IMG/VR virus record: IMGVR_UViG_3300005973_000002 | DNA: 64,000 bases | Direction: 5' to 3' (one strand) | Source of the DNA: a virus | Lineage: Duplodnaviria > Caudoviricetes | Shown: piece by piece, positions 1-64,000 of the stretch | How positions within the stretch are numbered: position 1 is the stretch's first letter | Layout of the letters: each line of letters begins with the position of its first letter | Position numbers and translations under genes: made by a program | The notes under the pieces: generated by a model | Seen by the model: only the letters and a program-made list of their open reading frames with translations | Databases searched by the model: none | Told to the model about the DNA's origin: nothing

Positions 1-3
1 ATA

Positions 4-1017
4 GTGAGAACTAAAAAAGAACTGAAAAATTATAAAAAAGACCATAGATTTCATATTCATGAAAATAAACCAGTGGAAATTAAGCTAGCTGGTTATGAAG
101 ACGAAGGAACAAAATCGCAAACAAGATTGGAAGCCCAGGTGCAACTGCCCTCAGGACATTCTGTTTCTATTAGTCAAGATGTTTTTATCAATGCTTTGCT
201 AAAAGGTGGTTTAGGACCTGGCGGAAAGCTGCCTGGGAAATATGTGTTTGCTACTGTTAACAGAAGAGTTAAATTGGTTCAAGTTGACTCTGGGCTCTAT
301 AATGCCATCTGCAAACAAGTTAAAAACCGTTCTCGTAAACCCTTAGCTATGGAACAAATGGACGTTGGAAAAGTTTATAAAACTGCTGCGGGAACCACGG
401 GCTTGTTTCTTGGGTTTGTTACTACCGAAACTATGAAGGTGGATTTACCATCAGACGCTAAAAGATACTGGTCCATCCTGGATCTTCAAAGAATCAATTT
501 AGAACCACTTGCGGACTTTGGAGTACGATTTTTACCACAAAAATTAGCATCCTTATGGTACTTGATTAATATTAATAAGTGGTCTGGTGGTCAACTAACT
601 CAAGATGAATTACTTGAGAAATTACTCAAAGATATAACAAACGAAAAACTTAATAAGATTCAAGTAAATAAAACTCATCGTTATGTTGAAGAAGTTAAAG
701 GATACCATCTTGACTTTCCATTTGACATTGTAACAGCCATTCGTTCTATAGCTGTTAGGAAGGCCGAAACTTTAATTCATAAAGCACGAATCAGAAGAAC
801 CAATCCACAATTTGTAAATTACAAAAGTAAATTTGACGAGTCGACCGTTAAAAATAAGCCAGACATACTCCGGCACTATGATGCTTGTTTGATTGAACTT
901 GACGCTGCTCTCGCAAACATGTCATTGTTCGGCTCGGGGCTTGTACGTTCAGAACCTTTTAAAATGTTTGAACGTTGGGAAACGAAGCACGATAAATTCA
1001 AAAAGGCGAAGAAATGA
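4..1017 (+). CDS. hypothetical protein, tandem paralog of 1014-2201 (may extend beyond window start)
   Basis: 337-aa ORF; shares blocks with next ORF (GGxxPGxxxxA-V---KL, VGxxYxTA----FLGF, LAxLW, HxYVEE). Confidence 0.75.
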   Translation: MRTKKELKNYKKDHRFHIHENKPVEIKLAGYEDEGTKSQTRLEAQVQLPSGHSVSISQDVFINALLKGGLGPGGKLPGKYVFATVNRRVKLVQVDSGLYNAICKQVKNRSRKPLAMEQMDVGKVYKTAAGTTGLFLGFVTTETMKVDLPSDAKRYWSILDLQRINLEPLADFGVRFLPQKLASLWYLININKWSGGQLTQDELLEKLLKDITNEKLNKIQVNKTHRYVEEVKGYHLDFPFDIVTAIRSIAVRKAETLIHKARIRRTNPQFVNYKSKFDESTVKNKPDILRHYDACLIELDAALANMSLFGSGLVRSEPFKMFERWETKHDKFKKAKK

Positions 1018-2201
1018 TACTGAAATCTGACATTCCTGAAACGGTAAATTACCTTCCAGAGAAAAAGATTCGCAACTTTAAATTTGAGTGGGATCTTCGT
1101 GATGACAAATACAATGGTGATTTTGACAAACACTTTAACGGTGTATTCGGAAGAGACTGTACGGTTCTCGTGCCAAATAGTAAGGCCGCTTCAAAGAAAG
1201 AAATTGTTAGCCTTCCAAATAAGCCAATGAAGGGACTTAGGTTCGTTGGTCGTTCACGTTATTCCACAAATTCTGATCATGTTTTAGTGCTCCTTCCTAA
1301 TGGTTATGTCGTTGAAATGGGCTTAGATTCATTTACTGAGGTTGTCTTAAACGAAGGTTTGCAACTAGGCGGGGTCATTCCAGGAGAATGGATTTGGGCA
1401 AGAGTGCTTGGTTCAATGAAGTTGATTAGAATCGGTACCGGCTTTCATCAATCGGTTCTTGATTATCTTAAAAGAGAATCAAAACCTGAATACAAACTTC
1501 AACAATTGAATGTTGGCAACATTTATGCAACCGCAGATAAAAAATTTGCAGTTTTTTTAGGATTTATTAACACTTTTTCAATGCAAGTTCGTTGCCATCC
1601 AGATGATAAAGAATATATAAGTTGGCGAAACAACCAATACGATATAGATTGGCAAAAAAAGAAAAAGCTAATACGATATGATGTTAATTTTAAAAAAGTT
1701 GATTTGGCCACTTTATGGTTTGATCTTTGGTATGAAGAATCTAACTTATTCGACAGAAGAAGTCAAATAGAACACCAAATTAAGAGTTTTAACAAATATT
1801 CTTTCATAGTAAAAAAGAAGCATGACTATGTTGAAGAATTAAAACTAAAAAAACTATCAATCCAAGATGACATTATTCTCTCGATTAGAAAGTCGACGGA
1901 GAAAGCAGCGATTCAGTCATTAAAGTTTCAAGCCGCTATGGAGAGTACCCAGCATAATCACAGCTATGGATTCACCCAGCAGCCGGATAAGATTGATCTT
2001 AATTCATATAACCCAAGTTACGAAGCAGCAACTTATATTCGTTCTGAAGCAATGAAGGCTTGTATGGTCCCATTTGGTGTTGAACCAATAATTCCTGACA
2101 TATTGAAAAAGTTCAATCCCTTTCTAAGACAAGAAAATTCAGAGTTGTCCAAGGCTCTTGAAAAAGAAAAACTCTTTAAGAGAAAGAATAAAAAGAGCTG
2201 A
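1014..2201 (+). CDS. hypothetical protein, paralog of 4-1017
   Basis: 395-aa ORF, ATGA overlap with upstream stop, shared motif blocks. Confidence 0.8.
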   Translation: MILKSDIPETVNYLPEKKIRNFKFEWDLRDDKYNGDFDKHFNGVFGRDCTVLVPNSKAASKKEIVSLPNKPMKGLRFVGRSRYSTNSDHVLVLLPNGYVVEMGLDSFTEVVLNEGLQLGGVIPGEWIWARVLGSMKLIRIGTGFHQSVLDYLKRESKPEYKLQQLNVGNIYATADKKFAVFLGFINTFSMQVRCHPDDKEYISWRNNQYDIDWQKKKKLIRYDVNFKKVDLATLWFDLWYEESNLFDRRSQIEHQIKSFNKYSFIVKKKHDYVEELKLKKLSIQDDIILSIRKSTEKAAIQSLKFQAAMESTQHNHSYGFTQQPDKIDLNSYNPSYEAATYIRSEAMKACMVPFGVEPIIPDILKKFNPFLRQENSELSKALEKEKLFKRKNKKS

Positions 2202-2268
2202 CAATAGTCGGATTTTTCCTTTATCTATTCGTAACCCATACTTATTCATGTTGCCTAAGAGGACCAAC

Positions 2269-3180
2269 ATGGATTTGAAAAAGATCATTGAGACTTCAGT
2301 AAAGGAGTCCTTGAGAAAGTCAGGAAAGCTTCCTGAAAGCAACAGAACTCAGAAGCCAAAGCTTCAAGAGGCTGTTAAAAAGCCACAGCCAGTTCTGAAG
2401 GAAGCACTTGTAGCAACACCTCAATCATTCAATCTTACAACTGAGCGACTTTCTGAAGAAACAAAACGAGCACACGAACAACTTTATCAGGGTTATGTTG
2501 AGAAATTCAATAGGTCAAGCTCTGGACTTGATGCTGTTAACATTCATGATGCAAACGCAAATCGAAGTGATTACAGATCACTAAAAAATGATGAAACCTA
2601 TAATCTCAATGCTATGAAGCTTCACGAGCTTTATTTCAACAACATCTCTGATTTGTCATCAGAGATTGGAGTTGATTCTCTCCCCTACATGCGTCTTTCA
2701 AGGGATTTTGGTACATTTGAAAAATGGCAGTTTGACTTCATGGCTGCTTGCAAATCAGCTAGAAACGGTTGGGGACTTGTTGTTTACGAACCATATAAAG
2801 GCGTTTACATGAACGTTATTGTTGACCTTCATAATGTAAACATTCCATTGGGCACCATTCCTGTGTTAGTAATAGACATGTGGGAACATGCTTATTACAA
2901 CGATTATCAAAACAATAAAGATGATTATCTTGTTGCAATGATGCGAGAAATAAACTGGAACGTAGTAGAAGCTAGGATGGTTTTAGCAGAACGTTCAGAT
3001 TTAAGTGCTCTTTACATGATTAAACCTGTTTATAACATGGAACCTAAAAAGATGCTAGATACTGCCACCTCTCCACCCATTGACCGAGTAACTACTTCGG
3101 GACAAGTGGAAGTACCTAGCACTTCACCACCTGGACCTGAAGTAATTGCACCAAATCTTAGACGGGAGCCACAGCAATGA
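2269..3180 (+). CDS. sod: Fe/Mn superoxide dismutase family protein with basic N-terminal extension
   Basis: HxxLYxGYV, LHELYF and DMWEHAYY metal-ligand motifs; ATG 2269 follows AAGAGGA SD. Confidence 0.85.
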   Translation: MDLKKIIETSVKESLRKSGKLPESNRTQKPKLQEAVKKPQPVLKEALVATPQSFNLTTERLSEETKRAHEQLYQGYVEKFNRSSSGLDAVNIHDANANRSDYRSLKNDETYNLNAMKLHELYFNNISDLSSEIGVDSLPYMRLSRDFGTFEKWQFDFMAACKSARNGWGLVVYEPYKGVYMNVIVDLHNVNIPLGTIPVLVIDMWEHAYYNDYQNNKDDYLVAMMREINWNVVEARMVLAERSDLSALYMIKPVYNMEPKKMLDTATSPPIDRVTTSGQVEVPSTSPPGPEVIAPNLRREPQQ

Positions 3181-3860
3181 AGAACACCCAAAATCTCAAG
3201 AGGCTCTTGGAGCAACTTCTTAATGAAGCCGAACCAGTTGAAAGACCTAAGTCCATGGCTGACTTTGCGCCAACTGAAGATAAGCCCGTTTCGTTGGATC
3301 AGGCCATAGATCGCTATTTTGTCCAGTATGAACGTGAATCTATTCCTACCAGTGAAATGTTTGAAAGTAATGTAAGCAAGCTAATTGGATATCTTTTTGA
3401 ACAGGATATAGAAGAACCAGAGGGCGAAGACGTTGGAGCAGGTGATGAAGGTGGGCTTGACATTGACGCTCCAGCCGGTGATTTGGGTCTTGGAGCTGAT
3501 GCTGATCCAGCAGGCGGCGAAGACCTTGGGTTTGGCGATGATGCAACCCCACCAGCAGGTGAAGGAGATGACGCCGAGCAACCTGTGGTAAACACGCCGC
3601 AAATAAACCTACAAGACTTTACAAGAAGCGTTGCTAGACTTGTCAACAATGCACAATCTTTAATAGATTTTAGAACGCTTATCTTGAACAGAGCTGAAGC
3701 TTACATCAGAAGCAACTACAATGAAAGAACGGCTAATGAAATGATGAGCATTCTTGATAACCAGTGGGATCTAAGGCCAGAATCTGTAGAGACTAGCTCA
3801 ACTCCTTCTTCAGAATATCCTCAACCACGAACGGCGGTCACCGGCCCCATGGGTGGATAA
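3177..3860 (+). CDS. acidic hypothetical protein with LKRLLEQLLNEA leader (probable virion/prohead protein)
   Basis: 227-aa ORF, D/E/G/A-rich central linker, start overlaps upstream stop. Confidence 0.75.
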   Translation: MKNTQNLKRLLEQLLNEAEPVERPKSMADFAPTEDKPVSLDQAIDRYFVQYERESIPTSEMFESNVSKLIGYLFEQDIEEPEGEDVGAGDEGGLDIDAPAGDLGLGADADPAGGEDLGFGDDATPPAGEGDDAEQPVVNTPQINLQDFTRSVARLVNNAQSLIDFRTLILNRAEAYIRSNYNERTANEMMSILDNQWDLRPESVETSSTPSSEYPQPRTAVTGPMGG

Positions 3861-4154
3861 ATGTCCATCAAAAAAACAAAAATAGTTTTTGACTTTGATG
3901 CTGATTCGCTCAAGGAACTTCGAAGAGTCCTTTTTGCGAAAGGTCTCAACCCACAACAGTTCCTAACTTATATAGTAGAGTTAGTTTCCATGAGAGATTC
4001 CCGCATTTTGGGAATCTTGGATGAAGCTATATTAAACAAGGATATACATCGTGGTAAAGGTCGTGCAAACACGACTGATGCTGAAACGATTTATGAATTA
4101 ATCAAGCAAGAACTTGATGAACAACAAAAGAATGGGGTGAACCATGACTCTTAA
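3861..4154 (+). CDS. hypothetical protein
   Basis: 97-aa ORF abutting neighbours. Confidence 0.65.
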   Translation: MSIKKTKIVFDFDADSLKELRRVLFAKGLNPQQFLTYIVELVSMRDSRILGILDEAILNKDIHRGKGRANTTDAETIYELIKQELDEQQKNGVNHDS

Positions 4155-4488
4155 GAGCAAGGTCGTAAAAGCACTCGAAATTTTACTTTCGGATGAAGAA
4201 TCGAAATTTTCTGTAGGAGGTGAGCAAACTTATGAAAATCTTCTTGCTCAGTTTACAGATAATAATGATTCTCAAAAGATAAGAGAGTTGCAAAATGTAG
4301 TCTATGGGTTAAGCTCTAAAGTAACTTTGTTGACTGATAAAGTTCATGAACTCAATGACCAGATTGTAAATCTAACCACACTCCATGAGGAACTCATGTA
4401 TATCCTTGATCAAGGAATTGGTCAGCAGGAAGACAATGATACTTCGATGAGTCTAAACTTCAAAACAAAGAAGTATGAACTCAACTGA
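4144..4488 (+). CDS. hypothetical coiled-coil protein
   Basis: 114-aa ORF with heptad-like segment; GGGGTGA SD. Confidence 0.65.
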   Translation: MTLKSKVVKALEILLSDEESKFSVGGEQTYENLLAQFTDNNDSQKIRELQNVVYGLSSKVTLLTDKVHELNDQIVNLTTLHEELMYILDQGIGQQEDNDTSMSLNFKTKKYELN

Positions 4489-4957
4489 AAAATCTACTGA
4501 AGGTAAAGAAACTAAACCAAAAGAAAAAAAGGAGTCAGGGAACAAAAAAGTTCTAAACTTCTTAAAGAAGATGTTCGGAGCCATTTGGGAATGGCTCAAG
4601 AGCAACTGGCTCCCTTTATTCTTAATGTTTGCAGTCGCTGCACTTTTTGCAAAAGGTTGCGAGCGAACTCAAACATATAATTCTCTTTTTGAGCAATATC
4701 AAGAGCAAAGTATTGACCATCAACGACAATTAAAAGAGTTGCGTGAACTTCAACAAGCTGAACGTGAAGAGCTGGATAGGCAGCTTCATCAATACTTTGA
4801 AAATATGAATCGCATCGAACGAGAATACAAACAAGAAATTCAGAGAATTGAGTCTTCAAGGGAAAGTAGGCGTGTTACCATCATAAGAGACCATGATAGG
4901 GACCCAACTACGCTAACAGATGAAGTTAGGCGTGTCTTTGGAATTCCCGTGGAGTGA
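4475..4957 (+). CDS. single-TM coiled-coil membrane protein (i-spanin-like)
   Basis: basic N-terminus, hydrophobic LPLFLMFAVAALFA, long Q/E/R coiled coil. Confidence 0.6.
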   Translation: MNSTEKSTEGKETKPKEKKESGNKKVLNFLKKMFGAIWEWLKSNWLPLFLMFAVAALFAKGCERTQTYNSLFEQYQEQSIDHQRQLKELRELQQAEREELDRQLHQYFENMNRIEREYKQEIQRIESSRESRRVTIIRDHDRDPTTLTDEVRRVFGIPVE

Positions 4958-4961
4958 TCCT

Positions 4962-5609
4962 ATGAAAGATTCACGTTTATTAATATTTTTTACAGTTGTT
5001 TCCATGTTTGTCACAGCCTGTGGAGCGCCAGCTATCGCTCAAACCCCAGAGGTTTCTGTTTCTGAACAAACCTCTGGGACTGAAACAGAAGAAGTAGTCA
5101 CGGAAGCATCGAACGAACCCGAAACAGAAGTGTTGGTTGATTACGAACCTGCTCCACTTGATGAAGTAGAATTAGACCCGCCGCATAGAACCAATGGTGA
5201 AAATGGTGAAAGACAAACATATCTTGCAAATGGCGAACCTGCGCCTTTTGCAGGACTTCTGCTTAATCCAGAGGCTATTGCTTTTATTGTTTCGGAGTGG
5301 GAAGCTTATCAGCTTAGAGCTACAGCAGCATTACGTCTGCAACGTGAATCTGACATGAACAGATTGAGGCTAGAAGTTGGTCGACTTCATCTTAGATTGC
5401 AAACGGTTGAAAGAGAACGTGAAGTTGCAATTGAAGGACTTCAAAGAGAAAATCAACGACTTATACAAATACATGAAGATTATATTGAAGAGCAAACTGG
5501 TGGATTTTGGAATACAGATTTCGGTCAGGTATTACAATATGGTCTTATCGTAATCAGTTCGGTAGCAATAGGTGCTGTTGTTGGTTATGTTGCTAGCGCT
5601 TTACAATAG
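4962..5609 (+). CDS. lipoprotein with C-terminal TM helix (spanin-like)
   Basis: signal peptide with lipobox VTA|C, coiled coil, C-terminal TM YGLIVISSVAIGAVVGYVA; GGAG SD before ATG 4962. Confidence 0.6.
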   Translation: MKDSRLLIFFTVVSMFVTACGAPAIAQTPEVSVSEQTSGTETEEVVTEASNEPETEVLVDYEPAPLDEVELDPPHRTNGENGERQTYLANGEPAPFAGLLLNPEAIAFIVSEWEAYQLRATAALRLQRESDMNRLRLEVGRLHLRLQTVEREREVAIEGLQRENQRLIQIHEDYIEEQTGGFWNTDFGQVLQYGLIVISSVAIGAVVGYVASALQ

Positions 5610-5617
5610 GAGGCGAC

Positions 5618-5953
5618 ATGGTTTTAAAGATTTATGGAGCTTCGGATGACCTGGTAGAAATTGAAGGTCACTTTTCCGAAGAAGTTGATTGCTATGATCA
5701 AAACGTACTAATAACCGTTGGTTGGACTGAGGCATCAGCCGGCAAAGATTCGCAAGGTGTTCATGTTTTAATGCGTTATGCTCCCAAATGGGTCAACGCA
5801 GGTGTGTGGACAGCAGAAGTTTCACCAATTGATGAAGATGTTGAAATACCATGGCCAGTAACGGTAAAACTTAGCGAAAGAGGGTATTCAGCTGAAGTTT
5901 CAATACTTTGCCCGGATGATGTTCCTGTTTCATTTAAAAAGTTAAGCTTGTAG
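5618..5953 (+). CDS. hypothetical protein
   Basis: 111-aa ORF with AGGAGG SD. Confidence 0.75.
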   Translation: MVLKIYGASDDLVEIEGHFSEEVDCYDQNVLITVGWTEASAGKDSQGVHVLMRYAPKWVNAGVWTAEVSPIDEDVEIPWPVTVKLSERGYSAEVSILCPDDVPVSFKKLSL

Positions 5954-5998
5954 GTTTAACATTATTTTATGCGATGAAAGTATGAACTTGAGGTAAAC

Positions 5999-6616
5999 AT
6001 GAGTCAACAAGAACTTATTGAAAAGCTTGAGAAGAACTATGACCTTTTCGTTAGTCTCGTAGGTCGAATTAAAAATGAAGACGCCAGAGAGGCGCTTCTA
6101 GCGTTGTGTAACGAACAAAAAGATAGACTGGCAGCGGCACCAGCTTCTACACGTTTAGACTATGTTGGAGCATATCCTGGTGGTTTGGTTGAATACAGTC
6201 TAAGTGTATTGAAAATAGCCAAAGATCTAAACAAGGTTTTCGGTGCTAATATTGACACGGATTCACTTATTATTACGAGTTTGTTTCATGACCTTGGAAA
6301 GCTCGGCGACACTGAAAATGACTACTACGTAGAACAGGAATCTGATTGGCACCGAACAAAACTTGGTATGATGTATGATTTCAATCCTGAAGTTTCACGG
6401 ATTCCCGTCTGCCAACGTTCGTTATGGTGGTTAAATGGTGCTGGGTGTCCTCTTTCTTTAGATGAAGTCGCAGCTATCTCTAGCCTTCATCATATGAATC
6501 AAATGTATGCATCCGAAGTCTATGAATCGCCGATGTTGTCTGTGATTCTACAGACCGCAGTCCGTGTTGCGTGCATAAATGGCAAAGGAAAAACTTCTGT
6601 CCTTGACAAGGGATGA
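5999..6616 (+). CDS. HD-domain phosphohydrolase (YhaM-like), first His replaced
   Basis: YPGGLVEYSL and FHDLGK motifs. Confidence 0.8.
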   Translation: MSQQELIEKLEKNYDLFVSLVGRIKNEDAREALLALCNEQKDRLAAAPASTRLDYVGAYPGGLVEYSLSVLKIAKDLNKVFGANIDTDSLIITSLFHDLGKLGDTENDYYVEQESDWHRTKLGMMYDFNPEVSRIPVCQRSLWWLNGAGCPLSLDEVAAISSLHHMNQMYASEVYESPMLSVILQTAVRVACINGKGKTSVLDKG

Positions 6617-6776
6617 ACTACCCAAGCTCATTTATGAGTATAAGTTTCACTTAGCCTGTAGAAGGGTAGTGAAATTTAGTAGCAGTATTGCTAACATTCT
6701 ATCGAACCGCTAAAACTGCAAAATAATACTATTCTTGGAAGAATTTTGGAGTGGTTTAAGCGATGAAACAGGGCCT

Positions 6777-6810
6777 AAAATTACCCTCTTTTTGTGGGTA
6801 AATTTTTTTT
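6777..6810 (+). terminator. putative intrinsic terminator
   Basis: AATTACCC...GGGTAAATT hairpin followed by T8. Confidence 0.55.
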
Positions 6811-7012
6811 CTACACGCTCGTAAGTGCCTGAAATCATTGAGGATAAATCTTAAGTTTATATTCGTCAACTTAGGCATTTAGAGGGTGCAGTACAATACT
6901 TATTAGTACCTGAGAGACAACCGTTTCAATGGTAATTTCTCAAATCTAATAAACTAATATAACAAATAAATACAATAACTTTAAATAAGAAAAATAAATA
7001 GGAGAAAATAAA

Positions 7013-7888
7013 ATGGCATATAATCTTGATGCAATTAAGCAGAAGATCGCTGACCTCAATGGCGGTCGTAAACCTGGTGACAAGAAAAGAGCAAACAGAC
7101 CTAAGCTGGCTTGGTTCAAGCCAAGTCTTGGTCCAAGTGATTCTCCAAACTCGTATGAGATTCGTTTCCTTCCATACACAGATGCAAACGAGCAGCCCTT
7201 TCAAGAAGTAAGTTATTACGATAACAAGCAGCTTCATGAACATCGTCTTGTTGCTCCTGCACAGTTCGGTATGAAGGACCCTATTTTTGAGTTACTTGAT
7301 GAACTTAGAAAAGAAGGCACCCGTGAGTCTTGGAGACTTTGGGGAACGCTTCGTCCAAAAGACCGTTTTTATGCACCAGTTCTTGTTCGTGGTGAAGAAG
7401 ATAGGGGTGTTCAGGTATGGGAATTGAATGCTAAAATTCTCAAAGATATTTACTCGGTTCTAGCGCATCCCGATTATGCGGATGAAAACATGATGGATGT
7501 TGAGAATGGTTTCGACTTTACGCTCAACGTTACTGATTCGGGTAAGAAGTTCAACCAATACACAATCAAGAATTACGATATTCAACCACGACGCAAGCCA
7601 AGCAAGCTTGCTTCAACGCAAAAAGCTCGTGATGAACTTGTTAACTCTGTTCCAAATCTTGAAGAATATTTCAAGAGCATGGTTCGTGACCCTGAGTATC
7701 TTGATAAAGTAGTAGAGAATTTCGTAGCAAAGACACTTGGTTCAACATCGGATGATAATGATGAGGATACAAGTTCTGACAATTTGAGCGTCGCTCGGGG
7801 ACGAAATTCATCAGATGAAGATGAAAAGGCTCTAAAGAGTATTGATGATGCATTCGATGACTTAGATGACGAAGATTCACCATTCTGA
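7013..7888 (+). CDS. single-stranded DNA-binding protein, T4 gp32-like
   Basis: W(F)KP, IRFLP, RFYAPVLVRGEED-GVQVW, DVENGFDF motifs; acidic tail ending DSPF; AGGAG SD. Confidence 0.9.
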   Translation: MAYNLDAIKQKIADLNGGRKPGDKKRANRPKLAWFKPSLGPSDSPNSYEIRFLPYTDANEQPFQEVSYYDNKQLHEHRLVAPAQFGMKDPIFELLDELRKEGTRESWRLWGTLRPKDRFYAPVLVRGEEDRGVQVWELNAKILKDIYSVLAHPDYADENMMDVENGFDFTLNVTDSGKKFNQYTIKNYDIQPRRKPSKLASTQKARDELVNSVPNLEEYFKSMVRDPEYLDKVVENFVAKTLGSTSDDNDEDTSSDNLSVARGRNSSDEDEKALKSIDDAFDDLDDEDSPF

Positions 7889-7910
7889 GTTTCGGTAAAG
7901 ACTGAGTAAT

Positions 7911-7944
7911 AAGAGCCCAGCCCTAAAAAGCTGGGTTTCTTTTT
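7911..7944 (+). terminator. intrinsic terminator after SSB gene
   Basis: GCCCAGC/GCTGGGT stem followed by a T-rich tail. Confidence 0.85.
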
Positions 7945-7952
7945 CTCAACTG

Positions 7953-7981
7953 TTTATACTTCAAACTTAGCTTGTTACCAT
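7953..7981 (+). promoter_or_regulatory. sigma70-like promoter for recA
   Basis: TTTATA-N17-TACCAT; same geometry at 12641, 33864, 34328, 38088. Confidence 0.5.
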
Positions 7982-8001
7982 CATTGAATAAGAGGTAGAC
8001 T

Positions 8002-9210
8002 GTGGCCAAAAAGAAAAAAGATGAAGAAGACAAAGATGATTTTACTCTGAACCTTATCAAGCAACTTAATAAAGAAAATGGCGAAAGAGTTGCTTTTAAC
8101 TTAAGGTCGGATGATGCACCCACCAATATCAAAAGGTGGATCAGTACAGGTTCTCAACAGCTTGATTTTATTATTGCAAACAAATTAGGTGGCGGCCTTC
8201 CTGAGGGGCGAGTAATTGAGATTCAAGGACCCACGTCAAGTGGTAAGAGTCACATTGCTTTTGAGGCTGCCAAAGATACACAGAGGCAGGGTGGAATTGT
8301 AGTCTACATTGATACAGAAAATGCCACAAGTTTAGATAATCTTCAAGCACTGGGAATTGATGTTACAAAAAGATTTGTATTTTGTCAAACGGCATGCACA
8401 GAAGAGATTTTTGCAATCATAGAATCAACGATTCTAAAAGCTCGTGCGATGATCAAGGATGTTCCAGTTACAATCATTTGGGACTCTGTTGCAGCTTCAT
8501 CGCCAAAAGCAGAACTCGAAGGTGATTATGACCAAAACACCATTGGTCTACAGGCACGTGTGTTGGGTAAAGGAATGCGCAAGATTGTCAATATCATCGG
8601 CAATCAAAATGTTACCTTGCTGCTCATTAACCAACAACGACAAAAGATAGGTGTGATGTTTGGTGATCCAACTACTACACCAGGTGGCATGGCCATCCCC
8701 TATGCTTCGTCAGTTCGAATTCGCATTGCCTCAGAAGGGCAAACCAAAATAAAAGATAAAAAGAATAACGTCATCGGTATCAAAGTAAAAGCTAAGACGA
8801 TCAAAAATCGTGTTGCTCGACCATTCCGTGAATGTGAATTTCAAATCATTTTCGGCGTCGGGGTTGTAGAAACCGAAGAAGTATTTGATCTCTTTAGAAG
8901 TCATTGTGATGCTGTGCAGAAAGCGACAAATAACGGAGTAGAGTTTGAGAAAACTTATGTCTCGGTAAATGGAACAGCTGCTTGGAAATACTTTACAGTT
9001 ACGGATGCTGACACTGGAGAACTATTGATTGAAGAGAAGTTTTACAAGACTGATTTCGGGAATGTTCTCTATAAGCCTGAGTACAAAAAGTACATGGATG
9101 CACTTTTTGAGAGTGCATTGAGAATGGATCCAAACGATATGAAACACCCAACCTTCTCTGGAATCAATTCGGATTCAATTGAAGAAGCGGAAGCGGTGCA
9201 GGGTGATTAA
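8002..9210 (+). CDS. recA: RecA/UvsX recombinase
   Basis: ISTG..LD, Walker A GPTSSGKS, YIDTE, IIWDSVA, INQ, TTPGG motifs; GTG start. Confidence 0.95.
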   Translation: MAKKKKDEEDKDDFTLNLIKQLNKENGERVAFNLRSDDAPTNIKRWISTGSQQLDFIIANKLGGGLPEGRVIEIQGPTSSGKSHIAFEAAKDTQRQGGIVVYIDTENATSLDNLQALGIDVTKRFVFCQTACTEEIFAIIESTILKARAMIKDVPVTIIWDSVAASSPKAELEGDYDQNTIGLQARVLGKGMRKIVNIIGNQNVTLLLINQQRQKIGVMFGDPTTTPGGMAIPYASSVRIRIASEGQTKIKDKKNNVIGIKVKAKTIKNRVARPFRECEFQIIFGVGVVETEEVFDLFRSHCDAVQKATNNGVEFEKTYVSVNGTAAWKYFTVTDADTGELLIEEKFYKTDFGNVLYKPEYKKYMDALFESALRMDPNDMKHPTFSGINSDSIEEAEAVQGD

Positions 9211-9222
9211 TGTGAGTCAAAT

Positions 9223-9450
9223 ATGAAAAAGACGTCCGTAAAGAATATCCTGAAAAGGCAAGACCCGGCATTCGAACCGCTGTATTGGTCACGACTCCCA
9301 GGTAAATTTGTGGATAAATTCAGTGGTGAACAAATGATGAAGCTACCAATATCTGATCCTCTTCAGTGGAATAGAACATTAGTTGAAGTAGTGAAAGATG
9401 CAACCACTTTGATACACAAGAAATCCCTCAGCTTCCAGCTAATTTCCTAG
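9223..9450 (+). CDS. hypothetical protein
   Basis: 75-aa ORF filling the operon gap. Confidence 0.55.
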   Translation: MKKTSVKNILKRQDPAFEPLYWSRLPGKFVDKFSGEQMMKLPISDPLQWNRTLVEVVKDATTLIHKKSLSFQLIS

Positions 9451-9782
9451 TGTCTAATGGTCTTGGGTTTGTATTATTGGAATCCAGCGTGACTTATCGT
9501 CCCTTCTTGACCGAGGAAGAAGAAATGGATGTCGGAGTAAATTTTTCTGATGCTAAACAGATGGGTGTGCTCAATAGCAAAATAGCGATCTTTAAATCGA
9601 ACTGTATCCCAGAAAACCAAATCTTAGTGGCTTTGGCAGGAAATGGAACAGAAATTGTTACGCTTGAAGATCCTTCTTTGCTGGGAGTGCCCCATATTGA
9701 GGTAAAGACTTCTAAGAAACCACATAAGCAGGTTGGACAAGTTGAACATTGGGGTTTAATTGAGATTCTTGATGTTTTTTGA
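9450..9782 (+). CDS. hypothetical protein
   Basis: 110-aa ORF, GTG start overlapping upstream stop. Confidence 0.55.
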   Translation: MSNGLGFVLLESSVTYRPFLTEEEEMDVGVNFSDAKQMGVLNSKIAIFKSNCIPENQILVALAGNGTEIVTLEDPSLLGVPHIEVKTSKKPHKQVGQVEHWGLIEILDVF

Positions 9783-9792
9783 TAGGTAACAC

Positions 9793-10320
9793 ATGTCTAA
9801 GAAAATAAAAGTAAGCTACAGAGCGGACTATAAAACGGATGACCCAAATTGGTGGACGCCAACGAATAGGGCGTTATTAGGTAATAACGTGGCAGTAGAG
9901 TTCAAACGGCTCAATGAGCAAGCAAAGATACCACAATATAAAACGGCTCAAGCTGCTGGTATGGATGTTGCCTCAGTTGAGCAGGTTGTGTTGCCATCGG
10001 GTAAATTTACAATGGTTGGAACTGGCCTTGCCATGGCACTGCCCGATGGTTACGAGGCACAAGTGCGCCCTCGTTCTGGCTTGGCTGCAAAATATGGGGT
10101 AACTGTTTTAAATGCTCCAGGAACTATTGATGCTGATTATCGTGGTGAGATAAAAGTAATTTTAATCAATCATGGGCCAGAAGACTTTAAAATTGAAATA
10201 GGTGATAGAATTGCACAGCTCGTAATCAAAAAAGTTGAACAGCTAAAAGTATTCGAAGTTGAAAAGCTCGATGACACCGAACGAGGAACGGGTGGTTTTG
10301 GTTCCACGGGAGTTAAATGA
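9793..10320 (+). CDS. dut: trimeric dUTPase
   Basis: AGMD, RPRSGLA, GTIDADYRGE, RGTGGFGSTG motifs. Confidence 0.97.
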   Translation: MSKKIKVSYRADYKTDDPNWWTPTNRALLGNNVAVEFKRLNEQAKIPQYKTAQAAGMDVASVEQVVLPSGKFTMVGTGLAMALPDGYEAQVRPRSGLAAKYGVTVLNAPGTIDADYRGEIKVILINHGPEDFKIEIGDRIAQLVIKKVEQLKVFEVEKLDDTERGTGGFGSTGVK

Positions 10321-10381
10321 AGATAGCCAACACTATCAATTGCAGAGTGAATGTGAACAATGCCATTACTTAATTTAAGTA

Positions 10382-10927
10382 ATGGCAAAATCACTTGGGG
10401 AAGTCCTAAACATAGCACCAGGTACTTTAATCAAAGGATTGAAAGTTACCAGCTGTGGTAAAGTCGTTTTTTGTATAAACGGATGGGAGTTTGAACAACG
10501 ACGATTGGTAAAATCAATCATAACCCCAAACGACAGAGAACGATTTTGCTATACCTATTACAAAAATTCAAAAGTAAATGAATGTATTTCCAATAAATCT
10601 ATTCACATAACCAATAGAACAAATATTTCATATAACACTCTTAGGAGTAATGGAGAATCCTTCTTTAAAGATGTTCAAACTTGGTTTGCACGGGGATTGA
10701 TTGACAACGGTGAATGTCTTGGTATGTCCCTTGGAGAAAATTTTATAGCTATTCAACCAGCACATTATGATATGTATCGATCTGATTTTTATGAGTTGTA
10801 CGTTTTTCACAAAATATTAAATGAAGGTTCAATCAAATGGATCGTTTTGCAAGCTAAACAGGTTAGTAAACAATTAATTCTGTGTCACAATCCAGGATTG
10901 ATGGACATTATCCTGGAGATGCTATGA
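10382..10927 (+). CDS. hypothetical protein
   Basis: 181-aa ORF. Confidence 0.65.
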   Translation: MAKSLGEVLNIAPGTLIKGLKVTSCGKVVFCINGWEFEQRRLVKSIITPNDRERFCYTYYKNSKVNECISNKSIHITNRTNISYNTLRSNGESFFKDVQTWFARGLIDNGECLGMSLGENFIAIQPAHYDMYRSDFYELYVFHKILNEGSIKWIVLQAKQVSKQLILCHNPGLMDIILEML

Positions 10928-11946
10928 ACCATAAAACAATGCGACCTTATATTTTTATTGATGGTCTTAACGTTTTCATTCGCCACTATCTTGTAAACGA
11001 AACCCTGAACTCAAAAAGTGAGCCCATTGGGGGTGCTGTTGGCTTTTTGAAATTTGTTGATTACATAACCCGAGTAATGACTCCCTCGAAAGTCTTTGTG
11101 GTTTGGGAGTCTGGTGGAGGTTCGGCAAGACGTCGAAGCATATTCAAAGAGTACAAAAAAGATCGAGGCAAAATAAAAGAATTAAAAAAGATTCACAACG
11201 GAACAGCATCGATTCGAGATCAACTTGCTAATGATGAAGAGTGTAAGATAAAGCAGCTTTCACTTATCTACAAGCTTTTGAAAAACACGCCAGTGTGTCA
11301 GGTGTTCGTTAGTGGAACTGAATGTGATGACATCATTGCATATCTTGTAAAACACCAATTTAGTAATAATGGTGACATCGAAAAAATTGTCGTATCAGGT
11401 GATAAAGACTTCTATCAGCTACTTGATGATGATACCGTAAAGATTTACGATCCTGCTCGTAAAACGCTCTTAGACGGTGATTGGGTATTTAAGAAGTTCG
11501 GCATAGCTCCAAGAAACTTTTGTTTGGCCAGGGCTCTTGTAGGCGATAAGAGCGACAACATTGAAGGTGTTCCAGGGGTTGGCCTAAAGACTGTTGCAAA
11601 ACGTTTTCCCGATGTTGCCGATCGAACTCGTGATTTAAATGTTGATGACATATTGAAAACATGCGATGAACAAATAACATCAAAAGCTAAACAAAAGGTT
11701 TTCAAACAGATCAAGGAATCCGAGTCGATAGTCCGACGAAATTGGAAGTTGATGTTTCTGTCATCGAACATGTTGTCCGGAAAAGAGATATCAAAAATCA
11801 ATTATGCAGTTGAGAGTCACGAGCCTAAGATGAATAAAGTAAATCTCATCAAGGAAGTGATAGCTAATGGCATTTCAATTGCATTTGATTACGATACATT
11901 CTCAACTCAAATGAGAATGATGGCAAGTGTTAGCGACTCTGAATGA
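10924..11946 (+). CDS. 5'-3' exonuclease / T4 RNase H-like flap nuclease
   Basis: IDGLN, ECDD, SGDKDFYQL, GDKSDNIEGVPGVGLKT motifs. Confidence 0.93.
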   Translation: MNHKTMRPYIFIDGLNVFIRHYLVNETLNSKSEPIGGAVGFLKFVDYITRVMTPSKVFVVWESGGGSARRRSIFKEYKKDRGKIKELKKIHNGTASIRDQLANDEECKIKQLSLIYKLLKNTPVCQVFVSGTECDDIIAYLVKHQFSNNGDIEKIVVSGDKDFYQLLDDDTVKIYDPARKTLLDGDWVFKKFGIAPRNFCLARALVGDKSDNIEGVPGVGLKTVAKRFPDVADRTRDLNVDDILKTCDEQITSKAKQKVFKQIKESESIVRRNWKLMFLSSNMLSGKEISKINYAVESHEPKMNKVNLIKEVIANGISIAFDYDTFSTQMRMMASVSDSE

Positions 11947-12478
11947 TTTCTATTATCTTTTCGCCAGAATTAGCCAAGAGTAATTGAACCCCAAAATGTA
12001 ATGGATTTGGCAAATTTTTTAACTCAAACCGGTCTGCCGAGGAACTTTCCCAATTTAACGAAGGCTCAAATTCGGAAAGAACCACACCAATAAAGTTATA
12101 GTATTTGAAGTTGCCTGCTTTAAAAACATGAGCAGGTATCAAACGAATAGAACCCGAGTAACCGAGTTCTTCTTTTGCCTCTCTTGTGGCAGCTGAACTT
12201 GGTGATTCGCTTTCCCTGTCGATCTTTCCTCCAGGGATACCACACGTGCCAGGCTCATTTACATATTTGCTTCGAAGAGTCAATAATAAACGTCCAGTGT
12301 CTTTAGCAATGAGAAGAATCCCAGCTCCACGATTACCCCAGAATCTCGGATCATTGCCATGTGTAGCATGGTACTCGCCCTCTTTATCAGGAAGAAGGTG
12401 TGATTCGTCACTGTCAGAAATTTCTTCAAGAAATTTAAAAAGTGCGATTTCTATTAACTGTTTTAGTTTTGCACTCAC
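11930..12478 (-). CDS. Nudix hydrolase with LKQLIE..FLEE leader
   Basis: Nudix box GGKID...AATREAKEELG. Confidence 0.9.
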   Translation of the reverse strand: MSAKLKQLIEIALFKFLEEISDSDESHLLPDKEGEYHATHGNDPRFWGNRGAGILLIAKDTGRLLLTLRSKYVNEPGTCGIPGGKIDRESESPSSAATREAKEELGYSGSIRLIPAHVFKAGNFKYYNFIGVVLSEFEPSLNWESSSADRFELKNLPNPLHFGVQLLLANSGEKIIEIIQSR

Positions 12479-12640
12479 TCTGTATATAAATAGCTATTTT
12501 TTCCCTGAAAATACAAGAGTTACTAATAAAAATTTCTTAAAGACTCAACCGGAATTTTCTCACTCGAAGATCTCTTTAACCTACGATGCTTCAGCACCAC
12601 TCATTTTGTTGCTCGTAGGTTATTGTCTAATAAACTCTTG

Positions 12641-12669
12641 TTTATACACCTTTACGAGGATGGTAAAGT
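12641..12669 (+). promoter_or_regulatory. sigma70-like (extended -10) promoter for helicase
   Basis: TTTATA-N17-TAAAGT with upstream TG. Confidence 0.5.
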
Positions 12670-12697
12670 TTTCCCTACAGTACAATATTGAGGAGAT

Positions 12698-14095
12698 ATG
12701 ATGTCAGAAGAAATGCCTGAACAAACTACAAAATTCGCATTTGATAAAGCCTTCCAAGAGAAGATCGTACAAGCAATGCTTGTAGACCGTCAATGGGGAG
12801 CACAGTTCGCTGAGGTTGTGGATGTTGATTACTTTGATTATGGTTATCTGAAGCTTGTTTCGGCAGTACACCTTCGATATTACACTAAATACAAAGAGTT
12901 TCCATCAGTCGAACTCCTCATCACTCAATTGAAAGATGAGTTAAAAAACGACAAAGATGGTGTTCTCTTAGATCAAGTTAAGACTTTTCTAAAGCGAGTT
13001 AAAACAAACCAAGATTTGGGCGATTTACCATTGGTAAAAGAGAAGGCGCTAGATTTCTGTAAAAAGGTCCGTTTGCAGAAAGCATTGGAGCACAGCGTTG
13101 ATCTCATTGAGAAAGAAAATTATGAAAAAATTGTTGATGTGGTCCGTGAGGCAATTCATGCAGGCAATCATCATTCGCCAGGTCTTGATCTTTTTGAAGA
13201 TGTCGAAGCTAGATACTCAGAGACCTATCGCAGAACAATTCCGACCGGAATTCAAGAGTTGGATCAAAGAAAAATTCTGAACGGCGGTCTTGGTGCTGGA
13301 GAACTAGGTGTAGTTGTTGCACCAACAGGTGTTGGCAAGTCTCATGTGTTAGTTCACGTAGGCGCCCAAGCTATCCTACAGGGAAAAAACGTGCTTCATT
13401 ACACATTTGAGTTAAATGAAAGAGCAATGGGTATTCGATATGACTCACACATCATGGACATTGCCTCTCTTGAATGTTACGATTGCAAAGAGGAAATTAA
13501 CCAATACTATCAGGAAAACAGAGACAAGCTTGGTCGACTTCGTATCAAATATTATCCAACGTCTACAGCAACTGCAATGACACTTAGGACTCATATTGAC
13601 AAGCTTGCTTCCACACAGAAGTTTATTCCAGATGTTATAGTAGTAGATTATGCTGGAATTATGCGCTCGTCAGATAGGCACGAGCTACTAAGAATGGAAC
13701 TCAAAAAAGTTATGGAGGAACTGAGAGCCCTTGCTACAGAATTAGATGTTCCTCTCTGGACTGCAATTCAATCAAACAAAGAAGGTGCCCAAGCGGATAT
13801 CGTCGATCTTACTAACATGGCCGAAGGATACTCCCAGGCGCACGTGGCAGATTTCGTCCTTGGTTTGATGCGTAAATCAGCACAAAAAGCAACGGGATTT
13901 GGAAATATCTTTATTGCGAAAAACAGAGCTGGGATGGACGGCATCAAATACCAAATTCATCTAGACACCTCTAAATCAAAGCTGCGTGTTTTGACTGATG
14001 AAGAGATTGCAGATAGAGACTCTGTGACAGAAGAAGATGACGAAACGCAATCATTTCTTCGTCGAAAGCTTAAAGATATCCAGAGTAAGAAGTAA
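12698..14095 (+). CDS. replicative DnaB-family helicase, T4 gp41-like
   Basis: IPTG..LD, APTGVGKS, VVDYAG, WTAIQSN, AKNRAG motifs. Confidence 0.93.
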   Translation: MMSEEMPEQTTKFAFDKAFQEKIVQAMLVDRQWGAQFAEVVDVDYFDYGYLKLVSAVHLRYYTKYKEFPSVELLITQLKDELKNDKDGVLLDQVKTFLKRVKTNQDLGDLPLVKEKALDFCKKVRLQKALEHSVDLIEKENYEKIVDVVREAIHAGNHHSPGLDLFEDVEARYSETYRRTIPTGIQELDQRKILNGGLGAGELGVVVAPTGVGKSHVLVHVGAQAILQGKNVLHYTFELNERAMGIRYDSHIMDIASLECYDCKEEINQYYQENRDKLGRLRIKYYPTSTATAMTLRTHIDKLASTQKFIPDVIVVDYAGIMRSSDRHELLRMELKKVMEELRALATELDVPLWTAIQSNKEGAQADIVDLTNMAEGYSQAHVADFVLGLMRKSAQKATGFGNIFIAKNRAGMDGIKYQIHLDTSKSKLRVLTDEEIADRDSVTEEDDETQSFLRRKLKDIQSKK

Positions 14096-14118
14096 CAAGA
14101 TTTAATCAGTATTAATAT

Positions 14119-17100
14119 ATGGAGAAAAAAATGGTAACTTATGAAGAGGCTTTGAAAGAATCACTTGCATACTTCAACGGAGACGATTTAGCGGCGCAAG
14201 TCTTTCTTAAGAAGTATGCTTTACAGACGCCGGAAGGTGTTTATATGGAAAAAACGCCTGAAGATATGCACCGTAGGCTAGCAAAAGAGTTTGCAAGAAT
14301 TGAAGCCAAATACGAAAACCCGTTAAGTGAAGAAAAAATATACTCGTATTTGAAAAATTTTAAATATATAGTTCCGCAAGGGTCGCCAATGGCAGGTGTT
14401 GGCAACCCATACCAAGTGATGTCACTTTCTAATTGTTTTGTTATTGAATCTCCATATGATTCTTATGGTGGTATTTGCAAGACTGATCAAGAACAAGCAC
14501 AATTGATGAAACGTCGTGGTGGGGTTGGCTTTGACATTTCTTCAATTCGACCAAAAGGGTTGTTAACAGCTAATGCCGCAAAAACAACCGATGGCATTGG
14601 GTTGTTCATGGAAAGATATTCCAACACCTGCCGGGAAGTTGCACAGGGCGGTCGCCGAGGCGCATTAATGTTAACAATTTCGGTACACCATCCTGAGATT
14701 CGTACATTTGTAAACATTAAACGAGACCTTGGAAAAGTTACAGGTGCAAATATTTCAGTTCGCCTCTCTGATGAATTCATGCAAGCTGTTAAAGACGACA
14801 AAGACGTCGAATTACGTTGGCCTGTTGAAGAAAAGAAAAATCCCTCAGTCAAAGGCAGAGTCAACGCAAGACAACTTTGGCATGAAATAATTGAATCAGC
14901 CCATGCTAGCGCAGAGCCTGGACTTTTATTTTGGGACACTGTCAGGAACTGGTCTCCTGCTGACGCTTATGAAAAACTCGGATTTGGTACAACTTCCACC
15001 AATCCGTGTGGCGAAATCACCCTTTCTCCTTATGATTCTTGCCGACTTTTGCTGGTAAATGTTGTTTCTTTCGTTAAAGAACCTTTTACCAGCAAGGCAG
15101 AAATTGATTGGAAATTGTTTGCCGAAGTTGTGCAAGCTGCTCAAAAAATGATGGACGATATCGTCGATCTTGAACTTGAGTGTATTGACAAAATTCTTGA
15201 CAAAATTGAAAAGGACCCGGAGCCAGACGACGTCAAAGCTTTAGAAAAAGCTCTTTGGAACAAAATAAAGCAGTCAGCAGCTGACGGAAGAAGAACCGGA
15301 CTTGGAGTTACAGCCATTGGTGATGCGTTGGCTGCACTCAACATTCGTTACGGAAGCGATGAATCCGTTAAAATGGTAAATGAAATTTATAAGAATCTTG
15401 CAATTAATTCCTACCGTTCGTCGGTACGTATGGCTAAAGAACGTGGCGCCTTTCCTGTGTATGATTATGAGCTTGAAAGAAATCATCCATTTATCAATAG
15501 AATAATGGATGAAGATAAAGAACTAAGAAAAATGTGGGAAAAGTATGGCAGGAGAAACATTGCAAATACTACGACAGCACCAGCTGGTTCTGTCTCAGTT
15601 TTAACACAAACCACATCGGGAATTGAGCCAGCCTTTCTTCTTTCATACACCAGAAGACGAAAAATTAATCCAGATGATGTAGATGCAAGAGTTGATTTCG
15701 TTGATGACCTTGGTGATAAATGGCAAGAATACAAGGTCTATCACCATGGATTTAAAAAATGGATGGAGGTTACCGGAAAATCAAACCCAGAAGAAAGTCC
15801 ATATCATGGTGCAACCTCTAATGATATCAACTGGGTTAATAAAGTTCGAGCCCAGGCAGCAGCCCAAAAATGGATTTGTCATTCAATTTCTAATTGTGTC
15901 TCCGCCGATACGTCCATAATGACAAACCAAGGACTTTATAAAATAGAAGAGCTAGCTCAGCACGCTAAAGTTAAAAAATTTGCTCCAATCAAACAGGATG
16001 AACTTTATTCTAGGAACAAAAATGGTCTGGTCGCAAAGATAACCGAAGCATACAATAATGGGGTTGAACAAACTTTGCGAATTCAATGCGTTGGGGGTTA
16101 TGAAATTCAATGCACTCCAAGACATCAACTGGTGACGCTCAATTTAAATGGAGATAGAATATGGAAACGAGCAGACGAACTATCCCCAGGAGATATTGTT
16201 GTTGGGCAAAAGGGACATCAACTTTGGAATTCTAAGGTTGGCGAACAAACATTAGAGGAGCTGAACGGCAGCAAGTTCAATTTTGTTAAAAACATGCAAC
16301 ACAAATCAATTAAATTTCCAAAGAAAATGAGCAAAAAGCTTGCCCGACTTCTTGGTTATATGTGCTCTGATGGTTTTGTAACCAAAACCGGAATTGGTCT
16401 TTCGCAAAGTAGAAACAATGTAAGCGAAGATTTCCAGAATTTGATTGCTGATTTGTTTGTATTACAAACTACTGTCACAAAGGATAAACGTTCGAAAACA
16501 TTACATTCTTATCGGGTTAATTCAAAGGAACTTTCACAATTTTTCCAATGGCTTGGCATAACCAAGCATGACAAAATTGAAGTTCCAAGAGTTGTGCGCC
16601 TTGCTGGTAAAAGCCATGTCAAAGAATTCATTAAGGGATTGACCTTGGATGGCCATGTTACTAAGGACAATTTGTGTGTTGCAACATCAATTAGTAAACC
16701 AATGTTGCAGCAAGTTCAAATGTTGTTGTTGAACATGGGCATAGTGGCAAATCTGATCAAAACTCACAATGGTGGAAAAGTTACGTTCCCATCTGGAAAT
16801 GTAAGCAATACACAACCGGCTTGGTCTTTATATATTTCAGACAGTGCCGAAGCTGCACGTTTCTTACGAGCAGTCGGTTTTGCAGAGACAGATAAAACCA
16901 ACAAGGCAAAAACTCTCTTTAAGAAATCTTCTAGACTAAAATTGAAGGGCGAGGTACCTGATTTTGAATTTCGTAAGAAGTTCCGACAAGGTCCGCTTAA
17001 AAAACTCAAATCAAATTCATTGTATGAAAAGTTTCAGAGTCTTTCTCACCCATCAAAGGATGGTATGAAGCTTTCACGTGAGACGCTTTTGGAAATGGCA

Positions 17101-17943
17101 GACGTGGGTCTGAAATTGCCGGAAGAATTTATATCACAAAATTGGATTTTTTGGACAATCAAATCTGTTGAAGATGCAGGAATGGTTCAAACTTATGACC
17201 TTTCTGTTCCAAACGGAAATGCATACCTGGCCAATGGGTTTACTTCACATAACACAACAAACGTGCCTGAAGATACTACCATAGAAACCATTAAAAACAT
17301 TTACATGACTGGGTGGGAAACGGGATGCAAGGGTGTAACTGTTTACCGTGATAAGAGTCGTAGCGGTGTTCTTGTTAGCTCTTCTTCTACTTCACGTGAA
17401 AAAAAGAATTTCTCTGAGAATCATGCACCGAAGCGCCCAAAAGTTCTTCCGTGCGACATTTACCATGTTCAAGTAAAAGGTGAGAAGTGGAATTTCTTTG
17501 TTGGATTGTATGAAGACAAACCTTATGAAATCTTTGCAGGAAGAGCAAAACACATTCATCTGCCAAGAAGTCGAAAGAATGGTGTTATAAAAAAGAATGG
17601 TCATTACAATCTTTACACTGGAGATGGTGAAAATGAATTGAAGATTGAAGACTTGGCCACGGTTTTTGAAAATCCAACTGAAAGTGCCTTTACTAGAACC
17701 GTATCTCTTTCATTAAGACATGGTGTTCCAATCCAATATCTTGTTGAACAAATAGAAAAGGGAGCTGATAAAGAAAATGATATGTTCTCTCTTTCAAAGG
17801 GATTGATGAGAATTCTTAAAAGGTACATTAAGGATGGCACCAAACCTTCAACAAAGAAATGTCCAGAATGTGGTTCAGCAGAACTCGCATACCAAGAAGG
17901 ATGTTTGACTTGTAAGTCATGTGGTTATTCTAAATGTGGGTAA
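14119..17943 (+). CDS. nrdJ: class II (B12-dependent) ribonucleotide reductase containing an intein
   Basis: SLSNCFV, GGVG, TNPCGE, SCRL, TTAPAGS, TSGIEP, GCKGVTVYRD and C-terminal CPECG...CxxCGYSKC. Confidence 0.95.
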   Translation: MEKKMVTYEEALKESLAYFNGDDLAAQVFLKKYALQTPEGVYMEKTPEDMHRRLAKEFARIEAKYENPLSEEKIYSYLKNFKYIVPQGSPMAGVGNPYQVMSLSNCFVIESPYDSYGGICKTDQEQAQLMKRRGGVGFDISSIRPKGLLTANAAKTTDGIGLFMERYSNTCREVAQGGRRGALMLTISVHHPEIRTFVNIKRDLGKVTGANISVRLSDEFMQAVKDDKDVELRWPVEEKKNPSVKGRVNARQLWHEIIESAHASAEPGLLFWDTVRNWSPADAYEKLGFGTTSTNPCGEITLSPYDSCRLLLVNVVSFVKEPFTSKAEIDWKLFAEVVQAAQKMMDDIVDLELECIDKILDKIEKDPEPDDVKALEKALWNKIKQSAADGRRTGLGVTAIGDALAALNIRYGSDESVKMVNEIYKNLAINSYRSSVRMAKERGAFPVYDYELERNHPFINRIMDEDKELRKMWEKYGRRNIANTTTAPAGSVSVLTQTTSGIEPAFLLSYTRRRKINPDDVDARVDFVDDLGDKWQEYKVYHHGFKKWMEVTGKSNPEESPYHGATSNDINWVNKVRAQAAAQKWICHSISNCVSADTSIMTNQGLYKIEELAQHAKVKKFAPIKQDELYSRNKNGLVAKITEAYNNGVEQTLRIQCVGGYEIQCTPRHQLVTLNLNGDRIWKRADELSPGDIVVGQKGHQLWNSKVGEQTLEELNGSKFNFVKNMQHKSIKFPKKMSKKLARLLGYMCSDGFVTKTGIGLSQSRNNVSEDFQNLIADLFVLQTTVTKDKRSKTLHSYRVNSKELSQFFQWLGITKHDKIEVPRVVRLAGKSHVKEFIKGLTLDGHVTKDNLCVATSISKPMLQQVQMLLLNMGIVANLIKTHNGGKVTFPSGNVSNTQPAWSLYISDSAEAARFLRAVGFAETDKTNKAKTLFKKSSRLKLKGEVPDFEFRKKFRQGPLKKLKSNSLYEKFQSLSHPSKDGMKLSRETLLEMADVGLKLPEEFISQNWIFWTIKSVEDAGMVQTYDLSVPNGNAYLANGFTSHNTTNVPEDTTIETIKNIYMTGWETGCKGVTVYRDKSRSGVLVSSSSTSREKKNFSENHAPKRPKVLPCDIYHVQVKGEKWNFFVGLYEDKPYEIFAGRAKHIHLPRSRKNGVIKKNGHYNLYTGDGENELKIEDLATVFENPTESAFTRTVSLSLRHGVPIQYLVEQIEKGADKENDMFSLSKGLMRILKRYIKDGTKPSTKKCPECGSAELAYQEGCLTCKSCGYSKCG
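15895..17253 (+). mobile_element. LAGLIDADG intein (453 aa) in RNR
   Basis: HSISN|CVSADT ... YDLSV...NGFTSHN|TTNVP; LLGYMCSDG and FIKGLTLDG endonuclease motifs. Confidence 0.95.
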
Positions 17944-17986
17944 TTTGAAGCACTAGTCCACTGTTGTAACAATTTGCCACCTTCCC

Positions 17987-17993
17987 CTATTTA
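17987..17993 (+). promoter_or_regulatory. CTAYTTA putative late promoter (representative copy)
   Basis: CTATTTA/CTACTTA recurs shortly upstream of starts at 12487-93(-), 17987, 24123, 26638-44(-), 32665, 33843-49(-), 36424, 39522-28(-), 50314. Confidence 0.65.
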
Positions 17994-18030
17994 TATTCTG
18001 TACCAATGTTGAGGTTCAGAAGGAAGCAGT

Positions 18031-18885
18031 GTGGGAAGGTGGCATTTTTTTAGTAGTCTAACGTGTATCGCTACACTAATAAGTCTGACCCTTGTGATGG
18101 GGTGTGGTAGTTCACTATCCTATCTATCCCGTCCAGGCAATCCAGAACAATATGAGCATTACAGAAATGCTACCGTGGCACTCGTAGAACTTACCTCGGG
18201 TGGGAACATGGTTGGTCCAAATTGTTCTGGTTTTTTTATTTCTCCTAGACGATTAGTGACCGCCGAACACTGTGTTGTGGATCAAGGACAGGTGCTTGAA
18301 TTTGCACCAGGCGTAGGACGCAGAATAATACCCGTAACACCTGAACCAACTATAGGTCGTGAAATTCTTTTCGTGTCATACGAAGATGAAGAAGACTTTT
18401 TCAGCAGGGAACACAGACCAAGCCGAGGTCCAAACTACCATCGTTCAAAAGTTATTGCTGTTGATACAGAAAACGATGTTGCCATCCTAGAATTAATTGA
18501 CGGCGAAGAGGATTGGGTAAGTTGGTTTGAGATGAGAAATCTTGAACAAGAGCCTGTGCTTGTAGGTGAAAGAGTCTTTGCCATCAGTGATCCCGTTGGG
18601 CAAACTTTTATGCTCGGCGAAGGAATCATTTCCAGAGTAAGAGTGATAGAAAACAAGGTCAGAATTTTTCATCAAGTGAGAGTAGGGCCAGGTTCTTCAG
18701 GAAGTGTCCTTTTGGATAGACAAGCAAGAGTTATAGGTGTAAACGTAGCTATTTCTCGTAACAACATATTGACAATAACCATACCTGCTACATACATCCA
18801 AGCTCAATTGAATACCCTTGAAACCCAGCGTGAGTCTCAAACAGTAGATGAAAATGCTGGACTTTCGGAGGATTTACATGAATAG
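18031..18885 (+). CDS. trypsin-like (S1) serine protease lipoprotein
   Basis: lipobox VMG|C; TAEHC, NDVAIL, GPGSSGS catalytic triad. Confidence 0.9.
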   Translation: MGRWHFFSSLTCIATLISLTLVMGCGSSLSYLSRPGNPEQYEHYRNATVALVELTSGGNMVGPNCSGFFISPRRLVTAEHCVVDQGQVLEFAPGVGRRIIPVTPEPTIGREILFVSYEDEEDFFSREHRPSRGPNYHRSKVIAVDTENDVAILELIDGEEDWVSWFEMRNLEQEPVLVGERVFAISDPVGQTFMLGEGIISRVRVIENKVRIFHQVRVGPGSSGSVLLDRQARVIGVNVAISRNNILTITIPATYIQAQLNTLETQRESQTVDENAGLSEDLHE

Positions 18886-19750
18886 ATTTTTATCATTTTT
18901 GTTTGCTTTTATTTTATCGGTTGGATGCTCAAATTCATCAGTTGGTAGTTATAGATACATTGACAATATCAATAATGTAGTGCATCTACAGCACTCTGTT
19001 GTTGTTATTGTAAACAAAAATGAAAATGGTAGATTGAGCACTCCACAATGTACAGCCTTTTATGTGTCACCTAGACGATTAGCAACAGCTCTTCACTGTG
19101 TTCAAAATTCCACTGCTCAAATGGCTACAGTAGCACCAGGTATTATAATACAAATTAATGAAGATGCAGAATCTGAACCAGTAATTGGTCGTGAAGTCTT
19201 ATTTGTAGATTGGGAAGAACATCGTAGGTTTATTCAAAATTTTGATTCAAATAGCGATCCAATAGCAAGGCATTCAACAGTTGTTGGAGTTGATCCCGAA
19301 AATGATATTGCGCTAATTGAGTTAAAAGAAGAAGAAGAAAGTTCAAGACATTGGCTTTCACTTGCCACTGATGTTAATGTAGGTGAAAAAACCTACACCA
19401 TGGGTATGCCGAGTAATCAAATATGGTTGTTGTCTGAGGGAATTGTTTCCTCAATTAGGGTTTTTCCAGACGAACGGCGTCGCATTTTATTTCAAGGCTT
19501 GGTAGCCCCAGGGGCTTCTGGTAGCCCTGTTATTGATAACTTTGGGCATGTTGTTGGTGTCACCATACAATACGTTAGAGAAGTACCGGATCTGGGGGTT
19601 GCGTCGTCGAGTCATGATTTGTTACAGCTAATGGAGCAAAACATTCAAACCGTTATTACTTTACCAATGAACAATTTAGAAGAACAAGAAGACCCAACAA
19701 CTTGCGATTCAAGTGTTTCTTCTTGTTCATTGCCAGATTCTGAAGAATAG
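18878..19750 (+). CDS. second trypsin-like serine protease lipoprotein (paralog)
   Basis: lipobox SVG|C; TALHC, NDIALI, PGASGSP; GGAGG SD before ATG 18878. Confidence 0.9.
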   Translation: MNRFLSFLFAFILSVGCSNSSVGSYRYIDNINNVVHLQHSVVVIVNKNENGRLSTPQCTAFYVSPRRLATALHCVQNSTAQMATVAPGIIIQINEDAESEPVIGREVLFVDWEEHRRFIQNFDSNSDPIARHSTVVGVDPENDIALIELKEEEESSRHWLSLATDVNVGEKTYTMGMPSNQIWLLSEGIVSSIRVFPDERRRILFQGLVAPGASGSPVIDNFGHVVGVTIQYVREVPDLGVASSSHDLLQLMEQNIQTVITLPMNNLEEQEDPTTCDSSVSSCSLPDSEE

Positions 19751-19758
19751 TTATATGC

Positions 19759-20445
19759 GTGATTTACACGTCTAATAGCTTACTTGAAACTTTAATAACA
19801 AAAGAAGTTTCTTCAATTCTTGAATCATTCAGAGGCTTTGATTTAGAAAAGTTAAAGCGATTAGAATATCCAAGAGAAATGACAGAATATGCCAGAAAAT
19901 ATCTTCCTAGGCTCGGCGCTGGTTCCTCTAGAGAAGTTTTCGGTTGGAAAGCTGGTAAAGTAATAAAGATAGTTCATTCCCATCATAACACTTTTCAAAA
20001 TAAAGAAGAGATTGGAGTGTATGTCAATAATCCAAATTTGCGACCGTATCTTGCCAAGATATTCGATTTCGATCAGCAGAATTATTATTGGATAATAGCT
20101 GAAGGTGTGCAGGTTATCATTGATAATGCACACTTACGTAACAAATTTACTTTACCCGAACAAATATTAACTCAATTTATGCTTCGGATGAGGAAAAACA
20201 ATCTTCCGTTTGAGGAAGTTTTAGAAGAGGCACTTGAAAGCTATAATGAAAGCTATGCTGATTTCTACGTAAAGGGTCCAAAATCTGTATCTAAAGAAGA
20301 TTTAAATTCGCTTGATTTAGAGCTGTATAAAAAATTTTTTGACTTAACTAGAATGGGCATCGATGATATCGATCGCTATGACCACTGGGGCATGACAACA
20401 TCTGGACGCATTGTTGTAGTTGATTATGGATTGACGAATGAATAA
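19759..20445 (+). CDS. protein-kinase-like fold protein
   Basis: LGAGSSREVF Gly loop, KVIKI, helix-C Glu, D..D.WG catalytic loop, VVDYG. Confidence 0.75.
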   Translation: MIYTSNSLLETLITKEVSSILESFRGFDLEKLKRLEYPREMTEYARKYLPRLGAGSSREVFGWKAGKVIKIVHSHHNTFQNKEEIGVYVNNPNLRPYLAKIFDFDQQNYYWIIAEGVQVIIDNAHLRNKFTLPEQILTQFMLRMRKNNLPFEEVLEEALESYNESYADFYVKGPKSVSKEDLNSLDLELYKKFFDLTRMGIDDIDRYDHWGMTTSGRIVVVDYGLTNE

Positions 20446-21379
20446 TATTAAACTAAAAAGCCTAATTGAAAGTTTGGCTACGGACATTATTTTTGAAGCT
20501 ATCAATAAGTCGCCAAATGTATTTTGGCTGGTGACAGGAGTTAGTAATAGAAATCCCGAACGTATGGAGCAGCTTGCATCGGGAATCTTGCCAGGCGTTA
20601 AAGGCATTTCCGACAATAAAAAGATTCTCATGCATTTCCTTGGTATAGGAAGGAATGCAGTTTTAGTCATGCCTGCTTCAAAAGTTATTGAATTAAACGA
20701 CATATACAAAATTGACTACGAAGAACCTGAAGATTTGCTTGACAACGATATGATGCTGTTGTCAAGAATTTGGAACAAAGAACATGGAACCCCGATGGGT
20801 CGTCGAGGTGTTTTAGTAAATTTATCAGATAGGATTGCTGAAATTTTGAAGAAGAATTCAGACAGGAACATTTCTTCTATTGGCTCGGCAATTACAGGCG
20901 GTTACATTTCTCTGGAATCTAATGTACCGGAAATAAACAGTGTTACAGATCTTGCGGAGCATGTTAGAGAACGAGTTTTGGAAGGTTCTAACCAATTTAA
21001 CAGAGAAAAAAGAGAACGACTTCCTTTACAGTGGTGGAAACGAGTGGTTTCTGACGCTGTAATTGCTGGTATGCGCACATATCGCTCCGAAGGTGAGTGG
21101 GTAGTTGAAAATGATACACTCAGGGTTCCCGAAGGTTCTAGGTTGCTCGTAACGGTTACCAAACGTCCTCAAGATTTTCCTGGAGAGGTGCGAGCGCAAT
21201 TAAAAATGGGTGAGTTCCCAGGCTTTAAAGGAATAACACAAGCGCATATTTATTCCGGGCATATCATCGCAACTGTTTACAAGTATGGTTTAGATAAACG
21301 ATATGATGTAAGGTTTATAGATGCAAAGAAGTTTGAAGAAATTCAACTTAAACTACAGATGAAGCACCAATACGGATGA
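20438..21379 (+). CDS. hypothetical protein with LKSLIE..IFEA leader
   Basis: 313-aa ORF. Confidence 0.75.
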   Translation: MNNIKLKSLIESLATDIIFEAINKSPNVFWLVTGVSNRNPERMEQLASGILPGVKGISDNKKILMHFLGIGRNAVLVMPASKVIELNDIYKIDYEEPEDLLDNDMMLLSRIWNKEHGTPMGRRGVLVNLSDRIAEILKKNSDRNISSIGSAITGGYISLESNVPEINSVTDLAEHVRERVLEGSNQFNREKRERLPLQWWKRVVSDAVIAGMRTYRSEGEWVVENDTLRVPEGSRLLVTVTKRPQDFPGEVRAQLKMGEFPGFKGITQAHIYSGHIIATVYKYGLDKRYDVRFIDAKKFEEIQLKLQMKHQYG

Positions 21380-22044
21380 AACATTTAATCAAAATGATGG
21401 TAGAACAAGTTCTTGACGAACTTATCAGTTCAAAGGAGCCTACGGTTTACTTTGACATGGATGGTGTGCTGGCTGATTTCCAGGGTAAAGTTGAGCAAGA
21501 CATTGCCTATCAACGAGCCAAACAAGAATTTGAAAATTTAGCAGCCAAAGCTAAGCCGGAATTGCTTTCAGTACATACTGACGATTTAAAGGACATCTTC
21601 AAAGGCCGACAAGAAGATCCGGTGATGGCTAAATTAAAAAAGCTTTGGAATAAAAAACGCAATGCTTCATATGCCGTTGCTGGAAAACTTGGTCATTTTA
21701 AAAATCTTGATATTTTACCTGGCGCTAAAGAAATGATGATGGCAGCAGCTGATCTAACTAGAAAAAAGCCACACATCCTTACAGCTCCGATGGAAAGTCA
21801 TTCCAGATGCGAAGAAGAGAAAAGAGAGTGGGTTGACGAGCATTTAGCAGGTTTGTTTGATCAGTTTCATTGCACCCAGGACAAACATAATTTTGCCAAC
21901 AATGAGTGGGATATTCTTATTGATGACCGACCAAAATATGTAAATAAGTTCCGTGACGCCGGGGGTACTGCAATACTACATGTTGATCCAGGTGAAACTA
22001 TACAAAAGCTGCAAGAGTTGATTGCTAATTTGAAGGCGCAATAG
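21376..22044 (+). CDS. HAD 5'(3')-deoxyribonucleotidase (NT5C-like) with leader
   Basis: FDMDGVLADF, ILTAP, K..W, ILIDD motifs. Confidence 0.88.
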   Translation: MKHLIKMMVEQVLDELISSKEPTVYFDMDGVLADFQGKVEQDIAYQRAKQEFENLAAKAKPELLSVHTDDLKDIFKGRQEDPVMAKLKKLWNKKRNASYAVAGKLGHFKNLDILPGAKEMMMAAADLTRKKPHILTAPMESHSRCEEEKREWVDEHLAGLFDQFHCTQDKHNFANNEWDILIDDRPKYVNKFRDAGGTAILHVDPGETIQKLQELIANLKAQ

Positions 22045-22064
22045 CGTGAAGGGTATTTGTCTAC

Positions 22065-23921
22065 ATGACCAAGTCACTTGAAAAATTGATTGAAGAGCTT
22101 GCAAAGGAAGCGTTGGATGAGGCTAATGCTATTTCTGCTGGTGGTGGTTCTTTACAACCTTCAGGCCAAGTAAGTGGAACCGGGGGAAACCCTCTTGGGA
22201 GAGATATGTCTGATCAACATGAAATAATGTGGTCGGGCGACGAGCCAGAAAAAAAGAAAAGAAGTTTAAAAGAAGAGGTTCTTGAGGAAGACGATCTCGA
22301 CGAGATAAGCGCTATTGGCACTGGAGCTGTTGTAGGTTATACCTTACCTCTTGGTATGAAACCTGACCATGAAACAATGGGGACCAAGAAGAAGAAAAAG
22401 AAAAGACCTAGACGCTGGTATGACGTGCATAAGGAATCACGAAATCGAACGAGGAAAAACGAACAGGTTCGAATTAAAGTATATAATGAAAAAAAAGAAA
22501 AAGTCGCTACAGCAGCAATAAAGTTTGATGGTAAAATTGCATTTTTAGATAGTGTATTCGTTGTCCCTGAGTATCATAAACAAGGGATTGGAAAACAACT
22601 TTACAAGGAAGCCAATGTTGAAGCAAAAAAACAATTTGGAGTTCCTTTAACATCAAGTGATTTCTTGACTCCGCATTCAAAAAAGATGTGGTATCACTTA
22701 TCCAAAGAAGGCGCTGCCAACAAGGTTAGTGAATCTTATCAAATGAAAGAAAGAGAGCTTGATGAGCAAGTTAGGATGCCTGGCAAATACAATTGGGGGC
22801 TGCATCCAATAGAAGGGCCACACTGGTGGAAGCATTTTTCAAAAACAGCAGACAAGATGGTTTTTGCACCTCACGCACTGACTCAAGAAGCATATGAAGA
22901 GCATAATTTGGACATTGAAGACAAAGGTATATGGGGACCAGCATCAATGTTGCGTGGACCTTCCAGACTGGTACTAGCCTACCCTAAAGAAAAAAAGATA
23001 GATATTCTTACAAACCTTAGGGATCCCAGACTAGCTTACCTACTTTCTACGAGTTTGAAATATATTCCAGAGCTTGCCGACTTCAAAGTTTATTTGGCAT
23101 CAAAATCCCCCATGTATGATGAAGACAAATTTTTGGGTAACCCTAAAGAGTTGTTAGCAAAGATTAAAGTAATTTCTGGAAGATCGCCACAATGGTCACG
23201 AGACGATGATAAAGTAGAATACACTGAGTTCAAATTTGAAGTCTTGGAAGATGTAGATGATGTTGATTGGTATCATGCAACAAGCCTTAAAAACTTAGAT
23301 TCAATAAAATCAAAAGGACTATTAACATCAAAGGAGTTTGAACAAGGCACTGGTTGGACACAGCTCAATCTACATTTGCAAGACGCAGTATATTTGACCT
23401 CTGATGAAGACTATGCACTAAGAATTGCTGAAACATTATTGGCTAGAACTGGAGTACCAGGTCTTGTCTTGAAGGTTTCAGGGCAAGCCCTAAAAGATAA
23501 AGAAAAGCTTATTGTTGATGAAGACCGTCTGAGAAATCAATATGACAGTATGTTATCCGCCGGTGAATTATTGGCTGGCATGCCTGATTATTTAAGTTCT
23601 GTGTTGGATTCGAAACTCGAAGCAGTTGGATACAAAGGAAAGATTGATCCTGGGTTCATTTCACCAGCATATGTTGTTGATGTTGAAAGAGATGAAGAGG
23701 GTAATTTTGCGGGCGAAGAAGCTGACATCTACACTTGGCAAGAGTGGAAAGCAAACTCAAGAAAGGTTGATGAAGAGTTTATTGGAAAACGAGGTGGTGT
23801 AAGCTATTTCCAAATTGGGGGTTCTTTGCCTGACCATCTATACAATAGAACCGATGATGGCAAACCAACGAGAGATCCGGGGGTTGTAGGACTTAAAAGA
23901 CCTAAAAAAAAGAAAAAATGA
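22065..23921 (+). CDS. multidomain protein: Gly/Lys repeats + GNAT + unknown + Tpt1/DarT-like ART fold
   Basis: VFVVPEYHKQGIGKQLY (GNAT motif A); WYHATSLKNLDSIKSKGL...VYLT...YKGKIDP (ART-like). Confidence 0.7.
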   Translation: MTKSLEKLIEELAKEALDEANAISAGGGSLQPSGQVSGTGGNPLGRDMSDQHEIMWSGDEPEKKKRSLKEEVLEEDDLDEISAIGTGAVVGYTLPLGMKPDHETMGTKKKKKKRPRRWYDVHKESRNRTRKNEQVRIKVYNEKKEKVATAAIKFDGKIAFLDSVFVVPEYHKQGIGKQLYKEANVEAKKQFGVPLTSSDFLTPHSKKMWYHLSKEGAANKVSESYQMKERELDEQVRMPGKYNWGLHPIEGPHWWKHFSKTADKMVFAPHALTQEAYEEHNLDIEDKGIWGPASMLRGPSRLVLAYPKEKKIDILTNLRDPRLAYLLSTSLKYIPELADFKVYLASKSPMYDEDKFLGNPKELLAKIKVISGRSPQWSRDDDKVEYTEFKFEVLEDVDDVDWYHATSLKNLDSIKSKGLLTSKEFEQGTGWTQLNLHLQDAVYLTSDEDYALRIAETLLARTGVPGLVLKVSGQALKDKEKLIVDEDRLRNQYDSMLSAGELLAGMPDYLSSVLDSKLEAVGYKGKIDPGFISPAYVVDVERDEEGNFAGEEADIYTWQEWKANSRKVDEEFIGKRGGVSYFQIGGSLPDHLYNRTDDGKPTRDPGVVGLKRPKKKKK

Positions 23922-24135
23922 AGTCTGAAGGGCTTTGGCACTCTTGTGAAACCGTTTGGAAAGAATGAAGTGTGCCAAAAATTTTGACATTGCAACCAAA
24001 TACATTCATGAATAGAAATTTATTCATATTTTTATGAACGGCAGTTTGAGTATATGTAATATTATAGTTGGGACATAGCATCATGATGTGTGTGGAATCC
24101 TGACGTTGTTCAAAGTTTTTCTCTACTTAAAGAGG

Positions 24136-25944
24136 ATGAAGCCGAGTCTTAAATCGATATTTTTTGGTGAGGGAATTGTACCGCAAGGTGATGCTGATGA
24201 GCGTCCGCTCCATGGGGCTCCTGTTTATTACTATCCTACAGGTCGTTCTCTGCCAAAAAAACTCCAGGATCAAGGGGCTTTGAAAAAGGCCAGGAAATGG
24301 AATGAAGATAACAGTCTTCTTGACGTTGATAACCTTGAGAAAAAAACTAAAAAGAAGAAGCGCTGGTACGCCTCTGAGGCGAAAAGCAAGAACACAAGTG
24401 CAAATTCAAACGAAACTTCTCTCAAAGAGTTTAATGCTTTATCAACTGCGGCAATCGAAGCTTCTAATATCCCACCAGGAGCTTGGGATAGAGACGATGC
24501 TCCTCGTATTGACCAAAAAAAGATCAAGAAAAATAAAGAATATGTTAAAAAACTAGACGTAACTGAAGTTGAAGGTAAAAACGGGATTGATGTTCACATC
24601 GATCACATGGATCCGCAATATAAAAGACAAGTAAGTATCGTTAAAAATCCCGAAGACCCAATTGAATGGAAAGAACCTGAATATCTTGATGGTCGAGGTG
24701 AGCATCGTATTTCACAATTGGGCTACGCCAAGATTGCTGATCGTCAAGGTGATCTTAAGATGGATGTATATCTGGCGCCCTACGATCCAAATTGGCGGCG
24801 CTCTGAAGATATGATGCAGCAGGTAATCAAGCATTGGATCGCAAATCATGGCAACCGTGATCGTATTATGCCTGAACCAGATGCTACAATGTTTGTTTCA
24901 ATCAAAGAAGAATGGGAATCACTCAAGAACGAACTTTTTTCTGAGGCTGCTCTTGACAGCAGTGAAAACATCGAGCAACATTTGAAAAAACGAGGCTTGG
25001 ACCCTGAAAAAACAAAGGTTATTATAGACATTGCTACAAACACCGCAGTGTTTCTGCTCTATAACCTCTCGGGTAAATTAATTGGTTACCAACAGTATTT
25101 GCCATCAGGGTCGAAAAAAACCAAGGCTGGCGAGGATCCAAGATTAGCTAAATATTTTACCTGGATTTCACGTGAAGGTGAAACAAACAAAAGAAAAGCA
25201 TTAGGCGTATGGGGACTTGAAAGTGTTGATGAGCGCCCATTTATTTTTATTACCGAAGGCATCTTTGATGCTATAAAACTTCAAAACGAAGGTTTGCCTG
25301 CGATAGCATCTTTGACCAATGATCCAAAGCTCCTTCGTCCTTGGTTGAAAGCAATGCAAAAGTACATAATTGTCGTTGCTGATAACGATGCAGCAGGAAG
25401 AAAGCTTAAAAAGCTTGGCGACCTTGCTCTAACAACACCGGAACCATACAAAGATCTTGGAGAGATGCCACAAAACAAAGTCAGGGATTGGTTGTCGACA
25501 GCGGTACCAACCTCAATTTTAGAAAATAAAAATATTGCAAATGAATTGTGGCGTACTCTAAAAGAGTATTACCCGCACGACCCAGCCGTCAATTACCACG
25601 AAACTGAACCAGGTGTTGAAGGTGAATTTTACTCGATGACTGAAACATATTACCATGGAACAAATCGAGAATTTGCTCCGGGTGATTACATCTTGCCGCC
25701 TGCTGAGACTGGTGAAATTTCTGAAAAGGGAAGAAAAAAGAACTTGGACAAGGTGTTTTTCACTTTGGACAAAGGCAGTGCAAAGATATATGCCGGTCGA
25801 GCTACCAAGTCCTTTGGTACTGGCAGTCCTAATATTTACAAGGTTCAACCTATTGGTTCGATCGAATGGCTTAACAAACAAAAAGGCACAACTGTTTTGA
25901 TGGCACCAATGGCAAAAGTCATTGAAAAGGTTAGTAATCAGTAG
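24136..25944 (+). CDS. multidomain protein: unknown N-terminal part + DnaG-type Toprim + Arr-like ADP-ribosyltransferase
   Basis: ITEGIFDA, VADNDAAG, KDLGE (Toprim); YYHGT..F.PGD.ILP...VFFT...IYKVQP.G (Arr-like); AGAGG SD before ATG 24136. Confidence 0.75.
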   Translation: MKPSLKSIFFGEGIVPQGDADERPLHGAPVYYYPTGRSLPKKLQDQGALKKARKWNEDNSLLDVDNLEKKTKKKKRWYASEAKSKNTSANSNETSLKEFNALSTAAIEASNIPPGAWDRDDAPRIDQKKIKKNKEYVKKLDVTEVEGKNGIDVHIDHMDPQYKRQVSIVKNPEDPIEWKEPEYLDGRGEHRISQLGYAKIADRQGDLKMDVYLAPYDPNWRRSEDMMQQVIKHWIANHGNRDRIMPEPDATMFVSIKEEWESLKNELFSEAALDSSENIEQHLKKRGLDPEKTKVIIDIATNTAVFLLYNLSGKLIGYQQYLPSGSKKTKAGEDPRLAKYFTWISREGETNKRKALGVWGLESVDERPFIFITEGIFDAIKLQNEGLPAIASLTNDPKLLRPWLKAMQKYIIVVADNDAAGRKLKKLGDLALTTPEPYKDLGEMPQNKVRDWLSTAVPTSILENKNIANELWRTLKEYYPHDPAVNYHETEPGVEGEFYSMTETYYHGTNREFAPGDYILPPAETGEISEKGRKKNLDKVFFTLDKGSAKIYAGRATKSFGTGSPNIYKVQPIGSIEWLNKQKGTTVLMAPMAKVIEKVSNQ

Positions 25945-26632
25945 TTTCCAACCCCGCCTTTTCTATAATTGACAATCCGACATTGGAAAGAAGAACTGTT
26001 TGGTTTTTCGTATTTATTTCTCCAACATAAACCAAAGTAGTTGGTTCTGTTAGCCAACTTTCTTTTGTTTCGTCAGCATCTGGAACACAGTGTTCGAAGT
26101 CACTGGAAAGATAGTGCGGCAATCCAGCGGGCGTTACTTTACCACGACCCCGAGGGCCTCTGTCCAACCACTGTCTAACGGTTGCGTTAGCTGGTGCTTT
26201 AATTTCACCAGCCTCAAGTTTGTCTTCGAGCCATTTTGACATCGCAAAATCGGTATTGTACTGCATGTCATCAGTTTTAGGACAACCTTCTTGTTTTGCT
26301 TTAACATCCGGTTGACCAAATCCTGCATATAAATGTAGCCATTCACCTGGGGCATGTTGTCCTTCAATAGATTCAAGTGCATTTTTCACGTCAGGTGCTA
26401 CAGAAATTCGACTCGTAAAATCATCTTCTATAATGTTCCCTTCATCATCTTCGTAAGGATAGCGTGGCAATCTTGGAGTAAAGGTGAACGAATCCTCGGT
26501 AGACAGCTTTGCAGATGATATGTGAAAAAACCCGAATACTTTCTTAAGTTTTTCAGCGTCTACCAATTGTGGCGATATTCCTTCATAAAGAAAACGTTTC
26601 CACTTCTCTTCCCACGATTGTTGTTTACGCAT
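25931..26632 (-). CDS. hypothetical protein, possible ART fold
   Basis: 233-aa ORF; FHIS, FTPR.P, RISVA, VPDA..T.E.W pattern. Confidence 0.6.
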   Translation of the reverse strand: MRKQQSWEEKWKRFLYEGISPQLVDAEKLKKVFGFFHISSAKLSTEDSFTFTPRLPRYPYEDDEGNIIEDDFTSRISVAPDVKNALESIEGQHAPGEWLHLYAGFGQPDVKAKQEGCPKTDDMQYNTDFAMSKWLEDKLEAGEIKAPANATVRQWLDRGPRGRGKVTPAGLPHYLSSDFEHCVPDADETKESWLTEPTTLVYVGEINTKNQTVLLSNVGLSIIEKAGLETTDY

Positions 26633-26654
26633 ACAAGTAAGTAGTTACATCAAA

Positions 26655-27026
26655 TTGGATACCTGGTATACTCGATCAATGGGATTCCTAAGTAAATTCT
26701 TTAAAAAGAAAATAAAAAAACCGACAAGGGAAGTTTTAAAAGAGCTAATTCCTGGCGATTTAGTTTACATTAAGTTTAAAGCACCTCCCGATATTGGAAT
26801 TGTCAGTGGACATGACTTATCATTAATGAGGCTAAACCCCTTAGAAGCCTCTAAAAGAGAAATTGTGGGCACAATTTCTTTTAACAAAACAATGGAAGCT
26901 CCTTTGTTTTCTAGAGTAATTGAAATAGTAACCTTATCAAGTCCAGATATGCCTGGCAAAACCAGAAGAATGACATTCTTAGAAGATGAAATTGAGATTG
27001 TGAGGAAAATAAAAAATGAGCAATGA
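26655..27026 (+). CDS. hypothetical protein
   Basis: 123-aa ORF. Confidence 0.6.
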   Translation: MDTWYTRSMGFLSKFFKKKIKKPTREVLKELIPGDLVYIKFKAPPDIGIVSGHDLSLMRLNPLEASKREIVGTISFNKTMEAPLFSRVIEIVTLSSPDMPGKTRRMTFLEDEIEIVRKIKNEQ

Positions 27027-27747
27027 TGCTAACGAAAACACATTTGGAGTTGACAATAAAGTTGAACTGATCGGGTATTATGGATCAGACCTGACTCATG
27101 CCTTGTCCGCTTGGACATCCACTTCACGTGATCTTGACACGGTAGACAAAAACGGCAAAACAAAACGAGAACGTGCTCCAGCATTACTCAACATGTTGGC
27201 CTCTGAGGGCCATCATTCTCCCTTTGAAAAAAGCTCACTGCATTTTTTAGTGACTTCAGATATCGCAAGCCACATTCATATTTTGAAACATCGTGTAGGA
27301 GTTTCTGTCAATGGAGAAAGTGCAAGATACAAAGAATTAAAAGATGATAAGCTTTACATGCCCTTGGAATGGCCAGAAGAAGAGAAAGAAAATTATCTTC
27401 GTCACATGGAAGAGACATACAGAAATTATCACAGATCATTAAAGTCTCTCACAGAACACTATATTTCAGTTGAAGGACTTGATAAGCGAAATGCTCGAAA
27501 ACGTGCTAAAGAGTGTGCAAGGTTTTACTTGCCTTATGGCAATCAAATTACTTGTGATGTAATGTTTAATTTTCGAAGTTTTGCTCACTTTATTAATCTT
27601 CGATATAGTAATCATGCACAAAGAGAAATTTGTAATCTTGCAAGACAAATGCTTGAGCAGGTTCAAGCAACAGGAGACTTTGACGAAACATTAAAAGCTT
27701 TTGGATTTGTAGACAACAATGGTGTAATCGTTCCACCATTTGAATAA
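27016..27747 (+). CDS. thyX: FAD-dependent thymidylate synthase
   Basis: GHHSPFE, KHRVGVSVNGESARY, ARFYLP, NFRSF..FI.LR, AQREI. Confidence 0.95.
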   Translation: MSNDANENTFGVDNKVELIGYYGSDLTHALSAWTSTSRDLDTVDKNGKTKRERAPALLNMLASEGHHSPFEKSSLHFLVTSDIASHIHILKHRVGVSVNGESARYKELKDDKLYMPLEWPEEEKENYLRHMEETYRNYHRSLKSLTEHYISVEGLDKRNARKRAKECARFYLPYGNQITCDVMFNFRSFAHFINLRYSNHAQREICNLARQMLEQVQATGDFDETLKAFGFVDNNGVIVPPFE

Positions 27748-27977
27748 TGGTCAAAGGCGAACTCAAACGTGAAATCAAACGAACTGCTTTGCAAATAAGA
27801 CTTCTTGAAGATGCACTTTTGAAGTTCGCTACACAATTGAAGATATCTACCCTCAAACCTACAGGCGCCCTATCTTCGGTAACCAAATCATATGCTGATC
27901 TTCAATGGTTAAAGAAAAAAGTAAAGTATTTGAAAGTATTGTTATGGATAGAAGAAAAAAAAGAGGATACAGATTGA
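27747..27977 (+). CDS. hypothetical protein
   Basis: 76-aa ORF with TAATG coupling. Confidence 0.55.
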   Translation: MVKGELKREIKRTALQIRLLEDALLKFATQLKISTLKPTGALSSVTKSYADLQWLKKKVKYLKVLLWIEEKKEDTD

Positions 27978-28396
27978 TGATTCAATCTGGACTATCTGAA
28001 GAACAGTTTGAGGCTGCAATGAAGTTTGCATCAAACTGGCGTGATGATATGGAAAAAACAAACTTCTCTTGGAAAAATCGAACAAGAGGTGGGTGGGCAT
28101 CTGAACTCAGACGTCATGCTTATGGATATGTTATCAAAGTGGATGGTCATGGACACCATCGACATGTCTCTTCCCAATCAGAATCAGCAAACTTGCTGTT
28201 CAGACGTGTATCTGTTAGGCGACGTATATTCGGCATTGTAAAGGAAGATGAGGTTATAAAGGTCAAATCCGATCCTGAAAACGATCCGGGCTGTCCTTGT
28301 CTTCGCTGTACTCGCTTGGAAAAGTTTGGTTGGAAAAATGGAACAGCTCCAGAAATGTACACACTTTTCGAATTTGGGGAAATTGAAGGCCAATGA
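27977..28396 (+). CDS. hypothetical protein
   Basis: ATG 27977 coupled to upstream TGA, AGAGG SD. Confidence 0.6.
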   Translation: MIQSGLSEEQFEAAMKFASNWRDDMEKTNFSWKNRTRGGWASELRRHAYGYVIKVDGHGHHRHVSSQSESANLLFRRVSVRRRIFGIVKEDEVIKVKSDPENDPGCPCLRCTRLEKFGWKNGTAPEMYTLFEFGEIEGQ

Positions 28397-28674
28397 ATGA
28401 ACGGATAAGAACTTGGTTTTATCTCAATACTTCTCCAGAAATGCGACAAGATATGAAGGTCATATACAAACTAGATGAAAAGTTTTTTATACCTTTTATC
28501 GAGAGAGCGGGAGCTGAACACATCCTGAATAAGAATCTCAATTTCAGATTGCAATATCACGGAAGTAGTATGGGAGCTGATAGTTTAACTCATCATCATA
28601 TGTCTGTTGCTATTATTCAAGACAATGAAGCAATTTACAGCGAACAATACACTGTAACGAATAGGACAGCGTAG
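28393..28674 (+). CDS. hypothetical protein
   Basis: 93-aa ORF, ATGA overlap. Confidence 0.6.
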   Translation: MNERIRTWFYLNTSPEMRQDMKVIYKLDEKFFIPFIERAGAEHILNKNLNFRLQYHGSSMGADSLTHHHMSVAIIQDNEAIYSEQYTVTNRTA

Positions 28675-29547
28675 ATGAATAAAACTCAAACTAATTTTGT
28701 AATCTTTAGCAAAGACAGAGCTTGTCAGTTACATGCTTGCCTTGAGTCCCTGAGTAAACACTTCAAGAGTGATAAAGAACCAACAACTACGATTATTTAC
28801 AAGGCATCTACACCAGAGTTTGACAATGGATATGAAAAACTAAAACAGTCGTTTCCAGAAACTGATAATTTTGTTTGGGCTCCCGAGAAGGATTTCAAAC
28901 ATCAGACCGTTAAGGCAGTGCATGGATTTCCATGGGCACCGTCACAATTCACAATATTTCTTGTGGACGATATTATTTTCGTCAATGACGTCAATACGTC
29001 TGATAAACAATTTGAACTTATTCGTAATAATTCAATGATCGTTGGCATAAGTCTAAGACTTCACAATGGAGTAAATCATTGTTACGCAACAAACGAAATT
29101 CAAAACGTACCACGGTTTGTAAAAGATGTTGTTTGGGCCTGGGATCAATGTAATGGCGATTGGGGTTATCCAATGTCAGTAGATGGCAATGTTTACAACA
29201 CTGATTTCATTTCTTCTTTTGTTGACAGTCTTGATTATTACAATCCAAATACATTTGAAGCGGCTCTAGACTCAGTTAAGCATCAAACAAACATACCGTC
29301 ATATCTTTGTTGTTATCCAGAAGCTCCCAAGCTTATTAATGTTCCAGCCAATCGAGTTCAAAGTGCATATAAAAATCGATATGCAAAAGGATACACAGTT
29401 GAAGAGTTGAATAAATTTTATCTTGAAGGTAGAACAATTGATGTTGATGCTTATCAAGGTTTAAAGCCAAACACGGTTCATGTGCCAATCGATCTTAAGT
29501 TTAAAGATGATAGCAGCTACAATATGCAAGTAGCATTTACAGGATAA
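28675..29547 (+). CDS. GT-A-fold glycosyltransferase-like protein
   Basis: IFSKDRA.QL...LES, FLVDD, WGYPMSVDG motifs. Confidence 0.65.
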   Translation: MNKTQTNFVIFSKDRACQLHACLESLSKHFKSDKEPTTTIIYKASTPEFDNGYEKLKQSFPETDNFVWAPEKDFKHQTVKAVHGFPWAPSQFTIFLVDDIIFVNDVNTSDKQFELIRNNSMIVGISLRLHNGVNHCYATNEIQNVPRFVKDVVWAWDQCNGDWGYPMSVDGNVYNTDFISSFVDSLDYYNPNTFEAALDSVKHQTNIPSYLCCYPEAPKLINVPANRVQSAYKNRYAKGYTVEELNKFYLEGRTIDVDAYQGLKPNTVHVPIDLKFKDDSSYNMQVAFTG

Positions 29548-29548
29548 A

Positions 29549-29634
29549 ATGTACATTAATTTTCGACGTTGTATTCAAGAAGCAGGCGGACGCCTTTCAA
29601 AGGAGTAATTCATATTGGTGCTTTTGAGACCTGA
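29549..29634 (+). pseudogene. relic 5' end of FkbM methyltransferase
   Basis: MYINFRRCIQEAG(G)/PFKGVIHIGA across a frameshift matches MYISMKQCIESIGHPIRGIIHIGA at 30357. Confidence 0.8.
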
Positions 29635-29643
29635 TCATATTTA

Positions 29644-30357
29644 ATGGACATGAAATGTATATTTGAAGGAAATGCTAATAAGGGTGGTGTTTATCAAATC
29701 ACAAACAAGATTAATAAAAAGACCTACATTGGCAGTGCCAAATGCTTTAAGAAGAGAGCTTACCAACATCGTTCCGCATTGAGAAATGGGAAACATCACA
29801 ACAAACATTTACAACGTGCTTTTAACAAGTACGGCAAAGAAGCGTTTGAATTTAGAGTGTTACAAGTGACTGAAGGCAATAGAGACAGTAGACTAAAAGA
29901 AGAACAAAAATATCTTAATAATTTTCTTCTAGAAGATAGATGGAATTTGTGTTATAATTTATTAAAACAATCTAATTGTGGAAATGGTTTCATCGAAAAC
30001 ATTGGCAAAATACCTTGGAATAAGGGAAAAACAAATATCTATTCCGAAGAAACCCTACTAAAAATAAGCAATTCTGTAAAAACAAGTGGAAACCCAAATT
30101 GGGGAAAGGCTCGTTCACAAGAAACTAAAGAAAAAATTGCAAAAAAGAATAAAGGTGAGAAAAACGGAATGTATGGTAAAATAGGAAAAAAACATCCACG
30201 AGCGAAGTCATACAATCTTCTATCTCCCGAAGGAAAGAATTTTAAAGGAATTGGTCTTAGAAATTTTTGTAATGAACATGGATTGGACCAAAGATCAATG
30301 TGGAGAGTCATTTCAGGTCAAAGAAATCATTACAAGGGATGGAGAAAGTGTAATTAA
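29644..30357 (+). CDS. free-standing GIY-YIG homing endonuclease with NUMOD3-like repeats
   Basis: GVYQI...YIGSA, H...L, PWNKGK, SQETKEKI, C-terminal HTH. Confidence 0.92.
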   Translation: MDMKCIFEGNANKGGVYQITNKINKKTYIGSAKCFKKRAYQHRSALRNGKHHNKHLQRAFNKYGKEAFEFRVLQVTEGNRDSRLKEEQKYLNNFLLEDRWNLCYNLLKQSNCGNGFIENIGKIPWNKGKTNIYSEETLLKISNSVKTSGNPNWGKARSQETKEKIAKKNKGEKNGMYGKIGKKHPRAKSYNLLSPEGKNFKGIGLRNFCNEHGLDQRSMWRVISGQRNHYKGWRKCN

Positions 30358-31001
30358 TGTATATTTCAATGAAACAATGTATTGAATCAATTGGTCATCC
30401 AATACGTGGAATTATTCACATCGGTGCGCACCGAGGTCAAGAGGCCGAAGACTATGCTAACAATGGCGTGAAAGAAGTTCTTTGGGTCGAGGCCAACAAG
30501 AAAATGATGAAGCACCTTTATGACAAAACATGCAATGTGCCTACCAAGTCACACTACTTTTGCGCAACCCTCTCAGACAGGGATAATGAAACAGTAACTC
30601 TAAATGTTACCAATAACGAGCAATCGACATCCATCCTTGAACTTGGAACTCATGCAACTATGTATCCCCATATCACCATCTCGGAAAGGATACAGGTTCA
30701 AACCAAACGATTTGAAACTCTTTGGAGAGAGAATGTAAATGAAATCGATTTAGACTCTTATGATTTTGTAAATATTGATGTACAAGGTGCGGAATTAAAA
30801 GTTCTAAAAGGCTTTGGTGAAATCTGGAATAGAGTTCCTATTAGAGCAGTATATGCAGAAGTTAATTTTGAACATGTTTACAAAGGTTGTTGCTTGGTTG
30901 AAGACCTCGACGAGTACCTTGGCGAATTTGGATTCCAAAGAGTGCTTACAGCCGCCCCTGAAGGAACATGGGGTGACGCCTTATATTTGCGGAGAGTCTA
31001 A
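30357..31001 (+). CDS. FkbM-family methyltransferase
   Basis: IHIGAHRGQE, WVEAN, IDVQGAELKVLKG, EVN, WGDALY. Confidence 0.92.
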   Translation: MYISMKQCIESIGHPIRGIIHIGAHRGQEAEDYANNGVKEVLWVEANKKMMKHLYDKTCNVPTKSHYFCATLSDRDNETVTLNVTNNEQSTSILELGTHATMYPHITISERIQVQTKRFETLWRENVNEIDLDSYDFVNIDVQGAELKVLKGFGEIWNRVPIRAVYAEVNFEHVYKGCCLVEDLDEYLGEFGFQRVLTAAPEGTWGDALYLRRV

Positions 31002-31155
31002 ATCCTTACCTGATCTTTGCAAAAGATACCGCACTCTTGTCCATTTTAGGAAGCAGGATCACAATCGTTTAGTAGATACCGGTTATGTTTATGCCCCATG
31101 TGTTCCATTGATTGTTACGCCGACGTTCTTGAGCGGTAGCGGAAAGACAAAATGA
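30973..31155 (+). CDS. small ORF resembling the C-terminal segment of a gp23-like major capsid protein
   Basis: DTGYVYAPCVPLIVTPT resembles MCP G(Y/A)VYAPYVPL..TPT; possible GTG start with AAGGA SD. Confidence 0.55.
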   Translation: MTPYICGESKSLPDLCKRYRTLVHFRKQDHNRLVDTGYVYAPCVPLIVTPTFLSGSGKTK

Positions 31156-31233
31156 TACATAAAGGTCCAGATTCCCAAAATTAGAATGAGCACATATGTA
31201 AGAAAACAAGATCTTGCAATATGGAGGAGATGA

Positions 31234-32130
31234 ATGTCCGAACAAGAAACAATGACTGAAGAACAGCAAAGAGAGTTGCGAAATTCAATTTTCGCCGCTA
31301 AGAAAGCAGCTGAAGGTGCGCAAGGAGCGACTGAAGTATCGAGAGAGCAATACGCAAAGCAAGAGCTTGGGCTTGATATTCCGGTTGATGCAGTTCCACT
31401 TCCATCCGCTGGACAGATTTATCCAGCAGGTCACGCATTGCATGACGCCAAGAGAGTTGAATTTAGAGCAATGACAGCTCGTGAAGAGGATATTCTCATG
31501 AGCCGTGCATATATCAAGCGTGGTACGGTTATTACCGAACTTATCAAATCATGTTTAATCAACCGAAACGTAGATGTAAACTCAATGATTTCTGGTGATC
31601 GCAATGCATTGATGATTGCCATTCGTATTTCCGGCTATGGTGCAAACTACCAACCACAGTACACTTGCCCTAATTGTGAAACCATGAATGAACTCAATAT
31701 CAATCTTGCCGAGCTTCCAATTAAGCCTTTATCATTACAGCCAGCAGAAGCTTTTACTAACCTATTTCGTTTCAAACTTCCTAAAACCGGGAAAACCGTT
31801 GGTTTTCGTTTTCTAACGGGCGAAGAGGAAGAAAAACTTCTTAAAGCCATGGAAGTAAAAAAGAAAAAAGGAATTCAAAACGACAACATCGTAACCACTC
31901 GACTTCTTTCGTCGATTGTTGAAATTGACGGGGTAACTGATAGAAACCAAATCTCTAAATTTGTTCAGTATATGCCGGCACTCGATTCACTTTCTTTAAG
32001 GAAGCATATTGACGACAATGAACCTGGCGTTAATATGACTGTTGAATTCGTTTGTCAAAATTGTGACCATGTGGCAGACATCACGCTGCCCATGGGTCCA
32101 TCGTTTTTTTGGCCTAATGCCCGAACATAG
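31234..32130 (+). CDS. T4 gp26-like baseplate hub / tail assembly chaperone
   Basis: VPLPS.G..YP, MTAREEDIL, GDRNALM.AIR..GYG, two CxxC, ends FFWP. Confidence 0.85.
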   Translation: MSEQETMTEEQQRELRNSIFAAKKAAEGAQGATEVSREQYAKQELGLDIPVDAVPLPSAGQIYPAGHALHDAKRVEFRAMTAREEDILMSRAYIKRGTVITELIKSCLINRNVDVNSMISGDRNALMIAIRISGYGANYQPQYTCPNCETMNELNINLAELPIKPLSLQPAEAFTNLFRFKLPKTGKTVGFRFLTGEEEEKLLKAMEVKKKKGIQNDNIVTTRLLSSIVEIDGVTDRNQISKFVQYMPALDSLSLRKHIDDNEPGVNMTVEFVCQNCDHVADITLPMGPSFFWPNART

Positions 32131-32395
32131 AGAAGCGGTTCTACTTGAACCATTTTTCTTGCTCGGGTACTACTTCGGCATGGATTGGGACACTTATTAT
32201 TATAAGTTTCCAATCAGTTACAAACGATGGCTCATTGAGCGAATACAAAGAGAGATACAAGAAGCCGCAAAAGCAAATGAACAAGGTGGCTCGCAAGTAC
32301 CGTCACGAGGCGCACATCATAATACTCCAGACATGAGAGCGCTGTCTGGCAAACATAGAGCCCAAACTCCCGCAAAGTTGAGACGGTTTACGTAG
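32117..32395 (+). CDS. chaperone partner ORF, possibly reached by frameshift
   Basis: EPFFLLGYYFG..W..YY.FPI.Y.RWL; frame is open from upstream of the T7 run at 32104. Confidence 0.7.
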   Translation: MPEHREAVLLEPFFLLGYYFGMDWDTYYYKFPISYKRWLIERIQREIQEAAKANEQGGSQVPSRGAHHNTPDMRALSGKHRAQTPAKLRRFT

Positions 32396-32420
32396 CTCAA
32401 GGATATCCATCCTATTCAAG

Positions 32421-32452
32421 AAAGCCTATAGTATGTAACTATAGGCTTTTTT
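32421..32452 (+). terminator. intrinsic terminator
   Basis: perfect 11-bp stem AAAGCCTATAG/CTATAGGCTTT plus T tail. Confidence 0.9.
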
Positions 32453-32653
32453 ATGAGCAAAACACTTTCAAATTTAGTAAAGAAATACCGACGGGCGAAG
32501 ATTGGAAACAAGTTTCAGTTCCCGCATGTTAGAAAGGTTAGCCCAACACTGATATCACAGCAGGTTGTATCAGTCCAACCAATGAGTCTTCCTTCTGGTT
32601 TGCTGTTCTACTTAGACTACTCCTATACAAGTGGAAGTAATAAACAGGAATGA
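32453..32653 (+). CDS. 66-aa ORF resembling an internal segment of a gp23-like major capsid protein
   Basis: FPHVRKV...LI...VVSVQPMSLPSGLLFYLDY matches the MCP VQPMxxPxGxxFxL motif. Confidence 0.75.
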   Translation: MSKTLSNLVKKYRRAKIGNKFQFPHVRKVSPTLISQQVVSVQPMSLPSGLLFYLDYSYTSGSNKQE

Positions 32654-32689
32654 GCGCCAGCATTCTATTTACTTTAAACGGAGAATGTA

Positions 32690-33045
32690 ATGCCAGATAA
32701 TCAAAACAAAAGCCCGGATGTTGTCGGTAAAGTTGGAGATTTTATAAAAACTTGGCTTCCAATAGTAATCACCATTGGTGGTCTTGTCACAGGGTATTTT
32801 GTTTTAAGGCTGAGACAAAGCACCAATTTGAACTTCAAAGAGTAGAAGTTACATCTCTAAGAAATGAGCTATCTTCCCTTAGAAATCAAATTGAAACCGA
32901 TAGAAGAGAATGGCAACGTGGTGTTGAGGCCGAATTGAGGACGCTTCGTGAACAATCCATTCGTAGAGATTTTAGAATTCAATCACTTGAAAACCAACGA
33001 AGTGGAGGAAACTCTAATCCGAATGGTTTCACTCCAATAAATTAA
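32690..33045 (+). pseudogene. TM + coiled-coil membrane protein split by a 1-nt frameshift (holin/spanin-like?)
   Basis: ATG 32690 ORF has TM WLPIVITIGGLVTGYFVL and stops at 32845; -1 frame continues KAETKHQFELQRVE... to 33045. Confidence 0.65.
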
Positions 33046-33289
33046 AAATATGCCAATGTAGATGGTCTGGTATATTTCTTTGCTGGGTTCTTAATTCAAT
33101 ATTTTTACCAAAAACTCTTTGACTGACATCAACCAGATGATAAATAATTTTTGGCGTTATTCTAACTGTATGTTTGCGAAGAACTATCATGGGAACTCTA
33201 CATGAAAGACAGTCACAAATGACAATCAGATCGTCTTCATAGTACCAACGTGTTTTTTGATCTAAGATACAGAGATCGCATTCTTTCAT
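33029..33289 (-). CDS. small HIT-family protein
   Basis: CxxC, CxxC and HLHWH histidine triad. Confidence 0.75.
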   Translation of the reverse strand: MKECDLCILDQKTRWYYEDDLIVICDCLSCRVPMIVLRKHTVRITPKIIYHLVDVSQRVFGKNIELRTQQRNIPDHLHWHIFNLLE

Positions 33290-33825
33290 AACAAATCCAA
33301 GTAATCAAGGCCGGCATATGCACAGTCAAACCCTCTTATACTTCCATTCTTAATGTTATTTCTGAATTTACCAAGTGGCCACTTAACTACTTGCAAAAAT
33401 TCATTTTCATCAAGTTCTAATCCATCAACTTTGCGACAGTTGTGTGCAACGAACATGTGTCGCATTCCAGTAGAATATGGATTGTAATTTTGCTTACCAA
33501 GGTAATGAATCTCACCTTCATATCCGGTTTCTTCTTTCAGCTCTCGGATGGCAGATTCCATAGGATCTTCACCCTTTTCCATCCCACCACCTGGTAATTC
33601 TATACAATAGTTTTCAACACCAGGTCTAAATTGCCTTACCGTGAGAACTTTATTGTCATCTGTTACTGCAAAAATTTGGACGGAATCTTTATTGTCATCG
33701 ATAAAAAAGTTCTCGATGATGCCATTTGGTAAACGAAATGTCTTAACAATAAAGTCTTTATCGTACCCAGAAAGGTTATCCTTGATTTTATACTTTTTTT
33801 CGTTTATTTTTTTATAGTCGCCCAT
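33286..33825 (-). CDS. Nudix hydrolase, ADP-ribose pyrophosphatase (NudF-like)
   Basis: VRQFRPG...ELPGG...A.RELKEETGY, ELDENEFL.V. Confidence 0.9.
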   Translation of the reverse strand: MGDYKKINEKKYKIKDNLSGYDKDFIVKTFRLPNGIIENFFIDDNKDSVQIFAVTDDNKVLTVRQFRPGVENYCIELPGGGMEKGEDPMESAIRELKEETGYEGEIHYLGKQNYNPYSTGMRHMFVAHNCRKVDGLELDENEFLQVVKWPLGKFRNNIKNGSIRGFDCAYAGLDYLDLL

Positions 33826-33899
33826 GATATCACTTCTCACTGTAAATAGAGTTTTATTGTCGGTTTCAACAAATTGAAACGTGTTCTATACTTTCTATC

Positions 33900-34313
33900 A
33901 TGAGTAAGTTTAAAGAACTTGGAAACAGAGTCGGAGAACTCGTTGATGAAAAAAATGCTGCTTATGGAAATTCTTTTGGCGAAGCTGGAGAGTTTTTGAA
34001 GATTCTATATCCTGATGGCATCAATCCAGATCAATACACAGATATGCTTTGCGTAGTTCGAATATTTGATAAGATGAAAAGGATCGCCACTAAAAAAGAT
34101 GCATTTGGTGAAAGTCCATATCAAGACATTGTTGGATATGCCCTTTTGGGACTGAACCTCTCAGAGGGTAAAATTACAGATGCAATGATGTGTACAGTTT
34201 GCAACAAACCTATAGGTGGGAATGATGCCTTTGTAGGCACGGGTGATGACACAGGTCGCAAATTTGCGCATCAACAATGTTGCAAAACTTACAAAACTGA
34301 ACCAGAAGACTGA
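33900..34313 (+). CDS. nucleotide-modification-associated domain protein (Nmad1/DUF1599-like)
   Basis: KNAAYGNSF, RIFDK..RI, DIVGYA motifs. Confidence 0.6.
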   Translation: MSKFKELGNRVGELVDEKNAAYGNSFGEAGEFLKILYPDGINPDQYTDMLCVVRIFDKMKRIATKKDAFGESPYQDIVGYALLGLNLSEGKITDAMMCTVCNKPIGGNDAFVGTGDDTGRKFAHQQCCKTYKTEPED

Positions 34314-34382
34314 AACTCGAAAATAAGTTAAAACTCGTATAAGCTTGTGATATGGTAACTTGACCTATATTGGAGGTTCATC

Positions 34383-36383
34383 ATGGCTAAGAAATGGAAT
34401 TTTGATCCTTTTAAAGGCTACAAAGGAAATCTTGATTGGTTGGAGAAGCGAACCATTTTCGTAACTGTGCATGGATCACAAGCTTATGGCACCTCCATGC
34501 CTGAATCTGACATTGATGTCAAAGGCTTGGCTATTCCCCCCAAGGAATATTTCCATGGTTTTGTAAAGAATTTTGAGCAAGCAGAAGGCAAGGAACCATA
34601 TGATATGGTTATTTATGGTCTTCGTAAGTTCATGAAGCTTGCTTCGAATTGCAACCCAAACATCATTGAAGTTTTATTTACCGACCCAGATGATTGGGTT
34701 GTTGACACCGTTATTTTTCGAAAACTTTGGGAGCATCGTGATCTTTTTTTAAGCAAAAAGGCTAGATTCACGTTTAGTGGATATGCAAATCAGCAGCTAA
34801 AACGAATCAAGGGTCACAAGCGTTGGCTTTTGGAGCCGCCTACACATAAGCCGACCCGAGAAGAATTTGGTCTTCCTGTTGAACGTAAGATGAGTCAGTC
34901 AGAAATCGGGGCTACGCAAAAATTGGTTGACGATGGTGCCCCATTGGCTGAAGACATTATGAGACTCTTTCACAAAGAACAGAAGTATTATAGTGCAAGG
35001 CGTGAATGGGAACAATACCAAAAGTGGAAGCGCACTCGTAACGAAAAGCGAGCAAAGCTTGAAGCTGATTTTGGTTATGATTGTTATTTGGATGACACAG
35101 AATTTTTGACGGAACGTGGTTGGCTGCCTTACGAGCAAATCACCAAAGCAGATAAGCTGGCAACGGTTCGTCAAAAAACAGGGGAACTGGAGTTCCAGAA
35201 GTTTAGCGAACGAGTCCGAAAGCCTTATAGTGGAGAAATTCTTCACTTCGAAACCCAAGATAGTCTGTGCTCTGTAACTCCCAATCACAGAATGCTGGTG
35301 TCTCCCATGTGCCGCAGCAGAAAAAACGGGTTTTCAACAAGGTATCGGCAGCAGACTGCCAAGTGGCAAATCAAAAGAGCAGATGAGCTTCTCAATGAGT
35401 ATAAAAGCCATTATCATATTCGGTTGACGGCACATCAAACCAAAGACAACACAGAAATTTCTGAAAACCTTCTTTGGATCGTGGGTACCTATGTTAGTGA
35501 AGGTTGTGTTGGGAAACGACTCAAGAACGGCGCACCATCTGTCTTGAGGTTCTCGCAAAAGGAATCCAATAGGCAGCAGGTGTTTTTGGACTCCTTGTGT
35601 GAGAGCACCGAAATGCGGAAAATCACCCATTTTCGTGAAGACAAGGGGTATAATGAACTGATTTATACCTTGGCTGACCGCAGTTTAGCCAAACAGGTTG
35701 TTGAATGGTGCGGCGAATATTCCAGGAACAAACGACTGCCACCGTGGATCACCACCCTGTCAAGTCAACAAGCAAATAGCTTGTTGAATGTCATGATTGC
35801 TGGGGACGGCACAGAGCGTAAATATAGCTCCATTTACTACACAATTTCGCAAGCTCTGGCTAATGATGTCCAGACACTTGGGGTCATTGCGGGAAGGCCC
35901 ACTAAAATTTGGGGGCCTTACGAGGACGGCATGTATCAGGTATATCTTGGCGATCCAGAGGCAACAGATTCTCTTGTGGCTACCAAATACGGTCATGTTA
36001 CTAGTGAAGAAGTTGTTGATCGCCACATTGTTTGCTTTACTGTACCTAATGAGATTTTGATCACACGTCGGAAGGGTAAGCTGGCAATTCAGGGCAACAC
36101 CAAACATGCTGGTCATCTAGTTCGTCTTATGCGAATGTGTCGAGAAATTCTTAGTGAAGGCAAGGTTTACGTTCGACGACCGGATGCTGATGAACTCATG
36201 GCTATTCGTAAGGGAGCATGGACTTATGATGAGCTAATTGAATGGGCCGACAAACAAGATAAAGAAATGCAAAAACTATACGAGACTTCTCCACTTCCTG
36301 AAAAGCCTCAAGTAGAAAAAATTGACAAGGTTTGCCAAATGCTTGTAGAAGAGGCTTTACGGCACGAGTCACTTCGGTTCTAA
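34383..36383 (+). CDS. Pol-beta-superfamily nucleotidyltransferase (RlaP/PF10127-like) with intein
   Basis: HGSQAYG...ESDIDVKG, NPNIIEVL, GYD|TKHA.HLVRL. Confidence 0.9.
   Translation: MAKKWNFDPFKGYKGNLDWLEKRTIFVTVHGSQAYGTSMPESDIDVKGLAIPPKEYFHGFVKNFEQAEGKEPYDMVIYGLRKFMKLASNCNPNIIEVLFTDPDDWVVDTVIFRKLWEHRDLFLSKKARFTFSGYANQQLKRIKGHKRWLLEPPTHKPTREEFGLPVERKMSQSEIGATQKLVDDGAPLAEDIMRLFHKEQKYYSARREWEQYQKWKRTRNEKRAKLEADFGYDCYLDDTEFLTERGWLPYEQITKADKLATVRQKTGELEFQKFSERVRKPYSGEILHFETQDSLCSVTPNHRMLVSPMCRSRKNGFSTRYRQQTAKWQIKRADELLNEYKSHYHIRLTAHQTKDNTEISENLLWIVGTYVSEGCVGKRLKNGAPSVLRFSQKESNRQQVFLDSLCESTEMRKITHFREDKGYNELIYTLADRSLAKQVVEWCGEYSRNKRLPPWITTLSSQQANSLLNVMIAGDGTERKYSSIYYTISQALANDVQTLGVIAGRPTKIWGPYEDGMYQVYLGDPEATDSLVATKYGHVTSEEVVDRHIVCFTVPNEILITRRKGKLAIQGNTKHAGHLVRLMRMCREILSEGKVYVRRPDADELMAIRKGAWTYDELIEWADKQDKEMQKLYETSPLPEKPQVEKIDKVCQMLVEEALRHESLRF
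35082..36098 (+). mobile_element. LAGLIDADG intein (339 aa) in nucleotidyltransferase
   Basis: GYD|CYLDDTEFLTERGW, VTPNHRM block B, VGTYVSEG and MIAGDG, CFTVPN...IQGN|T. Confidence 0.93.
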
Positions 36384-36449
36384 CGTCAATAAACATAGCA
36401 CACAGCCTTCCAGGTTTTGCTGTCTACTTATTGTGGAAAAGGAGAAAAC

Positions 36450-37118
36450 ATGGAAGGCTCAATCATATTAATTGCTACCATAGCAGCATTCGTAGCTATC
36501 GGTATTTACATGCTTGTGAGGATTTTGAAGGGACCAAAATTACCAGAAGGCCATCAATTTGTAGCAGAACACAAAGGTAATAAAGCAATTGTTATAATTG
36601 ATAAAAACCTTGAAGGTGCTATCAAAAACAAAGATGGTAGTGTTATTTCTTGGGTTTTAAATGGTAAGTTTTACTATGGCAATGATCTTGCAATAAAATG
36701 TGCTAAGGCAATCAAAGCAACAGAGCTAGCTTTTAAAGAAAAAGGAGTTGAAAAGGCTGATGTGAGTGAGGTAGTATTCTTATTCAGCACAGATGCTACC
36801 TTTGAAGCGGGATCAAAATGGTGGCAAGCCTGGGCAGCAGGAGCAGCAGCGTATTCTACAGAATTGGTGGGAGATTTTAGAATTAAAGTTCTACCAATGG
36901 CTGTGATACGTACAAAATATATTAAAACTGTATCTGAAAGAGGACAGCCGGCAATACATGAGCTTGTTCATTTGCTTAATAAACAAGCTAATGGAGATTA
37001 TAGTCACAGTCACACCGATCCCAAGTTATGGCTTGGACCTGGTGGAACAGGATCAGTCGAAGGAATTGGTGTACAAAAATGGAAAGAAATCGTAGGTACA
37101 CCTGATGACCAAAACTAA
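36450..37118 (+). CDS. membrane-anchored protein with HExxH motif (possible zinc peptidase)
   Basis: N-terminal TM IILIATIAAFVAIGIYML; IHELVH; AAGGAG SD. Confidence 0.7.
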   Translation: MEGSIILIATIAAFVAIGIYMLVRILKGPKLPEGHQFVAEHKGNKAIVIIDKNLEGAIKNKDGSVISWVLNGKFYYGNDLAIKCAKAIKATELAFKEKGVEKADVSEVVFLFSTDATFEAGSKWWQAWAAGAAAYSTELVGDFRIKVLPMAVIRTKYIKTVSERGQPAIHELVHLLNKQANGDYSHSHTDPKLWLGPGGTGSVEGIGVQKWKEIVGTPDDQN

Positions 37119-37126
37119 ATACCAGC
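37105..37126 (+). repeat. 22-bp direct repeat, copy 1 (duplicated start of nucleotidase gene)
   Basis: ATGACCAAAACTAAATACCAGC identical to 38134-38155. Confidence 0.97.
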
Positions 37127-37127
37127 A

Positions 37128-38012
37128 CTATTGAAGCTTCCAAACATAACCTTTGTATGATTTATTGTATTTTATTGCTAAACTAATTCCATTATATTGA
37201 CAATTGTTTTGTCGTGCGGCTTCGCTCATACTTGGCCAAACTTTGATCAGTTTGCCTGTTGGTTCAAACTGTTTAACAGGTTTAGCATTATTGTAACACA
37301 ATTTTCTATTTTCATTTAATTGTGCATGAGATGATAGCCTATCGTCGACAATATCTTTTGAATCAGGCCAGCGCCAATAAAATCCACCGACGGTTCGATG
37401 CGGATTTTGGTTGATGGAATAGGAAATATTGCGCCAACTTTTATATCCAATTCCAAGACCAGCTTGTCTGGTCGATGGCCAGTTTTTAATAACTTTACCT
37501 GTTTGAGGGCAAATTTGTAAAACTTCTTTCGAAGTTGCTTTTCCGCCTGGGTTGTACTTTCTAAGTTTTTCTTTATGTTCTTTTGTATGTTTGGTTGGAA
37601 TGATTTCCCCCGTTTCTAACTTTAGTTTACGAGTTTTTGATATTTTTTTCCTTGTTTCTTCGGGAGTTTGTGACCATGGACCTTCTTTTTGAATGACTTT
37701 TCTCTTGTGGTTCAAAAAATTTGAATCATCCCAAAATTTGTCAACATATTGTTGTTCGACAGTTCTTCTTTTCAGAGTTGTTCCTTCAATTGTTTCAATA
37801 ACTTCAAACAAAAATTCCTCTGGCTTATATTTGGACCATAAATGCAACAAATGCTTGTTATGATGTTTTCCTACATTTAATCTGCTTTGATGCTGTGAGG
37901 CTCTAACTTTGAAGCGCTTCGCACTTCCAATATAAAATTTGCTAGTTGTTAAATGTGTTATTTTATATATTCCACCTTTGTTAGCATCTCCTTTAAACTC
38001 TTTCTTCGTAAT
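37128..38012 (-). CDS. GIY-YIG homing endonuclease with NUMOD/HTH repeats; start codon out of frame
   Basis: frame open from ATT 38012: KGDANKGGIYKI..FYIGSA; nearest ATG (38016) is shifted by 1 nt. Confidence 0.85.
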   Translation of the reverse strand: MTKKEFKGDANKGGIYKITHLTTSKFYIGSAKRFKVRASQHQSRLNVGKHHNKHLLHLWSKYKPEEFLFEVIETIEGTTLKRRTVEQQYVDKFWDDSNFLNHKRKVIQKEGPWSQTPEETRKKISKTRKLKLETGEIIPTKHTKEHKEKLRKYNPGGKATSKEVLQICPQTGKVIKNWPSTRQAGLGIGYKSWRNISYSINQNPHRTVGGFYWRWPDSKDIVDDRLSSHAQLNENRKLCYNNAKPVKQFEPTGKLIKVWPSMSEAARQNNCQYNGISLAIKYNKSYKGYVWKLQ

Positions 38013-38133
38013 TCATCCTTGTTTTAGAGAAAATATTTTTATCTTCTCGATTGCAAGAATAATATTGTAAAGGTTACCAGTTTTCTCTTCAAACATCGAT
38101 AACTATGTGATAACGTTAGAAACATAGGTAAAA

Positions 38134-38766
38134 ATGACCAAAACTAAATACCAGCTCTTTGTGGACATGGATGGAGTCCTTGTAGATTACATGGGTGGCG
38201 TTTTGCCGACCATGAATGAATTTGTTGCAGAGGTCGCAGCAGCTCCGAATCGCTTTAAGACAGAAAAACCAGACCTTTATAAGGCTGCAAAGAAAGCAAT
38301 TGCCGAAATGGGTGGTAATGTTGATGAAGGCTACGTTGGTACTGAAATAAAATACCACGATGTCGGCAAGGGAACGGAAAAGAAAAAGGTTCGTTCTTTG
38401 ATGTACACCCTTGTTTCTAACAACTACCAGTGGTGGGTTAATCTTGATTGGATGCCAGATGGCCGTGAACTATGGAATCACATCAAAAGACATAATCCAA
38501 TTATTCTTACAGGACCCCAAGGTCCCAATTCCAAAAAGGGTAAGAAAGATTGGGTAAATCGTGAGCTTGGTCTGGGGAAAGATCGAATTATTATCACGCA
38601 TACAAAGCATGAAGAAGTTCGCCCAATGCTTAAAAAAGGAATTATGCCAGTTTTGATCGACGATCTACCCAAATACGTCGTTCCCTTTAGAAATGCGGGT
38701 GGTATTTGCATTCATCACATCAACACCGAGCAAACAATTCGAGAACTGGAAGCGTTTGGATTTTAG
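38134..38766 (+). CDS. second HAD 5'(3')-deoxyribonucleotidase (no leader)
   Basis: FVDMDGVLVD, ILTG, KKDW, LIDD...F..AGG motifs. Confidence 0.9.
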   Translation: MTKTKYQLFVDMDGVLVDYMGGVLPTMNEFVAEVAAAPNRFKTEKPDLYKAAKKAIAEMGGNVDEGYVGTEIKYHDVGKGTEKKKVRSLMYTLVSNNYQWWVNLDWMPDGRELWNHIKRHNPIILTGPQGPNSKKGKKDWVNRELGLGKDRIIITHTKHEEVRPMLKKGIMPVLIDDLPKYVVPFRNAGGICIHHINTEQTIRELEAFGF

Positions 38767-39507
38767 TTACTTCTTTTTCTTTCCGGTAAAGAGGTTACTA
38801 ACCCACTTATCGAGCCAGCCTTTCTTTTGAGGGGCTGGTTTTTTCTTATTAACCTTAGGCTTGTTAAGTTTTGGTTTCGGTTCCGGCTCCTGTTGTACTT
38901 CAGGAGTGGTAACTTTGAGCCTGTTTCTGCGTTCTTCGACCCATTCTTCAACATATGGCCCAGGACATGTAGCCTTGTTTTTTCTTGCACCCCATTGCTT
39001 AGCTTCGGCATGAAAACTTAGACCATCAGGCAAATTAAGTTCGTGACGATCAACAAGCCAGTCAGTCAAGGCTTCCGCCATCTTAAACTGTTCATCAGAT
39101 GGCTGCCCAGTTTTTCCAGGGTGTAAATTTCCCTGCCACACAACGCCGACACCTTCATCATTGCAACGCTGACCGGTGTGCCACGCTCTTTCATCATCCT
39201 GAGCTAGTCTGTAGATAATCATGTTGCCATCATCATCATACTCGGGCTTATAGGACAACCAATAATGATATGGTCTGGCACCAAAGTTTCTTTTTTGAAT
39301 AACGTAACGTATTGAATTTCTAGCTCCCTCGAAGCCATCAGCACCATAAGCTCCAGAGTTGTGAAAGAAAACTCTTACGATTTTAATTCCAATTGGTCTG
39401 CGGTTTGAACGTGGGTTTGTTGGCTTTGGTAAGATGTCACTGACATCATAAATTGCAATTTTTCCTGGCAAAACAACTTCAAGTCTTGCTTCTTTTGGTA
39501 AAGTCAT
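38767..39507 (-). CDS. N-acetylmuramoyl-L-alanine amidase (Amidase_2-type endolysin)
   Basis: FFHNSG, YHY, AWHTG..N..G.G, H.E, TCPG zinc ligands; AGGAGG SD. Confidence 0.88.
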   Translation of the reverse strand: MTLPKEARLEVVLPGKIAIYDVSDILPKPTNPRSNRRPIGIKIVRVFFHNSGAYGADGFEGARNSIRYVIQKRNFGARPYHYWLSYKPEYDDDGNMIIYRLAQDDERAWHTGQRCNDEGVGVVWQGNLHPGKTGQPSDEQFKMAEALTDWLVDRHELNLPDGLSFHAEAKQWGARKNKATCPGPYVEEWVEERRNRLKVTTPEVQQEPEPKPKLNKPKVNKKKPAPQKKGWLDKWVSNLFTGKKKK

Positions 39508-39530
39508 GTTTCCTCCTGATGTAAGTAGAA

Positions 39531-40409
39531 CTATATACCAAGCTGCTTCTTTATGTCCGCTTCAATGGCTTGAGCCGTCTTCCGACAAAGAACTTCATTC
39601 TCGCCATTCACTATTGCAATCCTATAAGTGTTCAAGTCATTATCTGCAAATGAAGAAAGTGGTTTGTTTTCTGCAATTGTATAGTGAACCTTGACTTCAT
39701 CAGTTGAATCAAAATTCAAATGCAAAGTTTTATCAGGCGAACATTGATCTTTGGCAACCCGTACTACAAAACTATATCCGGGGATGTTTTCGCTGGATTT
39801 ATTCCATGCCTTTTCGTCATACAATTTAATCATTGATGGTATGAAGTCATCACCATAAAAATCAACAAACTGTGTGGAGCATCTTAGATGAACTTCAATG
39901 ATTTTTGCTCCTATCGATTCTACATTGACAATACCGGTAAAATCATTCAAATGCTCTTGAATCCATTTGATTTCATTCTGGTGCAACCCTTTAGAAAAAT
40001 ACCAATGAGTAAAGCTACCATTTTTGTCTTTTTGGCCTGACATGGAATACGACCAAACCACCTCACCATCCAGTAACGCATAGTCAGTAGACGTGTGTCG
40101 CCCGTAAAATACTGGCATCCATAGATGCCCTGCTGTATATTCCCACTCATGACTAAACCAAACAACTTTCGCTCCAATGCTCATACCAAAGAGATTATAG
40201 ATCGGCTTGCTAAAAATAGGAAAATTGTTTGGCGTTATTCCATGAGGAAACGCTTCGTACCCCAGTTTTTGGTAAAGTTCAAGTTTATTGTATACCCAGC
40301 GATATTTTAAAAAAGTTTGATAAGCAGCAACATCGCCAGTTGGTATCAACGACTTAGGCGAATAATTTTCAAAAGATTTAGTAAAGTAGATGTCATCGTG
40401 AAGAAACAT
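39531..40409 (-). CDS. ATP-grasp-like hypothetical protein
   Basis: YNKL, PIFSKP..NL.GMS.GA, G.H.S.D, N.E......IEVHLR. Confidence 0.55.
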   Translation of the reverse strand: MFLHDDIYFTKSFENYSPKSLIPTGDVAAYQTFLKYRWVYNKLELYQKLGYEAFPHGITPNNFPIFSKPIYNLFGMSIGAKVVWFSHEWEYTAGHLWMPVFYGRHTSTDYALLDGEVVWSYSMSGQKDKNGSFTHWYFSKGLHQNEIKWIQEHLNDFTGIVNVESIGAKIIEVHLRCSTQFVDFYGDDFIPSMIKLYDEKAWNKSSENIPGYSFVVRVAKDQCSPDKTLHLNFDSTDEVKVHYTIAENKPLSSFADNDLNTYRIAIVNGENEVLCRKTAQAIEADIKKQLGI

Positions 40410-40428
40410 AATGTGGCAGCATTAAGTA

Positions 40429-41319
40429 TCAAATACTTGTCCAACCCTTATATTCTTCTTGCTTTCCTCTGGCTACTCTGCTCATTACTTGAGGAATAAG
40501 TTTAATTGAAGACTTCGCACAAAACTCTTGCATATTTGTGATAATAACTACTTCACCCTCTGGATTGCGAAGCTTATATGTCTTCTGTTTTAATTTTCGT
40601 AATCTATCTGAAGCTCGTTTTTTTCGTGCTTCATCTTTTGCCCAAGAACGCTTTCGACCTTCAATTACCTTTTCTCGGTACTCAGGATCTTGCCAAAGCT
40701 TCTTATTGAGCTTAGATACAGATTTAGAAATCTTCTTACGTGTTTCCTTTGAAACCTCTTTGCCTTGAGCAGCTTTAGACAGCTTTTTACGGTACTCAGG
40801 CTTCTGTGTAAAATTTCGGATGGCCTCAACATGTTTCTCTCGGTACTCAGCGTCTTGCCAAAGCTCTTTCGTCTTCTTCGATTGAAACTCACTTTGAAAC
40901 TTACGATATTCGGGGTCTTTCCACCTTTTTTTCATTGAAATTGACATCTTCTTTCGAGTTTCTTTTGGAGTTTTTGAACGACACGAACGTCCGTTTCGGT
41001 TTGTTTTTTTGTCTATGTTATAGCACTTTTGCTGACTGTCATAGTGTTTATTGATTAGTTGTTGTTCAACTAGAAGTCTTGCTTTTTGTTCGCCCAATAC
41101 AACTTTAACAACATGAAATTCAAATGAAGACTCACCACATTTATTAAAATCATGTTGTAGAAACCGATTGGAATGTCGATTTTCCTGCAAAGCTTTTAGA
41201 TGTTCGGTAGAACGTTGCTTGAATACTTTACAGGAACCAATGTAAATGCGACCATTGGATATGTTGATTATTTTGTAGACGCCTGATTTGTTTGAATGTC
41301 CGTTGTATACTCTTTTCAT
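40429..41319 (-). CDS. third GIY-YIG homing endonuclease with WxDPEYR repeats
   Basis: SGVYKI..IYIGS, repeated W.D.EYR.K and SKETRKKIS, C-terminal HTH. Confidence 0.92.
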   Translation of the reverse strand: MKRVYNGHSNKSGVYKIINISNGRIYIGSCKVFKQRSTEHLKALQENRHSNRFLQHDFNKCGESSFEFHVVKVVLGEQKARLLVEQQLINKHYDSQQKCYNIDKKTNRNGRSCRSKTPKETRKKMSISMKKRWKDPEYRKFQSEFQSKKTKELWQDAEYREKHVEAIRNFTQKPEYRKKLSKAAQGKEVSKETRKKISKSVSKLNKKLWQDPEYREKVIEGRKRSWAKDEARKKRASDRLRKLKQKTYKLRNPEGEVVIITNMQEFCAKSSIKLIPQVMSRVARGKQEEYKGWTSI

Positions 41320-41355
41320 ACTTTATATTTAGTATGAGAGGTAATATTTGTATAT

Positions 41356-41712
41356 TCACAACGGCCACGGTTTATTAGTCAATTGTTGAAACTGATTCTT
41401 GCTTATATTTCTTAGGCGTAGTTTATCAATTACGCTATCAACTGTTGCGCCTGGTCTATTTAACTCTTGCTGAAACTTTTTGGAACTAACAACAGCATCA
41501 ACTACTGCTTTCATTTGTTGTGGAGTTCCACGGACCTTTATGGGCAGTTTTTGTTTTCTACCAGCCTTACCTGAAATGAACGCCGCAGCACCAGCGAAAA
41601 AAATCTTACCAGCCCAGCTAAGTTTAAATTCTTTAATTGGCTGTTCATTTTCTTCGCCTTTTACTTTAATTGGCGCTTCAACAAGCATTTCTTTTTTGTT
41701 GGCGTCAGACAT
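41356..41712 (-). CDS. hypothetical protein (LVEA leader)
   Basis: 118-aa ORF, AAGGA SD. Confidence 0.7.
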   Translation of the reverse strand: MSDANKKEMLVEAPIKVKGEENEQPIKEFKLSWAGKIFFAGAAAFISGKAGRKQKLPIKVRGTPQQMKAVVDAVVSSKKFQQELNRPGATVDSVIDKLRLRNISKNQFQQLTNKPWPL

Positions 41713-41776
41713 ATTTGGTCCTTCTAAAAAATCTATTCTTGTGTAATTATCACCAGTCCGAACGAAACGCTAAATT

Positions 41777-44700
41777 ATGGGTATTGAAGAGACAAAACAG
41801 TTGAATGAGTTGTTGGAAACTCAAAAAAAGCTGTACAATGAGCAGAATGCTGCTATCAAAAGTCAATTAAGCATGATGCAGCAAATGGTTAGCGTTTTGC
41901 GCTCTTTAGATTTGGAAAGAGTTGGAAGAAATATCGAAGGTCTTAATTCTGCTGTCAACAGTGCTGCTGAGTCAGTTGAAAAACTCGGACAAGGTCAGCA
42001 AACAATGCAACAAATTAATAGAGTTGCAGAAGAAATGGATGATAGTCTTGAAAGGTTGGCAGCAGGAGCTGAAAATTTCGGACAAAAATTATTAAAACTT
42101 GCCCCGGTAGTAGCTACCCTTGAGGGATTAGGTGCTGGACTTACCTTTTCCATGAATGTCATGGGAGGGTTAATAACTGTTGGCCAAAGTTTGGTCGGCA
42201 CTATGTTTAATTTAGCGGCATCGATTATATCTGTGCCGTTTAAGATGCTCAATGGCCTGATGGAAATGGCTGCTCAAGGAGGAGGGTCGGAACTTCGTCA
42301 AGCTATCGAAGATGTACGTCAAGAATTCGGTGATTTATATCAAAACGAAGCTAAGGGCGTCATGCAGTCATGGAGGCAGCTTGATCATTTTGGCGGACAA
42401 TTAGCTGAAACTGGTCTTTCTATTTGGCGTACCATGGGCAACATGGCTGAATCGCTTAAGCGTGTTCATGAGATGGCTACGCAGCTTGGACCTATATTTT
42501 CTAGTGTAACGAACGAATTTATGGGTCCAAAAGCTGTTGAGCGACTGCATGCTTATCAGAAAGGTTTGGGACTAACAGAAGAAGGCTTCCGGGCGATGGG
42601 CGAAGAAGCCGTAAGGCGTGGTGTATCTGTTCAAGAAATGGGCAGGGAAATAACCTCTATTGCATTTGCCATGGGTGAATCCTTTGGTATTAACGGCAAA
42701 CTGATTGGCCGTGAGATTGGAAACATGATTGACGACTTTGAACACTTTGGCAATATTGGTGTTCAAGAGTTGGCTCAAGTTGCTGTATACGCTCGTAAGT
42801 TGGGTGTAGAAGTTGAAAAACTTACTGGTGTGCTTGATCAGTTTGCAGATTTTGATAAGGCAGCTGAGTCTGTAGCACAACTTTCTCAGGCATTTGGCAT
42901 TCAACTTGATACTCTAAAAATGGTTCAAGAACAGGATCCAGCAGCGAACATTGAACGTTTGAGAAAAGCATTCTTTGCAGCTGGTCGTTCTGTTGAACAA
43001 ATGACAAGACAGGAGCGTGCTTTGTTGGCGACGCACACTGGCCTTGATCAAAAGACTCTTTCTCTGGTTTTCTCAGCCGAAAAACAAGGAATGACCTATG
43101 AAGACATTCAAAAGGGTGGAGAGGATGCTCAAAAACAACAGCTTTCTCAAGCTGAAGCTATGGAAAAGCTGTCCAATTCTATCGAACGGCTAGTGAAGTC
43201 GGGACAAGCGATGAAGGGAGGCTTTTTTGATATCTTCCTCCAGGGATTTATGAGGGGAATCAAGTGGACCAGAGAATTCTGGGGACTCATGTGGAATCTT
43301 CGTAGGGCTATGAGAGAAACCAGATGGGCTGGCGTGCGTGTTGGTCAGATGTTCGTTGAATACTTCCCAGGGGTAAGAGATATCCTAAAGGGTATTGCTG
43401 AGTTGTTTGATCCAAGAAGATTTAGAAAAATGCTTGATGGAGTTACCAGTGCATTTAGAACTTTCTTCAAGGCAATGTCTAGTGACCCAAGAACCGCATT
43501 ACCTGAATTGCTTAACAAACTAAAAGAAAGTTTCTTTAACTGGTTTAATACCAGTGAACCAGCCGGGCGTCAGATTTTAGAAGGGTTTAAATCATTTTTT
43601 AAAGCTGTGGGCCAAATTTTTGCTGGGTTGCTTAGGGAGGCAATGAAGGGTGCCACAAAAGCATTTAGATTCATGATTGACTTCATTAAAAACCCTAGTC
43701 AAGTTATTGGAGGAGTTACTCAAGCAACCGATGGGTTTTTAGGCTTTTTGATGGAAGTGCTTGAGCCTGCCTGGGAAGCATTGAGAGACGAATGGCCAGC
43801 ACTTAAAGAAGCATTCCTTGAATTAATGAAAACAGCATGGCAAAAGATCAAGCCGCCTTTAATAGATTTTCTAAAAGAAAATATGATTTACATATTAGGC
43901 GTTGCATTCGGGCCTGCAATTATTACTGGAGGGTTGCGTGGACTATCTACTGTACTACTTGCTGGATTGGTAAAAGCGACTGGTAAAGCAACAGCATCAT
44001 TTGTGCAAAGAGGTCCAAGTCTCGTTAGGTCTGCATTTCAAAAATTAGCAAGAAGAGCACCTGCTGGAGATGTAGCAGCTGGTGGTCGATCCGCAGCAGC
44101 TCTTACCGGTGCAACAAAAGCAGCAGGAGATGCTGCGAATGCAGCACGCCAAACAAGGGTTAGTATGGGCGATGTAGGCAAGATGGCCTTAATAGCTCTT
44201 GTAATTACTGCTGGCTTAATTGCGATTGGCGTAGCCATGGTCGAACTGGCCGATACGATACAAGAAAGAGGCATTACAACTGAGAACATAAGAAACGCTG
44301 CTGTGGTTATGATTGCAACTGGTGCAATCATGCTTGAATTGGCCGGCACCATAGCAATACTGGCTGCTGTCGGTCAAGCAATTCAATCGCAAGTTCAAGG
44401 TGTATTAATTGGTGTTGCGGCAGTTGGGGTAGTGGGTGCTGCCATGGCTTTTGGGGCAATGGGTATGATTGAGTTGTTCAAAGGCTATAGTGAAGGCGAG
44501 GTTAATAATGCAGTTAAAATTATGGGAGCTACGGCAGCATTCTTTTTGGCAGCCATTGCAGTTACCTTTGGTGCTGGAGTAATAGGAGCAATAATTTCTG
44601 CAACCTCGGGAATAGCTGCGGCCGTTGTTTTGGCTGGACTTGCAGCTCTTGGCGCCATGATGATTGGCATGACCGAAACAATAAAGCAGGTTATTGACGT

Positions 44701-46381
44701 TGTCAAGTCTGTTAGGGTCACAACTTCAGACATGAGAAGCTTAAAGGCATTCACAATTGTTTTAAGTTCGATGGGTGAATTTGCCGGCAACATTGCTCAC
44801 ATCACCGAAGCCACATCACCTGGTTTTGTTGATTTAATAAGAGGCGGTGAACCGATGACCGAACGTTTGAAAGAAACTACCAATCTTGTTCAAAGTATGG
44901 GTAGCGAGTTGCGTTCAATGGTTAGAACGGTAGTTGAACAAGCAAACATACTTGGAGGGGGTGAAGAAGATCTACGCAAAGTAGAAGTTATTGCCGGGGT
45001 GCTGACAACAATAGGAAGTGTGGCAAGAAATCTTAGACCGCCTGAGGAAATCATGGATGTTGGCTGGATAGAGCAGTTTGGAGGTGAGGACGTTTCAAGT
45101 CGCATTAGAGAAATGACAAATTATGTCACCAGCGTAGTTCAATCACTGCACAATTCTGTTATTGACATTACAAGAGAATTTAGTCAAATTGCCCAGGCAG
45201 GTGGGTTTACAGCAGAATCACTGGATGCGGCAAAAGCAATTGGAGCTATTCTTCAGTCGGTTGGTCTTATTGGCCGAGCCATGACTGTTTATATTTCACG
45301 TGAATATGCAACAACTGATCCAGATACACTGAGACGACTAGCACCTCAATTAGGTGCAGTGGTTGAAAGCATGATGTCGGCTATTGTGGGCCAAGGTGGT
45401 CACAACATTTTTTCAAGAATGGCAGGGGTGATCAGATTCATTCTTGATGGAATGAGAGACGTTTCTCCAGCTGAAGCTCGACGTGTTGAGCAATTTACAC
45501 CAATGATTCAGTCAGCATTTACAGCTATCGCAGGTATATCAACATTGCTAGGCAATGTTGGTTTAGGCGCTGCTGTGCAAGGTGACCCTGAGAGAACCAA
45601 ACAAAATATTGATCAAATGATCAGAATGGCCAATACTGTAACATATGGGGTGGGTAATAACATTAAGGGAATTATAACATCCATAGTTGAAAACTTTAGT
45701 GGTCTTGACCGTGGACAAATTTCTAATGTGAAAAGTGGAATGGAAGCTGTTAAGTCGGTCCTTGAATCAATTAGTCAATTCACTGGCATTGCCGATTCTT
45801 TGAAAGGCTTAGGAGGAGGCGCTGCCGCAGGTCAAGAGATTTTAACTGGACGAGACGCATTATCTACTGCTTTTGGAGCAATAGTCACCTTGATATCAGG
45901 AGTAGGTGATAAGATGGGATTGGAAGGTTTTATCGATGGCATCCTTCCAGGGCTCAACAACATAGGAACAAAAATAGAGCCTTTGTCTGATGCGTTACCT
46001 GATTTTATAGAAGCAATGCGTCTAACAAAGGGAGCAATCACGGCTGTCGACAGAGTCTACAGTGGAGAAGTGTTCCAAAATGTAAGCCAAATTGATGAAG
46101 CCGTGTTGACCAAAACCAAAGATGCAGTCACTTCAATGGTTACCAACATTAATGAAATTGGTCAAGCTCTAAGGGGTGTTAGAGGATTCAATATTAATTC
46201 AGAGCTGCAAGCTGTAAACAATAGATTGAATCTAGGCTCCTCGGGTAGGCTTCAAATTGCCCATCAGCCAGTTCAATTCAATGTTAGCTGGAGAATTACT
46301 CTTGATTCTGAAGAACTTGAAAAGGCACTTGTGGAAAGACAAGGGAGTACGATTCAAACAAAACGTGATACTGTAACTTGA
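41777..46381 (+). CDS. tail tape measure protein
   Basis: 1534 aa, helical A/G/L-rich with hydrophobic segments, directly upstream of baseplate genes. Confidence 0.8.
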   Translation: MGIEETKQLNELLETQKKLYNEQNAAIKSQLSMMQQMVSVLRSLDLERVGRNIEGLNSAVNSAAESVEKLGQGQQTMQQINRVAEEMDDSLERLAAGAENFGQKLLKLAPVVATLEGLGAGLTFSMNVMGGLITVGQSLVGTMFNLAASIISVPFKMLNGLMEMAAQGGGSELRQAIEDVRQEFGDLYQNEAKGVMQSWRQLDHFGGQLAETGLSIWRTMGNMAESLKRVHEMATQLGPIFSSVTNEFMGPKAVERLHAYQKGLGLTEEGFRAMGEEAVRRGVSVQEMGREITSIAFAMGESFGINGKLIGREIGNMIDDFEHFGNIGVQELAQVAVYARKLGVEVEKLTGVLDQFADFDKAAESVAQLSQAFGIQLDTLKMVQEQDPAANIERLRKAFFAAGRSVEQMTRQERALLATHTGLDQKTLSLVFSAEKQGMTYEDIQKGGEDAQKQQLSQAEAMEKLSNSIERLVKSGQAMKGGFFDIFLQGFMRGIKWTREFWGLMWNLRRAMRETRWAGVRVGQMFVEYFPGVRDILKGIAELFDPRRFRKMLDGVTSAFRTFFKAMSSDPRTALPELLNKLKESFFNWFNTSEPAGRQILEGFKSFFKAVGQIFAGLLREAMKGATKAFRFMIDFIKNPSQVIGGVTQATDGFLGFLMEVLEPAWEALRDEWPALKEAFLELMKTAWQKIKPPLIDFLKENMIYILGVAFGPAIITGGLRGLSTVLLAGLVKATGKATASFVQRGPSLVRSAFQKLARRAPAGDVAAGGRSAAALTGATKAAGDAANAARQTRVSMGDVGKMALIALVITAGLIAIGVAMVELADTIQERGITTENIRNAAVVMIATGAIMLELAGTIAILAAVGQAIQSQVQGVLIGVAAVGVVGAAMAFGAMGMIELFKGYSEGEVNNAVKIMGATAAFFLAAIAVTFGAGVIGAIISATSGIAAAVVLAGLAALGAMMIGMTETIKQVIDVVKSVRVTTSDMRSLKAFTIVLSSMGEFAGNIAHITEATSPGFVDLIRGGEPMTERLKETTNLVQSMGSELRSMVRTVVEQANILGGGEEDLRKVEVIAGVLTTIGSVARNLRPPEEIMDVGWIEQFGGEDVSSRIREMTNYVTSVVQSLHNSVIDITREFSQIAQAGGFTAESLDAAKAIGAILQSVGLIGRAMTVYISREYATTDPDTLRRLAPQLGAVVESMMSAIVGQGGHNIFSRMAGVIRFILDGMRDVSPAEARRVEQFTPMIQSAFTAIAGISTLLGNVGLGAAVQGDPERTKQNIDQMIRMANTVTYGVGNNIKGIITSIVENFSGLDRGQISNVKSGMEAVKSVLESISQFTGIADSLKGLGGGAAAGQEILTGRDALSTAFGAIVTLISGVGDKMGLEGFIDGILPGLNNIGTKIEPLSDALPDFIEAMRLTKGAITAVDRVYSGEVFQNVSQIDEAVLTKTKDAVTSMVTNINEIGQALRGVRGFNINSELQAVNNRLNLGSSGRLQIAHQPVQFNVSWRITLDSEELEKALVERQGSTIQTKRDTVT

Positions 46382-46392
46382 TAGGAATATAA

Positions 46393-46560
46393 ATGACTGA
46401 AAAATTATTTGATAGACTTTTGAAAGACAAAGAATATAAGAAGCTTCTTGAGCAATTACCGGAGGATGAAAGAGTTGTAGTGATCAAATCTCTTAAAGAA
46501 ATTACAGAAAGATTTGAAAACGAAGTCTATGCTCCGCTTAAGAATTACTTGAGCAAGTAA
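46393..46560 (+). CDS. 55-aa hypothetical protein (not in ORF track)
   Basis: MTEKLFDRLLKDKEY...YLSK*, AGGA SD, fills the operon gap. Confidence 0.7.
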   Translation: MTEKLFDRLLKDKEYKKLLEQLPEDERVVVIKSLKEITERFENEVYAPLKNYLSK

Positions 46561-46573
46561 TTAACACCTAACC

Positions 46574-49500
46574 ATGATTGATCGTGATGACATTCCGCAG
46601 AAAATTCTGCTAGAAAACTCTGAAGAAGAACGAAGCTCAACCTCTGAAGGTGCTTTGGTCGTATTCGAGCAAGATGATTATGCCGAAGAGACCAAGCAAA
46701 CGATCGGTGATTTCTTTAGAACAAAGTTGCAAGAAGAAAACAAACGGAGTGTTGCTCAAATCAGCGACGGGCCTGAGTTGGAAATTTTCAACGAAACAAA
46801 TCCGGAAGACTCAAACAATTCATATATCGCCAAACGACCTGATGAACAAAGAGTAGCCTTTGAAAGGCAATCACAAAGTGGATTTTTTAATAGAGATGTG
46901 GTGCCTGGTAAGGCAGTAGTTGGAATTGGCCAAAATGAAATACAGGCTTCTGCCTTATTGGACATTGTAAACGAAACTCCAGGATTCATTGCTAGTGAGG
47001 TTGAAAACACCATTGGTGAAAATGCTTCATTTGGACCAAATCAAAAGTACATTTCAAATTCAGAAAACTCCGAAGATACGTTTGTTACTGAAGAAGTCGC
47101 AGGCACAAGGCGTCACCTAATTCAAACAGAATTTGGCACTCATGGACCTCAAAAACTATTTGATAATGTCCAAGTCGAAGAAGGGATTACACCTACCCTA
47201 ACAATACAACAACTTAAAAATTTGGGCGGTCAAATTTTATTAGAAGCTTCTGGAGAAGTATTTATTCCATCGGACCCATCAAACATAGAACAAGCTTTGG
47301 CGGCCAGAGGAACTACGGCTGCGGTTCCTGGTGCTGCACGTTTAGGTTTCAAAGTTGATCGAAACAGGTTTGGAGCGTTGCAAACACTCCAAGCAAATAC
47401 AAATCCCGATCTAATCAAGCCTGGAGTGGATATAGATTTGTCCTCACCCTCACGGGGATCTTATGGTTCGTTCAACAATCCATTCGTACCATTCGATGGA
47501 ATACTCACCGGGCTTTCCAGTGCTGTTGCAGGAACACTACTGGCTATAACGTTCTCAGAAATTTTTATACTTTTATCAGAAATCCTTTCCTTTGAGAGGG
47601 GAACTGGTGAAGCATTGTCAGAAATAAACAGTATTGAAAATGGAAAGCCACCCGAAGATTCGGATACAATCGCCACCAGAAGACGACGCCTAGGTTCATA
47701 CGTTCCAAAGAGACCAGAAGAAGATCCAAATCTGGAACGTGATCCAGGAGATTTGGGATTTGCTTTATTGGGTATTGATAATGCTAATTTTTTGACAGAC
47801 ACACAATTTTCATATAGAGATGCATTGCAGCAAGGTGTAAAAATATTTTTTGGATTGAGTAATGAAAATTTTATTCCAGGCGTTGCATCAGCAGCCACCA
47901 AAATTGTAGAAACTCCGGGATATTACAATGGAATATTAAGAAGTTTGACACGTGCAGTGACGGATCCCCTGTTTGATATTGCTGGAAGTGTTGCTTCCCT
48001 TTCCGGTGAAGATCTCAGTCTTCAGGCATCTGATCCGGGAAACGTCAACCCCATTACGGGGCCATCGAGTGATCCAACAAGCTTGGTTGGTATCATAGAT
48101 GTTTTGAGAGATTCGAAGTTCTTAAAGTTTATGAATGTTCTTGCTGCGATCGGGGATATAGCTTTAAGACAAGGAACGCTCATTTCTGATATTGATTCTA
48201 TAAGAGATACTATCGAAAACCCGAATCAGCAAGAAGGCGAGCCAGAATTAATAGTTAATATTTCTTCTCTGCATAAGAAAAATCGTCTTTCCAATAGAGT
48301 GGAGCCGCAATTTAGAGGTGCGCTTGCTTGGGGTTCTAACACGGTTCGCTCTATGTTTTTATTGAATGACAAAATTACACAAGCTGAAGACATTTATAGT
48401 CCAGAGACAAGCAACTATACTAGGCTTGCAGGCAATAGAAATGTCAAATTAACAAAAGAGCGTAGATTGTCTCAAACAGAAGTCAGACTAATGGAGCGAG
48501 AACTTGATTCTTATTATGTTCCATTTTATTTTCATGATTTAAGAACAAACGAAATAATATCTTTTCATGCATTTTTAGAAAACATAACTGATTCGTATGA
48601 TGTCATTTATAATGAATCAGAAGGGTATGGAAGAATTGGTAAAGTATACAGTTACCAAAACACCGATAGAACAATAACTCTTTCATTCAAGGCCGTATCG
48701 ACAAATCCAGGTGATTTTAGCGAAATGTGGTATAAAATCAATAAGCTGGTTATGTTGCTGTATCCACAGTACACAGCGGGTCGTTCGGTGTCATTTGATA
48801 GCCAAAAATTCATTCAACCATTTTCGCAAATACCTTCATCAACTCCCTTGATTCGACTTAGGGTTGGAGATCTCATCAAGAGTAACTACAGCGATTTTGA
48901 TCTGGCAAGACTTTTTGGCATTGGAACAGAAAGTTTCCAACTTTCTGAGCAGGCAAGAGAGCAAAATGCAGAAGCGCAAGAACGATTAAGGTTAGGTCAA
49001 ACAGAAGCTCGAATACAATTTGAATTATACAATTTTCAAGTCGGAGATATTTTTACTTTTGCTCGACCAATTGATCAAGTTGGCTCCACCGTACCCCGAA
49101 GTTCGCCAGAGTCTATTATTAAAGTTATTGAAAACGAACAACAATTCAGGGAAAGGACGAGACAAAGAGGAAGACAGCGACATAACAGAACAAGGCTTCC
49201 AAGCATACCTGTTGGTGCTAGAGCCAGAGTCGTTGGTGCAGAAGCTGCTGCGCAGAAAAAATATCGTATTATATTCGTTCCTGCACTTACAGGCACTGAT
49301 GGCGGCACACAATATGAAATTGATTTCAGTGGGGAGTCGGCCGGGATGATAATTCCCGACCCTATATCTTTACTTGAAAACGCACAAAGGAACGCACAGG
49401 TCTTACAAGAAGAAGATGGCACGGCAACTGATCAGCAAATTACAGATTTTAACAACAACGAAAGTGTTAGAAACTTTTTTGCAACAACAGACAGGGATGC

Positions 49501-49882
49501 AGAAGCTGTAGATGCCAATCCAATATTCAAAGCTTTTGATTCCACGAGAGGTCAAGGTTTAGCAGGTGTAATAAAAAGTCTTGCTTTCAACTGGGACGGT
49601 GCAATTTGGGAGACTGAAGGTTTAAACAATCGGGCTCCAAAGTGGTGCACAATTGATATTACATTTGCACCGGTTTACGACATCAACCCAGGACTTGATG
49701 CCAATGGCAATATGATTGGTGCTCCTTATAACATCGGCACTATACTTGATCAAATTAAAATTACAAGAAATCGGGATGCTGAAAAGTTGGCAGCGGCCGT
49801 AAATAACAATAGGCAGGCTTCTGTTTCCCTGGACGATGAAGAGGATATAGATCCTGACGCTTTGGCTAATTTCTTAGGATAA
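46574..49882 (+). CDS. large tail tube-initiator/baseplate protein
   Basis: YVPFYFHDLR..IISF.AFL..ITD.Y...GYGR..VY.Y..T.R.I.LSF...LYPQY...P.IRLR.GD tube-like domain. Confidence 0.65.
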   Translation: MIDRDDIPQKILLENSEEERSSTSEGALVVFEQDDYAEETKQTIGDFFRTKLQEENKRSVAQISDGPELEIFNETNPEDSNNSYIAKRPDEQRVAFERQSQSGFFNRDVVPGKAVVGIGQNEIQASALLDIVNETPGFIASEVENTIGENASFGPNQKYISNSENSEDTFVTEEVAGTRRHLIQTEFGTHGPQKLFDNVQVEEGITPTLTIQQLKNLGGQILLEASGEVFIPSDPSNIEQALAARGTTAAVPGAARLGFKVDRNRFGALQTLQANTNPDLIKPGVDIDLSSPSRGSYGSFNNPFVPFDGILTGLSSAVAGTLLAITFSEIFILLSEILSFERGTGEALSEINSIENGKPPEDSDTIATRRRRLGSYVPKRPEEDPNLERDPGDLGFALLGIDNANFLTDTQFSYRDALQQGVKIFFGLSNENFIPGVASAATKIVETPGYYNGILRSLTRAVTDPLFDIAGSVASLSGEDLSLQASDPGNVNPITGPSSDPTSLVGIIDVLRDSKFLKFMNVLAAIGDIALRQGTLISDIDSIRDTIENPNQQEGEPELIVNISSLHKKNRLSNRVEPQFRGALAWGSNTVRSMFLLNDKITQAEDIYSPETSNYTRLAGNRNVKLTKERRLSQTEVRLMERELDSYYVPFYFHDLRTNEIISFHAFLENITDSYDVIYNESEGYGRIGKVYSYQNTDRTITLSFKAVSTNPGDFSEMWYKINKLVMLLYPQYTAGRSVSFDSQKFIQPFSQIPSSTPLIRLRVGDLIKSNYSDFDLARLFGIGTESFQLSEQAREQNAEAQERLRLGQTEARIQFELYNFQVGDIFTFARPIDQVGSTVPRSSPESIIKVIENEQQFRERTRQRGRQRHNRTRLPSIPVGARARVVGAEAAAQKKYRIIFVPALTGTDGGTQYEIDFSGESAGMIIPDPISLLENAQRNAQVLQEEDGTATDQQITDFNNNESVRNFFATTDRDAEAVDANPIFKAFDSTRGQGLAGVIKSLAFNWDGAIWETEGLNNRAPKWCTIDITFAPVYDINPGLDANGNMIGAPYNIGTILDQIKITRNRDAEKLAAAVNNNRQASVSLDDEEDIDPDALANFLG

Positions 49883-49886
49883 TAAA

Positions 49887-50180
49887 ATGGCCCTAAATCG
49901 CTATGCAAGAACAAGAATAATTGGACTTAATTTCCGGTATGCTACTTCTTTTGCCATACCAGCAATAAGAGAAAATATAGCAAATGGCAATATACGATTT
50001 TCTGAAATAATTTTGGATGAAAGAGTTCGTTTGGATATATTAGCTGGTGAAGCATATGGGGATGGACGACTAAGTTGGGTTATTGCAGCCGCTTCAGGTA
50101 TTGGTTGGCAACTACAAGCACCACCTGGAACGTTGATTCGCATACCAGAACTTGAAGATGTTGCACGTTACGTGGCTTAA
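49887..50180 (+). CDS. LysM-like baseplate wedge protein (gp53/tail X-like)
   Basis: RLDILA..AYGDG.L.WVIA.AS...PG..IRIP. Confidence 0.85.
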   Translation: MALNRYARTRIIGLNFRYATSFAIPAIRENIANGNIRFSEIILDERVRLDILAGEAYGDGRLSWVIAAASGIGWQLQAPPGTLIRIPELEDVARYVA

Positions 50181-50284
50181 ATGATACAACATATCCTAAT
50201 TTGTTAGCAGCCAGTTTAAACGTATGTAATATTTTAAATGGCAAAAGAGCGTCTACCAAAGGATATACACTTATTAGAATATAA
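50180..50284 (+). pseudogene. remnant of homing-endonuclease C-terminal HTH
   Basis: TYPNLLAAS...NVCNILNGKRASTKGY resembles the ends of the GIY-YIG proteins here (RVISGQRNHYKGW, RVARGKQEEYKGW). Confidence 0.5.
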
Positions 50285-50328
50285 GCGAACAAATTTGCAA
50301 TATTGTATCTACACTATTTACCTAAGAA

Positions 50329-53300
50329 ATGATCAACCGTCAACAAAGACTCGCACAGGCAGTAAACGTGCTATCCAAATATTTTGGGATTCACACAGTA
50401 AGCGATCTTGCTGCAAGAATTGCTCTTGATCAATTTGATGGTTCGGTTAGCGATGGTCAGGGTCGAGGCGCACAAAGTCAAGGTTCTGGTGATGACCAAC
50501 GAACAACAGCAATTGCTCCTACAAATATAGAAAAAAGGCTTATAGAACTAATGTTCGACACTTCTGAAGGAGGGCGAACAATCTATCAACTTATTAATGA
50601 TCTCAATGAACAAATAAATGCCGCAGAGGATAGCGAACAATTGAGACAAGCTTTTGGAAGGCTTGTTCAAATACACTATGCAAATGGTCCAAATGGACCC
50701 ATTAGTTTGGTTGACCCCGAAGAGGTGAACGTTCCAGAACAACAAGAATCTGGTGATGGCGATTCTCCAACAATAACTGAGGTAGAACGAGTTTCGATTC
50801 GTCAAATGTTAGGTTACGGCGACAACGAAACCAGAATCAACAGCAGACCAACAGAACCTTCAAAAGAACATCCTGGGTTGTCAATTGTCTTATCTAACTC
50901 ACCCAGGGTTTCTCTTGAGAGTCAAAATGTCGGTGCTTCTACCATTTTCTTCAATGGGGTGCCAAACATTGAGTTATCAAGAGCTGTTCCGTATATTAAT
51001 ATTGACTTCTTCTTCCCAGCGCCTCCAACAGGACCAAATGATAGGATGCAAACACTTTCATTGACTAAATTTTTAGAAGGCGCTAAAGAAGTTAGGCAAG
51101 GTAGTCCATTAGAACTTATGACACAGGCAAACACCACAGAAGGTACGCTTGTGTCAACCCAGCAAGCAGAACCGGATCAGCCAGTTCCAGAAATATATTC
51201 GGTAGCTGGCATGGAATTGTTTACTTCACCACAAACCCTTGTGAATGCAGACGTATCTGCTGCACCAAGTGCAGAAAGGTCAAATCCGGTTCTTGATAAA
51301 TTCAGACCGTTAATGTCGTTACAAGATTTGACCATTTCCGTAGCACCGTCAGCAGGAATGATGGCTTTCAAACGAGGTGAAATGACAATAATTCTGCATG
51401 ATCGTTCACGTCTCCCAGAGGTTGCAAGGTTTGTTAAGCCAGATCTTTATGGACAAAATGAAATCCAAATTGAATATGGATGGTCCCATCCAGATGGCGG
51501 CCTTGTTACCACAGTAAATGGAATATCCACCTCAAGAAATGGTTCTTTAAATCCTTATGGAGATCTTATCGATGGAATGAGAGTTAAAGAAAAATATATG
51601 GTGGTAAATTCTTCGTTTAACTTTGATAGTTCAGGTCAGGTTATTATTAAATTAAATATCGCAATGCGAGGCGCAGCAGCATTTAATACTGAACTTATGT
51701 CAAGCGATAATCAAACGTTCGGAAACTTAATTCAGGAAATTGAAGAATTGCAAAACACAATTGCAGAACTCCGTGAAAGAGTTTTCCCACCAAGTACAGC
51801 TTCTACTCAAAGGGAAATTAGAGGTCGACAAATATTAGATGCAGCACAGGATGCAATGTCTCATCCCAATCTTACAAATGATCTACGTGAAGCATTAAGA
51901 GATTTTAGAAGAGCTTATCAAAATTCATCCAATCCAAGCGCAAGAGAACTTGTTCAAAGAATAGAAAGTATTTTCGGCGATGATGTACGTCGCCGTCGGC
52001 GAGGTGAAACCTTAGAACCAAGACTTTCCAGTGGCGAACCAACTGTAGTTCAAAGATTGAGAAACACAATTGCTGACAGTGTTAGAAGAAAGATGTCAGT
52101 CATTCAAAGTAGTCCTGATCCGTTTCTTGTTAATGATGCTGAAATGGGACAAAGGAGACTTTTAGCTGCCAATGAAAGCGAAGGGCTTTCTGCTGCCGAA
52201 AGTAGGCGCTTGCGTCAATTTGAGAGCAGTGCATTACAAGTTACCTTAACAAGTCAACAGCCTGTTTCTTTGGCAAAGCTACTGCTTGCATTTGTCGGCG
52301 AGCCTTTAGCGAATTCTGGCCAGTACGACGACATTCAGCTTATTTTTTATCCTTTCAATGAAAAGGCTGGTAAAGCAAATCGATTAAATATAGGAAATTT
52401 TATTGTTGATGCAGATTATTTCGCTGACGAATTGGCAAGATATAGACTTAGTCATGTTGGCAGGTCATCAGTTATGTCTCTTAGAGAATTTGTGCAATTC
52501 GTGGGAGATACCATAGTAGATGATCCAGCTGCACCTTCGTATGGCTTGAAAGACGAAAGGGGTCCGCTGTTTGAAGCTTTTGTTGACGATGATGGCAGAG
52601 TAAGAGGAACTAGAGCTGTAGACGAAGCTCCCAATCACCAAACACGCTTACAGGCCGTTTTACAAGGCGTAACGCCTGACGGCACATTTGCCGCACCTCA
52701 AATTGAACTGTATGTTGAAGCCTTGCCTCAGTTGGGTGGCACAGCTGACGGCGAAGATACATCAGCAAATAATGGAAAAACGATTCTACGGCTTCATTTT
52801 TTTGATCGGCAAAGCACATCATATGAAAGTTTAGGACGCCTCTTGAGGTCTACCAGAACCGAAACACTGCAATCTGTTGGCCGGTTCCCTCCCATCCAAG
52901 GTGGTAATACAGGTGCTATAAATATCAGACGTGATATTGCAAACACGACTTTAGCAGCTGCTGAAGCCACGGGACTTGTTCAAAAAATCCCAGCAAATTC
53001 TCCGCCTGGACAAGAACATCCTTCGCCAGTTGACGTTCAATATAGATTAATAGGCGGCCCACAAAAACTGAAAGAATTCATCATGCAAAATTCACCATAT
53101 ATCATCTATGGTGCTGCTGGTACAACAGTAAAAAATGCGCAATTAGCTTCGTTACAAGAACCTGCTTTGAATACAGTTAACCTTATCAGAAGCTTTAGAA
53201 GAGAAGAAAGCATTACACCAAACGGTGAAGATGCTGGCGGCTTACCAATGCAAATTATACCAACTCAATTGTCTGTTGAATGTTTCGGAAATCCTTTATT

Positions 53301-53571
53301 GCAATATGCTCAACAATACTTTATTGATTTTCAATCAGGTACTACAGCAGATAACTTTTATTCAGTAATTGGCATAGATCATAGTTTCAAACAAGGAGAT
53401 TTTACAACGCAAATTAGCTTTGGACCAGCGGACGCCTGGGGAGAGTATCGTTCGTTTATTGGAAGCATTCAACAAGCGCTTGATGTTCTTCGAGAAGTTG
53501 AAAACGAACAACAACAAGCTGGTGTTGATAATGATACAGGTCAATCACGACCTGGTACCGGACAGACATAA
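50329..53571 (+). CDS. baseplate hub-like protein (gp27/late control D-like)
   Basis: IEYGWSHP, C-terminal G.P......FIDF...T..DN.Y.VIGIDHSF..G.FTT; position after LysM gene. Confidence 0.7.
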   Translation: MINRQQRLAQAVNVLSKYFGIHTVSDLAARIALDQFDGSVSDGQGRGAQSQGSGDDQRTTAIAPTNIEKRLIELMFDTSEGGRTIYQLINDLNEQINAAEDSEQLRQAFGRLVQIHYANGPNGPISLVDPEEVNVPEQQESGDGDSPTITEVERVSIRQMLGYGDNETRINSRPTEPSKEHPGLSIVLSNSPRVSLESQNVGASTIFFNGVPNIELSRAVPYINIDFFFPAPPTGPNDRMQTLSLTKFLEGAKEVRQGSPLELMTQANTTEGTLVSTQQAEPDQPVPEIYSVAGMELFTSPQTLVNADVSAAPSAERSNPVLDKFRPLMSLQDLTISVAPSAGMMAFKRGEMTIILHDRSRLPEVARFVKPDLYGQNEIQIEYGWSHPDGGLVTTVNGISTSRNGSLNPYGDLIDGMRVKEKYMVVNSSFNFDSSGQVIIKLNIAMRGAAAFNTELMSSDNQTFGNLIQEIEELQNTIAELRERVFPPSTASTQREIRGRQILDAAQDAMSHPNLTNDLREALRDFRRAYQNSSNPSARELVQRIESIFGDDVRRRRRGETLEPRLSSGEPTVVQRLRNTIADSVRRKMSVIQSSPDPFLVNDAEMGQRRLLAANESEGLSAAESRRLRQFESSALQVTLTSQQPVSLAKLLLAFVGEPLANSGQYDDIQLIFYPFNEKAGKANRLNIGNFIVDADYFADELARYRLSHVGRSSVMSLREFVQFVGDTIVDDPAAPSYGLKDERGPLFEAFVDDDGRVRGTRAVDEAPNHQTRLQAVLQGVTPDGTFAAPQIELYVEALPQLGGTADGEDTSANNGKTILRLHFFDRQSTSYESLGRLLRSTRTETLQSVGRFPPIQGGNTGAINIRRDIANTTLAAAEATGLVQKIPANSPPGQEHPSPVDVQYRLIGGPQKLKEFIMQNSPYIIYGAAGTTVKNAQLASLQEPALNTVNLIRSFRREESITPNGEDAGGLPMQIIPTQLSVECFGNPLLQYAQQYFIDFQSGTTADNFYSVIGIDHSFKQGDFTTQISFGPADAWGEYRSFIGSIQQALDVLREVENEQQQAGVDNDTGQSRPGTGQT

Positions 53572-53621
53572 AACCCGAGACTGATATAAACTGGTAATAT
53601 GTTGGCTTAGACTGTGGTGTC

Positions 53622-54521
53622 ATGTCCAAACCATATGATTATGAAAAAAGTGTAGCATTAATCTACGAAAATGATTCGCATCGTGGACCAGGCAAAGTGG
53701 TTCAAAATCTAAAACTTGGCCTTGAGAAGATTGGTGTTTCGGTTATTCCTGAATATAGTGGCCACCCTTGGAAGTACACAGGTTGCTTACAGTTTTGTAA
53801 GCCGCAATTAATTTCAAGTTATGCATCTACTGGACGCCCTATGCTCATGGGCCCGAACTTGTTTGTTTTACCTACCGATAATCCATCTCTGTGCAAGCTA
53901 TTCCAGCACTTTGTTGTGCCATCTGAGTGGGTGAAAAAAACGTATCAAGAATTTGATTTGATGAATGGAAAAAACATTCATGTTTGGTCTGTTGGTATTG
54001 ACACTGATGTTTGGAAACCGTCCGAGCAAGGTAAAACAGGTGATATAGATTGCATCGTTTACTTTAAAAATCGTTCCGACCAAGACCTAGCTGTTGTTGA
54101 AGCGATTTGTCGAAAATTTGATTTAAAGTATGAGCTTTTCAAATATGGCAGTTATCTAGAACAGGATCTGCATAAGTCAGCCACAACAAAAGCCAAGTTT
54201 GCTATTCTTTGCACGGGAACAGAGAGTCAAGGTATTGCTTACATGCAGTTACTTTCGGCTGGGTTACCTTGTTATGTTTTTAACAATCCACTTTGGAAAT
54301 CTGAAGACGGGAAACATACAGCAGTAGCTTCTTCTGTGCCATATTTTGACGAACGTTGCGGATACGTAATCAACAACGTTGATCTTGATCACTTCAAAGA
54401 GTTCTTAAAAAATATTGATAATTTTCATCCAAGAGACTATATCCTAGATAAACACACTCTTGAAGAAGCAGCACAAAAATACTTTGACCTGTTGAGAACA
54501 AGCAATGGCGAACAACTCTGA
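53622..54521 (+). CDS. GT-B (GT4-like) glycosyltransferase
   Basis: VPSEWV, GIDTD.WKP, ESQGIA....SAG.P. Confidence 0.7.
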   Translation: MSKPYDYEKSVALIYENDSHRGPGKVVQNLKLGLEKIGVSVIPEYSGHPWKYTGCLQFCKPQLISSYASTGRPMLMGPNLFVLPTDNPSLCKLFQHFVVPSEWVKKTYQEFDLMNGKNIHVWSVGIDTDVWKPSEQGKTGDIDCIVYFKNRSDQDLAVVEAICRKFDLKYELFKYGSYLEQDLHKSATTKAKFAILCTGTESQGIAYMQLLSAGLPCYVFNNPLWKSEDGKHTAVASSVPYFDERCGYVINNVDLDHFKEFLKNIDNFHPRDYILDKHTLEEAAQKYFDLLRTSNGEQL

Positions 54522-55371
54522 AAAACCACTAGTATCTTGCATAACCCCATCTTTCCGCATGGAGAGATACCTTAAAACCTTTCTGGATCGATTGCCGGAG
54601 CAAACTATTTTTGATCGAATACAAGTGGTGCTTGATCATAATGAACCAACTGAACAAGAACTTTCCTGGGTTAAAGAATTTGAAGAAAAGTATCCTGGAG
54701 TTATCAAACACGTTGTGGTTGATCCGGTAGAGCCAATTGGTATTTCAATGAACCGTTGCATTAATTTGGCTGATGGAGATTTTGTTGCCATTTGGAACGT
54801 TGATGACTTACGCACTCCTGATAGTCTTGAAAAACAAGCTAATGTCTTGTTAGAAAATGAAGATGTTGATGTTGTGCATGGTAACTTTGTTATTGTTAAT
54901 TCATTTCCCCATTTCAAGGGAAAGATGATTGATCATAGTCAATACAAGTTCAATCAAAAAGAATATACACGCAGTATGGTTCTTGGGCCATTTTTTATGT
55001 GGCGCAAATCTCTTTGCGACAAGGCAGGAAAATTTGACGAGCAATTGAAGTCTGGAGCTGATTTTGATCTTGCAATCCGGTTGGCAATACACGGTAAAGT
55101 TGATATAGCGCACGGAGTGCTTGGCTACTACCTTGACGAAGGCCGGGGGGCTTCAACACGTGGTGACAGCATTCAACCAATTGAACGTACCTTGATTGAA
55201 ATGAGATACGGAATATTGGATAAACTTGTTCACAGTTGGATGCCCGAAGTGAACAAAAGAAAATACATTGTAGAAAAACTAGTCTTTGATAATAAAGCAC
55301 ACCGAATTGAAGATTATGTTCCGGACTATTCAAACTTTCGGCACAGAAACACCAAGCTGGCCAAATCCTGA
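54505..55371 (+). CDS. GT2 glycosyltransferase
   Basis: VSCITPSF, N..I..A.GDFV...DD, DFDL.IRL. Confidence 0.9.
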   Translation: MANNSEKPLVSCITPSFRMERYLKTFLDRLPEQTIFDRIQVVLDHNEPTEQELSWVKEFEEKYPGVIKHVVVDPVEPIGISMNRCINLADGDFVAIWNVDDLRTPDSLEKQANVLLENEDVDVVHGNFVIVNSFPHFKGKMIDHSQYKFNQKEYTRSMVLGPFFMWRKSLCDKAGKFDEQLKSGADFDLAIRLAIHGKVDIAHGVLGYYLDEGRGASTRGDSIQPIERTLIEMRYGILDKLVHSWMPEVNKRKYIVEKLVFDNKAHRIEDYVPDYSNFRHRNTKLAKS

Positions 55372-55380
55372 GAGGAAAGC

Positions 55381-56274
55381 ATGACAGAAAAAATGAGAAT
55401 TATGGCTTTATTGCCATTTCGAAATGAAGCCCATGTGCTTCCATCTTATTTTTCAACCGTTGCTCCACTGGTTGAAAAGATTATTGCAATTGATGATGGT
55501 TCCACAGACAATTCAGTAGAAATTATGAAAAAGGCTGGTGCTGACGTTTATTCTTGGGACAAAGAAAGAATGAAGTTCGGTTGGGCTGAATTGGGTATCC
55601 GGCAAAGACTTTTGGAGTTGGGCCGTGAGGCTGGAGGTACTCATTTTATTGTTTTAGATGCTGATGAAACGTTTACTCGCCCCTTTGTGGGAGTTTCGAC
55701 CAAAGTTTTCCGACAACTGGAGCCTGGTCAAAAAGTTTTAATGCAATGGTTAGCAATGTGGAAATCCGTTGACCATTACCGAGATGACAATAGTGTATGG
55801 AGTAACAACTATAAAGATTTCATTTTTAGGGATGATGGCGAAAGCAACTATCCAGAAGTTTGGATGCATACTCCACGAACTCCGGGTCGATTTGCGAATC
55901 ATGACCAAGATTTGACATTAAATCCAAAGTATGGTGCAGTAATGCACTTTCAATTTAGCAACTGGGATACATTTCAAATCAAACAGTGCTGGTGTCGAAT
56001 GTCTGAATTTATCAAAGATCCAGAATCGGCACAAAATGTCAATAACAAATATAGGATAACACTAGATGAAGATGCTGTAGTAATGCCACTGCCCGACAAT
56101 TGGAAAGAGGGCGTAAAACTACCAAAAATATCTTACCAAGATGACGTTTATTCTTTTTGGCGCTTAAAGGAAATAGAAAACTGGTTTGAAATTCATGGTG
56201 TAGATTTTTTCCGCAACCTAGAAATCTGGCATGTGCCACAAATTTGTGAGGTATCAAAGCGTTATGAAAAGTAA
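55381..56274 (+). CDS. GT2-like glycosyltransferase
   Basis: FRNEA, AIDDGSTDNS, LDADE, MHF. Confidence 0.85.
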   Translation: MTEKMRIMALLPFRNEAHVLPSYFSTVAPLVEKIIAIDDGSTDNSVEIMKKAGADVYSWDKERMKFGWAELGIRQRLLELGREAGGTHFIVLDADETFTRPFVGVSTKVFRQLEPGQKVLMQWLAMWKSVDHYRDDNSVWSNNYKDFIFRDDGESNYPEVWMHTPRTPGRFANHDQDLTLNPKYGAVMHFQFSNWDTFQIKQCWCRMSEFIKDPESAQNVNNKYRITLDEDAVVMPLPDNWKEGVKLPKISYQDDVYSFWRLKEIENWFEIHGVDFFRNLEIWHVPQICEVSKRYEK

Positions 56275-57256
56275 AGCACTTGTTACAGGCGCCGCAGGGT
56301 TATTTGGTGCTAACTACTGCAAATATCTTTGTGATAAGGGTTATGAAGTCATTGGAATGGACAACCTGTCTGGTGGTTATCGAGACTTTGTAGATTCACG
56401 TGTAGAATTCTACCCCTGGGATATAAAACACACTTTTAGCGTCAACGAAGTATTTGAAGCACACAAACCGGACTACGTTGTTCATTTTGCGGCATACGCA
56501 GCGTGTGGATTGTCGCCGTTTATTCGTATTTTTAACTACGAAAACAACATCATTACGTCTGCCAATCTAATCAACGAAGCCATTCGCTTTGATGTCAAGA
56601 AATTCATTTTTGCGTCGTCAATGACCGTTTATGGTGATAATCCACCGCCTTTTACCGAGGACATGCCTTACAATCCCTCAGACCCATATGCTATAGCTAA
56701 AATGGCTGTTGAACTTGATTTAAAAGATGCCCACCAGCGCCATGGGTTAGATTATGCAATTGTGCGCCCACATAACGTACATGGTATATATCAAAATATA
56801 TGGGATCGCTATCGTAACGTAATTGGGATCTTCATACGAAAAGCTCTCAACGAAGAGGACTTGCTTGTTTATGGTGATGGTTCACAAATTAGAGCATTTT
56901 CGGATGTAAAATACTATATGGAACCAATTGAGAAGTTAATGTTCGAACATTCAGCAGAAACATTTAATATTGGTGCAGATAAACCAGTAACCATCCTAGA
57001 GCTTGCACAGTTGGTACAAAAAGTGGCTTTCGAATACGGTTACAAAACAAACATCAAACATGCTGAGCCAAGAAAAGAAGTTCATACGGCCTACTGTGAT
57101 CATAGCAAGGCAAAGAAACTTTTAGATTTTGAGGATAAAACCGACCTAGAAGAACTTATTCGTAAAATGTTTGTTTGGGCAGAAGGTCAACCAAACAGAA
57201 AAGTTAAAAAGATGGACATTGAACTAGATAAAAGACTTTATTCATACTGGAAATAG
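56264..57256 (+). CDS. NAD-dependent epimerase/dehydratase
   Basis: GAAGLFG, ASS..VYG, YAIAK, RPHNV.G. Confidence 0.93.
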   Translation: MKSKALVTGAAGLFGANYCKYLCDKGYEVIGMDNLSGGYRDFVDSRVEFYPWDIKHTFSVNEVFEAHKPDYVVHFAAYAACGLSPFIRIFNYENNIITSANLINEAIRFDVKKFIFASSMTVYGDNPPPFTEDMPYNPSDPYAIAKMAVELDLKDAHQRHGLDYAIVRPHNVHGIYQNIWDRYRNVIGIFIRKALNEEDLLVYGDGSQIRAFSDVKYYMEPIEKLMFEHSAETFNIGADKPVTILELAQLVQKVAFEYGYKTNIKHAEPRKEVHTAYCDHSKAKKLLDFEDKTDLEELIRKMFVWAEGQPNRKVKKMDIELDKRLYSYWK

Positions 57257-57257
57257 T

Positions 57258-58127
57258 ATGAAGTTTATTCACGTTCAATACGACATCATACAATCTGATT
57301 GGAAGGTGTTGCAAGTAGGCGGATCACGTCAACCGTTCCGACGTGCTAATGTTGTTATTGATCCACGTCCATGGGCAGAACGCAGCAAAACAAATTCCTG
57401 GGTTCAAACCATTCCGGAATATTTTTCCGAAAGGACTTGGTTTACGCAGCCGCTCGAAGAAACTCCTTGGCCTTTTGCTGATGAAGAGTTTGATTATGTT
57501 ATAGTTGACGATGCTATCGTTTCAACACGTGATCCGATTGCAGTTTGTCGTGAGATGGAACGGGTTGCCAAGCGTGGATATATTGAATTTCCTAATGTAG
57601 TTGCACAGCATCTACGTGGTGTTGAAGACCCAAATTATACCGGATACATCAATCATCGTTGGTTCGCTGACGTGGTGGACAATGCCATTCGCTTTAGTTA
57701 TAAACACCCTTCGGTGCATGTTAAAAAAGACTTTTGGATAGACAATCCAAAGTTACCAGTGCAGCCCTGGATTAATCCAAAGAAGGCGGTGGAAGGTCTG
57801 TTTTGGGATGCAAGTCTTCAATCTTATGAAGATTATGAAAATATGGAATTTCCAGACTGGTTCTTCGAAGAAAACACTTGGAAATATAAAGAGCAAACTG
57901 CAAATGAACAGCAGTTTAAAAACTTTTGGAAGGTTGATGAACCAATCCCAGTCATGTTGGAATGTAGACCATTTCAGGCTGGCACTTTAGTTCGAGTAAA
58001 TGATTTGCCATTTAAATTTGCCGTTTCAATGTTCACAAATAAAAATGAGCGACACATGGAAATGTTGAAATTCGAGCATTACATCGCAGAGAACATAAAC
58101 AATAAATACCATAAGTACCAACTTTAA
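57258..58127 (+). CDS. class I methyltransferase-like protein
   Basis: VLQVGG, PWPFADEEFD, DP.....E..RV.K.GYIE.P. Confidence 0.7.
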   Translation: MKFIHVQYDIIQSDWKVLQVGGSRQPFRRANVVIDPRPWAERSKTNSWVQTIPEYFSERTWFTQPLEETPWPFADEEFDYVIVDDAIVSTRDPIAVCREMERVAKRGYIEFPNVVAQHLRGVEDPNYTGYINHRWFADVVDNAIRFSYKHPSVHVKKDFWIDNPKLPVQPWINPKKAVEGLFWDASLQSYEDYENMEFPDWFFEENTWKYKEQTANEQQFKNFWKVDEPIPVMLECRPFQAGTLVRVNDLPFKFAVSMFTNKNERHMEMLKFEHYIAENINNKYHKYQL

Positions 58128-58130
58128 TAC

Positions 58131-58730
58131 ATGAATTCGAAATATAAAAAAGAAAACTATGTTCACCTTGAAGATCATTGGAAAAAATATATGCCCAATG
58201 TTCTTTTTCAGCACTACAGAAAACTTTTTCAAGGCAAAATAGGAGATTTTGGCTGTAATACTGGGTTGTTTGATATCCATCTCGCAGAAATGGAAAGAGT
58301 AAACGAAGTTATTGGCTTTGATATAAATGAAGAAGCTATTAAAAAGGCAAAAGAATTTGCAGCAGTTTCACCAGTAAAATCAAAACTAAAATTTCACTGT
58401 CAAAACCTAACAGAAAAAATTGAATACGACAGTTACTTTGATTTTGTTATTTGTTTCCACACTATAGAACACATCTACCCTGAAGATGTTGATGATTGTG
58501 TACGTAATATTTTTACCTCGCTTAAAGTAGGGGGCTATGCACTGATAAATTTGCCTGATAAGCATTCATATCCTTGGGAGGAAACTCACGTATTCCATCC
58601 CAACAAAGAAGAATTATCAAAGCTCTTCGAAGTGCACGGTTTCTCTACGGTTGAAGCTTATGAAGATGAGCGAGGTGGCCAAGTTGGACACTCAAGAAAC
58701 ATCACTGCACTTTACCTAAAGGAGTTGTAA
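58131..58730 (+). CDS. class I SAM-dependent methyltransferase
   Basis: DFGCNTG, GFDIN, FD.V...HTIEH, LKVGG. Confidence 0.9.
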   Translation: MNSKYKKENYVHLEDHWKKYMPNVLFQHYRKLFQGKIGDFGCNTGLFDIHLAEMERVNEVIGFDINEEAIKKAKEFAAVSPVKSKLKFHCQNLTEKIEYDSYFDFVICFHTIEHIYPEDVDDCVRNIFTSLKVGGYALINLPDKHSYPWEETHVFHPNKEELSKLFEVHGFSTVEAYEDERGGQVGHSRNITALYLKEL

Positions 58731-59468
58731 ATGAATTTGGTGGCAAAAAATACATGGATTTTGCACCCGACTTCGGGTCATCCAAACAAAAATACGTTTG
58801 AAACACCTTGGTATAAATCTCCCATTAGAACAAAGGATGTTCCCATCTTTACGGGGTTTTTCAGGGTCGGAAATCATTATCTAATTGAATTGATTCAACG
58901 TTATTTTGAAGCTAATGTTTGGATTGATGGTAGGTTAAAGCCAGAAAACATTATATGCTTCTGGACCCATGATCATGATCATTGCTTGGAGGCTATAACA
59001 CCATGTATGTTTTTATACAGGAAAAATGTATGCCACATGATGTATTCTTTATATAAAAGTCAATATGTCGAGGCTAAAGCGTGTGATGTTAATGTAGAAA
59101 ATTTTATAAAATATAGAGTTAATGATTATAAATACAATACAAATAAATGGCTTAGGAATGCTGATTTAATAATTGAATATGAAAAGCTTGTTTATAAACC
59201 TCAAGAAGAATTTAAAAAAATTGCACAGTTTTTTGGAAAGTTATTTGTTCAAGAAAAATTTGAAAGGGTAAAGAAGGTTATCACACATGATTACGTAATC
59301 GGCAAGTGGAAGAATACGTTGCCAAACTATTTTTTTCATCGGGATGCAAACTACGTCCCTGACAGAAATAAATGGATTGAAAAATTTAAGCCCACTATTT
59401 TTAAACACTTTTTTGATGAAACGCACACTCCTGTTGGTAACTTGGCTGAATTTCTCACTTTAGAATGA
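58731..59468 (+). CDS. sulfotransferase-like protein
   Basis: GFFRVGNHYL (5'-PSB-like), R....MYS (3'-PB-like), IEYEKL..KP..E..KI..FFG. Confidence 0.65.
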   Translation: MNLVAKNTWILHPTSGHPNKNTFETPWYKSPIRTKDVPIFTGFFRVGNHYLIELIQRYFEANVWIDGRLKPENIICFWTHDHDHCLEAITPCMFLYRKNVCHMMYSLYKSQYVEAKACDVNVENFIKYRVNDYKYNTNKWLRNADLIIEYEKLVYKPQEEFKKIAQFFGKLFVQEKFERVKKVITHDYVIGKWKNTLPNYFFHRDANYVPDRNKWIEKFKPTIFKHFFDETHTPVGNLAEFLTLE

Positions 59469-60403
59469 TGTATGTAGCAAAATGTCCTTTGAGAATTTCT
59501 CTTGTTGGAGGAGGGACAGACCTTGATAATTTTATTAAAAAATACGGCAAAGGTTCAGTTATTAGCTTCCCTTCAACGCTTTATGTTTATGTTAGTATTC
59601 ATGATAACAACCGAAGTCAATATGTCCTAAACTATTCTAAGAACGAAGAAGTAGATGAATTATATGAAGTACAAAACACGCCTGCAAGAATAGTTCTTGG
59701 TCACTACAACACTGGACCAATTACTGTCTCGTTTCTTTCAGACATTATTTCCACAGGCTCAGGACTGGGCTCCTCTTCAGCTTACATGAATGCGCTAACG
59801 AAAGCTGTAACAATGTATAAGAGTGAACAGTTGACTGAATTTGAAGTTTGTAGACAAGCACTGGAACTTGAAAGAAAGTTCAATCCCGAGACTGGCTATC
59901 AAGATTCATATGGCTGTGGCGTTGGAGGATTCAAGCGCATCAACTTTATCAAAGATAGACGTCCCAATTTTTCGTTTTTAGATGGTGATTTTCTTAGAGA
60001 CAATTTTGACATGGCTCTCTATTACACAAAAATAACAAGAGACTCAAATGATATTTTAAAAACGATAAACACAGACCGTTGCTTGCCGCTTCTTACAATG
60101 GTTGATGATCTCGAACAAGCCATAGAAGAACAAAATACTGAAGGTTTCCTTGAAATATTCAACAGAGGTTGGGACATTAAAAAGACAACGTCACCATTAA
60201 TCGCAGATGATGAAAGGTTTCAGAAGTGGAATGAAGAGTTTCAGAAGCACAAAGATGTTCTCGGAATCAAACTTTGCGGAGCTGGTGGTGGTGGTTATTT
60301 TCTAGCTCTATGTAAGAAAGGCTGTGCGCCTAAACAAATAAATGGTTCACAAGCAATACCAATTGGAGTCAACGAAACTGGAGTAGTTGGCCAGAGGTTT
60401 TAA
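59465..60403 (+). CDS. hddA: GHMP sugar kinase, heptose-7-phosphate kinase-like
   Basis: PLRIS..GGGTD, GSGLGSSSA, G.QD.Y....GG, GAGGGG. Confidence 0.85.
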   Translation: MMYVAKCPLRISLVGGGTDLDNFIKKYGKGSVISFPSTLYVYVSIHDNNRSQYVLNYSKNEEVDELYEVQNTPARIVLGHYNTGPITVSFLSDIISTGSGLGSSSAYMNALTKAVTMYKSEQLTEFEVCRQALELERKFNPETGYQDSYGCGVGGFKRINFIKDRRPNFSFLDGDFLRDNFDMALYYTKITRDSNDILKTINTDRCLPLLTMVDDLEQAIEEQNTEGFLEIFNRGWDIKKTTSPLIADDERFQKWNEEFQKHKDVLGIKLCGAGGGGYFLALCKKGCAPKQINGSQAIPIGVNETGVVGQRF

Positions 60404-60912
60404 TGAACAAAGATGAATTGATAAGAGAAATAGAAAAGGTGTATTCTAAATCTGGTGCGCTTAAAAGCTTGATAGAAGACCATGAGGAAATCATTCTAAT
60501 TGGCAATGGAGCAAGTTGTGCCATAGCTAGCCACATGGCTGTCGATTACACCAAGCAATTAAAAAAGAAAGCATTTGCATTCACTGATGCTTCTAGACTT
60601 ACTTGTTATGTAAATGACTACGGTAGCAATAGAGCTTATGCACAATTTGTAAAAGAATTCGCAACTCCTGGAAAGACTTTAGTGATCCTGATCTCATCAT
60701 CAGGAAACTCCAAGAATATAACGAACGCAGCTAATCGTTGTGAGATTGATGGAGTGGCTTGGGTAGCTTTGTCTGGCAAAGATCACGACAACAAACTTCA
60801 TAGAACCAACTACATGTATAGGAAGTTAAATGTTTGGGTAGAAAGCCAAGACTACGGTGTGGTAGAATGTGTTCATCAAATTCTTTTGCACTCAATTATG
60901 GAAGTAAAGTAA
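60403..60912 (+). CDS. gmhA: SIS-domain phosphoheptose isomerase-like protein
   Basis: GNGAS..IASH, ND, ISSSGNS.NI, YG.VE..H. Confidence 0.8.
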   Translation: MNKDELIREIEKVYSKSGALKSLIEDHEEIILIGNGASCAIASHMAVDYTKQLKKKAFAFTDASRLTCYVNDYGSNRAYAQFVKEFATPGKTLVILISSSGNSKNITNAANRCEIDGVAWVALSGKDHDNKLHRTNYMYRKLNVWVESQDYGVVECVHQILLHSIMEVK

Positions 60913-61619
60913 TGGCAACTTTCTGTTTTGACATTGATGGAACAATCTGCACCAATACACTTGGCAAGTATTTGAACGCAAAGCCTTATCCTGATATGTT
61001 ACGACGCATTAATAATCTGTATGACTGTGGACACACCATCATTTTTATGACCGCAAGAGGATGTGTATCTCATGTTGATTATACAGAATTGACAGAAAAA
61101 CAGCTGAATGAATGGGGATTTAAATACCACAAATTAATCACAAATCAGAAGCCGCATGCAGATTTGTTTATTGACGACCGAGCCGTAAATGTGTGCGAAT
61201 GGCGGACTTTGGGTAAAAGAATTGGTTTTGTTGCTAGTTCTTTTGATCTGATTCATCCAGGATACATTATAATGCTCAAAGAAGCCAAGACGGTTTGTGA
61301 GCATCTTGTCTGTGCTCTTCATGTAGATCCATCCACAGAAAGAGACTCAAAAAACCAACCCATACAAACACTTGAAGAGCGGCTGATGGTTTTAGAATCA
61401 ATTCGTTATGTTGACGAAGTTATTATATATAAATCAGAAGATGATTTGTACCAACTTCTTAAAGAAATTTCTCCAGATGTTCGTATTCTTGGCAGTGATT
61501 ACAAAGAAAAAGATTTTACAGGTTCAGATCTCAGTATAGAAATACATTGGCATAACAGAGACCATAGCTGGTCAACGTCAAATCTCAGGCGGAGGATCGC
61601 TAACGCCGAAAACAAATAA
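60912..61619 (+). CDS. HAD phosphatase fused to HIGH-family nucleotidyltransferase
   Basis: FDIDGTIC...FIDD, then FDLIHPGY...R...L.SIRYVDEV...G.DY...STS. Confidence 0.85.
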   Translation: MATFCFDIDGTICTNTLGKYLNAKPYPDMLRRINNLYDCGHTIIFMTARGCVSHVDYTELTEKQLNEWGFKYHKLITNQKPHADLFIDDRAVNVCEWRTLGKRIGFVASSFDLIHPGYIIMLKEAKTVCEHLVCALHVDPSTERDSKNQPIQTLEERLMVLESIRYVDEVIIYKSEDDLYQLLKEISPDVRILGSDYKEKDFTGSDLSIEIHWHNRDHSWSTSNLRRRIANAENK

Positions 61620-61658
61620 ACTCCTGAAGTATAACCTTAGAACAACGACAGGTGTTTC

Positions 61659-62567
61659 ATGAAAAAGGTACTCGTAACAGGTGGCGCAGGGTTCATTGGT
61701 TCAAACGTTGTTGATCTTCTAGTAGAGAAAGGCCATGATGTTATCGTGGTAGATAATCTTTCTACTGGTTATACTGAAAACTTAAATCCTAAAGCTAAAT
61801 TTTGCAATTTAGATTTGCTTGACAGTAAATTGCTTTTTAAAAAAATGTTGACCGAGTTTGGTCAAATTGATGTTGTGTTTCATCTAGCTGCATTGCCAAG
61901 AGTTGAGCCGAGTATTCATGACCCCGTTGGCTCAAACGAACAGAATGTCACAGCAACACTAAACCTATTTGAAGCTTGTAGGAAAGCGGGAGTTAAAAAT
62001 ATAATCTATTCGTCTTCATCGTCAGTATATGGCGACGCCAAAAATGTTCCAACTGATGAAAACGAACCTGTTGATCCGATGAGTCCTTATGCCTTACAAA
62101 AGCTCATCGGCGATCAATATGCAGAACTGTTCTGTAGGCTATACGATATGAACATCACCTGCCTTCGTTACTTTAACGTCTATGGAAATCGAGAGCCTAC
62201 TGTTGGCGCTTATGTGCCTGTAATCGGTATTTGGTTTAGACAGCTTGCCGAAGGTAAACCTTTGACCATAACAGGAGATGGTAGACAAAGCCGAGATTTT
62301 GTTAACGTGCTTGACGTAGCGAAAGCAAATGTTATGTCTGCCGAAGCTGGATTGAGAGGATATAATGTTTTTAACATTGGTTCAGGAACTACACACGAAC
62401 TAAATTATTTAGCATTACTTATTTCTAAGAACATAACATACATTGCACCAAGGATGGAACCTAGACACACGTGTGCTGATATTTCTCTCATGAAAAACAT
62501 GATTGGATGGAAATCAACTATTAATATTAAAGCCTACATTAGAGAAAAGGTAAGAAATTTAAAATGA
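61659..62567 (+). CDS. NAD-dependent epimerase (UDP-Glc 4-epimerase-like)
   Basis: GGAGFIG, SSSSVYG, SPYALQK, LRYFNVYG, RDFV.V.D. Confidence 0.95.
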   Translation: MKKVLVTGGAGFIGSNVVDLLVEKGHDVIVVDNLSTGYTENLNPKAKFCNLDLLDSKLLFKKMLTEFGQIDVVFHLAALPRVEPSIHDPVGSNEQNVTATLNLFEACRKAGVKNIIYSSSSSVYGDAKNVPTDENEPVDPMSPYALQKLIGDQYAELFCRLYDMNITCLRYFNVYGNREPTVGAYVPVIGIWFRQLAEGKPLTITGDGRQSRDFVNVLDVAKANVMSAEAGLRGYNVFNIGSGTTHELNYLALLISKNITYIAPRMEPRHTCADISLMKNMIGWKSTINIKAYIREKVRNLK

Positions 62568-63299
62568 AGACTAAAACTTTACAGGATATATAAAAGAATA
62601 CGAAGATACGGAACTGTGCAATAGTTCAATTATTCTAGACTTTAATCTAGGAACCGATTCTGTTTCTTGGTTAAAAAATCACAGAGATTTTATTGAAACA
62701 TCTTATAAAAAGGGAGTCATCTATGGACATGGAGCAAGATGTTTGCAATACATGTGGAAACTGATCGTGGACCAAATGCCATCTGATTTTTCATTTTTAG
62801 AAATAGGAGTTTACAAAGGTCAAATTTTATCTTTAATTGAGTTATGTGCAAATAAAACAGAAAAAAATTCCAAAATGGTAGGGGTAACTCCACTTTTCGA
62901 TCCTGATTTTGCCAAGTATAACCGCATGCCTTATATTGAAGGAATATTTAAAAACTTTTCACTTACGATGGAAAACACGACCATCATTGATGGAAAGTCA
63001 CAAGATGAAAAGATTGTTGAAAAAGTAAATAATTTAGGTCCGTTTAATATTGTTTATATCGATGGAGATCACTCATATCAGGCAACTGTTGATGACATCA
63101 AAATTATGATAAATGTTTAAAATCGGGCGGTTTTATGATTGTGGATGATGCTAGTAATTTTAAAAAAATCCCAACTTACGCAAGTTCCTTCAAAGGAATC
63201 ATTGAAGTTTCAGAGGCAGTTAGAGATACCCTTGAGAAGGATTCATCTTATGAAGACTTGCTTACCTGTATGCATGTTCGCATTTTTAGAAAGAAATAA
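62564..63299 (+). pseudogene. Methyltransf_24-like methyltransferase with two 1-nt frameshifts
   Basis: FLEIGVYKGQ, IDGDHSY, then LKSGGFMIVDD in a shifted frame; restoring one nt near 62587 and one near 63100 gives a continuous ORF. Confidence 0.75.
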
Positions 63300-64000
63300 T
63301 GATGGAAAAGATAAAAATTGCATTCATTAAATTTTGTGGTTTGGCAGCAGGCGGAACTGAAAAGGCATTGCAAACCATTGCGGCAAATCTTCCGAAGGAT
63401 CGATTTGAAGTAGATTACTATTATTGTGACGCTGCACCATACCTTGGTTCGGATTACAAACATGCCGACACTGATCCATATAGAAAAGCTTATATGGAAA
63501 GTAAAAATGTGAATCTTGTAAAATTTAGTGTCGCCTATAAAGACGTGAGAGATTCAACACACAAATGGATCGATACTAATTTTTGGGAAATGTTTGATGA
63601 AAACAGGTATGACATCATTCAAACCGCCCGAGCAGGTCATCCAGAATATCCTTTTACTCAAATAAATTCAACTCCTCAAGTGGACTTGGTCACATTGCCT
63701 GGAATGGCTGAAAACAAAGTTAATGTAGTTAAAACTGTTCATATTTCAAAGCACCAAGCAGAAACTTGGGTCAAAGCTGGAGGAAATCCTAGTAAAATTG
63801 AAGTTATCCCACTATTTGATGAGCTTCCGACACCACCTAAATTGAACTTTAGAAAGGAATTTAAATTAGAAAATAAATTTGTGTTTGGCTTACATCAGAG
63901 AGTCGATGATGGAATTTTTTCTCCAATTCCATTAACAGCATTCAAAAAGCTTGAAGTCGAATTTGATAATGTTGCTTTCTTATTACTTGGTGGAAGCGAC
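63299..64000 (+). CDS. GT4-like glycosyltransferase, 5' part (runs off window)
   Basis: KIAFIKFCGLAAGGTEKALQTIA N-terminus; open to window end. Confidence 0.75.
   Translation, partial: MMEKIKIAFIKFCGLAAGGTEKALQTIAANLPKDRFEVDYYYCDAAPYLGSDYKHADTDPYRKAYMESKNVNLVKFSVAYKDVRDSTHKWIDTNFWEMFDENRYDIIQTARAGHPEYPFTQINSTPQVDLVTLPGMAENKVNVVKTVHISKHQAETWVKAGGNPSKIEVIPLFDELPTPPKLNFRKEFKLENKFVFGLHQRVDDGIFSPIPLTAFKKLEVEFDNVAFLLLGGSD

Follow-up and report, generated by a model that had tools for sequence, protein, structure and literature searches.

Short portable addresses into HK97-fold shells are known from encapsulin cargo-loading peptides, which are usually C-terminal and uncleaved, and from the C-terminal coat-binding helices of P22-type scaffolding proteins. 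In phages of the phiKZ type, the cleavage motif places a small residue before the final Glu, (S/A/G)-x-E. In bacteriophage T4, internal proteins (IPs) carry the capsid-targeting sequence (CTS) MKTYQEFIAE (PMC8442874), cleavage takes place after L/I-x-E, a CTS of 10 amino acids suffices for packaging, and gp22, gp67 and gp68 are destroyed (PMC9026906). The giant phages phiKZ, 201phi2-1 and SPN3US have large capsids with about 50 protein species, many of them N-terminally processed after Glu at redundant sites (PMC9026906, PMC7411985, PMC10052503), and the propeptides of their head and ejection proteins are cut by diverged gp21 homologues after a short motif ending in Glu (PMC9026906).

Which proteins enter the cell together with the phage DNA decides how an infection runs in its first minutes, and this set has been established for hardly any uncultured phage. 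Here we analyzed a 64,000-nt stretch (the window) of an uncultured 461-kb T4-related phage. T4-type modules in the window include gp32, RecA and a T4 baseplate protein, and beyond its downstream end lie genes for a gp23-family capsid protein, gp13, gp25 and two sheath proteins. An earlier note had proposed that nine otherwise unrelated proteins of the window share an amphipathic leader that directs them into the capsid. Features are referred to by position (Table 1).

Table 1. Positions of leader-bearing proteins, leaderless proteins and the capsid gene, with the matches that define them
Feature	Position	Strand	Evidence and remarks
Fe/Mn superoxide dismutase (SOD)	2269..3180	+	Pfam Sod_Fe_C 2.7e-22; leader residues 3-8 LKKIIE
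227-aa protein with leader LKRLLEQLLNE	3177..3860	+	strict motif, PSSM
Nudix hydrolase	11930..12478	-	Pfam NUDIX 1.9e-10; leader residues 5-10 LKQLIE
Kinase-like protein, phrog_4301	19759..20445	+	PHROG 9.4e-11; probable leader residues 8-22
313-aa protein	20438..21379	+	leader residues 6-11 LKSLIE, then IFE-A at 18-21; strict motif, PSSM
5'(3')-deoxyribonucleotidase (NT5C/HAD)	21376..22044	+	Pfam NT5C 8.2e-13; ~20-aa N-terminal extension ahead of DMDG motif
618-aa multidomain cargo candidate	22065..23921	+	Pfam GNAT families above cut-off; ART fold by AF2 and Foldseek
Conserved 62-aa N-terminal module of 22065	22065..22250	+	leader helix, predicted cut site LDE-A, Gly-rich segment ending MWSGDEP
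Toprim/primase-like protein with C-terminal Arr-like ADP-ribosyltransferase domain	24136..25944	+	phrog_849 5e-31, phrog_2110 8e-26, Pfam Arr-ms 25.5 bits (cut-off 25)
233-aa protein	25931..26632	-	N-terminus KWKRFLYEG; TACTTA motif 11 nt upstream
Second Nudix gene, leaderless internal control	33286..33840	-	Pfam NUDIX 3.1e-16
NT5C/HAD paralogue, leaderless internal control	38134..38766	+	DMDG motif starts at residue 11
gp23-family capsid protein	L009 6220-8142, same 461-kb contig		PF07068 Gp23; phrog_138 2.8e-72; phmmer with T4 gp23 9e-31

Results

A leader motif on unrelated proteins

Among all six-frame ORFs of at least 80 amino acids in the window, the strict motif L-[KE]-x-[LI]-[LI]-E occurs six times, and five of these occurrences sit 2-6 residues past a start codon. 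The carriers are SOD (counted from Met38 = nt 2269), 3177, the Nudix hydrolase 12478-, 20438 and 22065, and in these five core proteins the motif lies at residues 3-12. Each of the five leaders ranked between 0 and 15 among 19,314 protein positions of the window in a leave-one-out PSSM, with all matches at these top ranks being N-terminal. A looser pattern, modeled on the T4 tag and sought within the first 10 positions, is hydrophobic-x-x-hydrophobic-hydrophobic-(x)-E; it is likewise enriched, occurring in 8 proteins of the window against 2.1 expected (p 0.0012) and in 13 of 76 proteins of the flanking DNA against 2.9 expected (p 5e-6). The codons and the upstream DNA differ between copies, and the leader is therefore conserved as a peptide and not as a DNA repeat. 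The attached bodies fall into different Pfam families; judged from these comparisons, the leader is under peptide-level selection and portable between unrelated proteins.

The set that emerges from the sequences comprises the five core proteins, the nucleotidase 21376, which is backed by its orthologues, and probably the kinase-like protein 19759. Two of the nine proteins originally named dropped out by PSSM: RFLYEG in 25931-26632(-) is unlike the leader, its N-terminus being only faintly like a second leader type, RWxxLAG, and 41356-41712(-) bears no resemblance to it. The earlier note had also taken a terminal (I/L/F)-x-E as a distinguishing mark of the leader. A hydrophobic-x-E site does usually follow 8-12 residues beyond the LKxLIE core, and at about residues 8-12 the core contains L-I-E, itself a site of the L/I-x-E type. 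This half of the motif is nevertheless unspecific, since 27 of 64 window proteins have an (I/L/F)-x-E site at residues 8-25.

Leader-bearing enzymes and their orthologues

SOD probably starts at Met38 of a longer ORF (2158-3180); a TACTTA motif lies 30 nt upstream of this start, its leader took rank 2 in the leave-one-out test, and a linker of about 60 aa follows. The start of 3177 overlaps the SOD stop codon. This protein, for which no Pfam or PHROG family was matched, is disordered in its acidic middle, which is rich in Gly and Asp, and helical in its C-terminal part; its composition resembles that of a prohead-core protein. In the Nudix hydrolase, the AF2 model places the leader in a separate helix (residues 2-20, pLDDT 62-71), joined by an unstructured linker (21-45) to the Nudix fold, which begins at about residue 50 (body >90). 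LKQLIE is kept in fifteen Nudix orthologues, while other orthologues have different leaders or none; in orthologues at 58-76% identity the leader is invariant while the linker varies.

The nucleotidase leader is weak by PSSM (rank 1408), and its orthologues have a clear leader of the same type with the consensus LKxLVExLVExEL. Among the best 120 NT5C homologues, about 40 lack the extension, about 23-30 have an LKxLIE-type leader, about 25 a short T4-like leader and 13 the RxxxLAG type. Nudix and NT5C bodies in other phages thus occur with LKxLIE-type leaders, with T4-like decapeptides (MKFDEFINE, MKTFRQFLED), with RxxxLAG-type leaders or with none. For 19759, an atlas search gave a lead to a T7-kinase-like family. 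Its leader (PSSM rank 62) requires a GTG start, and an alternative gene call begins at Met41; three paralogues next to the sheath genes keep the N-terminal helix, and this conservation makes the longer form likely. For 20438 neither a family nor a usable fold lead was found. As had been claimed, the replication genes of the window (gp32, RecA, dUTPase, FEN, DnaB, RNR and ThyX) are without leader.

None of the leaders shows the h-region of at least 10 residues after a basic n-region that we used to call Sec, Tat or lipoprotein signal peptides; their longest hydrophobic runs are 2-4 residues and their net charge is +1 to -3. We also considered that a modifying or activating enzyme might recognize the leader, as it would a shared RiPP-like leader or a zymogen propeptide removed by a protease other than that of the head, and two S1-type trypsin-like proteases are indeed encoded just upstream of the block (18031-19750), adjoining it. 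These have clear lipoboxes and lipoprotein signal peptides and should therefore act outside the cytoplasm, no window protein that was scanned belongs to a radical-SAM/SPASM or other maturase family, and the tag sits on large folded enzymes rather than on peptides, all of which makes this explanation very unlikely.

A promoter-like motif

The sequence TAYTTA stands upstream of 11 of 64 window genes, compared with 1.7 expected. It precedes genes for the capsid protein, gp25 (baseplate), a tail fiber and an amidase (endolysin), as well as the SOD, Nudix, 24136 and 25931- units, and was found before none of the seven replication genes. Genes with leader-like N-termini tend to have the motif (odds ratio 4.2, p 0.005), which also occurs before leaderless genes such as the second Nudix gene. 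We assume that this promoter-like motif is "late" in timing.

A capsid-junction module in 22065

The 22065 protein consists of the leader module, a GNAT acetyltransferase domain (residues ~116-200), an ART-fold domain (~400-540) and a conserved basic C-terminal tail. Its residues 5-38 can be aligned with residues 46-79 of the capsid protein that the same phage encodes (47% identity; E 8e-8 in the pairwise comparison), and the capsid protein is the top match to this segment in a BLAST against all 140 proteins (E 4e-6). The aligned capsid residues run from the last part of the propeptide into the beginning of the mature chain, and the capsid stretch ARLLENQ aligns with AKIFENQ of the T4 gp23 propeptide; the exact cut site in the phage's capsid protein is a presumed position, the T4 site falling in an alignment gap. 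Over the same stretch, DNA identity between 22065 and the capsid gene is 48%, with 26% at third positions. Only the 22065-type module shows significant homology to the capsid protein; with a generic profile of the leader, the match to the same capsid position (residues 50-51) is non-significant (E 0.43).

A profile of the 62-aa module retrieved 54 protein clusters at E<=1e-3, at least 7 of which look like repeat-protein false positives. The matches are N-terminal or internal, and 22065 homologues are domain-shuffled. For the AF2 model of residues 225-570 (pLDDT 76), the top 50 Foldseek PDB matches are all ART-fold proteins, among them pertussis S1-like, KptA/Tpt1 and DarT1 matches, the best at E 3e-4 with a TM by target of ~0.4; a WYHAT motif occurs at residue 402 and YLT at 443. 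By this structural model, the C-terminal half of 22065 is an ADP-ribosyltransferase fold and a putative enzyme. The suggestion that an ART is among the cargo is thus carried by 22065 and not by the Arr-like 24136, in which sequence inspection found no convincing leader. An internal LKE-FNALS in 24136 resembles the capsid junction, not significantly, and is absent from the capsid-junction BLAST matches.

With these data, a chance likeness of Glu/Leu-rich amphipathic N-terminal helices can be weighed. The motif is short, its hydrophobic-x-E part is common and two claimed members fail. Set against this are the leave-one-out ranks with their exclusively N-terminal matches, the invariance of the leader in Nudix orthologues with variable linkers and the BLAST match to the capsid protein. 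We regard chance as extremely improbable overall and as effectively refuted for the five core members.

The head gene cluster

Small proteins encoded between the sheath genes and the scaffold-like and capsid genes start with the same leader and look like acidic core proteins; one of them, of 185 aa, is the best out-of-sample match when the model is built solely from window leaders. The gene that immediately precedes the capsid gene encodes a 753-aa acidic, coiled, scaffold-like protein with ALIEEL near its N-terminus, which is without sequence match to T4 gp22 and is by position a candidate for the scaffolding core. The second leader type, RWxxLAG, which occurs outside the window, corresponds to the C-terminus of this scaffold-like protein. 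A gp21-type prohead protease (Peptidase S77) was not found in the window and ~85 kb of flanking DNA by Pfam or by phmmer with T4 gp21, nor were a portal and a gp22 homologue in the ~150 kb examined.

That no protease was found in this DNA would fit a helix that serves as a docking or oligomerization tag for another phage assembly unrelated to the capsid interior, for instance a complex for replication or nucleotide metabolism, a factory close to the membrane or the tail. Several tagged proteins act on nucleotides (NT5C, Nudix), and the tape-measure protein at 41777 opens with a similar pattern. This proposal is unlikely in view of the functionally unrelated bodies (SOD, GNAT-ART, kinase-like, acidic disordered), the leaderless core replication enzymes, the leader on head-cluster proteins, the match to the capsid propeptide junction and the T4-CTS-like decapeptides that replace the leader in orthologues.

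Alternatively, the leader could target the prohead core with the proteins acting only in assembly, as fillers, size determinants or protease decoys, and being degraded or expelled before DNA packaging, so that no arsenal is injected. T4 head-core proteins open in much the same way in the T4 record (gp22 MLKEQLIAE-A, gp67 MEGLIE-A, gp21 ..LLIE-T), and gp22, gp67 and gp68, whose starts are of this kind, end up destroyed (PMC9026906); in 3177 and the small head-cluster proteins, too, the make-up is like that of acidic core proteins. Many lineages keep intact catalytic domains (SOD, Nudix box, HAD DxD motif, GNAT, ART fold) together with a leader, which is hard to explain for filler, and we judge a purely assembly role to be quite unlikely.

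Discussion

Overall, we favor, with reasonable though far from full confidence, the reading that the leader is a T4-type capsid-targeting propeptide, probably cut by the prohead protease. The earlier proposal of capsid targeting is strengthened by the gp23-family capsid protein, the head-cluster leaders, the capsid-junction homology, the T4-CTS-like decapeptides in orthologues and the promoter-like motif, and weakened by the loss of two listed members. The similar starts of T4 head-core proteins and the separate leader helix in the Nudix model also speak for it. NT5C and SOD are housekeeping-type enzymes and would be unusual cargo, which also counts against head targeting. Since the leader resembles the T4 head-loading tag and the phage's own capsid protein segment, six or seven unrelated leader-bearing enzymes are probably carried in the virion. 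During prohead assembly, the leader helix would dock the tagged protein onto the scaffolding core, a gp21-type prohead protease would cut after Glu, either at the LIE core or at the later hydrophobic-x-E site, and the enzyme body would remain in the capsid with the DNA. The predicted cargo comprises SOD, 3177, Nudix, 20438, NT5C, the GNAT and ART protein 22065 and probably the kinase-like 19759; by analogy with T4 IPI-III and Alt, this cargo would reach the next host by ejection. We infer each of these steps, from docking and cleavage to packaging and ejection, as well as any anti-defence function of the tagged proteins.

If the leader is a head address, it provides a rule by which the enzymes that the 461-kb phage and its relatives package and inject can be predicted from sequence, a set of superoxide dismutase, Nudix, nucleotidase, acetyltransferase/ADP-ribosyltransferase fusion and kinase-like proteins. 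The leader could also be used as a natural tag with which to bring foreign proteins into large capsids. As to evolution, the data suggest that such cargo systems may arise when the propeptide junction of the capsid protein is copied and when an unchanged enzyme body exchanges one leader for another. A bolder and doubtful extension is a two-sided address code copied from the capsid-scaffold contact, in which type A leaders (LKxLIE) would mimic the final propeptide helix of the capsid protein together with its maturation site and type B leaders (RWxxLAG) the scaffold C-terminus, together loading well over 25 different enzymes into one huge capsid. Were it true, the co-variation of leaders with the head genes of each lineage would make the injected proteome of any uncultured T4-like phage readable from sequence alone.

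Comparison with known systems

Encapsulin tags and P22-type scaffold helices are alike in principle, in that diverse enzymes are sent to the shell interior by a peptide that is short and portable; they are not known to resemble the leader in sequence. For phiKZ, 201phi2-1 and SPN3US, no shared linear targeting helix is reported, and the phage described here is a member of the T4 lineage and not of that of phiKZ. Compared with the T4 CTS, the leader is longer, a helix of ~15-20 aa plus linker with the consensus LKxLIE..LxE, and it sits on many more proteins than in the T4 IP system, enzymatic ones instead of small basic ones. To our knowledge, reuse of a capsid-propeptide-like segment on enzymes has not been described for T4. 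The T4 core proteins gp22 and gp67 have similar starts, and the 22065 module is homologous to the capsid propeptide/mature junction, which recalls the gp23 propeptide (delta piece). Similar, too, are the CTS of IPI, IPII and IPIII and the Alt propeptide: these and the leader are short N-terminal tags on proteins that otherwise have nothing in common, and they show hydrophobic residues at i, i+3 and i+4 ahead of a Glu near residue 10. Both phages build a gp23-type head and have an ART-fold enzyme among the cargo, as a prediction in the present phage, and near-T4 decapeptides take the leader's place in orthologues of the same enzymes.

A shared leader at the N-termini of unrelated proteins

The earlier note had proposed that unrelated proteins of this phage share an N-terminal, capsid-loading leader. 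Among all six-frame ORFs of at least 80 aa in the window, the strict pattern L-[KE]-x-[LI]-[LI]-E occurred six times, and five of these matches sit 2–6 residues past the start codon: in SOD (counted from Met38 of the long ORF), 3177, Nudix 12478-, 20438 and 22065. Each of these five core leaders ranked 0–15 of 19,314 positions in leave-one-out scoring of the window proteins. The leader of the NT5C nucleotidase 21376 is weak alone and clear among orthologues. The kinase-like 19759 is a probable bearer; its leader requires a GTG start, and the stretch is conserved in three paralogues. Two minus-strand genes that had also been listed as members did not fit by leave-one-out scoring, and the second half of the proposed motif, a hydrophobic-x-E ending, is unspecific: such a site lies at residues 8–25 in 27 of the 64 window proteins and therefore carries no weight by itself. 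As proposed, the leader is absent from the replication proteins of the window; it is also missing from two internal controls, a second NT5C-like gene and a second Nudix gene.

A pattern fixed a priori from the T4 tag was then counted at N-termini and proved enriched, both in the window (8 vs 2.1 expected, p 0.0012) and in ~76 flanking proteins (13 vs 2.9 expected, p 5e-6). Chance likeness, one rival explanation, would draw on the unspecific ending; given the leave-one-out ranks of the five core leaders it is very unlikely. Codons and upstream DNA are unrelated among the leader copies, and selection therefore acts on the peptide. The same differences ruled out a DNA-level repeat or RNA operator as the source of the similarity; a membrane or secretion signal was ruled out by composition.

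A detachable module

The leader is a detachable module on enzyme bodies. LKQLIE is unchanged in 15 Nudix orthologues (58–76% identity), in which the acidic linker is variable and the body begins at a conserved RFWGN..GAGIL. Remoter orthologues either start at the body, with no leader, or have short leaders near the T4 CTS, e.g. MKTFRQFLED and MNFRQYLES. The AF2 model of the Nudix protein has a lower-confidence helix at 2–20, an unstructured segment at 21–45 and a confident Nudix fold. Among the best 120 NT5C homologues, ~40 have no extension, about 23–30 bear the same leader type (consensus LKxLVExLVExEL), ~25 a T4-like decapeptide (e.g. MKFDEFINE) and 13, from other phages, an RxxxLAG leader. 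An unrelated phage contig with a Nudix orthologue (L012; JGI 3300028388, Ga0307031_1000170) has a leader of its own, MKKLPKFxEINES. There, 12 of 39 genes begin with MK(K/R)LPKFxE(I)NES, while xIKxFxxY begins another set; this is a further system of leaders specific to a lineage.

Source contig and head gene cluster

Exact-protein look-ups placed the window on a 461,030-bp metagenomic contig (ENA ERZ27249357, k141_87304), where the record position equals the window position plus 218,322. This contig and a 186-kb JGI contig hold copies of the window that are 99.99–100% identical over the overlaps compared, and several Logan contigs have the same proteins, as judged at the protein level. The window has 39% G+C and encodes replication and nucleotide functions (gp32, RecA, dUTPase, FEN, DnaB, a class II RNR with intein, ThyX), a T4-type baseplate protein, SegE-like homing endonucleases, a tape-measure-like protein and a glycan island. 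The intein, with a LAGLIDADG endonuclease domain, interrupts the ribonucleotide reductase large subunit. These genes belong to a huge, uncultured phage that has T4-like modules. We found no cultured relative of it; blastn and tblastn against 50,697 phage records gave nothing useful for the leader block or several of its proteins, and a search of the viral contig collection (viral_contigs) yielded no relative of 22065.

The flanking DNA, reached stepwise by the same look-ups, carries genes for baseplate, neck and sheath and, ~41–55 kb past the window end, a head cluster. In that cluster, two sheath genes are followed by five small proteins, then by an acidic coiled scaffold-like protein of 753 aa and lastly by a capsid protein of the gp23 family (PF07068; phrog_138, 2.8e-72; phmmer with T4 gp23, 9e-31). 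The leader opens two of the five small proteins. One of these two, of 185 aa, has the N-terminus MTTIKQIIEEAVKEALD, nearly the same as the 22065 leader. It was the top match among flanking proteins when the window leaders alone were used to train an 8-column model; apart from this protein, the model did not tell the leader subtypes of the flanks from one another. Many more flanking genes have related leaders, MKIxKSxLRxxIxE. Six small genes start with a second leader type, RWxxLAG(L/I)xxE, and the RWxxLAG motif also forms the C-terminus of the scaffold-like protein (..NRWQVLAGIKKVD); these genes and that of the scaffold-like protein lie ~36–53 kb past the window end. Upstream of two adjacent tail-sheath paralogues of ~1,010 aa each are three copies, intact or split, of phrog_4301, the kinase-like family that includes 19759.

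Coordinates of features in the window and in flanking DNA of the same contig (L008, L009, L010)
Feature	Sequence	Position	Strand
SOD start (Met38 of long ORF)	window	2269	
RNR large subunit with intein	window	14119-17943	+
Tandem S1 peptidase genes	window	18031-19750	+
62-aa module of 22065	window	22065-22250	
LKE-FNALS of 24136 (residues 96-103)	window	24421-24444	
Proposed leader member, not fitting	window	25931-26632	-
66-aa capsid-like ORF	window	32453-32653	+
Second Nudix gene	window	33286-33840 (-)	
Second NT5C-like gene	window	38134	
Proposed leader member, not fitting	window	41356-41712	-
TA[CT]TTA examples	window	2239, 12492, 24124, 26643, 50315	
RWxxLAG genes	L008	598-969, 3981-4826, 7639-7851, 7853-8311, 8301-8774, 10034-10849	
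753-aa scaffold-like protein	L009	3903-6164	
phrog_4301 family copies	L010	79-2353	
Tail-sheath paralogues	L010	3722-6781, 6838-9867	

A match between 22065 and the capsid propeptide junction

In a search of all 140 proteins, the best match of the capsid protein's first 100 residues was the N-terminus of 22065 (22065 residues 5–38 with capsid residues 46–79, 47% identity, E 4e-6). The DNA of this stretch is 48% identical, with third positions at 26%, so the match does not stem from recent recombination. Within it, ARLLENQ of the capsid protein aligns with AKIFENQ of the T4 gp23 propeptide, and the stretch continues into a segment aligning with the start of mature gp23. A capsid cut after LLKE we can only infer, because the T4 cut site falls in an alignment gap. 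A generic leader profile gave no significant hhalign match to the capsid and scaffold-like proteins. In one rival reading the leader docks proteins on a target other than the head; the 22065 match and the leaders within the head cluster speak against it.

The module of 62 aa in 22065, made up of the leader, LDE-A, a Gly-rich segment and MWSGDEP, is a family of its own. Run against 1.84 billion representatives, its profile matched 54 protein clusters at E<=1e-3; at least 7 of these look like repeat-protein false positives. The module lies at N-termini or between domains, e.g. behind the NT5C domain of fusion proteins in related phages (P0202, P0205, P0209). This internal position suggests a polyprotein-like cargo that is cleaved wherever a leader junction recurs. 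A further rival reading takes the leader as a recognition sequence for a maturase. Against prohead targeting stands the prohead protease gene, not found in the ~150 kb examined (window and flanks); no portal gene was found along the contig stretches walked.

Several further likenesses were observed. The basic C-terminal tail of 22065 (residues 558–617) is conserved and common to otherwise different proteins. Far from the head cluster, a free-standing 66-aa ORF matches capsid residues 85–122 (VSVQPMSLP..LFYLDY) with 71% identity over 38 aa (E 1e-18); it may represent a fragment of the capsid protein, or a mimic or decoy of it. LKE-FNALS inside 24136 resembles the capsid junction LKE-TNALS, a likeness not significant alone, and could be an internal processing site ~100 aa into this Toprim/ART protein.

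Predicted cargo and a promoter-like motif

SOD, Nudix, NT5C and GNAT passed Pfam cut-offs. The C-terminal half of 22065 has an ADP-ribosyltransferase fold, shared by all of its top 50 PDB matches (best E 3e-4). For 19759, whose family is virus-only, a T7-kinase-like family came up as a weak lead, and 24136 combines a Toprim/primase-like and an Arr-like domain, with no convincing leader on inspection of its sequence. PDB sequence searches with 19759, 22065 and 24136 returned only marginal GNAT, primase and Arr matches, and for 20438 nothing usable came out of an Atlas search. By its sequence, 3177 resembles an acidic core protein. A rival explanation would make all tagged proteins assembly-only core proteins, which 3177 and the small head-cluster proteins would suit; it would also have to accommodate the enzyme domains. 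The leader block is directly preceded by a tandem pair of trypsin-like (S1) peptidase genes. Each of them encodes a lipoprotein signal peptide, and the first has TATTTA 43 nt upstream.

Searching 60 nt upstream of window genes, we found TA[CT]TTA 6–43 nt before 11 of 64 (1.7 expected). It precedes capsid, gp25, tail-fibre and amidase genes (capsid and gp25 being outside the window), the SOD, Nudix, 24136 and 25931- units, and none of 7 replication genes. The motif, which we assume to be the phage's late promoter element, is associated with leader-like N-termini (11/32 vs 12/108, p 0.005).

Comparison with T4

We lean toward reading the leader as a head-targeting propeptide of the T4 type that has been extended to many enzymes. 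Ejection and anti-defence roles of the tagged proteins, as the earlier note had proposed, would be drawn by analogy. The internal proteins of T-even phages are described as a diverse set of defence proteins with the CTS as their only common part (PMC3012670), and T4 packages the ADP-ribosyltransferase Alt, whose two ends are both processed (PMC9026906). The T4 internal protein tag is MKTYQEFIAE, with a single cut (PMC8442874). Cleavage follows L/I-x-E, 10 residues are enough for packaging, and residues 4 and 7 serve targeting while residues 8 and 10 serve processing (PMC9026906). In the T4 record, gp22 begins MLKEQLIAE-A and gp67 MEGLIE-A, and gp21 contains LLIE-T. The leader described here has the same hydrophobic spacing as the T4 tag and, like it, a Glu near residue 10.

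Follow-up and report, generated by a model that had tools for sequence, protein, structure and literature searches.

A putative head-cargo polyprotein of a giant T4-like phage carrying a mini-GNAT and an ART-fold enzyme between conserved modules

In phage T4 a diverse cargo that has only its capsid-targeting sequence (CTS) in common, including IPI-III and the ADP-ribosyltransferase Alt, is processed by the protease gp21. It has been shown that gp21 cleavage follows L/I-X-E, that the capsid-targeting propeptides are 10-19 aa long, that Alt is trimmed at both ends, and that the core proteins are cut into several pieces (PMC9026906, PMC3012670), every accessible L/I-X-E in them being cut, and that an Asp at P1 stops processing in T4 while targeting goes on (PMC9026906). 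The other closely similar group is that of the polyvalent proteins of phages (Iyer, Burroughs, Anand, de Souza, and Aravind 2017, PMC5512222). These proteins combine at least two enzyme domains of conflict type in a single phage polypeptide, typically have an ART of the H-Y-D type adjoining a GNAT in the same chain, and show extensive domain shuffling among relatives, and both their delivery with the DNA and the proteolytic release of their domains are predicted.

The protein described here, P0001, is the 618-aa product of the ORF at 22065-23921 (+) of the window, by which we mean the whole stretch of 64,000 nucleotides of viral DNA that was analysed (IMG/VR record IMGVR_UViG_3300005973_000002). 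The ORF is genuine, the same protein being found letter for letter at at least six places in several assemblies with a longest contig of 461 kb, the samples being from salt lakes (SRR62019xx and ERZ272493xx series), and the source is a giant T4-like phage; the window contains a T4_baseplate gene and Gp23 fragments. The chain consists of a mini-GNAT and an H-Y-D/E ART-fold enzyme with its own N-terminal sub-domain, separated by three conserved modules, A, B, and C, that are mostly unstructured in the structure model, and a [LIVM]-x-Glu is kept at every unit border (Table 1). Like the T4 cargo, P0001 begins with a short amphipathic propeptide whose end is L/I-x-E and includes a predicted ADP-ribosyltransferase, and its clade, like T4, encodes a capsid protein of the gp23 type and a protease of the gp21 family (Peptidase_S77). 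Unlike the T4 cargo, P0001 has several units in one chain with internal cut-type junctions, its leader reproduces the maturation site of the capsid protein itself and is no IPIII-type CTS, its ART is of the H-Y-D/E type with a DarT/Tpt1-like fold whereas that of Alt is R-S-E, its gene lies outside the head/baseplate block, and it is known from sequence alone. The resemblance to polyvalent proteins proposed in an earlier, sequence-only reading of this DNA is supported, the ART next to a GNAT having already been described in such proteins (PMC5512222). Delivery and proteolytic release are predictions for P0001 too, and the domains shuffled among its relatives are NT5C, ParB, Arr, CCA-adding-type, and GNAT domains. 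P0001 differs from the polyvalent proteins in that a search for embedded peptidases (MPTase, assemblin-like, or other) in it was negative and in that its gene has a replication and nucleotide-metabolism context and no virion-gene context; the conserved inter-domain modules and the copy of the capsid cut site are features of P0001 that are not met in the available part of the polyvalent account (PMC5512222). All in all, we give even odds to P0001 being a polyprotein that is carried in the head of this giant T4-like phage and cut into separate host-modifying enzymes.

Table 1. Features of P0001 and of its two neighbouring genes (window positions; a slash marks the bond at a cut site or junction)
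Feature	Position	Strand	Basis
NT5C 5'-nucleotidase with similar leader, upstream	21376..22044	+	Pfam and PHROG matches
Leader (amphipathic helix), aa 1-19, with LIE10 and the terminal LDE19	22065..22121	+	read directly
Putative copy of capsid maturation-cut segment, aa 6-38 (..ELLKE/sNALStGGAgLtSSGQVaG..)	22080..22178	+	capsid N-segment profile
Module A, acidic Gly-rich spacer peptide, aa 20-80, pI 4.4, ending LDE80	22122..22304	+	comparison of relatives
Module B, aa 81-130, 'ISAIGTGAVVGYTLPLGMKPDH..KKKKKKRPRRWYD', basic extension before GNAT	22305..22454	+	alignment A3
Mini-GNAT acetyltransferase (predicted), aa 131-230, acetyl-CoA motif QGIGKQ	22455..22754	+	Pfam and fold
Junction ELDE234/Q235, ART cassette insertion point	22755..22766	+	comparison of relatives
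N-terminal sub-domain of ART unit, aa 235-390	22767..23234	+	model pLDDT >85
ART-fold domain, aa 391-570, H404, Y443, D485-E486-D487, ending VDE570	23235..23774	+	fold and conservation
Module C, aa 571-618 and stop, 'EFIGKRGGVSYFQIGGSLPDHLYNRTDDGKPTRDPGV.GL.KKKKK', basic, pI 10.2	23775..23921	+	alignment A2
Toprim primase-like and Arr-like ART protein, downstream; related N-terminal modules including 'LKE/FNALSTA'	24136..25944	+	

The GNAT domain proposed in the sequence-only reading was borne out, as three Pfam GNAT models matched aa 116-196 above their gathering scores, PF13673 with 29.9 bits (cut-off 23.6), PF13508 with 29.1 (27), and PF00583 with 28.1 (20.7). The acetyl-CoA pyrophosphate-binding motif (Q/R-x-x-G-x-G/A) is at aa 172-177. 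The model of this domain had a pLDDT of 85-92, and aa 128-230 matched many GNATs with Z 8-10.8, among them 1y9w (Z 10.8), AcrVA5 (Z 9.7), and YjdJ (Z 8.0). By profile and by fold aa 131-230 is a member of the GNAT superfamily, and acetyltransferase activity is predicted. The mini-GNATs AcrVA5, which is an anti-CRISPR protein, and YjdJ likewise have a core of about 90-100 aa without an N-terminal arm, the AcrVA5 match covering 82 of 95 residues, but the identity is just 14-17% and, unlike these two, the GNAT of P0001 is fused behind the basic module B in a larger chain.

The ART unit, aa 235-570 (336 aa), was modelled as one rigid unit (pTM 0.89, pLDDT 91.5) with an ADP-ribosyltransferase fold in its C-terminal half. 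A separate unknown domain had been proposed, which would be aa 235-390, but this part belongs to the same rigid unit and no conserved cut motif lies between it and the ART. The best structural matches of this sub-domain, modelled within the ART unit, had Z 4.3-4.5 only and an Atlas TM below 0.5; it has no invariant catalytic-type residue and no Cys, so that its weak C48-peptidase look-alikes are not meaningful, and its C-terminal part aligns in many more distant family members too. Fold searches with the ART domain confirmed the ART fold and its nearest solved structures: it matched DarT1 (8baq, Z 8.5-9.1), KptA (9ld3, Z 7.4-9.1), Mtb DarT (Z 7.1), and pertussis S1 (Z 7.0), Foldseek against the PDB gave an E of 5e-4, the best AFDB matches were DUF4433/DarT, and in a VIA structure search with the ART unit 36 of the 37 top matches were ART-fold proteins (best Z 8.5). 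None of the 80 sequences of the ART family departs from H404 or Y443, and D485, E486, and D487 are each kept in at least 90%; the model has strands at aa 402-407, 442-445, and 482-483, and the third of these stops just short of D485. The H-Y-[E/D/Q] pattern, with His in strand 1, Tyr in strand 2, and an acidic residue at strand 5, fits this ART, which by its modelled fold and conserved residues is predicted to be an enzyme that carries out ADP-ribosylation.

Membership of the DarT or Tpt1 families, which had also been suggested, is not supported because there was no profile match: the DarT profile (DUF4433, PF14487) did not match P0001 at E up to 10 or the 80 family members at E up to 0.1, and Pfam Tpt1/KptA (PF01885) did not match P0001 or any of the 80. 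No structures match the ART core better than DarT and Tpt1/KptA, which have the strand-1 motif '[WY]-H-x-T...NL.SI...GL' in common with it; in the KptA comparison just the NAD lobe aligns (chain residues 91-180) and the A1 profile matched Tpt1 over the 30-aa strand-1 motif only (E 0.0026). In Tpt1/KptA the N-terminal RNA-binding lobe carries part of the R-H-R-R tetrad, whereas in P0001 this lobe appears to be absent, with a different N-terminal sub-domain in its place. P0001 also differs from DarT in having no DarG-like partner nearby; no DarG-type macrodomain antitoxin was found among the scanned neighbours, which are NT5C, the Toprim-Arr protein, peptidases, ThyX, and several matchless ORFs (the 123-aa ORF at 26655-27026 was left out). 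The H-Y-D pattern and the GNAT neighbour fit the Tox-ART-HYD2 clade (PMC5512222), but no Pfam ART family matched P0001 above threshold. Weak Pfam matches in the family were to DUF7002 (31/80), of which no mention was found in the literature, and to PARP (4/80), and to no other Pfam ART family. This ART family is rare, with 86 clusters among 1.84 billion representatives.

Searches of cultured phages by megablast and tblastn, with the locus and with P0001, gave nothing, and modules B and C gave chance-level matches only; an IMG/VR scan with the whole of P0001 found no relatives and one with the module-C alignment found three loci. The direct similarity of P0001 to P0002 was not significant, PADLOC left P0001 unmatched, and phmmer found no repeats of its modules elsewhere in the window.

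The P0001 leader resembles a T4 capsid-targeting propeptide, both in its length and in its L/I-x-E ends, and aa 5-24 form a helix in the structure model. Residues 6-19 align with the final 14 residues of the propeptide of the clade's capsid protein. When a profile of the capsid cut segment, built from 120 capsid proteins of the clade, was run against the 272 ORF fragments of the window, P0001 was the only significant match (aa 6-38, E 3.1e-9, 29.3 bits), the second best being the downstream Toprim-Arr protein at E 0.2. The local alignment of P0001 with the capsid segment scored 64, which none of 5000 shuffles reached, and conversely a module-A profile found capsid proteins at E 2e-5 and 1.6e-3. 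As judged from these alignments, the first 38 residues of P0001 are a copy of the end of the capsid propeptide, the predicted cut site, and the first mature residues. Together the leader and this copy suggest that P0001 is probably loaded into the head. Likenesses of modules A and B to T4 gp23* were discarded, as they were not significant against T4 itself and the true match is the clade's own capsid protein; a marginal likeness of module C to T4 gp23 (11/2000 shuffles) was treated as chance because it is absent from the clade's capsid protein.

The capsid protein of the clade is a homologue of T4 gp23 (E 2e-27), with its LLxE/ within 2 residues of the known T4 site LTE65/A66, and the search for related capsid proteins returned more than 4,400. 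In the relative carrying P0014, Portal_T4, Peptidase_S77, scaffold, and Gp23 follow in a row, the Peptidase_S77 match having an E of 2.8e-19 in a separate scan. By this homology the clade encodes a T4 gp21-type (S77) prohead protease, an example being L028:5858-6487; the evidence for protease and capsid protein comes from relatives of the same clade and not from P0001's own genome. On the 461-kb contig, to about 46 kb beyond the window end, baseplate genes and small tagged proteins were found, with neither a capsid gene nor a protease gene among them; T4 gp21, as a tblastn query, had no match in a first set of loci, and a Pfam S77 search of three IMG/VR fragments (14-20% complete) found none.

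The sequence-only reading had named four Glu sites at domain borders, in LDEA (aa 17-20), LDEI (78-81), KNEQ (132-135), and LDEQ (232-235). P0001 has 16 [LIVM]-x-E motifs, most of them in folded parts, which is about the number expected from its composition, so the position of such a motif is not by itself beyond chance and the case for cut sites rests on conservation. On that basis E19, E80, and E234 stand, to which E570 is added here, since in every relative these four remain [LIVM]-x-E at the borders between units, which is beyond chance, and E19, E234, and E570 are at the edges of low-confidence stretches of the model, which points to their being accessible. KNE134/Q135 was rejected, as it is not conserved and falls in what the model shows as strand 1 of the GNAT (aa 133-140); no conserved L-x-E was found between module B and the GNAT. 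The junction ELDE234/Q235 is inside the low-confidence stretch aa 231-250. In P0001 the ART cassette is exactly between 'ELDE' and 'E[FY]IGK', whereas in P0003, P0011, and P0012 'ELDE' runs straight into module C ('E[FY]IGK') with no ART cassette between, and in P0009, P0019, and P0025 the same cassette begins right after the N-terminal leader ('..EFDE/QVS').

From these sequences and by analogy with T4 we infer that P0001 is packaged and cleaved. The leader would take P0001 into the prohead core, like the T4 capsid-targeting sequence, and the prohead protease would cut it after E19, E80, E234, and E570, giving an acidic peptide A of 6.5 kDa, a basic B-GNAT of 17.7 kDa, a 38-kDa ART enzyme, and a basic peptide C of 5.3 kDa. 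These products would leave the head together with the DNA, and the GNAT and the ART may then modify host proteins or nucleic acids by acetylation and ADP-ribosylation, in takeover or counter-defence, like T4 Alt.

The make-up of the relatives and the conservation of the modules count in favour of this reading. The identity of modules A, B, and C among relatives stays at about 55-90%, whereas the domains lying between the modules are exchanged, with NT5C, GNAT, ART, Arr, ParB, CCA-adding-type, and unknown domains occurring there. Module A is 65-91% identical pairwise among relatives in which the flanking domains differ, and alignment A2 of module C, made of 15 proteins in which the adjoining domains differ, contains 14 invariant columns. 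NT5C is fused to these modules in P0011, P0013, P0014, P0016, P0017, and P0021, and in P0010 the module types of the Toprim-Arr protein and modules A, B, and C are in a single chain. With dN of 0.05-0.5 overall (0.05-0.3 in module A) and dS saturated, the modules, B and C among them, are under purifying selection at the protein level; a role as DNA-level recombination signals was ruled out by the saturated synonymous sites. Another explanation, which we hold to be fairly unlikely, is that P0001 is packaged essentially uncut, the N-terminal leader alone being removed as in T4 Alt, so that a 70-kDa multi-enzyme enters the host whole with modules A, B, and C as flexible tethers and DNA-binding tails that hold it on the ejected DNA. 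It agrees with this that the modules are rich in Gly, Pro, and Lys and are modelled with low confidence (in module B at aa 83-125), that B and C are basic with Lys runs at their ends, that conservation reaches far past the P1 Glu, and that the N4 vRNAP is among the polyvalent proteins packaged unprocessed (PMC5512222). However, the internal junctions are formed like leader ends and cassettes start exactly after the Glu, the T4 core proteins are cut at all accessible sites as described above (PMC9026906), and modules A and C are also found as stand-alone mini-genes with their own leader (L021), from which it follows that they work as free peptides.

It is also to be considered that P0001 is not head cargo but a cytoplasmic multi-enzyme that is made during infection, its leader and modules serving the assembly of a replication or nucleotide-metabolism complex, or stability, and this we judge unlikely. 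The gene is in a replication and nucleotide-metabolism block (DnaB, RNR, NT5C, ThyX), between RNR/NT5C and ThyX, and head genes do not surround it. Leaders similar to that of P0001 begin the ORF at 3177 and two adjacent ORFs, those at 20438 and 21376, and metabolic enzymes are among the carriers; of these NT5C would be an odd head cargo. Modules B and C had no head-protein match in the loci examined, and conservation extends 40-50 residues past each cut site, which is more than a cut site needs; all these points count against cargo. Nor could a late promoter be assigned, as scans for promoters, for terminators, and for the T4 late motif TATAAATA stayed at chance level. Against a purely cytoplasmic role, the match of the N-terminal 33 residues to the capsid maturation site (E 3e-9) is hard to explain outside head assembly, leaders are commoner in the closer ART relatives (21/63) than in shuffled N-termini (mean 7.7, maximum 17), and GNAT and ART are a recurrent pair in proteins predicted to be injected (PMC5512222).

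If P0001 is cut, the enzyme is very improbably one of the trypsin-like peptidases acting as viral 3C-like proteases do, even though tandem Trypsin_2 genes (18031-19750) are directly upstream of the variable cassette region in 4/4 phages examined and Glu-specific S1 proteases are known, because both begin with a signal peptide and a lipobox (..LVMGC, ..LSVGC) and would be expected to be exported as lipoproteins, out of reach of a substrate that is cytoplasmic or bound to the capsid, and the copy of the capsid cut site points to the protease of the capsid protein.

Returning to P0001 as cargo cut in the head, the arrangement in its relatives leads to a broader and more tentative proposal, that giant T4-like phages have a modular 'cut-here' grammar in which effector cassettes are placed between copies of the capsid cut site and peptides A, B, and C, a single prohead protease releases a changeable set of enzymes, and the peptides are themselves cargo. 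If true, a DNA phage would here be using a polyprotein strategy for which an embedded protease is unnecessary, and it would show that counter-defence enzymes are exchanged as cassettes without re-evolving targeting or processing signals. The rare ART family and the mini-GNAT would then be candidate early-acting host modifiers, the 38-residue tag would be a candidate tool for bringing proteins into capsids, and a leader or junction ending in [LIVM]-x-E and modelled on the capsid cut site would be a rule by which injected effectors may be found in thousands of uncultured T4-like phages.

P0001, encoded in the block for replication and nucleotide metabolism, and its homologues are mosaics in which three spacer modules (A, B and C), about 55-90% identical, return with varying domains between them: NT5C, GNAT, the ADP-ribosyltransferase (ART) of the P0001 type, Arr, ParB, a CCA-adding-type nucleotidyltransferase and unknown domains. 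All modules and cassettes have [LIVM]-x-Glu in front of them. In the homologues P0003, P0011 and P0012 the GNAT end '..ELDE' is joined directly to module C, and in P0001 a 336-aa ART unit lies exactly between the GNAT 'ELDE' and module C, bringing its own '..KVDE'. In P0009, P0019 and P0025 the P0001-type ART unit begins right after the N-terminal leader '..LLNEFDE|QVS', so that the internal junction is the equivalent of a leader end. The modules have saturated synonymous sites and a dN of 0.05-0.5; therefore selection acts on the peptides and not on the DNA. Model confidence is low in the modules and at the GNAT-ART junction (aa 19-28, 34-74, 83-125, 231-250, 571-586 and 605-613). Modules A and C count as independent units, since in an IMG/VR relative (L021) each forms a mini-gene with its own amphipathic leader, the two overlapping in different frames.

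Features of P0001, its surroundings and loci of related phages (window positions unless a locus is named)
Feature	Position	Strand	Size	Character
P0001 ORF	22065-23921	+	618 aa	
Leader, predicted product	aa 1-19		2.2 kDa	
Module A, recurring; predicted product	aa 20-80		6.5 kDa	pI 4.4; 'NAISAGGGSLQPSGQVSGTGGNPLGRDM..WSGDEP'
Module B, recurring	aa 81-130			'NAMGTGAVVGYTLPLGMKPD..KKKKRPRRWYD'
B-GNAT, predicted product			17.7 kDa	pI 9.8
ART unit, predicted product	aa 235-570		38.3 kDa	pI 5.0
Module C, recurring; predicted product	aa 571-618		5.3 kDa	pI 10.2; 'E[FY]IG..GGVSYFQMGGSLPD.LYN.T.DGKPTRDPGV.GL.KKKK'
RNR large subunit	14119-17943	+		intein with LAGLIDADG endonuclease
Tandem Trypsin_2 peptidases	18031-18885, 18848-19750	+		lipoprotein signal sequences ..LVMGC, ..LSVGC
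Two ORFs	19759-20445, 20438-21379			no match to any Pfam family
P0002	24136-25944	+		
Mini-ORFs	32453-32653		66-70 aa	(+) in the window
	L008:17410-17818, L009:18922-19131			
Mini-genes of modules A and C	L021:5670-6204		85 and 99 aa	stop-to-stop frames
Broken chains	L022:4721-6809, L020:4583-7125			
ART-like protein	L018:2730-3974		414 aa	start 'NIWYHGTEKG..IYLTPS'; no Pfam match
ART-like protein	L028:12398-12772		124 aa	'LYHFTPKRNIENILATGI'; just downstream of the capsid gene; no Pfam match
Small proteins	L018:598-10849, L027:6220-8400, L028:7674-9905, L028:16483-17588			start 'RW..LAG[IL]..E'

The sequence-only reading had placed Glu sites at the domain borders. LDE19|A, LDE80|I and LDE234|Q are indeed conserved junctions and VDE570|E was added to them, but KNE134|Q was rejected as a cut site, as it is not conserved and lies inside GNAT strand 1. 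P0001 has 16 [LIVM]-x-E motifs, roughly the chance number, most of which, the catalytic 'VDE486' among them, lie in folded parts; the case for cut sites rests on conservation and context and not on motif count.

An IMG/VR relative with module C (G002) encodes a capsid protein of 628 aa that is a homologue of T4 gp23 (E 2e-27); its N-terminal region reads '..AAHLLQE|GNALSMGGAGMASSGQVAG..'. Its 'SSGQVAG' aligned with 'AAGQTSG' of T4 gp23 (aa 80-86), and therefore LLQE| lies within two residues of the T4 maturation site LTE65|A66, where the prohead protease gp21 strips 65 N-terminal residues off gp23 (PMC9026906). The P0001 N-terminus aligned with exactly the same capsid segment at a score of 64, which none of 5000 shuffles attained. 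A profile of this 40-aa segment, based on 120 of the clade's capsid proteins (consensus '..ARLLENQAAELLKESNALSTGGAGLTSSGQVAGF'), matched P0001 aa 6-38 ('EKLIEELAKEALDEANAISAGGGSLQPSGQVSG') at E 3.1e-9. No other of the window's 272 ORF fragments gave a significant match; 'LKEFNALSTA' of the downstream protein P0002 came closest (E 0.2). By the alignment and the profile match, the leader, its Glu and module A up to its 19th residue are copied from the propeptide end and predicted cut site of the capsid protein. No source of modules B and C was found among head proteins of the relatives' loci. The mini-ORFs, of 66-70 aa in the window, L008 and L009, are copies of '..VRRVF..LI...IVSVQPMSLPSGL', the capsid segment that directly follows the one copied in module A and that corresponds to the Gol region of T4 gp23; thus N-terminal pieces of the capsid protein have been reused several times in these genomes.

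The GNAT domain proposed from sequence was confirmed: three Pfam GNAT models exceed their gathering thresholds at aa 116-196, and aa 131-230, confident in the full-length AlphaFold model on alignment A6 (pLDDT 85-92), match GNAT structures with Z up to 10.8. As the matches include AcrVA5, a 92-aa anti-CRISPR (Z 9.7), and YjdJ (Z 8.0), the modelled domain is a truncated 'mini-GNAT'. The model of aa 228-570, built with 80 homologues, has a pLDDT of 91.5 and a pTM of 0.89, and its C-terminal half (aa ~392-567) has the ART fold. E. coli DarT1 (Z 8.5), KptA (7.4), TreX (7.4), Mtb DarT (7.1) and pertussis S1 (7.0) are among its VIA matches, nearly all of the top 37 being ARTs, and Foldseek agrees (PDB E 5e-4; AFDB clusters with DUF4433/DarT on top). 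Thus an ART-like domain near Tpt1/DarT holds as to fold; membership of either family is not supported, since DarT and Tpt1 profiles matched neither P0001 nor any of the 80 family members. Weak profile matches were to DUF7002 (31/80 members) and PARP (4/80), and the family profile matched only the strand-1 motif of Tpt1 sequences (E 0.0026). In these 80 sequences H404 and Y443 never vary and D485-E486-D487 are kept to at least 90%, a pattern that reads as H-Y-D/E. The supposedly separate unknown domain, aa 235-390, is an N-terminal sub-domain packed on the ART in the model, for which structure searches with the ART-unit model found no fold match. With 86 clusters among 1.84 billion representatives the family is a rare one, and most members are stand-alone proteins of about 300 aa.

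Several related layouts were observed. In P0002 an Arr-like ART (Pfam Arr-ms, 25.5 bits) comes after a Toprim primase-like core (PHROG 849, E 5e-31), and further conserved modules, 'PLHGAPVYYYPTGRSLPKKL' and 'LKE|FNALSTAAIEASN..DAPRI', stand before the core; in P0010, a single chain of 940 aa, P0002-type modules are combined with A, B and C. Two loci have the chain broken into separate or overlapping ORFs right after Lys-rich, poly-A-encoded module ends; in P0016 the corresponding parts are fused. Either slippage at the A-runs or assembly errors could account for the breaks. In the ART homologues P0007, P0008 and P0018 (524-560 aa) a leader-like helix comes after the ART unit, then a long acidic stretch rich in Asp and Gly, and finally a helical C-terminal tail with the end '..RLSMFAKGF', a layout that recalls a scaffold tail.

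The window lies on a 461-kb contig that comes from an uncultured T4-like phage, and several independent assemblies contain the exact P0001 sequence. Pfam and PHROG matches give the order DnaB, intein-bearing RNR, two tandem Trypsin_2, two ORFs, NT5C, P0001, P0002 and ThyX, and DnaB, RNR, the two peptidases, a variable region and ThyX keep this order in three related phages, in which the RNR orthologues (816-818 aa) are without an intein match. The P0001 gene is outside any head-gene block, and the adjoining NT5C nucleotidase bears the same type of leader. In 4/4 phages examined the variable cassette region has the Trypsin_2 pair immediately upstream of it; these peptidases are unlikely to process P0001 because they have lipoprotein signal sequences. 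The gp21 family is represented in the phage carrying the homologue P0014, where Portal_T4, a 290-aa protein, Peptidase_S77 (E 2.8e-19, profile scan), two small proteins, a 743-aa scaffold and Gp23 stand in a row. In T4, gp21 cleaves after L/I-X-E: internal proteins lose capsid-targeting propeptides of 10-19 aa, Alt is shortened at its N- and C-terminus, and core proteins are divided into several fragments (PMC9026906, PMC3012670). The peptide with which small proteins in three of the loci start is also the C-terminal end of the scaffold proteins of 726 and 743 aa ('ERWQTLAGIKNRK', 'DRWKQLAGISRR').

We infer that P0001 is packaged in the head and cleaved, a scheme that would work like T4 cargo with its capsid-targeting sequence and gp21, for which Alt is the ART precedent. 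The likeness to phage polyvalent proteins seen in the sequence-only reading also stands, as passages of Iyer et al. (2017, PMC5512222) already describe an H-Y-D ART beside a GNAT and propose proteolytic release. Four points set P0001 apart: it has no embedded peptidase, its type has conserved spacer peptides that also occur independently, the cassettes are swapped exactly at Glu junctions, and the putative targeting and cut signal is copied from the capsid protein.

Follow-up and report, generated by a model that had tools for sequence, protein, structure and literature searches.

Mini-1 is a real, selected gene that encodes a 66-residue protein with a segment of a gp23-type major capsid protein (MCP) at its C-terminal end. 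It is located in a stretch of 64,000 nucleotides of the virus record IMGVR_UViG_3300005973_000002, referred to here as the window (Table 1). The protein is a derivative of the gp23 family and is not a capsid protein. Its capsid-derived module is a selected, portable unit with fixed boundaries. The mini family to which it belongs seems to be undescribed: literature searches on fragments, decoys, and mimics of capsids gave nothing for phages and no paper describing the family, and in the collections searched its members appear unannotated, being either nameless or labeled "hypothetical protein". New here are the pairing of mini-1 with a second gene, mini-2, around genes for baseplate hub proteins, with a helix shared by the two products, the measurements of selection, a diagnostic proline, and tandem arrays of carriers.

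Table 1 Features of the window and of two contigs with tandem arrays of mini-genes.
Feature	Positions	Strand	Description
MCP-like ORF pair	9211–9779	+	Between recA and dut; clade MCP HMM states 438–496 (E 1e-8) and 500–569 (E 1e-7)
618-residue protein	22065–23921	+	Residues 9–43 weakly match the MCP propeptide region (states 46–80, E 0.005)
GIY-YIG-type endonuclease ORF	29644–30357	+	Assigned by sequence motifs; between a 290-residue gene and the methyltransferase gene
mini-2	30973–31155	+	ORF of ~60 residues, GTG start; overlaps the 3′ end of the methyltransferase gene
Baseplate hub protein (T4_baseplate)	31234–32130	+	PF12322 E 1.5e-23, phrog_150 E 9e-28; between mini-2 and mini-1
92-residue ORF	32117–32395	+	In another frame, overlapping the end of the hub gene
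Hairpin	32417–32452	+	Stem 32423–32447, A-tract before, T-run after; ends at the mini-1 ATG
mini-1	32453–32653	+	Intact ORF of 66 residues, ATG start, TGA stop
mini-1 residues 1–15			Basic helix with the motif L-V-K-K-Y-R-R
MCP-derived module of mini-1	32498–32638	+	Codons 16–62; aligned by hhalign to MCP columns 75–121
mini-1 residues 63–66			Short polar tail
Gene 3′ of mini-1	32690–33045	+	Hydrophobic N-terminal helix and coiled coil; 117–120 residues in L084 and L001, intact in G001
666-residue ORF	34383–36383	+	Syntenic gene in L087 and L091 encodes a 326–331-residue RlaP family protein
L088 array	8775–10330 of contig L088		Five tandem genes sharing the group-B carrier
L089 array	9699–10408 of contig L089		Tandem small genes with a shared N-terminal carrier

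Homology of mini-1 to the major capsid protein

The open reading frame of mini-1 is intact, as the original prediction stated, and the further claim that it holds a segment of the MCP is borne out by Pfam, PHROG, a clade-specific hidden Markov model (HMM), and hhalign. The Pfam family Gp23 (PF07068) aligns residues 19–62 with positions 5–48 of its 376-position profile (E 3e-9) at a score of 37.2 bits, which is above the curated gathering cut-off of 24.4, and PHROG 138 (major head protein) also matches, with an E value of 1e-7. In a six-frame scan of the window with an HMM built from 63 full-length MCPs of the same clade, the sequences of which were taken from IMG/VR, mini-1 corresponds to states 84–127 (E 1.3e-18). 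The alignment of the mini family with MCP N-termini by hhalign covers residues 16–62 with an E value of 1.4e-32. The homology of mini-1 to gp23-type MCPs is far beyond chance, and the segment is among the most conserved ones of gp23. Within the window, neither a full-length MCP gene nor a second copy of the mini-1 motif was found.

The gp23-type MCPs (PF07068) have the HK97 fold (5VF3, 6UZC, 7VS5), which in its complete form includes a P-domain with a spine helix, an A-domain, and C-terminal strands, and is organized into capsomers. Mini-1 is homologous to these proteins over 47 residues and has the same invariant residues. However, with only ~44 of the 376 profile positions it lacks the A-domain, the spine helix, and the C-terminal strands, and cannot form a capsomer. 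The best biologically meaningful solved structure is that of T4 gp23, residues 98–131 of which are equivalent to residues 25–58 of mini-1. In T4 heads, residues 66–105 of gp23 belong to an N-terminal arm, which is flexible before expansion and forms inter-subunit contacts after it, and residues 132–160 belong to the first linker of the insertion domain (PMC9546572). Mini-1 therefore represents the end of the N-arm and the first strands of the P-domain. The AF2 model of mini-1 alone has a helix at residues 2–16 and is without a confident fold (pLDDT 65, pTM 0.21).

The N-terminus of mini-1 had been described as basic and unrelated to the MCP. The first part of this description holds, as the net charge is about +8 by our own count for the whole protein. 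The unrelatedness is less plain: a likeness of the N-terminal helix to the propeptide helix of the MCP is suggestive by eye, and it is unsupported by hhalign. The basic helix is clearly common to mini-1 and the neighboring mini-2. A capsid-targeting tag of the T4 type with an L/I-x-E site is not present in mini-1, the sole glutamate of which is the last residue. The small prohead-core proteins gp67 and gp68 of T4 were considered as relatives of mini-1, and the similarity is absent.

Conservation and selection of mini-1

The exact protein sequence of mini-1 is present on five contigs, the longest of which, at 461,086 bp, confirms the earlier assignment to a jumbo phage, which is related to T4. 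Orthologues of 67, 67, and 68 residues are encoded by the syntenic relatives L084 (6.9 kb), L001 (1 kb), and G001 (a 40-kb IMG/VR record). The genome of G001 is of a similar giant size, because CheckV puts its 40 kb at 9% complete. The start, stop, and length (66–68 residues) of the gene are kept in the four genomes. A check for purifying selection, suggested with the original prediction, was made with the Nei–Gojobori method on the six pairs of the four genes: pS is 0.75–0.86, which is saturated, and pN is 0.21–0.31, with pN/pS of 0.24–0.39, uncorrected and with pS saturated. The mini-1 proteins of the window, L001, and L084 are 61–67% identical to each other, and the proteins flanking mini-1 are 70–90% identical between the relatives.

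The original prediction had allowed for a relic of recombination or recent debris of the MCP gene, which can be rejected. The 114-nucleotide core of mini-1 has at most 67% DNA identity to any of the MCP genes from other genomes that were compared, and at third codon positions the agreement is near random. No MCP from the 461,086-bp contig was among the 120 best longer homologues of mini-1, and a search of IMG/VR and JGI contigs for an exact 45-mer of mini-1 gave no match. Recent debris is excluded because the gene is old, with its frame kept and its synonymous sites saturated. Mini-1 does not qualify as a pseudogene, given the constraint on its frame, its kept ends, and its DNA divergence from the MCP genes compared.

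It is very improbable that mini-1 is a neutral remnant of an older partial duplication of the MCP gene that merely stays open. There is a precedent in T4, in which the small ORFs alt.-1 and alt.-2 are kept and have been annotated as an ancient duplication of part of alt. Like mini-1, they are small ORFs derived from a part of a larger phage gene. However, they adjoin the gene from which they derive, and a family has not been reported for them, whereas mini-1 lies far from any MCP gene of the window, is conserved, and has a module that occurs on several carriers. The window is rich in mobile endonuclease genes, and mini-1 is without a clear ribosome-binding site and directly follows a putative terminator, as might be expected of a remnant. 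By contrast, the conservation of its frame and both ends across synonymous saturation, the recurrence of the module in dozens of clusters (50% identity) with unrelated carriers, and a 67-member cluster of proteins of ~67 residues in the ESM Atlas, the members of which carry PF07068, argue for a functional gene. The selection data largely exclude the neutral relic.

The window stretch is without a match to the INPHARED phages in a megablast search. A tblastn search of INPHARED with mini-1 gave matches in 1989 records at 1990 places; among the matches listed, the annotated places are MCP genes, save one chance-level match, and no mini was seen in a cultured phage. In GTDB genome contigs only four loci match, at least three of which are full-length or end-cut MCP genes, and these matches give no clue to the host. 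The baseplate hub protein of the window shares ~32% identity with its counterparts in Flavobacterium phage immuto, a Microcystis phage, and an uncultured 484-kb phage. The stretch is present in DNA runs labeled hypersaline lake metagenome, most of which are flagged as potential sources of it, and no RNA runs carrying it are listed.

The capsid module on different carriers

Similar mini-ORFs, for which a search had been proposed with the original prediction, form a large family, the members of which have different carriers. When 1.84 billion representatives were searched exhaustively with a profile, 2165 matches were obtained, many of which are MCPs or pieces of MCPs cut by contig ends. Among the best 150 of the 2165 matches, ~45 clusters are small proteins that start with methionine and stop soon after the motif. 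Eleven mini-ORFs with an in-frame stop are located inside contigs (L001, L002, L084–L089, L091, L101, and L102). The family comprises dozens of proteins of 63–145 residues, which have the same module of ~45 residues at the C-terminal end. From the end of the module to the C-terminus there are between a few and ~70 residues, which usually comprise G-S-G-S and then a short polar tail. Mini-1 has the layout that defines the family, with an N-terminal carrier, a C-terminal MCP segment, and a short polar tail.

The carriers differ between groups of the family. In group A, which includes mini-1, the carrier is a basic helix with the pattern hydrophobic-x-x-L-hydrophobic-x-x-Y-K/R. Group B has an N-terminal domain of ~60 residues, which is modeled as all-beta, group C has a different N-terminal domain, and a few members have cysteine-rich N-termini. 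Enzyme-sized cargo was not seen on the module in the family. In the AF2 model of a group-B member, the all-beta carrier has a pLDDT of 90–97 and the MCP tail one of about 50. A Foldseek search of the PDB with the group-B carrier gave a best E value of 0.6 and no fold match.

In the 46 minis compared, the residues Q, P, and M of the Q-P-M motif and a second P are invariant, as they are in MCPs, and G, F, and D are nearly so. The minis keep these residues of the MCP in the absence of the rest of the fold; therefore, the constraint comes from a partner. A diagnostic difference is found at the position 11 residues before the Q of Q-P-M. Of the 46 minis, 28 have P and 10 have S there, across carriers, whereas each of the 175 clade MCPs has A or G. 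In T4 gp23 the position is occupied by P. Because the position separates the two sets, the minis seem to follow an evolutionary path of their own and not to have been repeatedly recopied from capsid genes.

Mini-2 and other displayed segments of the capsid protein

The mini-2 protein begins with a basic helix with the motif L-C-K-R-Y-R, after which come a copy of the C-terminal strand of the MCP (G-Y-V-Y-A-P-C-V-P-L) and a short tail. The clade MCP HMM matches it with states 571–590, which represent the conserved C-terminal strand of the MCP (E 1e-6), and a Pfam scan gave no match. Orthologues of mini-2 are present in L084 (E 4e-10), where neither an ATG nor a GTG start was seen, in L087 (E 4e-9; 65 residues with an ATG start), and in G001 (E 4e-10). 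The mini-1 and mini-2 of G001 contain an identical hexapeptide, L-V-K-T-Y-R. The order mini-2, one or more hub genes, and mini-1 is found in the window, L084, L087, and G001. The order in L091 is hub, hub, and mini-1, and the contig end cuts the upstream side. A prediction of a complex of mini-1 with mini-2 had a score of 0.00 in a calculation run without controls, which is evidence neither for nor against such a complex.

A search with the alignment of mini-2 identified more small proteins with the C-terminal strand, the carriers of which include a domain of the group-C type and twin-arginine-type leaders. The leaders are found in P0335, P0338, and P0344, where R-R-x-F-L-R and a hydrophobic stretch are joined to the motif of the MCP C-terminal strand. 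Judging from its sequence, such a leader would place the MCP segment at or beyond the membrane.

The five genes of the L088 array differ in their tails. One tail corresponds to MCP states 571–624 and another to states 85–126, a third is MCP-like by eye only, the fourth has no identity assigned, and the fifth gene is almost tail-less. In the L089 array, a gene with states 370–409 (PHROG 138, E 6e-6) adjoins a gene with states 83–144. In both contigs, a phage Cpn60 gene lies 7–9 kb from the array, and a vault-shoulder-like gene is nearby. We favor a role that depends on the capsid fold, because several segments of the MCP ride on the same carriers, two of them in one locus.

The display of several well-conserved MCP segments, which are targets that a sensor cannot easily lose, could also serve in conflicts. 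Minis may show epitopes of the MCP that occupy host sensors without activating them, or they may poison the head assembly of related rival phages. The genes of groups B and C are placed among runs of small genes of no assigned function, outside structural modules, and the systematic difference of P or S from A or G at the diagnostic position indicates an evolutionary track of their own, both of which fit such a role. Defenses that read capsid proteins are established and include Lit with Gol, CapRel, and a TIR system. Chaperone-based TAC systems fire when an unfolded structural protein titrates the chaperone (preprint). However, the known sensors of this kind respond when they bind the segment or unfolded protein, so that a mini in free form would be expected to set them off. 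Since the module matches the clade consensus, a dominant-negative fragment would act on the MCP of its own phage, and the apparent bias towards conserved segments may be a detection bias of the HMM. We regard a role of the minis as conflict mimics as rather unlikely. The use as a decoy, which had been suggested with the original prediction, is not singled out by any result here, and for Lit-type sensors a free copy should trigger the response, not blunt it.

It is similarly doubtful that the minis of giant T4-related phages constitute a toolkit, with each small protein displaying one unfolded conserved piece of the MCP on a carrier, which would act as mimics of nascent capsid protein against EF-Tu/Lit-like, chaperone-based, or CapRel-like sensors, or against rival phages. 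If such a toolkit existed, it would constitute a class of structural-protein mimicry for which no description was found in phages.

Locus and expression signals

Two hub paralogues are present in L087 and L091, the second of which has a C-terminal extension of ~100 residues, and the window and L084 have one hub gene and the 92-residue ORF. The product of this ORF matches residues ~250–350 of the second hub protein of L087 and L091, which constitute the extension, with a phmmer E value of 1e-45. Mini-1 follows the second hub gene by 36 nucleotides in L087 and by 1 nucleotide in L091; it is therefore probably co-transcribed with structural genes in these two contigs.

The hairpin upstream of mini-1 has a folding energy of −18.8 kcal/mol as RNA, with a z score of −4.9, and is unique in the window. 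Its extended stem pairs with the UG of the mini-1 start codon. All four genomes keep the stem, with a single G-U change in L001, and the loops differ. The hairpin resembles an intrinsic terminator that would serve the hub operon. No clear Shine–Dalgarno sequence precedes mini-1, and the next gene has GGAG. Inspection by eye identified a conserved TATAGT inside the hairpin and a conserved TAT(T/C)CA ~17 nucleotides upstream, which together could form a promoter. No enrichment of the T4-type late promoter TATAAATA was found in the window, and none occurs near mini-1.

The gene 3′ of mini-1 is split into two frames in the window, where one C is missing after a T-run between positions 32805 and 32806. 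The break may be a genuine frameshift or result from an error in the assembly. The GIY-YIG-type endonuclease ORF upstream of mini-2 is an insertion of ~800 bp in the window, because the two genes that flank it are adjacent in L084.

Possible binding partners of the module

Of the functions considered, the module most likely docks onto the assembling MCP by native-like strand pairing, which is a best guess and is put forward tentatively. Mini-1 would present the end of the MCP N-arm and the first strands of the P-domain in trans, in an unfolded state and behind a short basic helix. The module may be a portable docking peptide that folds on binding, and it would pair with the elements of the MCP that this segment contacts inside the capsid protein, namely P-domain strands of a subunit that is assembling or not yet matured. 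Docking would put the small carrier on proheads or cap the edges of subunits, so that the mini-1 protein may be a minor assembly factor or an accessory of a very large head. Mini-2, which combines this type of helix with the C-terminal strand of the MCP, would act likewise on the neighboring part of the P-domain.

Docking is consistent with the selection on mini-1 and the conservation of its start, stop, and length, and with a module that is portable, has fixed boundaries, and is found on several kinds of carriers. A role tied to the MCP fold explains why several segments are displayed, which a role of the Gol stretch alone does not, and it accounts for the MCP-invariant residues that stay invariant in proteins lacking the rest of the fold. 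The confident model of the group-B carrier with its low-confidence tail, and the lack of a confident fold of mini-1, fit a peptide that folds on its partner. The probable transcript shared with structural genes in L087 and L091 fits as well, as does the change of gp23 residues 66–105 from a flexible segment to one with inter-subunit contacts (PMC9546572). However, the strand is already present in every MCP subunit and there is no obvious free site. The position of groups B and C in small-gene runs, and not in structural modules, speaks against docking, and the twin-arginine-type leaders of some members would put the module outside the cytoplasm. The module has not been seen with enzyme-sized cargo. 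In the window, mini-1 lies after a strong hairpin, with its start codon partly paired and without a clear ribosome-binding site. Minis are also absent from the parts present of four other large-phage records of the clade in IMG/VR and from one MAG, in which only the MCP itself was found.

Portable peptides that address proteins to capsids include the cargo-loading peptides of encapsulins and satellite proteins that copy the C-terminus of a scaffold. The capsid-targeting sequence on the internal proteins of T4 is similar to the mini module in being a short transferable peptide on unrelated carriers, and the module, which derives from a head protein, apparently acts by binding. The tag of T4, by contrast, consists of ~10 N-terminal residues that are cleaved off at an L/I-x-E site, whereas the mini module is C-terminal, ~45 residues long, and attached to carriers that are tiny and not enzymes.

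Residues 25–58 of mini-1, which align with gp23 98–131, overlap the Gol region of T4 gp23, which we take to be residues 93–122. Gol is the classic example of the recognition of a capsid segment in trans, as it binds EF-Tu and triggers Lit. To our knowledge, the reason why it is read in trans has never been settled. The Gol region comprises 29 residues, works as a short peptide, binds domains II and III of EF-Tu, and licenses Lit (PMC3014915). Bingham and colleagues proposed that all gp23 proteins of the T4 type bind the EF-Tu of their hosts (reviewed in PMC3014915). In addition, the N-terminus of T4 gp23 sends fusion proteins to GroEL (PMC3012670). The Gol region, which activates the e14 Lit protease through EF-Tu, and mini-1 share the same stretch of the MCP, which in Gol is active outside the folded protein. 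However, Gol is an experimentally defined part of gp23, whereas mini-1 is a gene in its own right, which is under selection and encodes a carrier helix as well; an effect of mini-1 on EF-Tu or Lit would follow only by analogy.

The unfolded module could accordingly be a free signal of the nascent capsid that binds EF-Tu, a GroEL-type chaperonin, or both, by which the phage would tune translation or reserve folding capacity for its head protein. Binding of EF-Tu or of a chaperonin is the only activity documented in trans for this stretch, and it fits mini-1 well. A universal partner would explain the invariant residues in the absence of the MCP fold; the low confidence of the module when modeled alone and the proximity of the group-B arrays of L088 and L089 to the Cpn60 gene also fit. 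The sister minis with the C-terminal strand and with states 370–409 would, however, be left unexplained, and generic binding to a chaperone would not require the invariant Q-P-M, P, G, and D. Furthermore, hosts with a Lit-type protease would be expected to respond to a free Gol-like peptide by suicide. A signal of this kind is possible, and we consider it improbable on balance. To something beyond the readings discussed here we assign about a quarter of our expectation.

Both docking onto the MCP and the alternatives concern a Gol-equivalent stretch that exists in huge phages, together with other MCP segments, as separate selected genes on several carriers. The minis are thus ready-made reagents for asking what binds these segments, be it the MCP, EF-Tu, chaperonins, or immune sensors. 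Any partner found would bear on the building of very large heads or on the handling of capsid sensing.

Other features of the window

The two overlapping frames of the MCP-like ORF pair between recA and dut look like one frameshifted gene of ~186 residues. ORFs located beside the MCP genes in L009 and L018 share this region; therefore, it may be a domain shared with another head protein. The 618-residue protein has a weak match to the propeptide region of the MCP near its N-terminus (Table 1). The 666-residue ORF downstream of mini-1 has ~335 extra residues in its middle relative to the RlaP family proteins encoded at the syntenic position in L087 and L091, and by their length and sequence these residues look like an intein.

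Follow-up and report, generated by a model that had tools for sequence, protein, structure and literature searches.

The locus described here lies within a 64-kb stretch of phage DNA (the window) and consists of two plus-strand genes with a third gene running antisense between them. The upstream gene (gene A, 36450..37118, plus strand; 222 aa in the ORF list) encodes a protein with an N-terminal hydrophobic helix and an HExxH motif, has no family in Pfam or PHROG, and ends with a TAA stop codon at 37116-37118. The downstream gene (38134..38766, plus strand) is intact and encodes a 210-aa NT5C-like (HAD-type) 5'(3')-deoxyribonucleotidase-like protein, referred to below as the nucleotidase. Its score against Pfam NT5C is 23.1 bits, slightly below the cut-off of 24.8; it matches PHROG 2643 and keeps all invariant columns of a 22-sequence alignment. 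In related phages the orthologs of gene A are of equal length and adjoin the nucleotidase gene.

The start of the nucleotidase gene is present twice. An exact 22-nt repeat occupies 37105-37126 and 38134-38155, its only two occurrences in the window, and extension to 37129 and 38158 gives 24 matching nucleotides out of 25. None of 100 dinucleotide-preserving shuffles produced such a match, even with up to three mismatches allowed. The right copy (38134..38158, plus strand) is the live start of the nucleotidase gene, with the codons for HAD motif I (DMDG) beginning 6-9 nt past the repeat. The left copy (37105..37129, plus strand) is a relic of the same start, which, read from its own ATG, yields the 9-codon stub MTKTKYQHY with a stop codon at 37132-37134. 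This copy also contains the final four codons of gene A and their TAA. The exact duplication overlapping the upstream stop, as described in the first-pass annotation, is confirmed. Between the exact copies lie 1007 nt (37127-38133). A ribosome-binding site and spacer, AGGTAAAA (38126..38133, plus strand; AGGT at 38126-38129), directly precedes the live start, and the 11-mer formed by this element and the ATG has a single exact occurrence in the window. The same annotation placed a new promoter and a Shine-Dalgarno sequence ahead of the right copy; the latter is there, whereas a sigma-70-type scan of the plus strand from 38020 to 38133 returned no promoter-like site for the nucleotidase. The arrangement is not an artifact of assembly: SRA/Logan and four JGI metagenomes, assembled independently, agree at 100% identity wherever they cover the locus, four of them over all of 36450-38766.

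As first annotated, the sequence between the two copies holds an antisense endonuclease gene. It is a free-standing GIY-YIG homing-endonuclease gene (37128..38009, minus strand; 293 sense codons) whose TAG stop codon (37128-37130) lies 1 nt from the repeat, just past the exact copy. The predicted protein matches Pfam GIY-YIG (PF01541) at 29.6 bits against a cut-off of 22.6, as well as PHROG homing endonuclease families, and its N-terminal domain aligns with the catalytic domain of I-TevI (PDB 1mk0, E 0.0016). Tyr15, Tyr26, Gly28, Glu85, and Asn100 are invariant across 12 homologs. The N-terminal domain is followed by two putative tandem NUMOD1-like DNA-binding modules that are 35% identical (internal repeat E 2e-5); the NUMOD1 score of 17 bits is below the 22.8 cut-off, and the homologs carry NUMOD3. 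A frame of this length would stay open by chance with a probability of ~6e-11, and none of 20000 shuffles was open.

The endonuclease gene lacks a normal start codon. No ATG, GTG, or TTG is found in frame 5' of the GIY-YIG motif, and the first codon, ACG (38009-38007), occupies the position of the ATG in an alignment with the homologs, which begin MKKEF. Translation that starts at an out-of-frame ATG (38016-38014) and reaches the frame through a +1 frameshift was considered and ruled out, since MKKEF aligns in-frame from the ACG. The 5' leader (38013..38062, minus strand) carries a ribosome-binding site, AAGGA (38020-38016), 6 nt ahead of the ACG, and is predicted to fold into a hairpin in which 38062-38054 pairs with 38021-13 and covers that site (-15.9 kcal/mol, z -3.26; none of 200 shuffles reached this stability). 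A promoter-like site facing the gene (TTGAAG, 17 nt, TACAAT; 38064..38092, minus strand) matches the consensus at 9 of 12 positions and is a consensus match only. Given the ACG start and the hairpin on the ribosome-binding site, the enzyme is probably made at a very low level now, if at all. From its sequence, the gene appears to be weakly expressed or newly decaying, with an ACG where its homologs have ATG; whether it is decaying rather than deliberately damped is about an even call. The G+C content of the cassette, 31-37% against 39-46% in the flanks, marks its composition as foreign.

Searching 50,697 phage records at the DNA level with 36400-38800 gave no match, nor did scanning IMG/VR with the nucleotidase or gene A as single proteins; the IMG/VR relatives were recovered with an alignment query only. 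Empty-site alleles, which the first-pass annotation had proposed to look for, are present among the closest relatives, in three lineages, as a 14-nt overlap of gene A and the nucleotidase gene without the cassette. The overlap occurs with one copy of the sequence and no endonuclease gene in L002-L011 (nucleotidase 83% identical) and likewise in L012-L015 and L018 (~70% identical), and the two genes overlap by ~20 nt in L021, L022, and L024. The endonuclease gene is missing at this junction in every relative examined. Retention of both repeats by cassette-free relatives would have spoken against insertion; such relatives carry one copy. A tree of the nucleotidases places L002, an overlap-type relative, as the sister of the window (support 81/88); since three other lineages also have the overlap, we take this state to be ancestral. 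The left copy sits in exactly this ancestral context, its 5' flank being identical to the overlap-type junction of L002, and deletion in silico of the cassette together with one repeat restores both an L002-type junction and the frame of gene A. The insertion site is the most conserved stretch of both genes, with HAD motif I directly after it: identity to L002 is 93% over the last 45 nt of gene A and 87% over nucleotides 31-75 of the nucleotidase gene. Sliding identity against L002, L012, L018, and L017 reveals no co-conversion tract around the cassette, these relatives being too distant (~75% at the nucleotide level) for one to stand out.

Other relatives have different junctions. Spacers of 39 nt (L019, L020) or 75 nt (L017) separate the genes in some, and the junction holds an adenylate kinase gene in L016 and a 111-aa ORF in L023; no spacer-type relative has a duplicated nucleotidase start. 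In L017 the same 8 nt as at 38126-38133 directly precede the nucleotidase start, and the ribosome-binding site and start together agree with the window at 23 of 25 nt. The L017 spacer itself shows no significant similarity to the upstream region of the window (542 of 2000 shuffles score equally). The end of gene A in L017 also matches 38024-38036 exactly over 13 nt (p ~0.005 in one test); this match was treated as chance, since it falls within the stem of the leader hairpin and several such comparisons were made.

Within the sampled population, all contigs with gene A of this phage carry the cassette at 100% identity, and none skips it. Contigs of four runs over 36400-38800 likewise contain no cassette-skipping joint and no variant, although contigs drop rare variants and are therefore silent on excision. 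A microbial-mat run from 2022 yielded a 284-nt contig, 98% identical and starting at 38154, that is too short for interpretation. The search for a second occurrence of this endonuclease or cassette found none; because of this, and because the nearest endonuclease homolog is only 41% identical, mobility of the nucleotidase cassette is putative. The nearest endonuclease homologs (P0091, P0094) were considered as possible donors and rejected, as they lie near topoisomerase and ribonucleotide reductase genes with no nucleotidase gene.

The same window contains a second cassette, at an FkbM-type methyltransferase gene. Alignment to the live FkbM start identifies a decayed and frameshifted 5' relic of the first ~28 codons (29549..29640, plus strand) directly 3' of the stop codon of the upstream gene. 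A GIY-YIG and NUMOD3 endonuclease gene follows (29644..30357, plus strand), and its stop codon overlaps the start of the live methyltransferase gene (TAATG; 30357..31001, plus strand; Pfam Methyltransf_21). The site is filled in the same way in G001/L047 and empty in G002/L044; the relic is found in G001 as well and is absent at the empty site. Identity between the window and G001 is 82-95% from the endonuclease gene through the initial ~100 nt of the live FkbM gene and ~72% in the flanks, a contrast that indicates lateral spread of the endonuclease together with a rebuilt gene start. The relic and the live start are ~60% alike; the relic is the more decayed copy, so this figure is no evidence of a foreign origin for the live one. 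The proposal that insertion into the first codons and re-supply of the gene start recur in this phage is thus borne out by the FkbM cassette, with its relic and live copy, empty site, shared filled site, and raised identity. Of the three GIY-YIG genes of the window, the third (40429-41319) has no flanking duplication in the window, L012, L016, or L018. The duplication measures 22-25 nt at the nucleotidase cassette and ~85-90 nt at the FkbM cassette, and this inequality is more in keeping with recombination than with a staggered cut of fixed length.

Taken together, these results make it likely that a ~1-kb cassette with a free-standing GIY-YIG endonuclease gene came to occupy a former 14-nt gene overlap in a ~460 kb T4-related phage from a salt lake, and that the repeat keeps both genes whole. 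Because the overlap codes for the gene A terminus as well as for the beginning of the nucleotidase, an insertion spares both genes only if it duplicates the overlap. Within the cassette lie the endonuclease gene, antisense and equipped with a ribosome-binding site and a promoter-like site, and a ribosome-binding site for the nucleotidase; the left copy now supplies the last codons and stop of gene A and the right copy the nucleotidase start. The duplication is needed for the stop of the upstream gene as much as for the start of the downstream one. Arrival of the cassette may have followed cleavage within the initial ~25 nt of the nucleotidase gene and repair of the resulting double-strand break, along one of two conceivable routes. 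The live nucleotidase start may thereby be either a sequence carried in by the cassette or a duplicate of local sequence. The cassette could have homed as a payload of endonuclease gene plus replacement gene start, a mirror image of the mORFs of fungal mitochondria. Against an imported payload, the live and relic copies are identical at 22 of 22 positions; a payload of different ancestry would be expected to differ, as L002 does from the repeat at 8 of 22. Alternatively, repair could have been one-sided, with an illegitimate junction on the left. According to Parker et al. (1999), as cited in the review PMC2988022, T4 introns can reach new sites by one-sided illegitimate double-strand-break repair at microhomologies. 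By either route, the product would then have been retained by selection.

Since the copies are not recoded, immunity of the phage to its own enzyme would need a long two-part target, presumably one that extends across both repeat boundaries, as neither copy now has both flanks. The cut-site-to-insertion-site interval of I-TevI is 23-25 nt, and the candidate interval here, which begins at the nucleotidase ATG and stops shortly ahead of the codons for HAD motif I, is 22-25 nt. The repeat could accordingly mark the interval of this enzyme, with the unrecoded duplication conferring immunity by dividing the target, an idea that we regard as doubtful. If it were true, both overlapping genes would be intact while scarless removal of the cassette by recombination between the repeats would still be possible.

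Other histories could have produced the same arrangement. The cassette may be a fixed and dying relic whose start codon changed from ATG to ACG and whose homing is lost, with the repeat as a scar through which inter-repeat deletion will eventually remove it; we rate this as a serious possibility, if somewhat short of an even one. The ACG stands at the ATG position of the homologs behind a well-spaced ribosome-binding site, and the cassette is in all sampled genomes with no empty allele in the same population, which matches the fixation-then-decay phase of the homing cycle in the established model of Goddard and Burt. Set against this are the otherwise intact frame of 293 codons, the preservation of all five aligned catalytic residues, and a hairpin over the ribosome-binding site that resembles regulation rather than decay. 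T4-type endonuclease genes are, moreover, usually kept at low expression (PMC2988022). It is improbable that duplication came first, that is, that a short tandem duplication or rearrangement separated the genes and an endonuclease later entered the spacer, in the manner of the T4 seg and mob genes of intergenic regions, so that the repeat is not a product of insertion. The variable junctions of the relatives and the 23 of 25 nt shared with L017 would agree with such an order of events. Yet the nucleotidase start is duplicated in no spacer-type relative, the L017 spacer bears no significant resemblance to that of the window, the endonuclease stop codon is flush with the repeat, and the FkbM cassette has the same layout and travels as a unit.

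An inserted gene flanked by direct repeats also recalls the target-site duplication of a transposon, made by a staggered cut and fill-in. This origin is very unlikely here: the cassette lacks both a transposase domain and terminal inverted repeats (for inverted ends, 1617 of 2000 shuffles do equally well), GIY-YIG enzymes leave 2-nt overhangs (PMC2988022), and the FkbM duplication is of a different length. The notion of a chance repeat or an assembly artifact can practically be dismissed, given the absence of shuffle matches, the identical sequence from independent assemblies, and a repeat shorter than the assembly word length. An intron- or intein-borne endonuclease was rejected as well: neither cassette matches Rfam at E up to 1, and the endonuclease gene runs antisense to an uninterrupted nucleotidase gene.

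The inserted cassette shares several features with known mobile endonuclease genes. T4-type Seg proteins (SegA, SegF, SegG) likewise have a GIY-YIG domain, followed by modular DNA-binding repeats to which the putative modules of the cassette enzyme would correspond, and their genes lie between conserved genes of T4-related phages, are present or absent among relatives, are situated by conserved codons, and show signs of tight translational control; the catalytic domain of the cassette enzyme also resembles that of I-TevI. The seg genes are intergenic and have no target duplication (PMC2988022), whereas the cassette occupies a 14-nt gene overlap, needs a 22-25-nt duplication, runs antisense to both neighbors, and starts with ACG, and cleavage by its enzyme is putative. 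Among published systems, the closest parallel is the mORF of fungal mitochondria, in which a gene end is duplicated, known from atp6 of Allomyces macrogynus and from atp6, atp9, cox2, and nad3 of Glomus (PMC3630166). Both comprise an endonuclease gene and a second copy of a gene terminus, one live and one relic, within a protein-coding gene, and both the nucleotidase and the FkbM endonuclease genes are bracketed in this way by two copies of one terminus. The FkbM cassette is also mORF-like in that the endonuclease gene and the live terminus are transferred jointly. mORFs duplicate the C-terminal end and their inserted copy is clearly diverged, whereas here the N-terminal end is duplicated; in the nucleotidase cassette the copies agree at all 22 nt, with the relic supplying the upstream stop codon instead of being dead DNA. 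One-sided repair of the T4 td intron suggests a possible route, in which a cut near the gene start, one-sided homology, and a microhomology junction would leave an endonuclease gene and a duplicated target. The td repair is a laboratory observation, and an analogous junction chemistry at the cassette would be conjectural.

In Aeromonas phage Aeh1, nrdA is reportedly split by mobE into two polypeptides with its function preserved. There, too, a free-standing endonuclease gene sits within coding sequence and the host gene function is kept; the difference is that no gene is split here and the overlap is duplicated instead. The design of the cassette is partly known already, and this locus is a clear example of it.

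Phage genes are tightly packed and often overlap, and it is unclear how selfish endonucleases enter them without killing the phage. This locus and its empty-site relatives provide a clear natural answer, in which the shared bases are duplicated and each gene keeps its own copy. The FkbM cassette of the same genome shows that a rebuilt gene start can move with the endonuclease gene. Both cassettes carry the fungal mORF design over to the 5' ends of phage genes, and both offer defined substrates with which a new GIY-YIG target could be mapped. For annotation they hold a warning, as short "orphan" gene starts beside endonuclease genes should be read as relics and gene callers miss the true ends. 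At this locus, an internal TTG was called as the start of the endonuclease gene, and some records begin the nucleotidase gene at an internal ATG.

The nucleotidase gene start had been described in the first-pass annotation as an exact 22-bp duplication around a GIY-YIG gene, and this arrangement is confirmed: ATGACCAAAACTAAATACCAGC lies at 37105-37126 and recurs unchanged at 38134-38155, with 1007 nt between the copies. The match widens to 24 of 25 positions, and the 22-mer occurs in none of 100 dinucleotide-preserving shuffles of the window, even with up to three mismatches permitted. The left copy is a relic that overlaps the 3′ end of the upstream gene, gene A (36450-37118, plus strand, 222 aa), whose final codons and stop read GAT GAC CAA AAC TAA. 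The right copy begins the live gene for an NT5C-like nucleotidase (38134-38766, plus strand, 210 aa). The stretch between them, hereafter the cassette, has a G+C content of 31-37%, below the 39-46% of its flanks. Wherever they cover the locus, the assemblies of several SRA runs and of four JGI metagenomes show 100% identity to the window, and four of these assemblies contain the whole of 36450-38766; this agreement among independent assemblies excludes an assembly artifact. Gene A has no family match. Its product has a hydrophobic helix at the N terminus and contains an HExxH motif, IHELVHLL, features suggestive of a membrane-anchored metallopeptidase-like protein.

The cassette carries a minus-strand ORF that runs from 38009 to a TAG stop at 37128-37130. 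A frame open for 293 codons has a chance probability of ~6e-11 at this composition, and 0 of 20,000 shuffles remain open. The encoded protein contains a GIY-YIG domain, matches PHROG homing-endonuclease families and, in the PDB, the catalytic domain of I-TevI, and ends in two tandem NUMOD1-like modules. The cassette holds no transposase, terminal inverted repeats, or intron RNA. Domain content and presence/absence pattern place the element among the free-standing Seg-type GIY-YIG endonuclease genes, with cleavage activity predicted and the start codon abnormal. Gene callers place the start at an internal TTG (37850), 3′ of the catalytic motif. Homologs begin with MKKEF(K/G)G...KGG(V/I)Y, and the window here reads TGA ATT ACG AAG AAA GAG (stop, I, T-K-K-E-F-K-G), so that in the homolog alignment ACG (38009-38007, minus strand) occupies the exact position of the expected ATG. 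The ACG is present in every sampled copy of the gene, and a ribosome-binding site, AAGGA, stands 6 nt before it. A predicted leader hairpin (38013-38062, minus strand, -15.9 kcal/mol, z -3.26) would pair this ribosome-binding site, recalling the hairpin control of T4 I-TevI, and RNA from a promoter-like site facing the gene (38092-38064, minus strand, by sequence match) would begin within the hairpin’s left arm. T4 endonuclease genes are commonly expressed at low levels (PMC2988022). Given the ACG start and the predicted pairing of the ribosome-binding site, the endonuclease would either be kept at a very low level or have just been deprived of its start. An out-of-frame ATG (38016-38014, minus strand) opens a 7-codon mini-ORF across the same region.

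Relatives whose nucleotidases are 55-83% identical to that of the window were taken from assemblies, IMG/VR, and JGI metagenomes, and both genes were mapped in each locus. Gene A overlaps the nucleotidase start by 14 nt in L002-L011, the closest lineage (83%), and likewise in L012-L015 and L018 (about 70%). All of these loci have a single start copy and no endonuclease gene; cassette-free relatives thus do not retain both repeats, which upholds the earlier reading of the locus as an insertion. Up to the ATG, the sequence of these overlap-type relatives is identical to the window’s left flank. Elsewhere the junction consists of a ~20-nt overlap (L021, L022, L024) or a short spacer (L019, L020, L017). 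It is occupied by an adenylate kinase gene in L016 (3356-3952) and by a 111-aa ORF in L023 (487-822), and judging by these two loci it is an insertion hot spot. Since L002 is sister to the window on the nucleotidase tree (support 81/88), the overlap is the ancestral state, and in silico deletion of one repeat together with the cassette restores both this overlap and the gene A frame. The closest empty allele found is 83% identical, no contig among those searched skips the cassette, and the searches recovered this endonuclease nowhere else, its nearest homolog being 41% identical; present-day mobility of the cassette is therefore hypothetical.

The 14 shared bases encode the last four codons and stop of gene A as well as the first codons of the nucleotidase, so any non-duplicating insertion there would truncate one gene. 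The duplication extends 8-11 nt past the overlap, as far as the endonuclease stop codon, and ends 6-9 nt short of the DMDG codons of HAD motif I, which are invariant. Conservation in both genes peaks at the junction (identity to L002 of 93% and 87%, versus about 75% elsewhere), and conserved stretches are typical targets of homing endonucleases. A third GIY-YIG gene (40429-41319, 296 aa) occupies a site at which L002 (5434-5444) has a 9-nt spacer, and it has no flanking duplication, indicating that duplication appears only where coding sequence was hit. This third gene is also present in L012 (5486-6376), L016, and L018 and absent from L002; a 292-aa gene (PHROG 3577) adjoining it in the window, the two together lying at 39531-41319, is absent from all four.

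The second case proposed in the first-pass annotation, at the start of an FkbM-type methyltransferase gene, is also real. A frameshifted relic (29549-29640) covering roughly the first 28 codons of FkbM follows the upstream gene’s stop, and the stop of a GIY-YIG and NUMOD3 gene (29644-30357) overlaps the live FkbM start. In one relative (G002/L044) the upstream gene adjoins FkbM without an endonuclease gene, and in another (G001/L047) the site is filled and arranged as in the window. Compared with G001, the window is about 72% identical at the nucleotide level in the genes flanking this cassette; identity rises to 82-95% over the endonuclease gene and roughly the first 100 nt of the live FkbM gene, and then drops back. 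Such a profile would be expected if the endonuclease gene had recently moved laterally together with a rebuilt FkbM start.

How the nucleotidase duplication arose is inferred. It measures 22-25 nt, versus about 85-90 nt at FkbM, a difference that speaks for recombination rather than a fixed staggered cut. Two routes would fit. In the first, homing would have delivered a payload made up of the endonuclease gene and a new start for the target gene. The layout works like that of fungal mORFs but turned to the 5′ end, a mirror image of their duplicated C-termini (PMC3630166). The ribosome-binding site before the live start is unique in the window and, together with the 17 nt that open the live copy, matches L017 at 23 of 25 positions, which favors such an imported start. 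The relic and live copies, however, are identical while L002 differs at 8 of 22 positions, which argues against import and implies either a recent, local event or homogenization of the copies. In the second route, double-strand-break repair would have been one-sided, with homology on the right, in the gene body, and illegitimate joining on the left; repair of this kind has been seen with the T4 td intron (Parker et al. 1999, as summarized in PMC2988022). With a live copy that is not recoded, the filled allele would be immune only if the target spanned both repeat ends, a requirement that would be in keeping with the long two-part sites on which GIY-YIG enzymes act. Our literature search found no paper on a phage endonuclease gene in a gene overlap resolved by duplication.

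The source of the window is a very large T4-related phage, uncultured and present in hypersaline-lake metagenome runs; contigs bearing its genes reach 438-461 kb. Genes in the window include RecA, a DnaB-type helicase, an intein-bearing ribonucleotide reductase, and a T4-type baseplate protein, and a DNA-level search of a collection of 50,697 phage records with 36400-38800 returned zero matches. A 284-nt contig from a 2022 microbial-mat run, starting 2 nt before the right repeat’s end, is 98% identical to 38154-38437, so a close relative exists outside salt-lake samples. A second, distant nucleotidase-like gene (21445-22014) is 29% identical to the one at 38134. The window’s RlaP-type nucleotidyltransferase (34383-36383) has 666 aa versus 327 aa in all relatives seen (L002 2290-3273), pointing to an insert specific to the window’s lineage; in L003, gene calling splits it into two ORFs of 112 and 222 aa.
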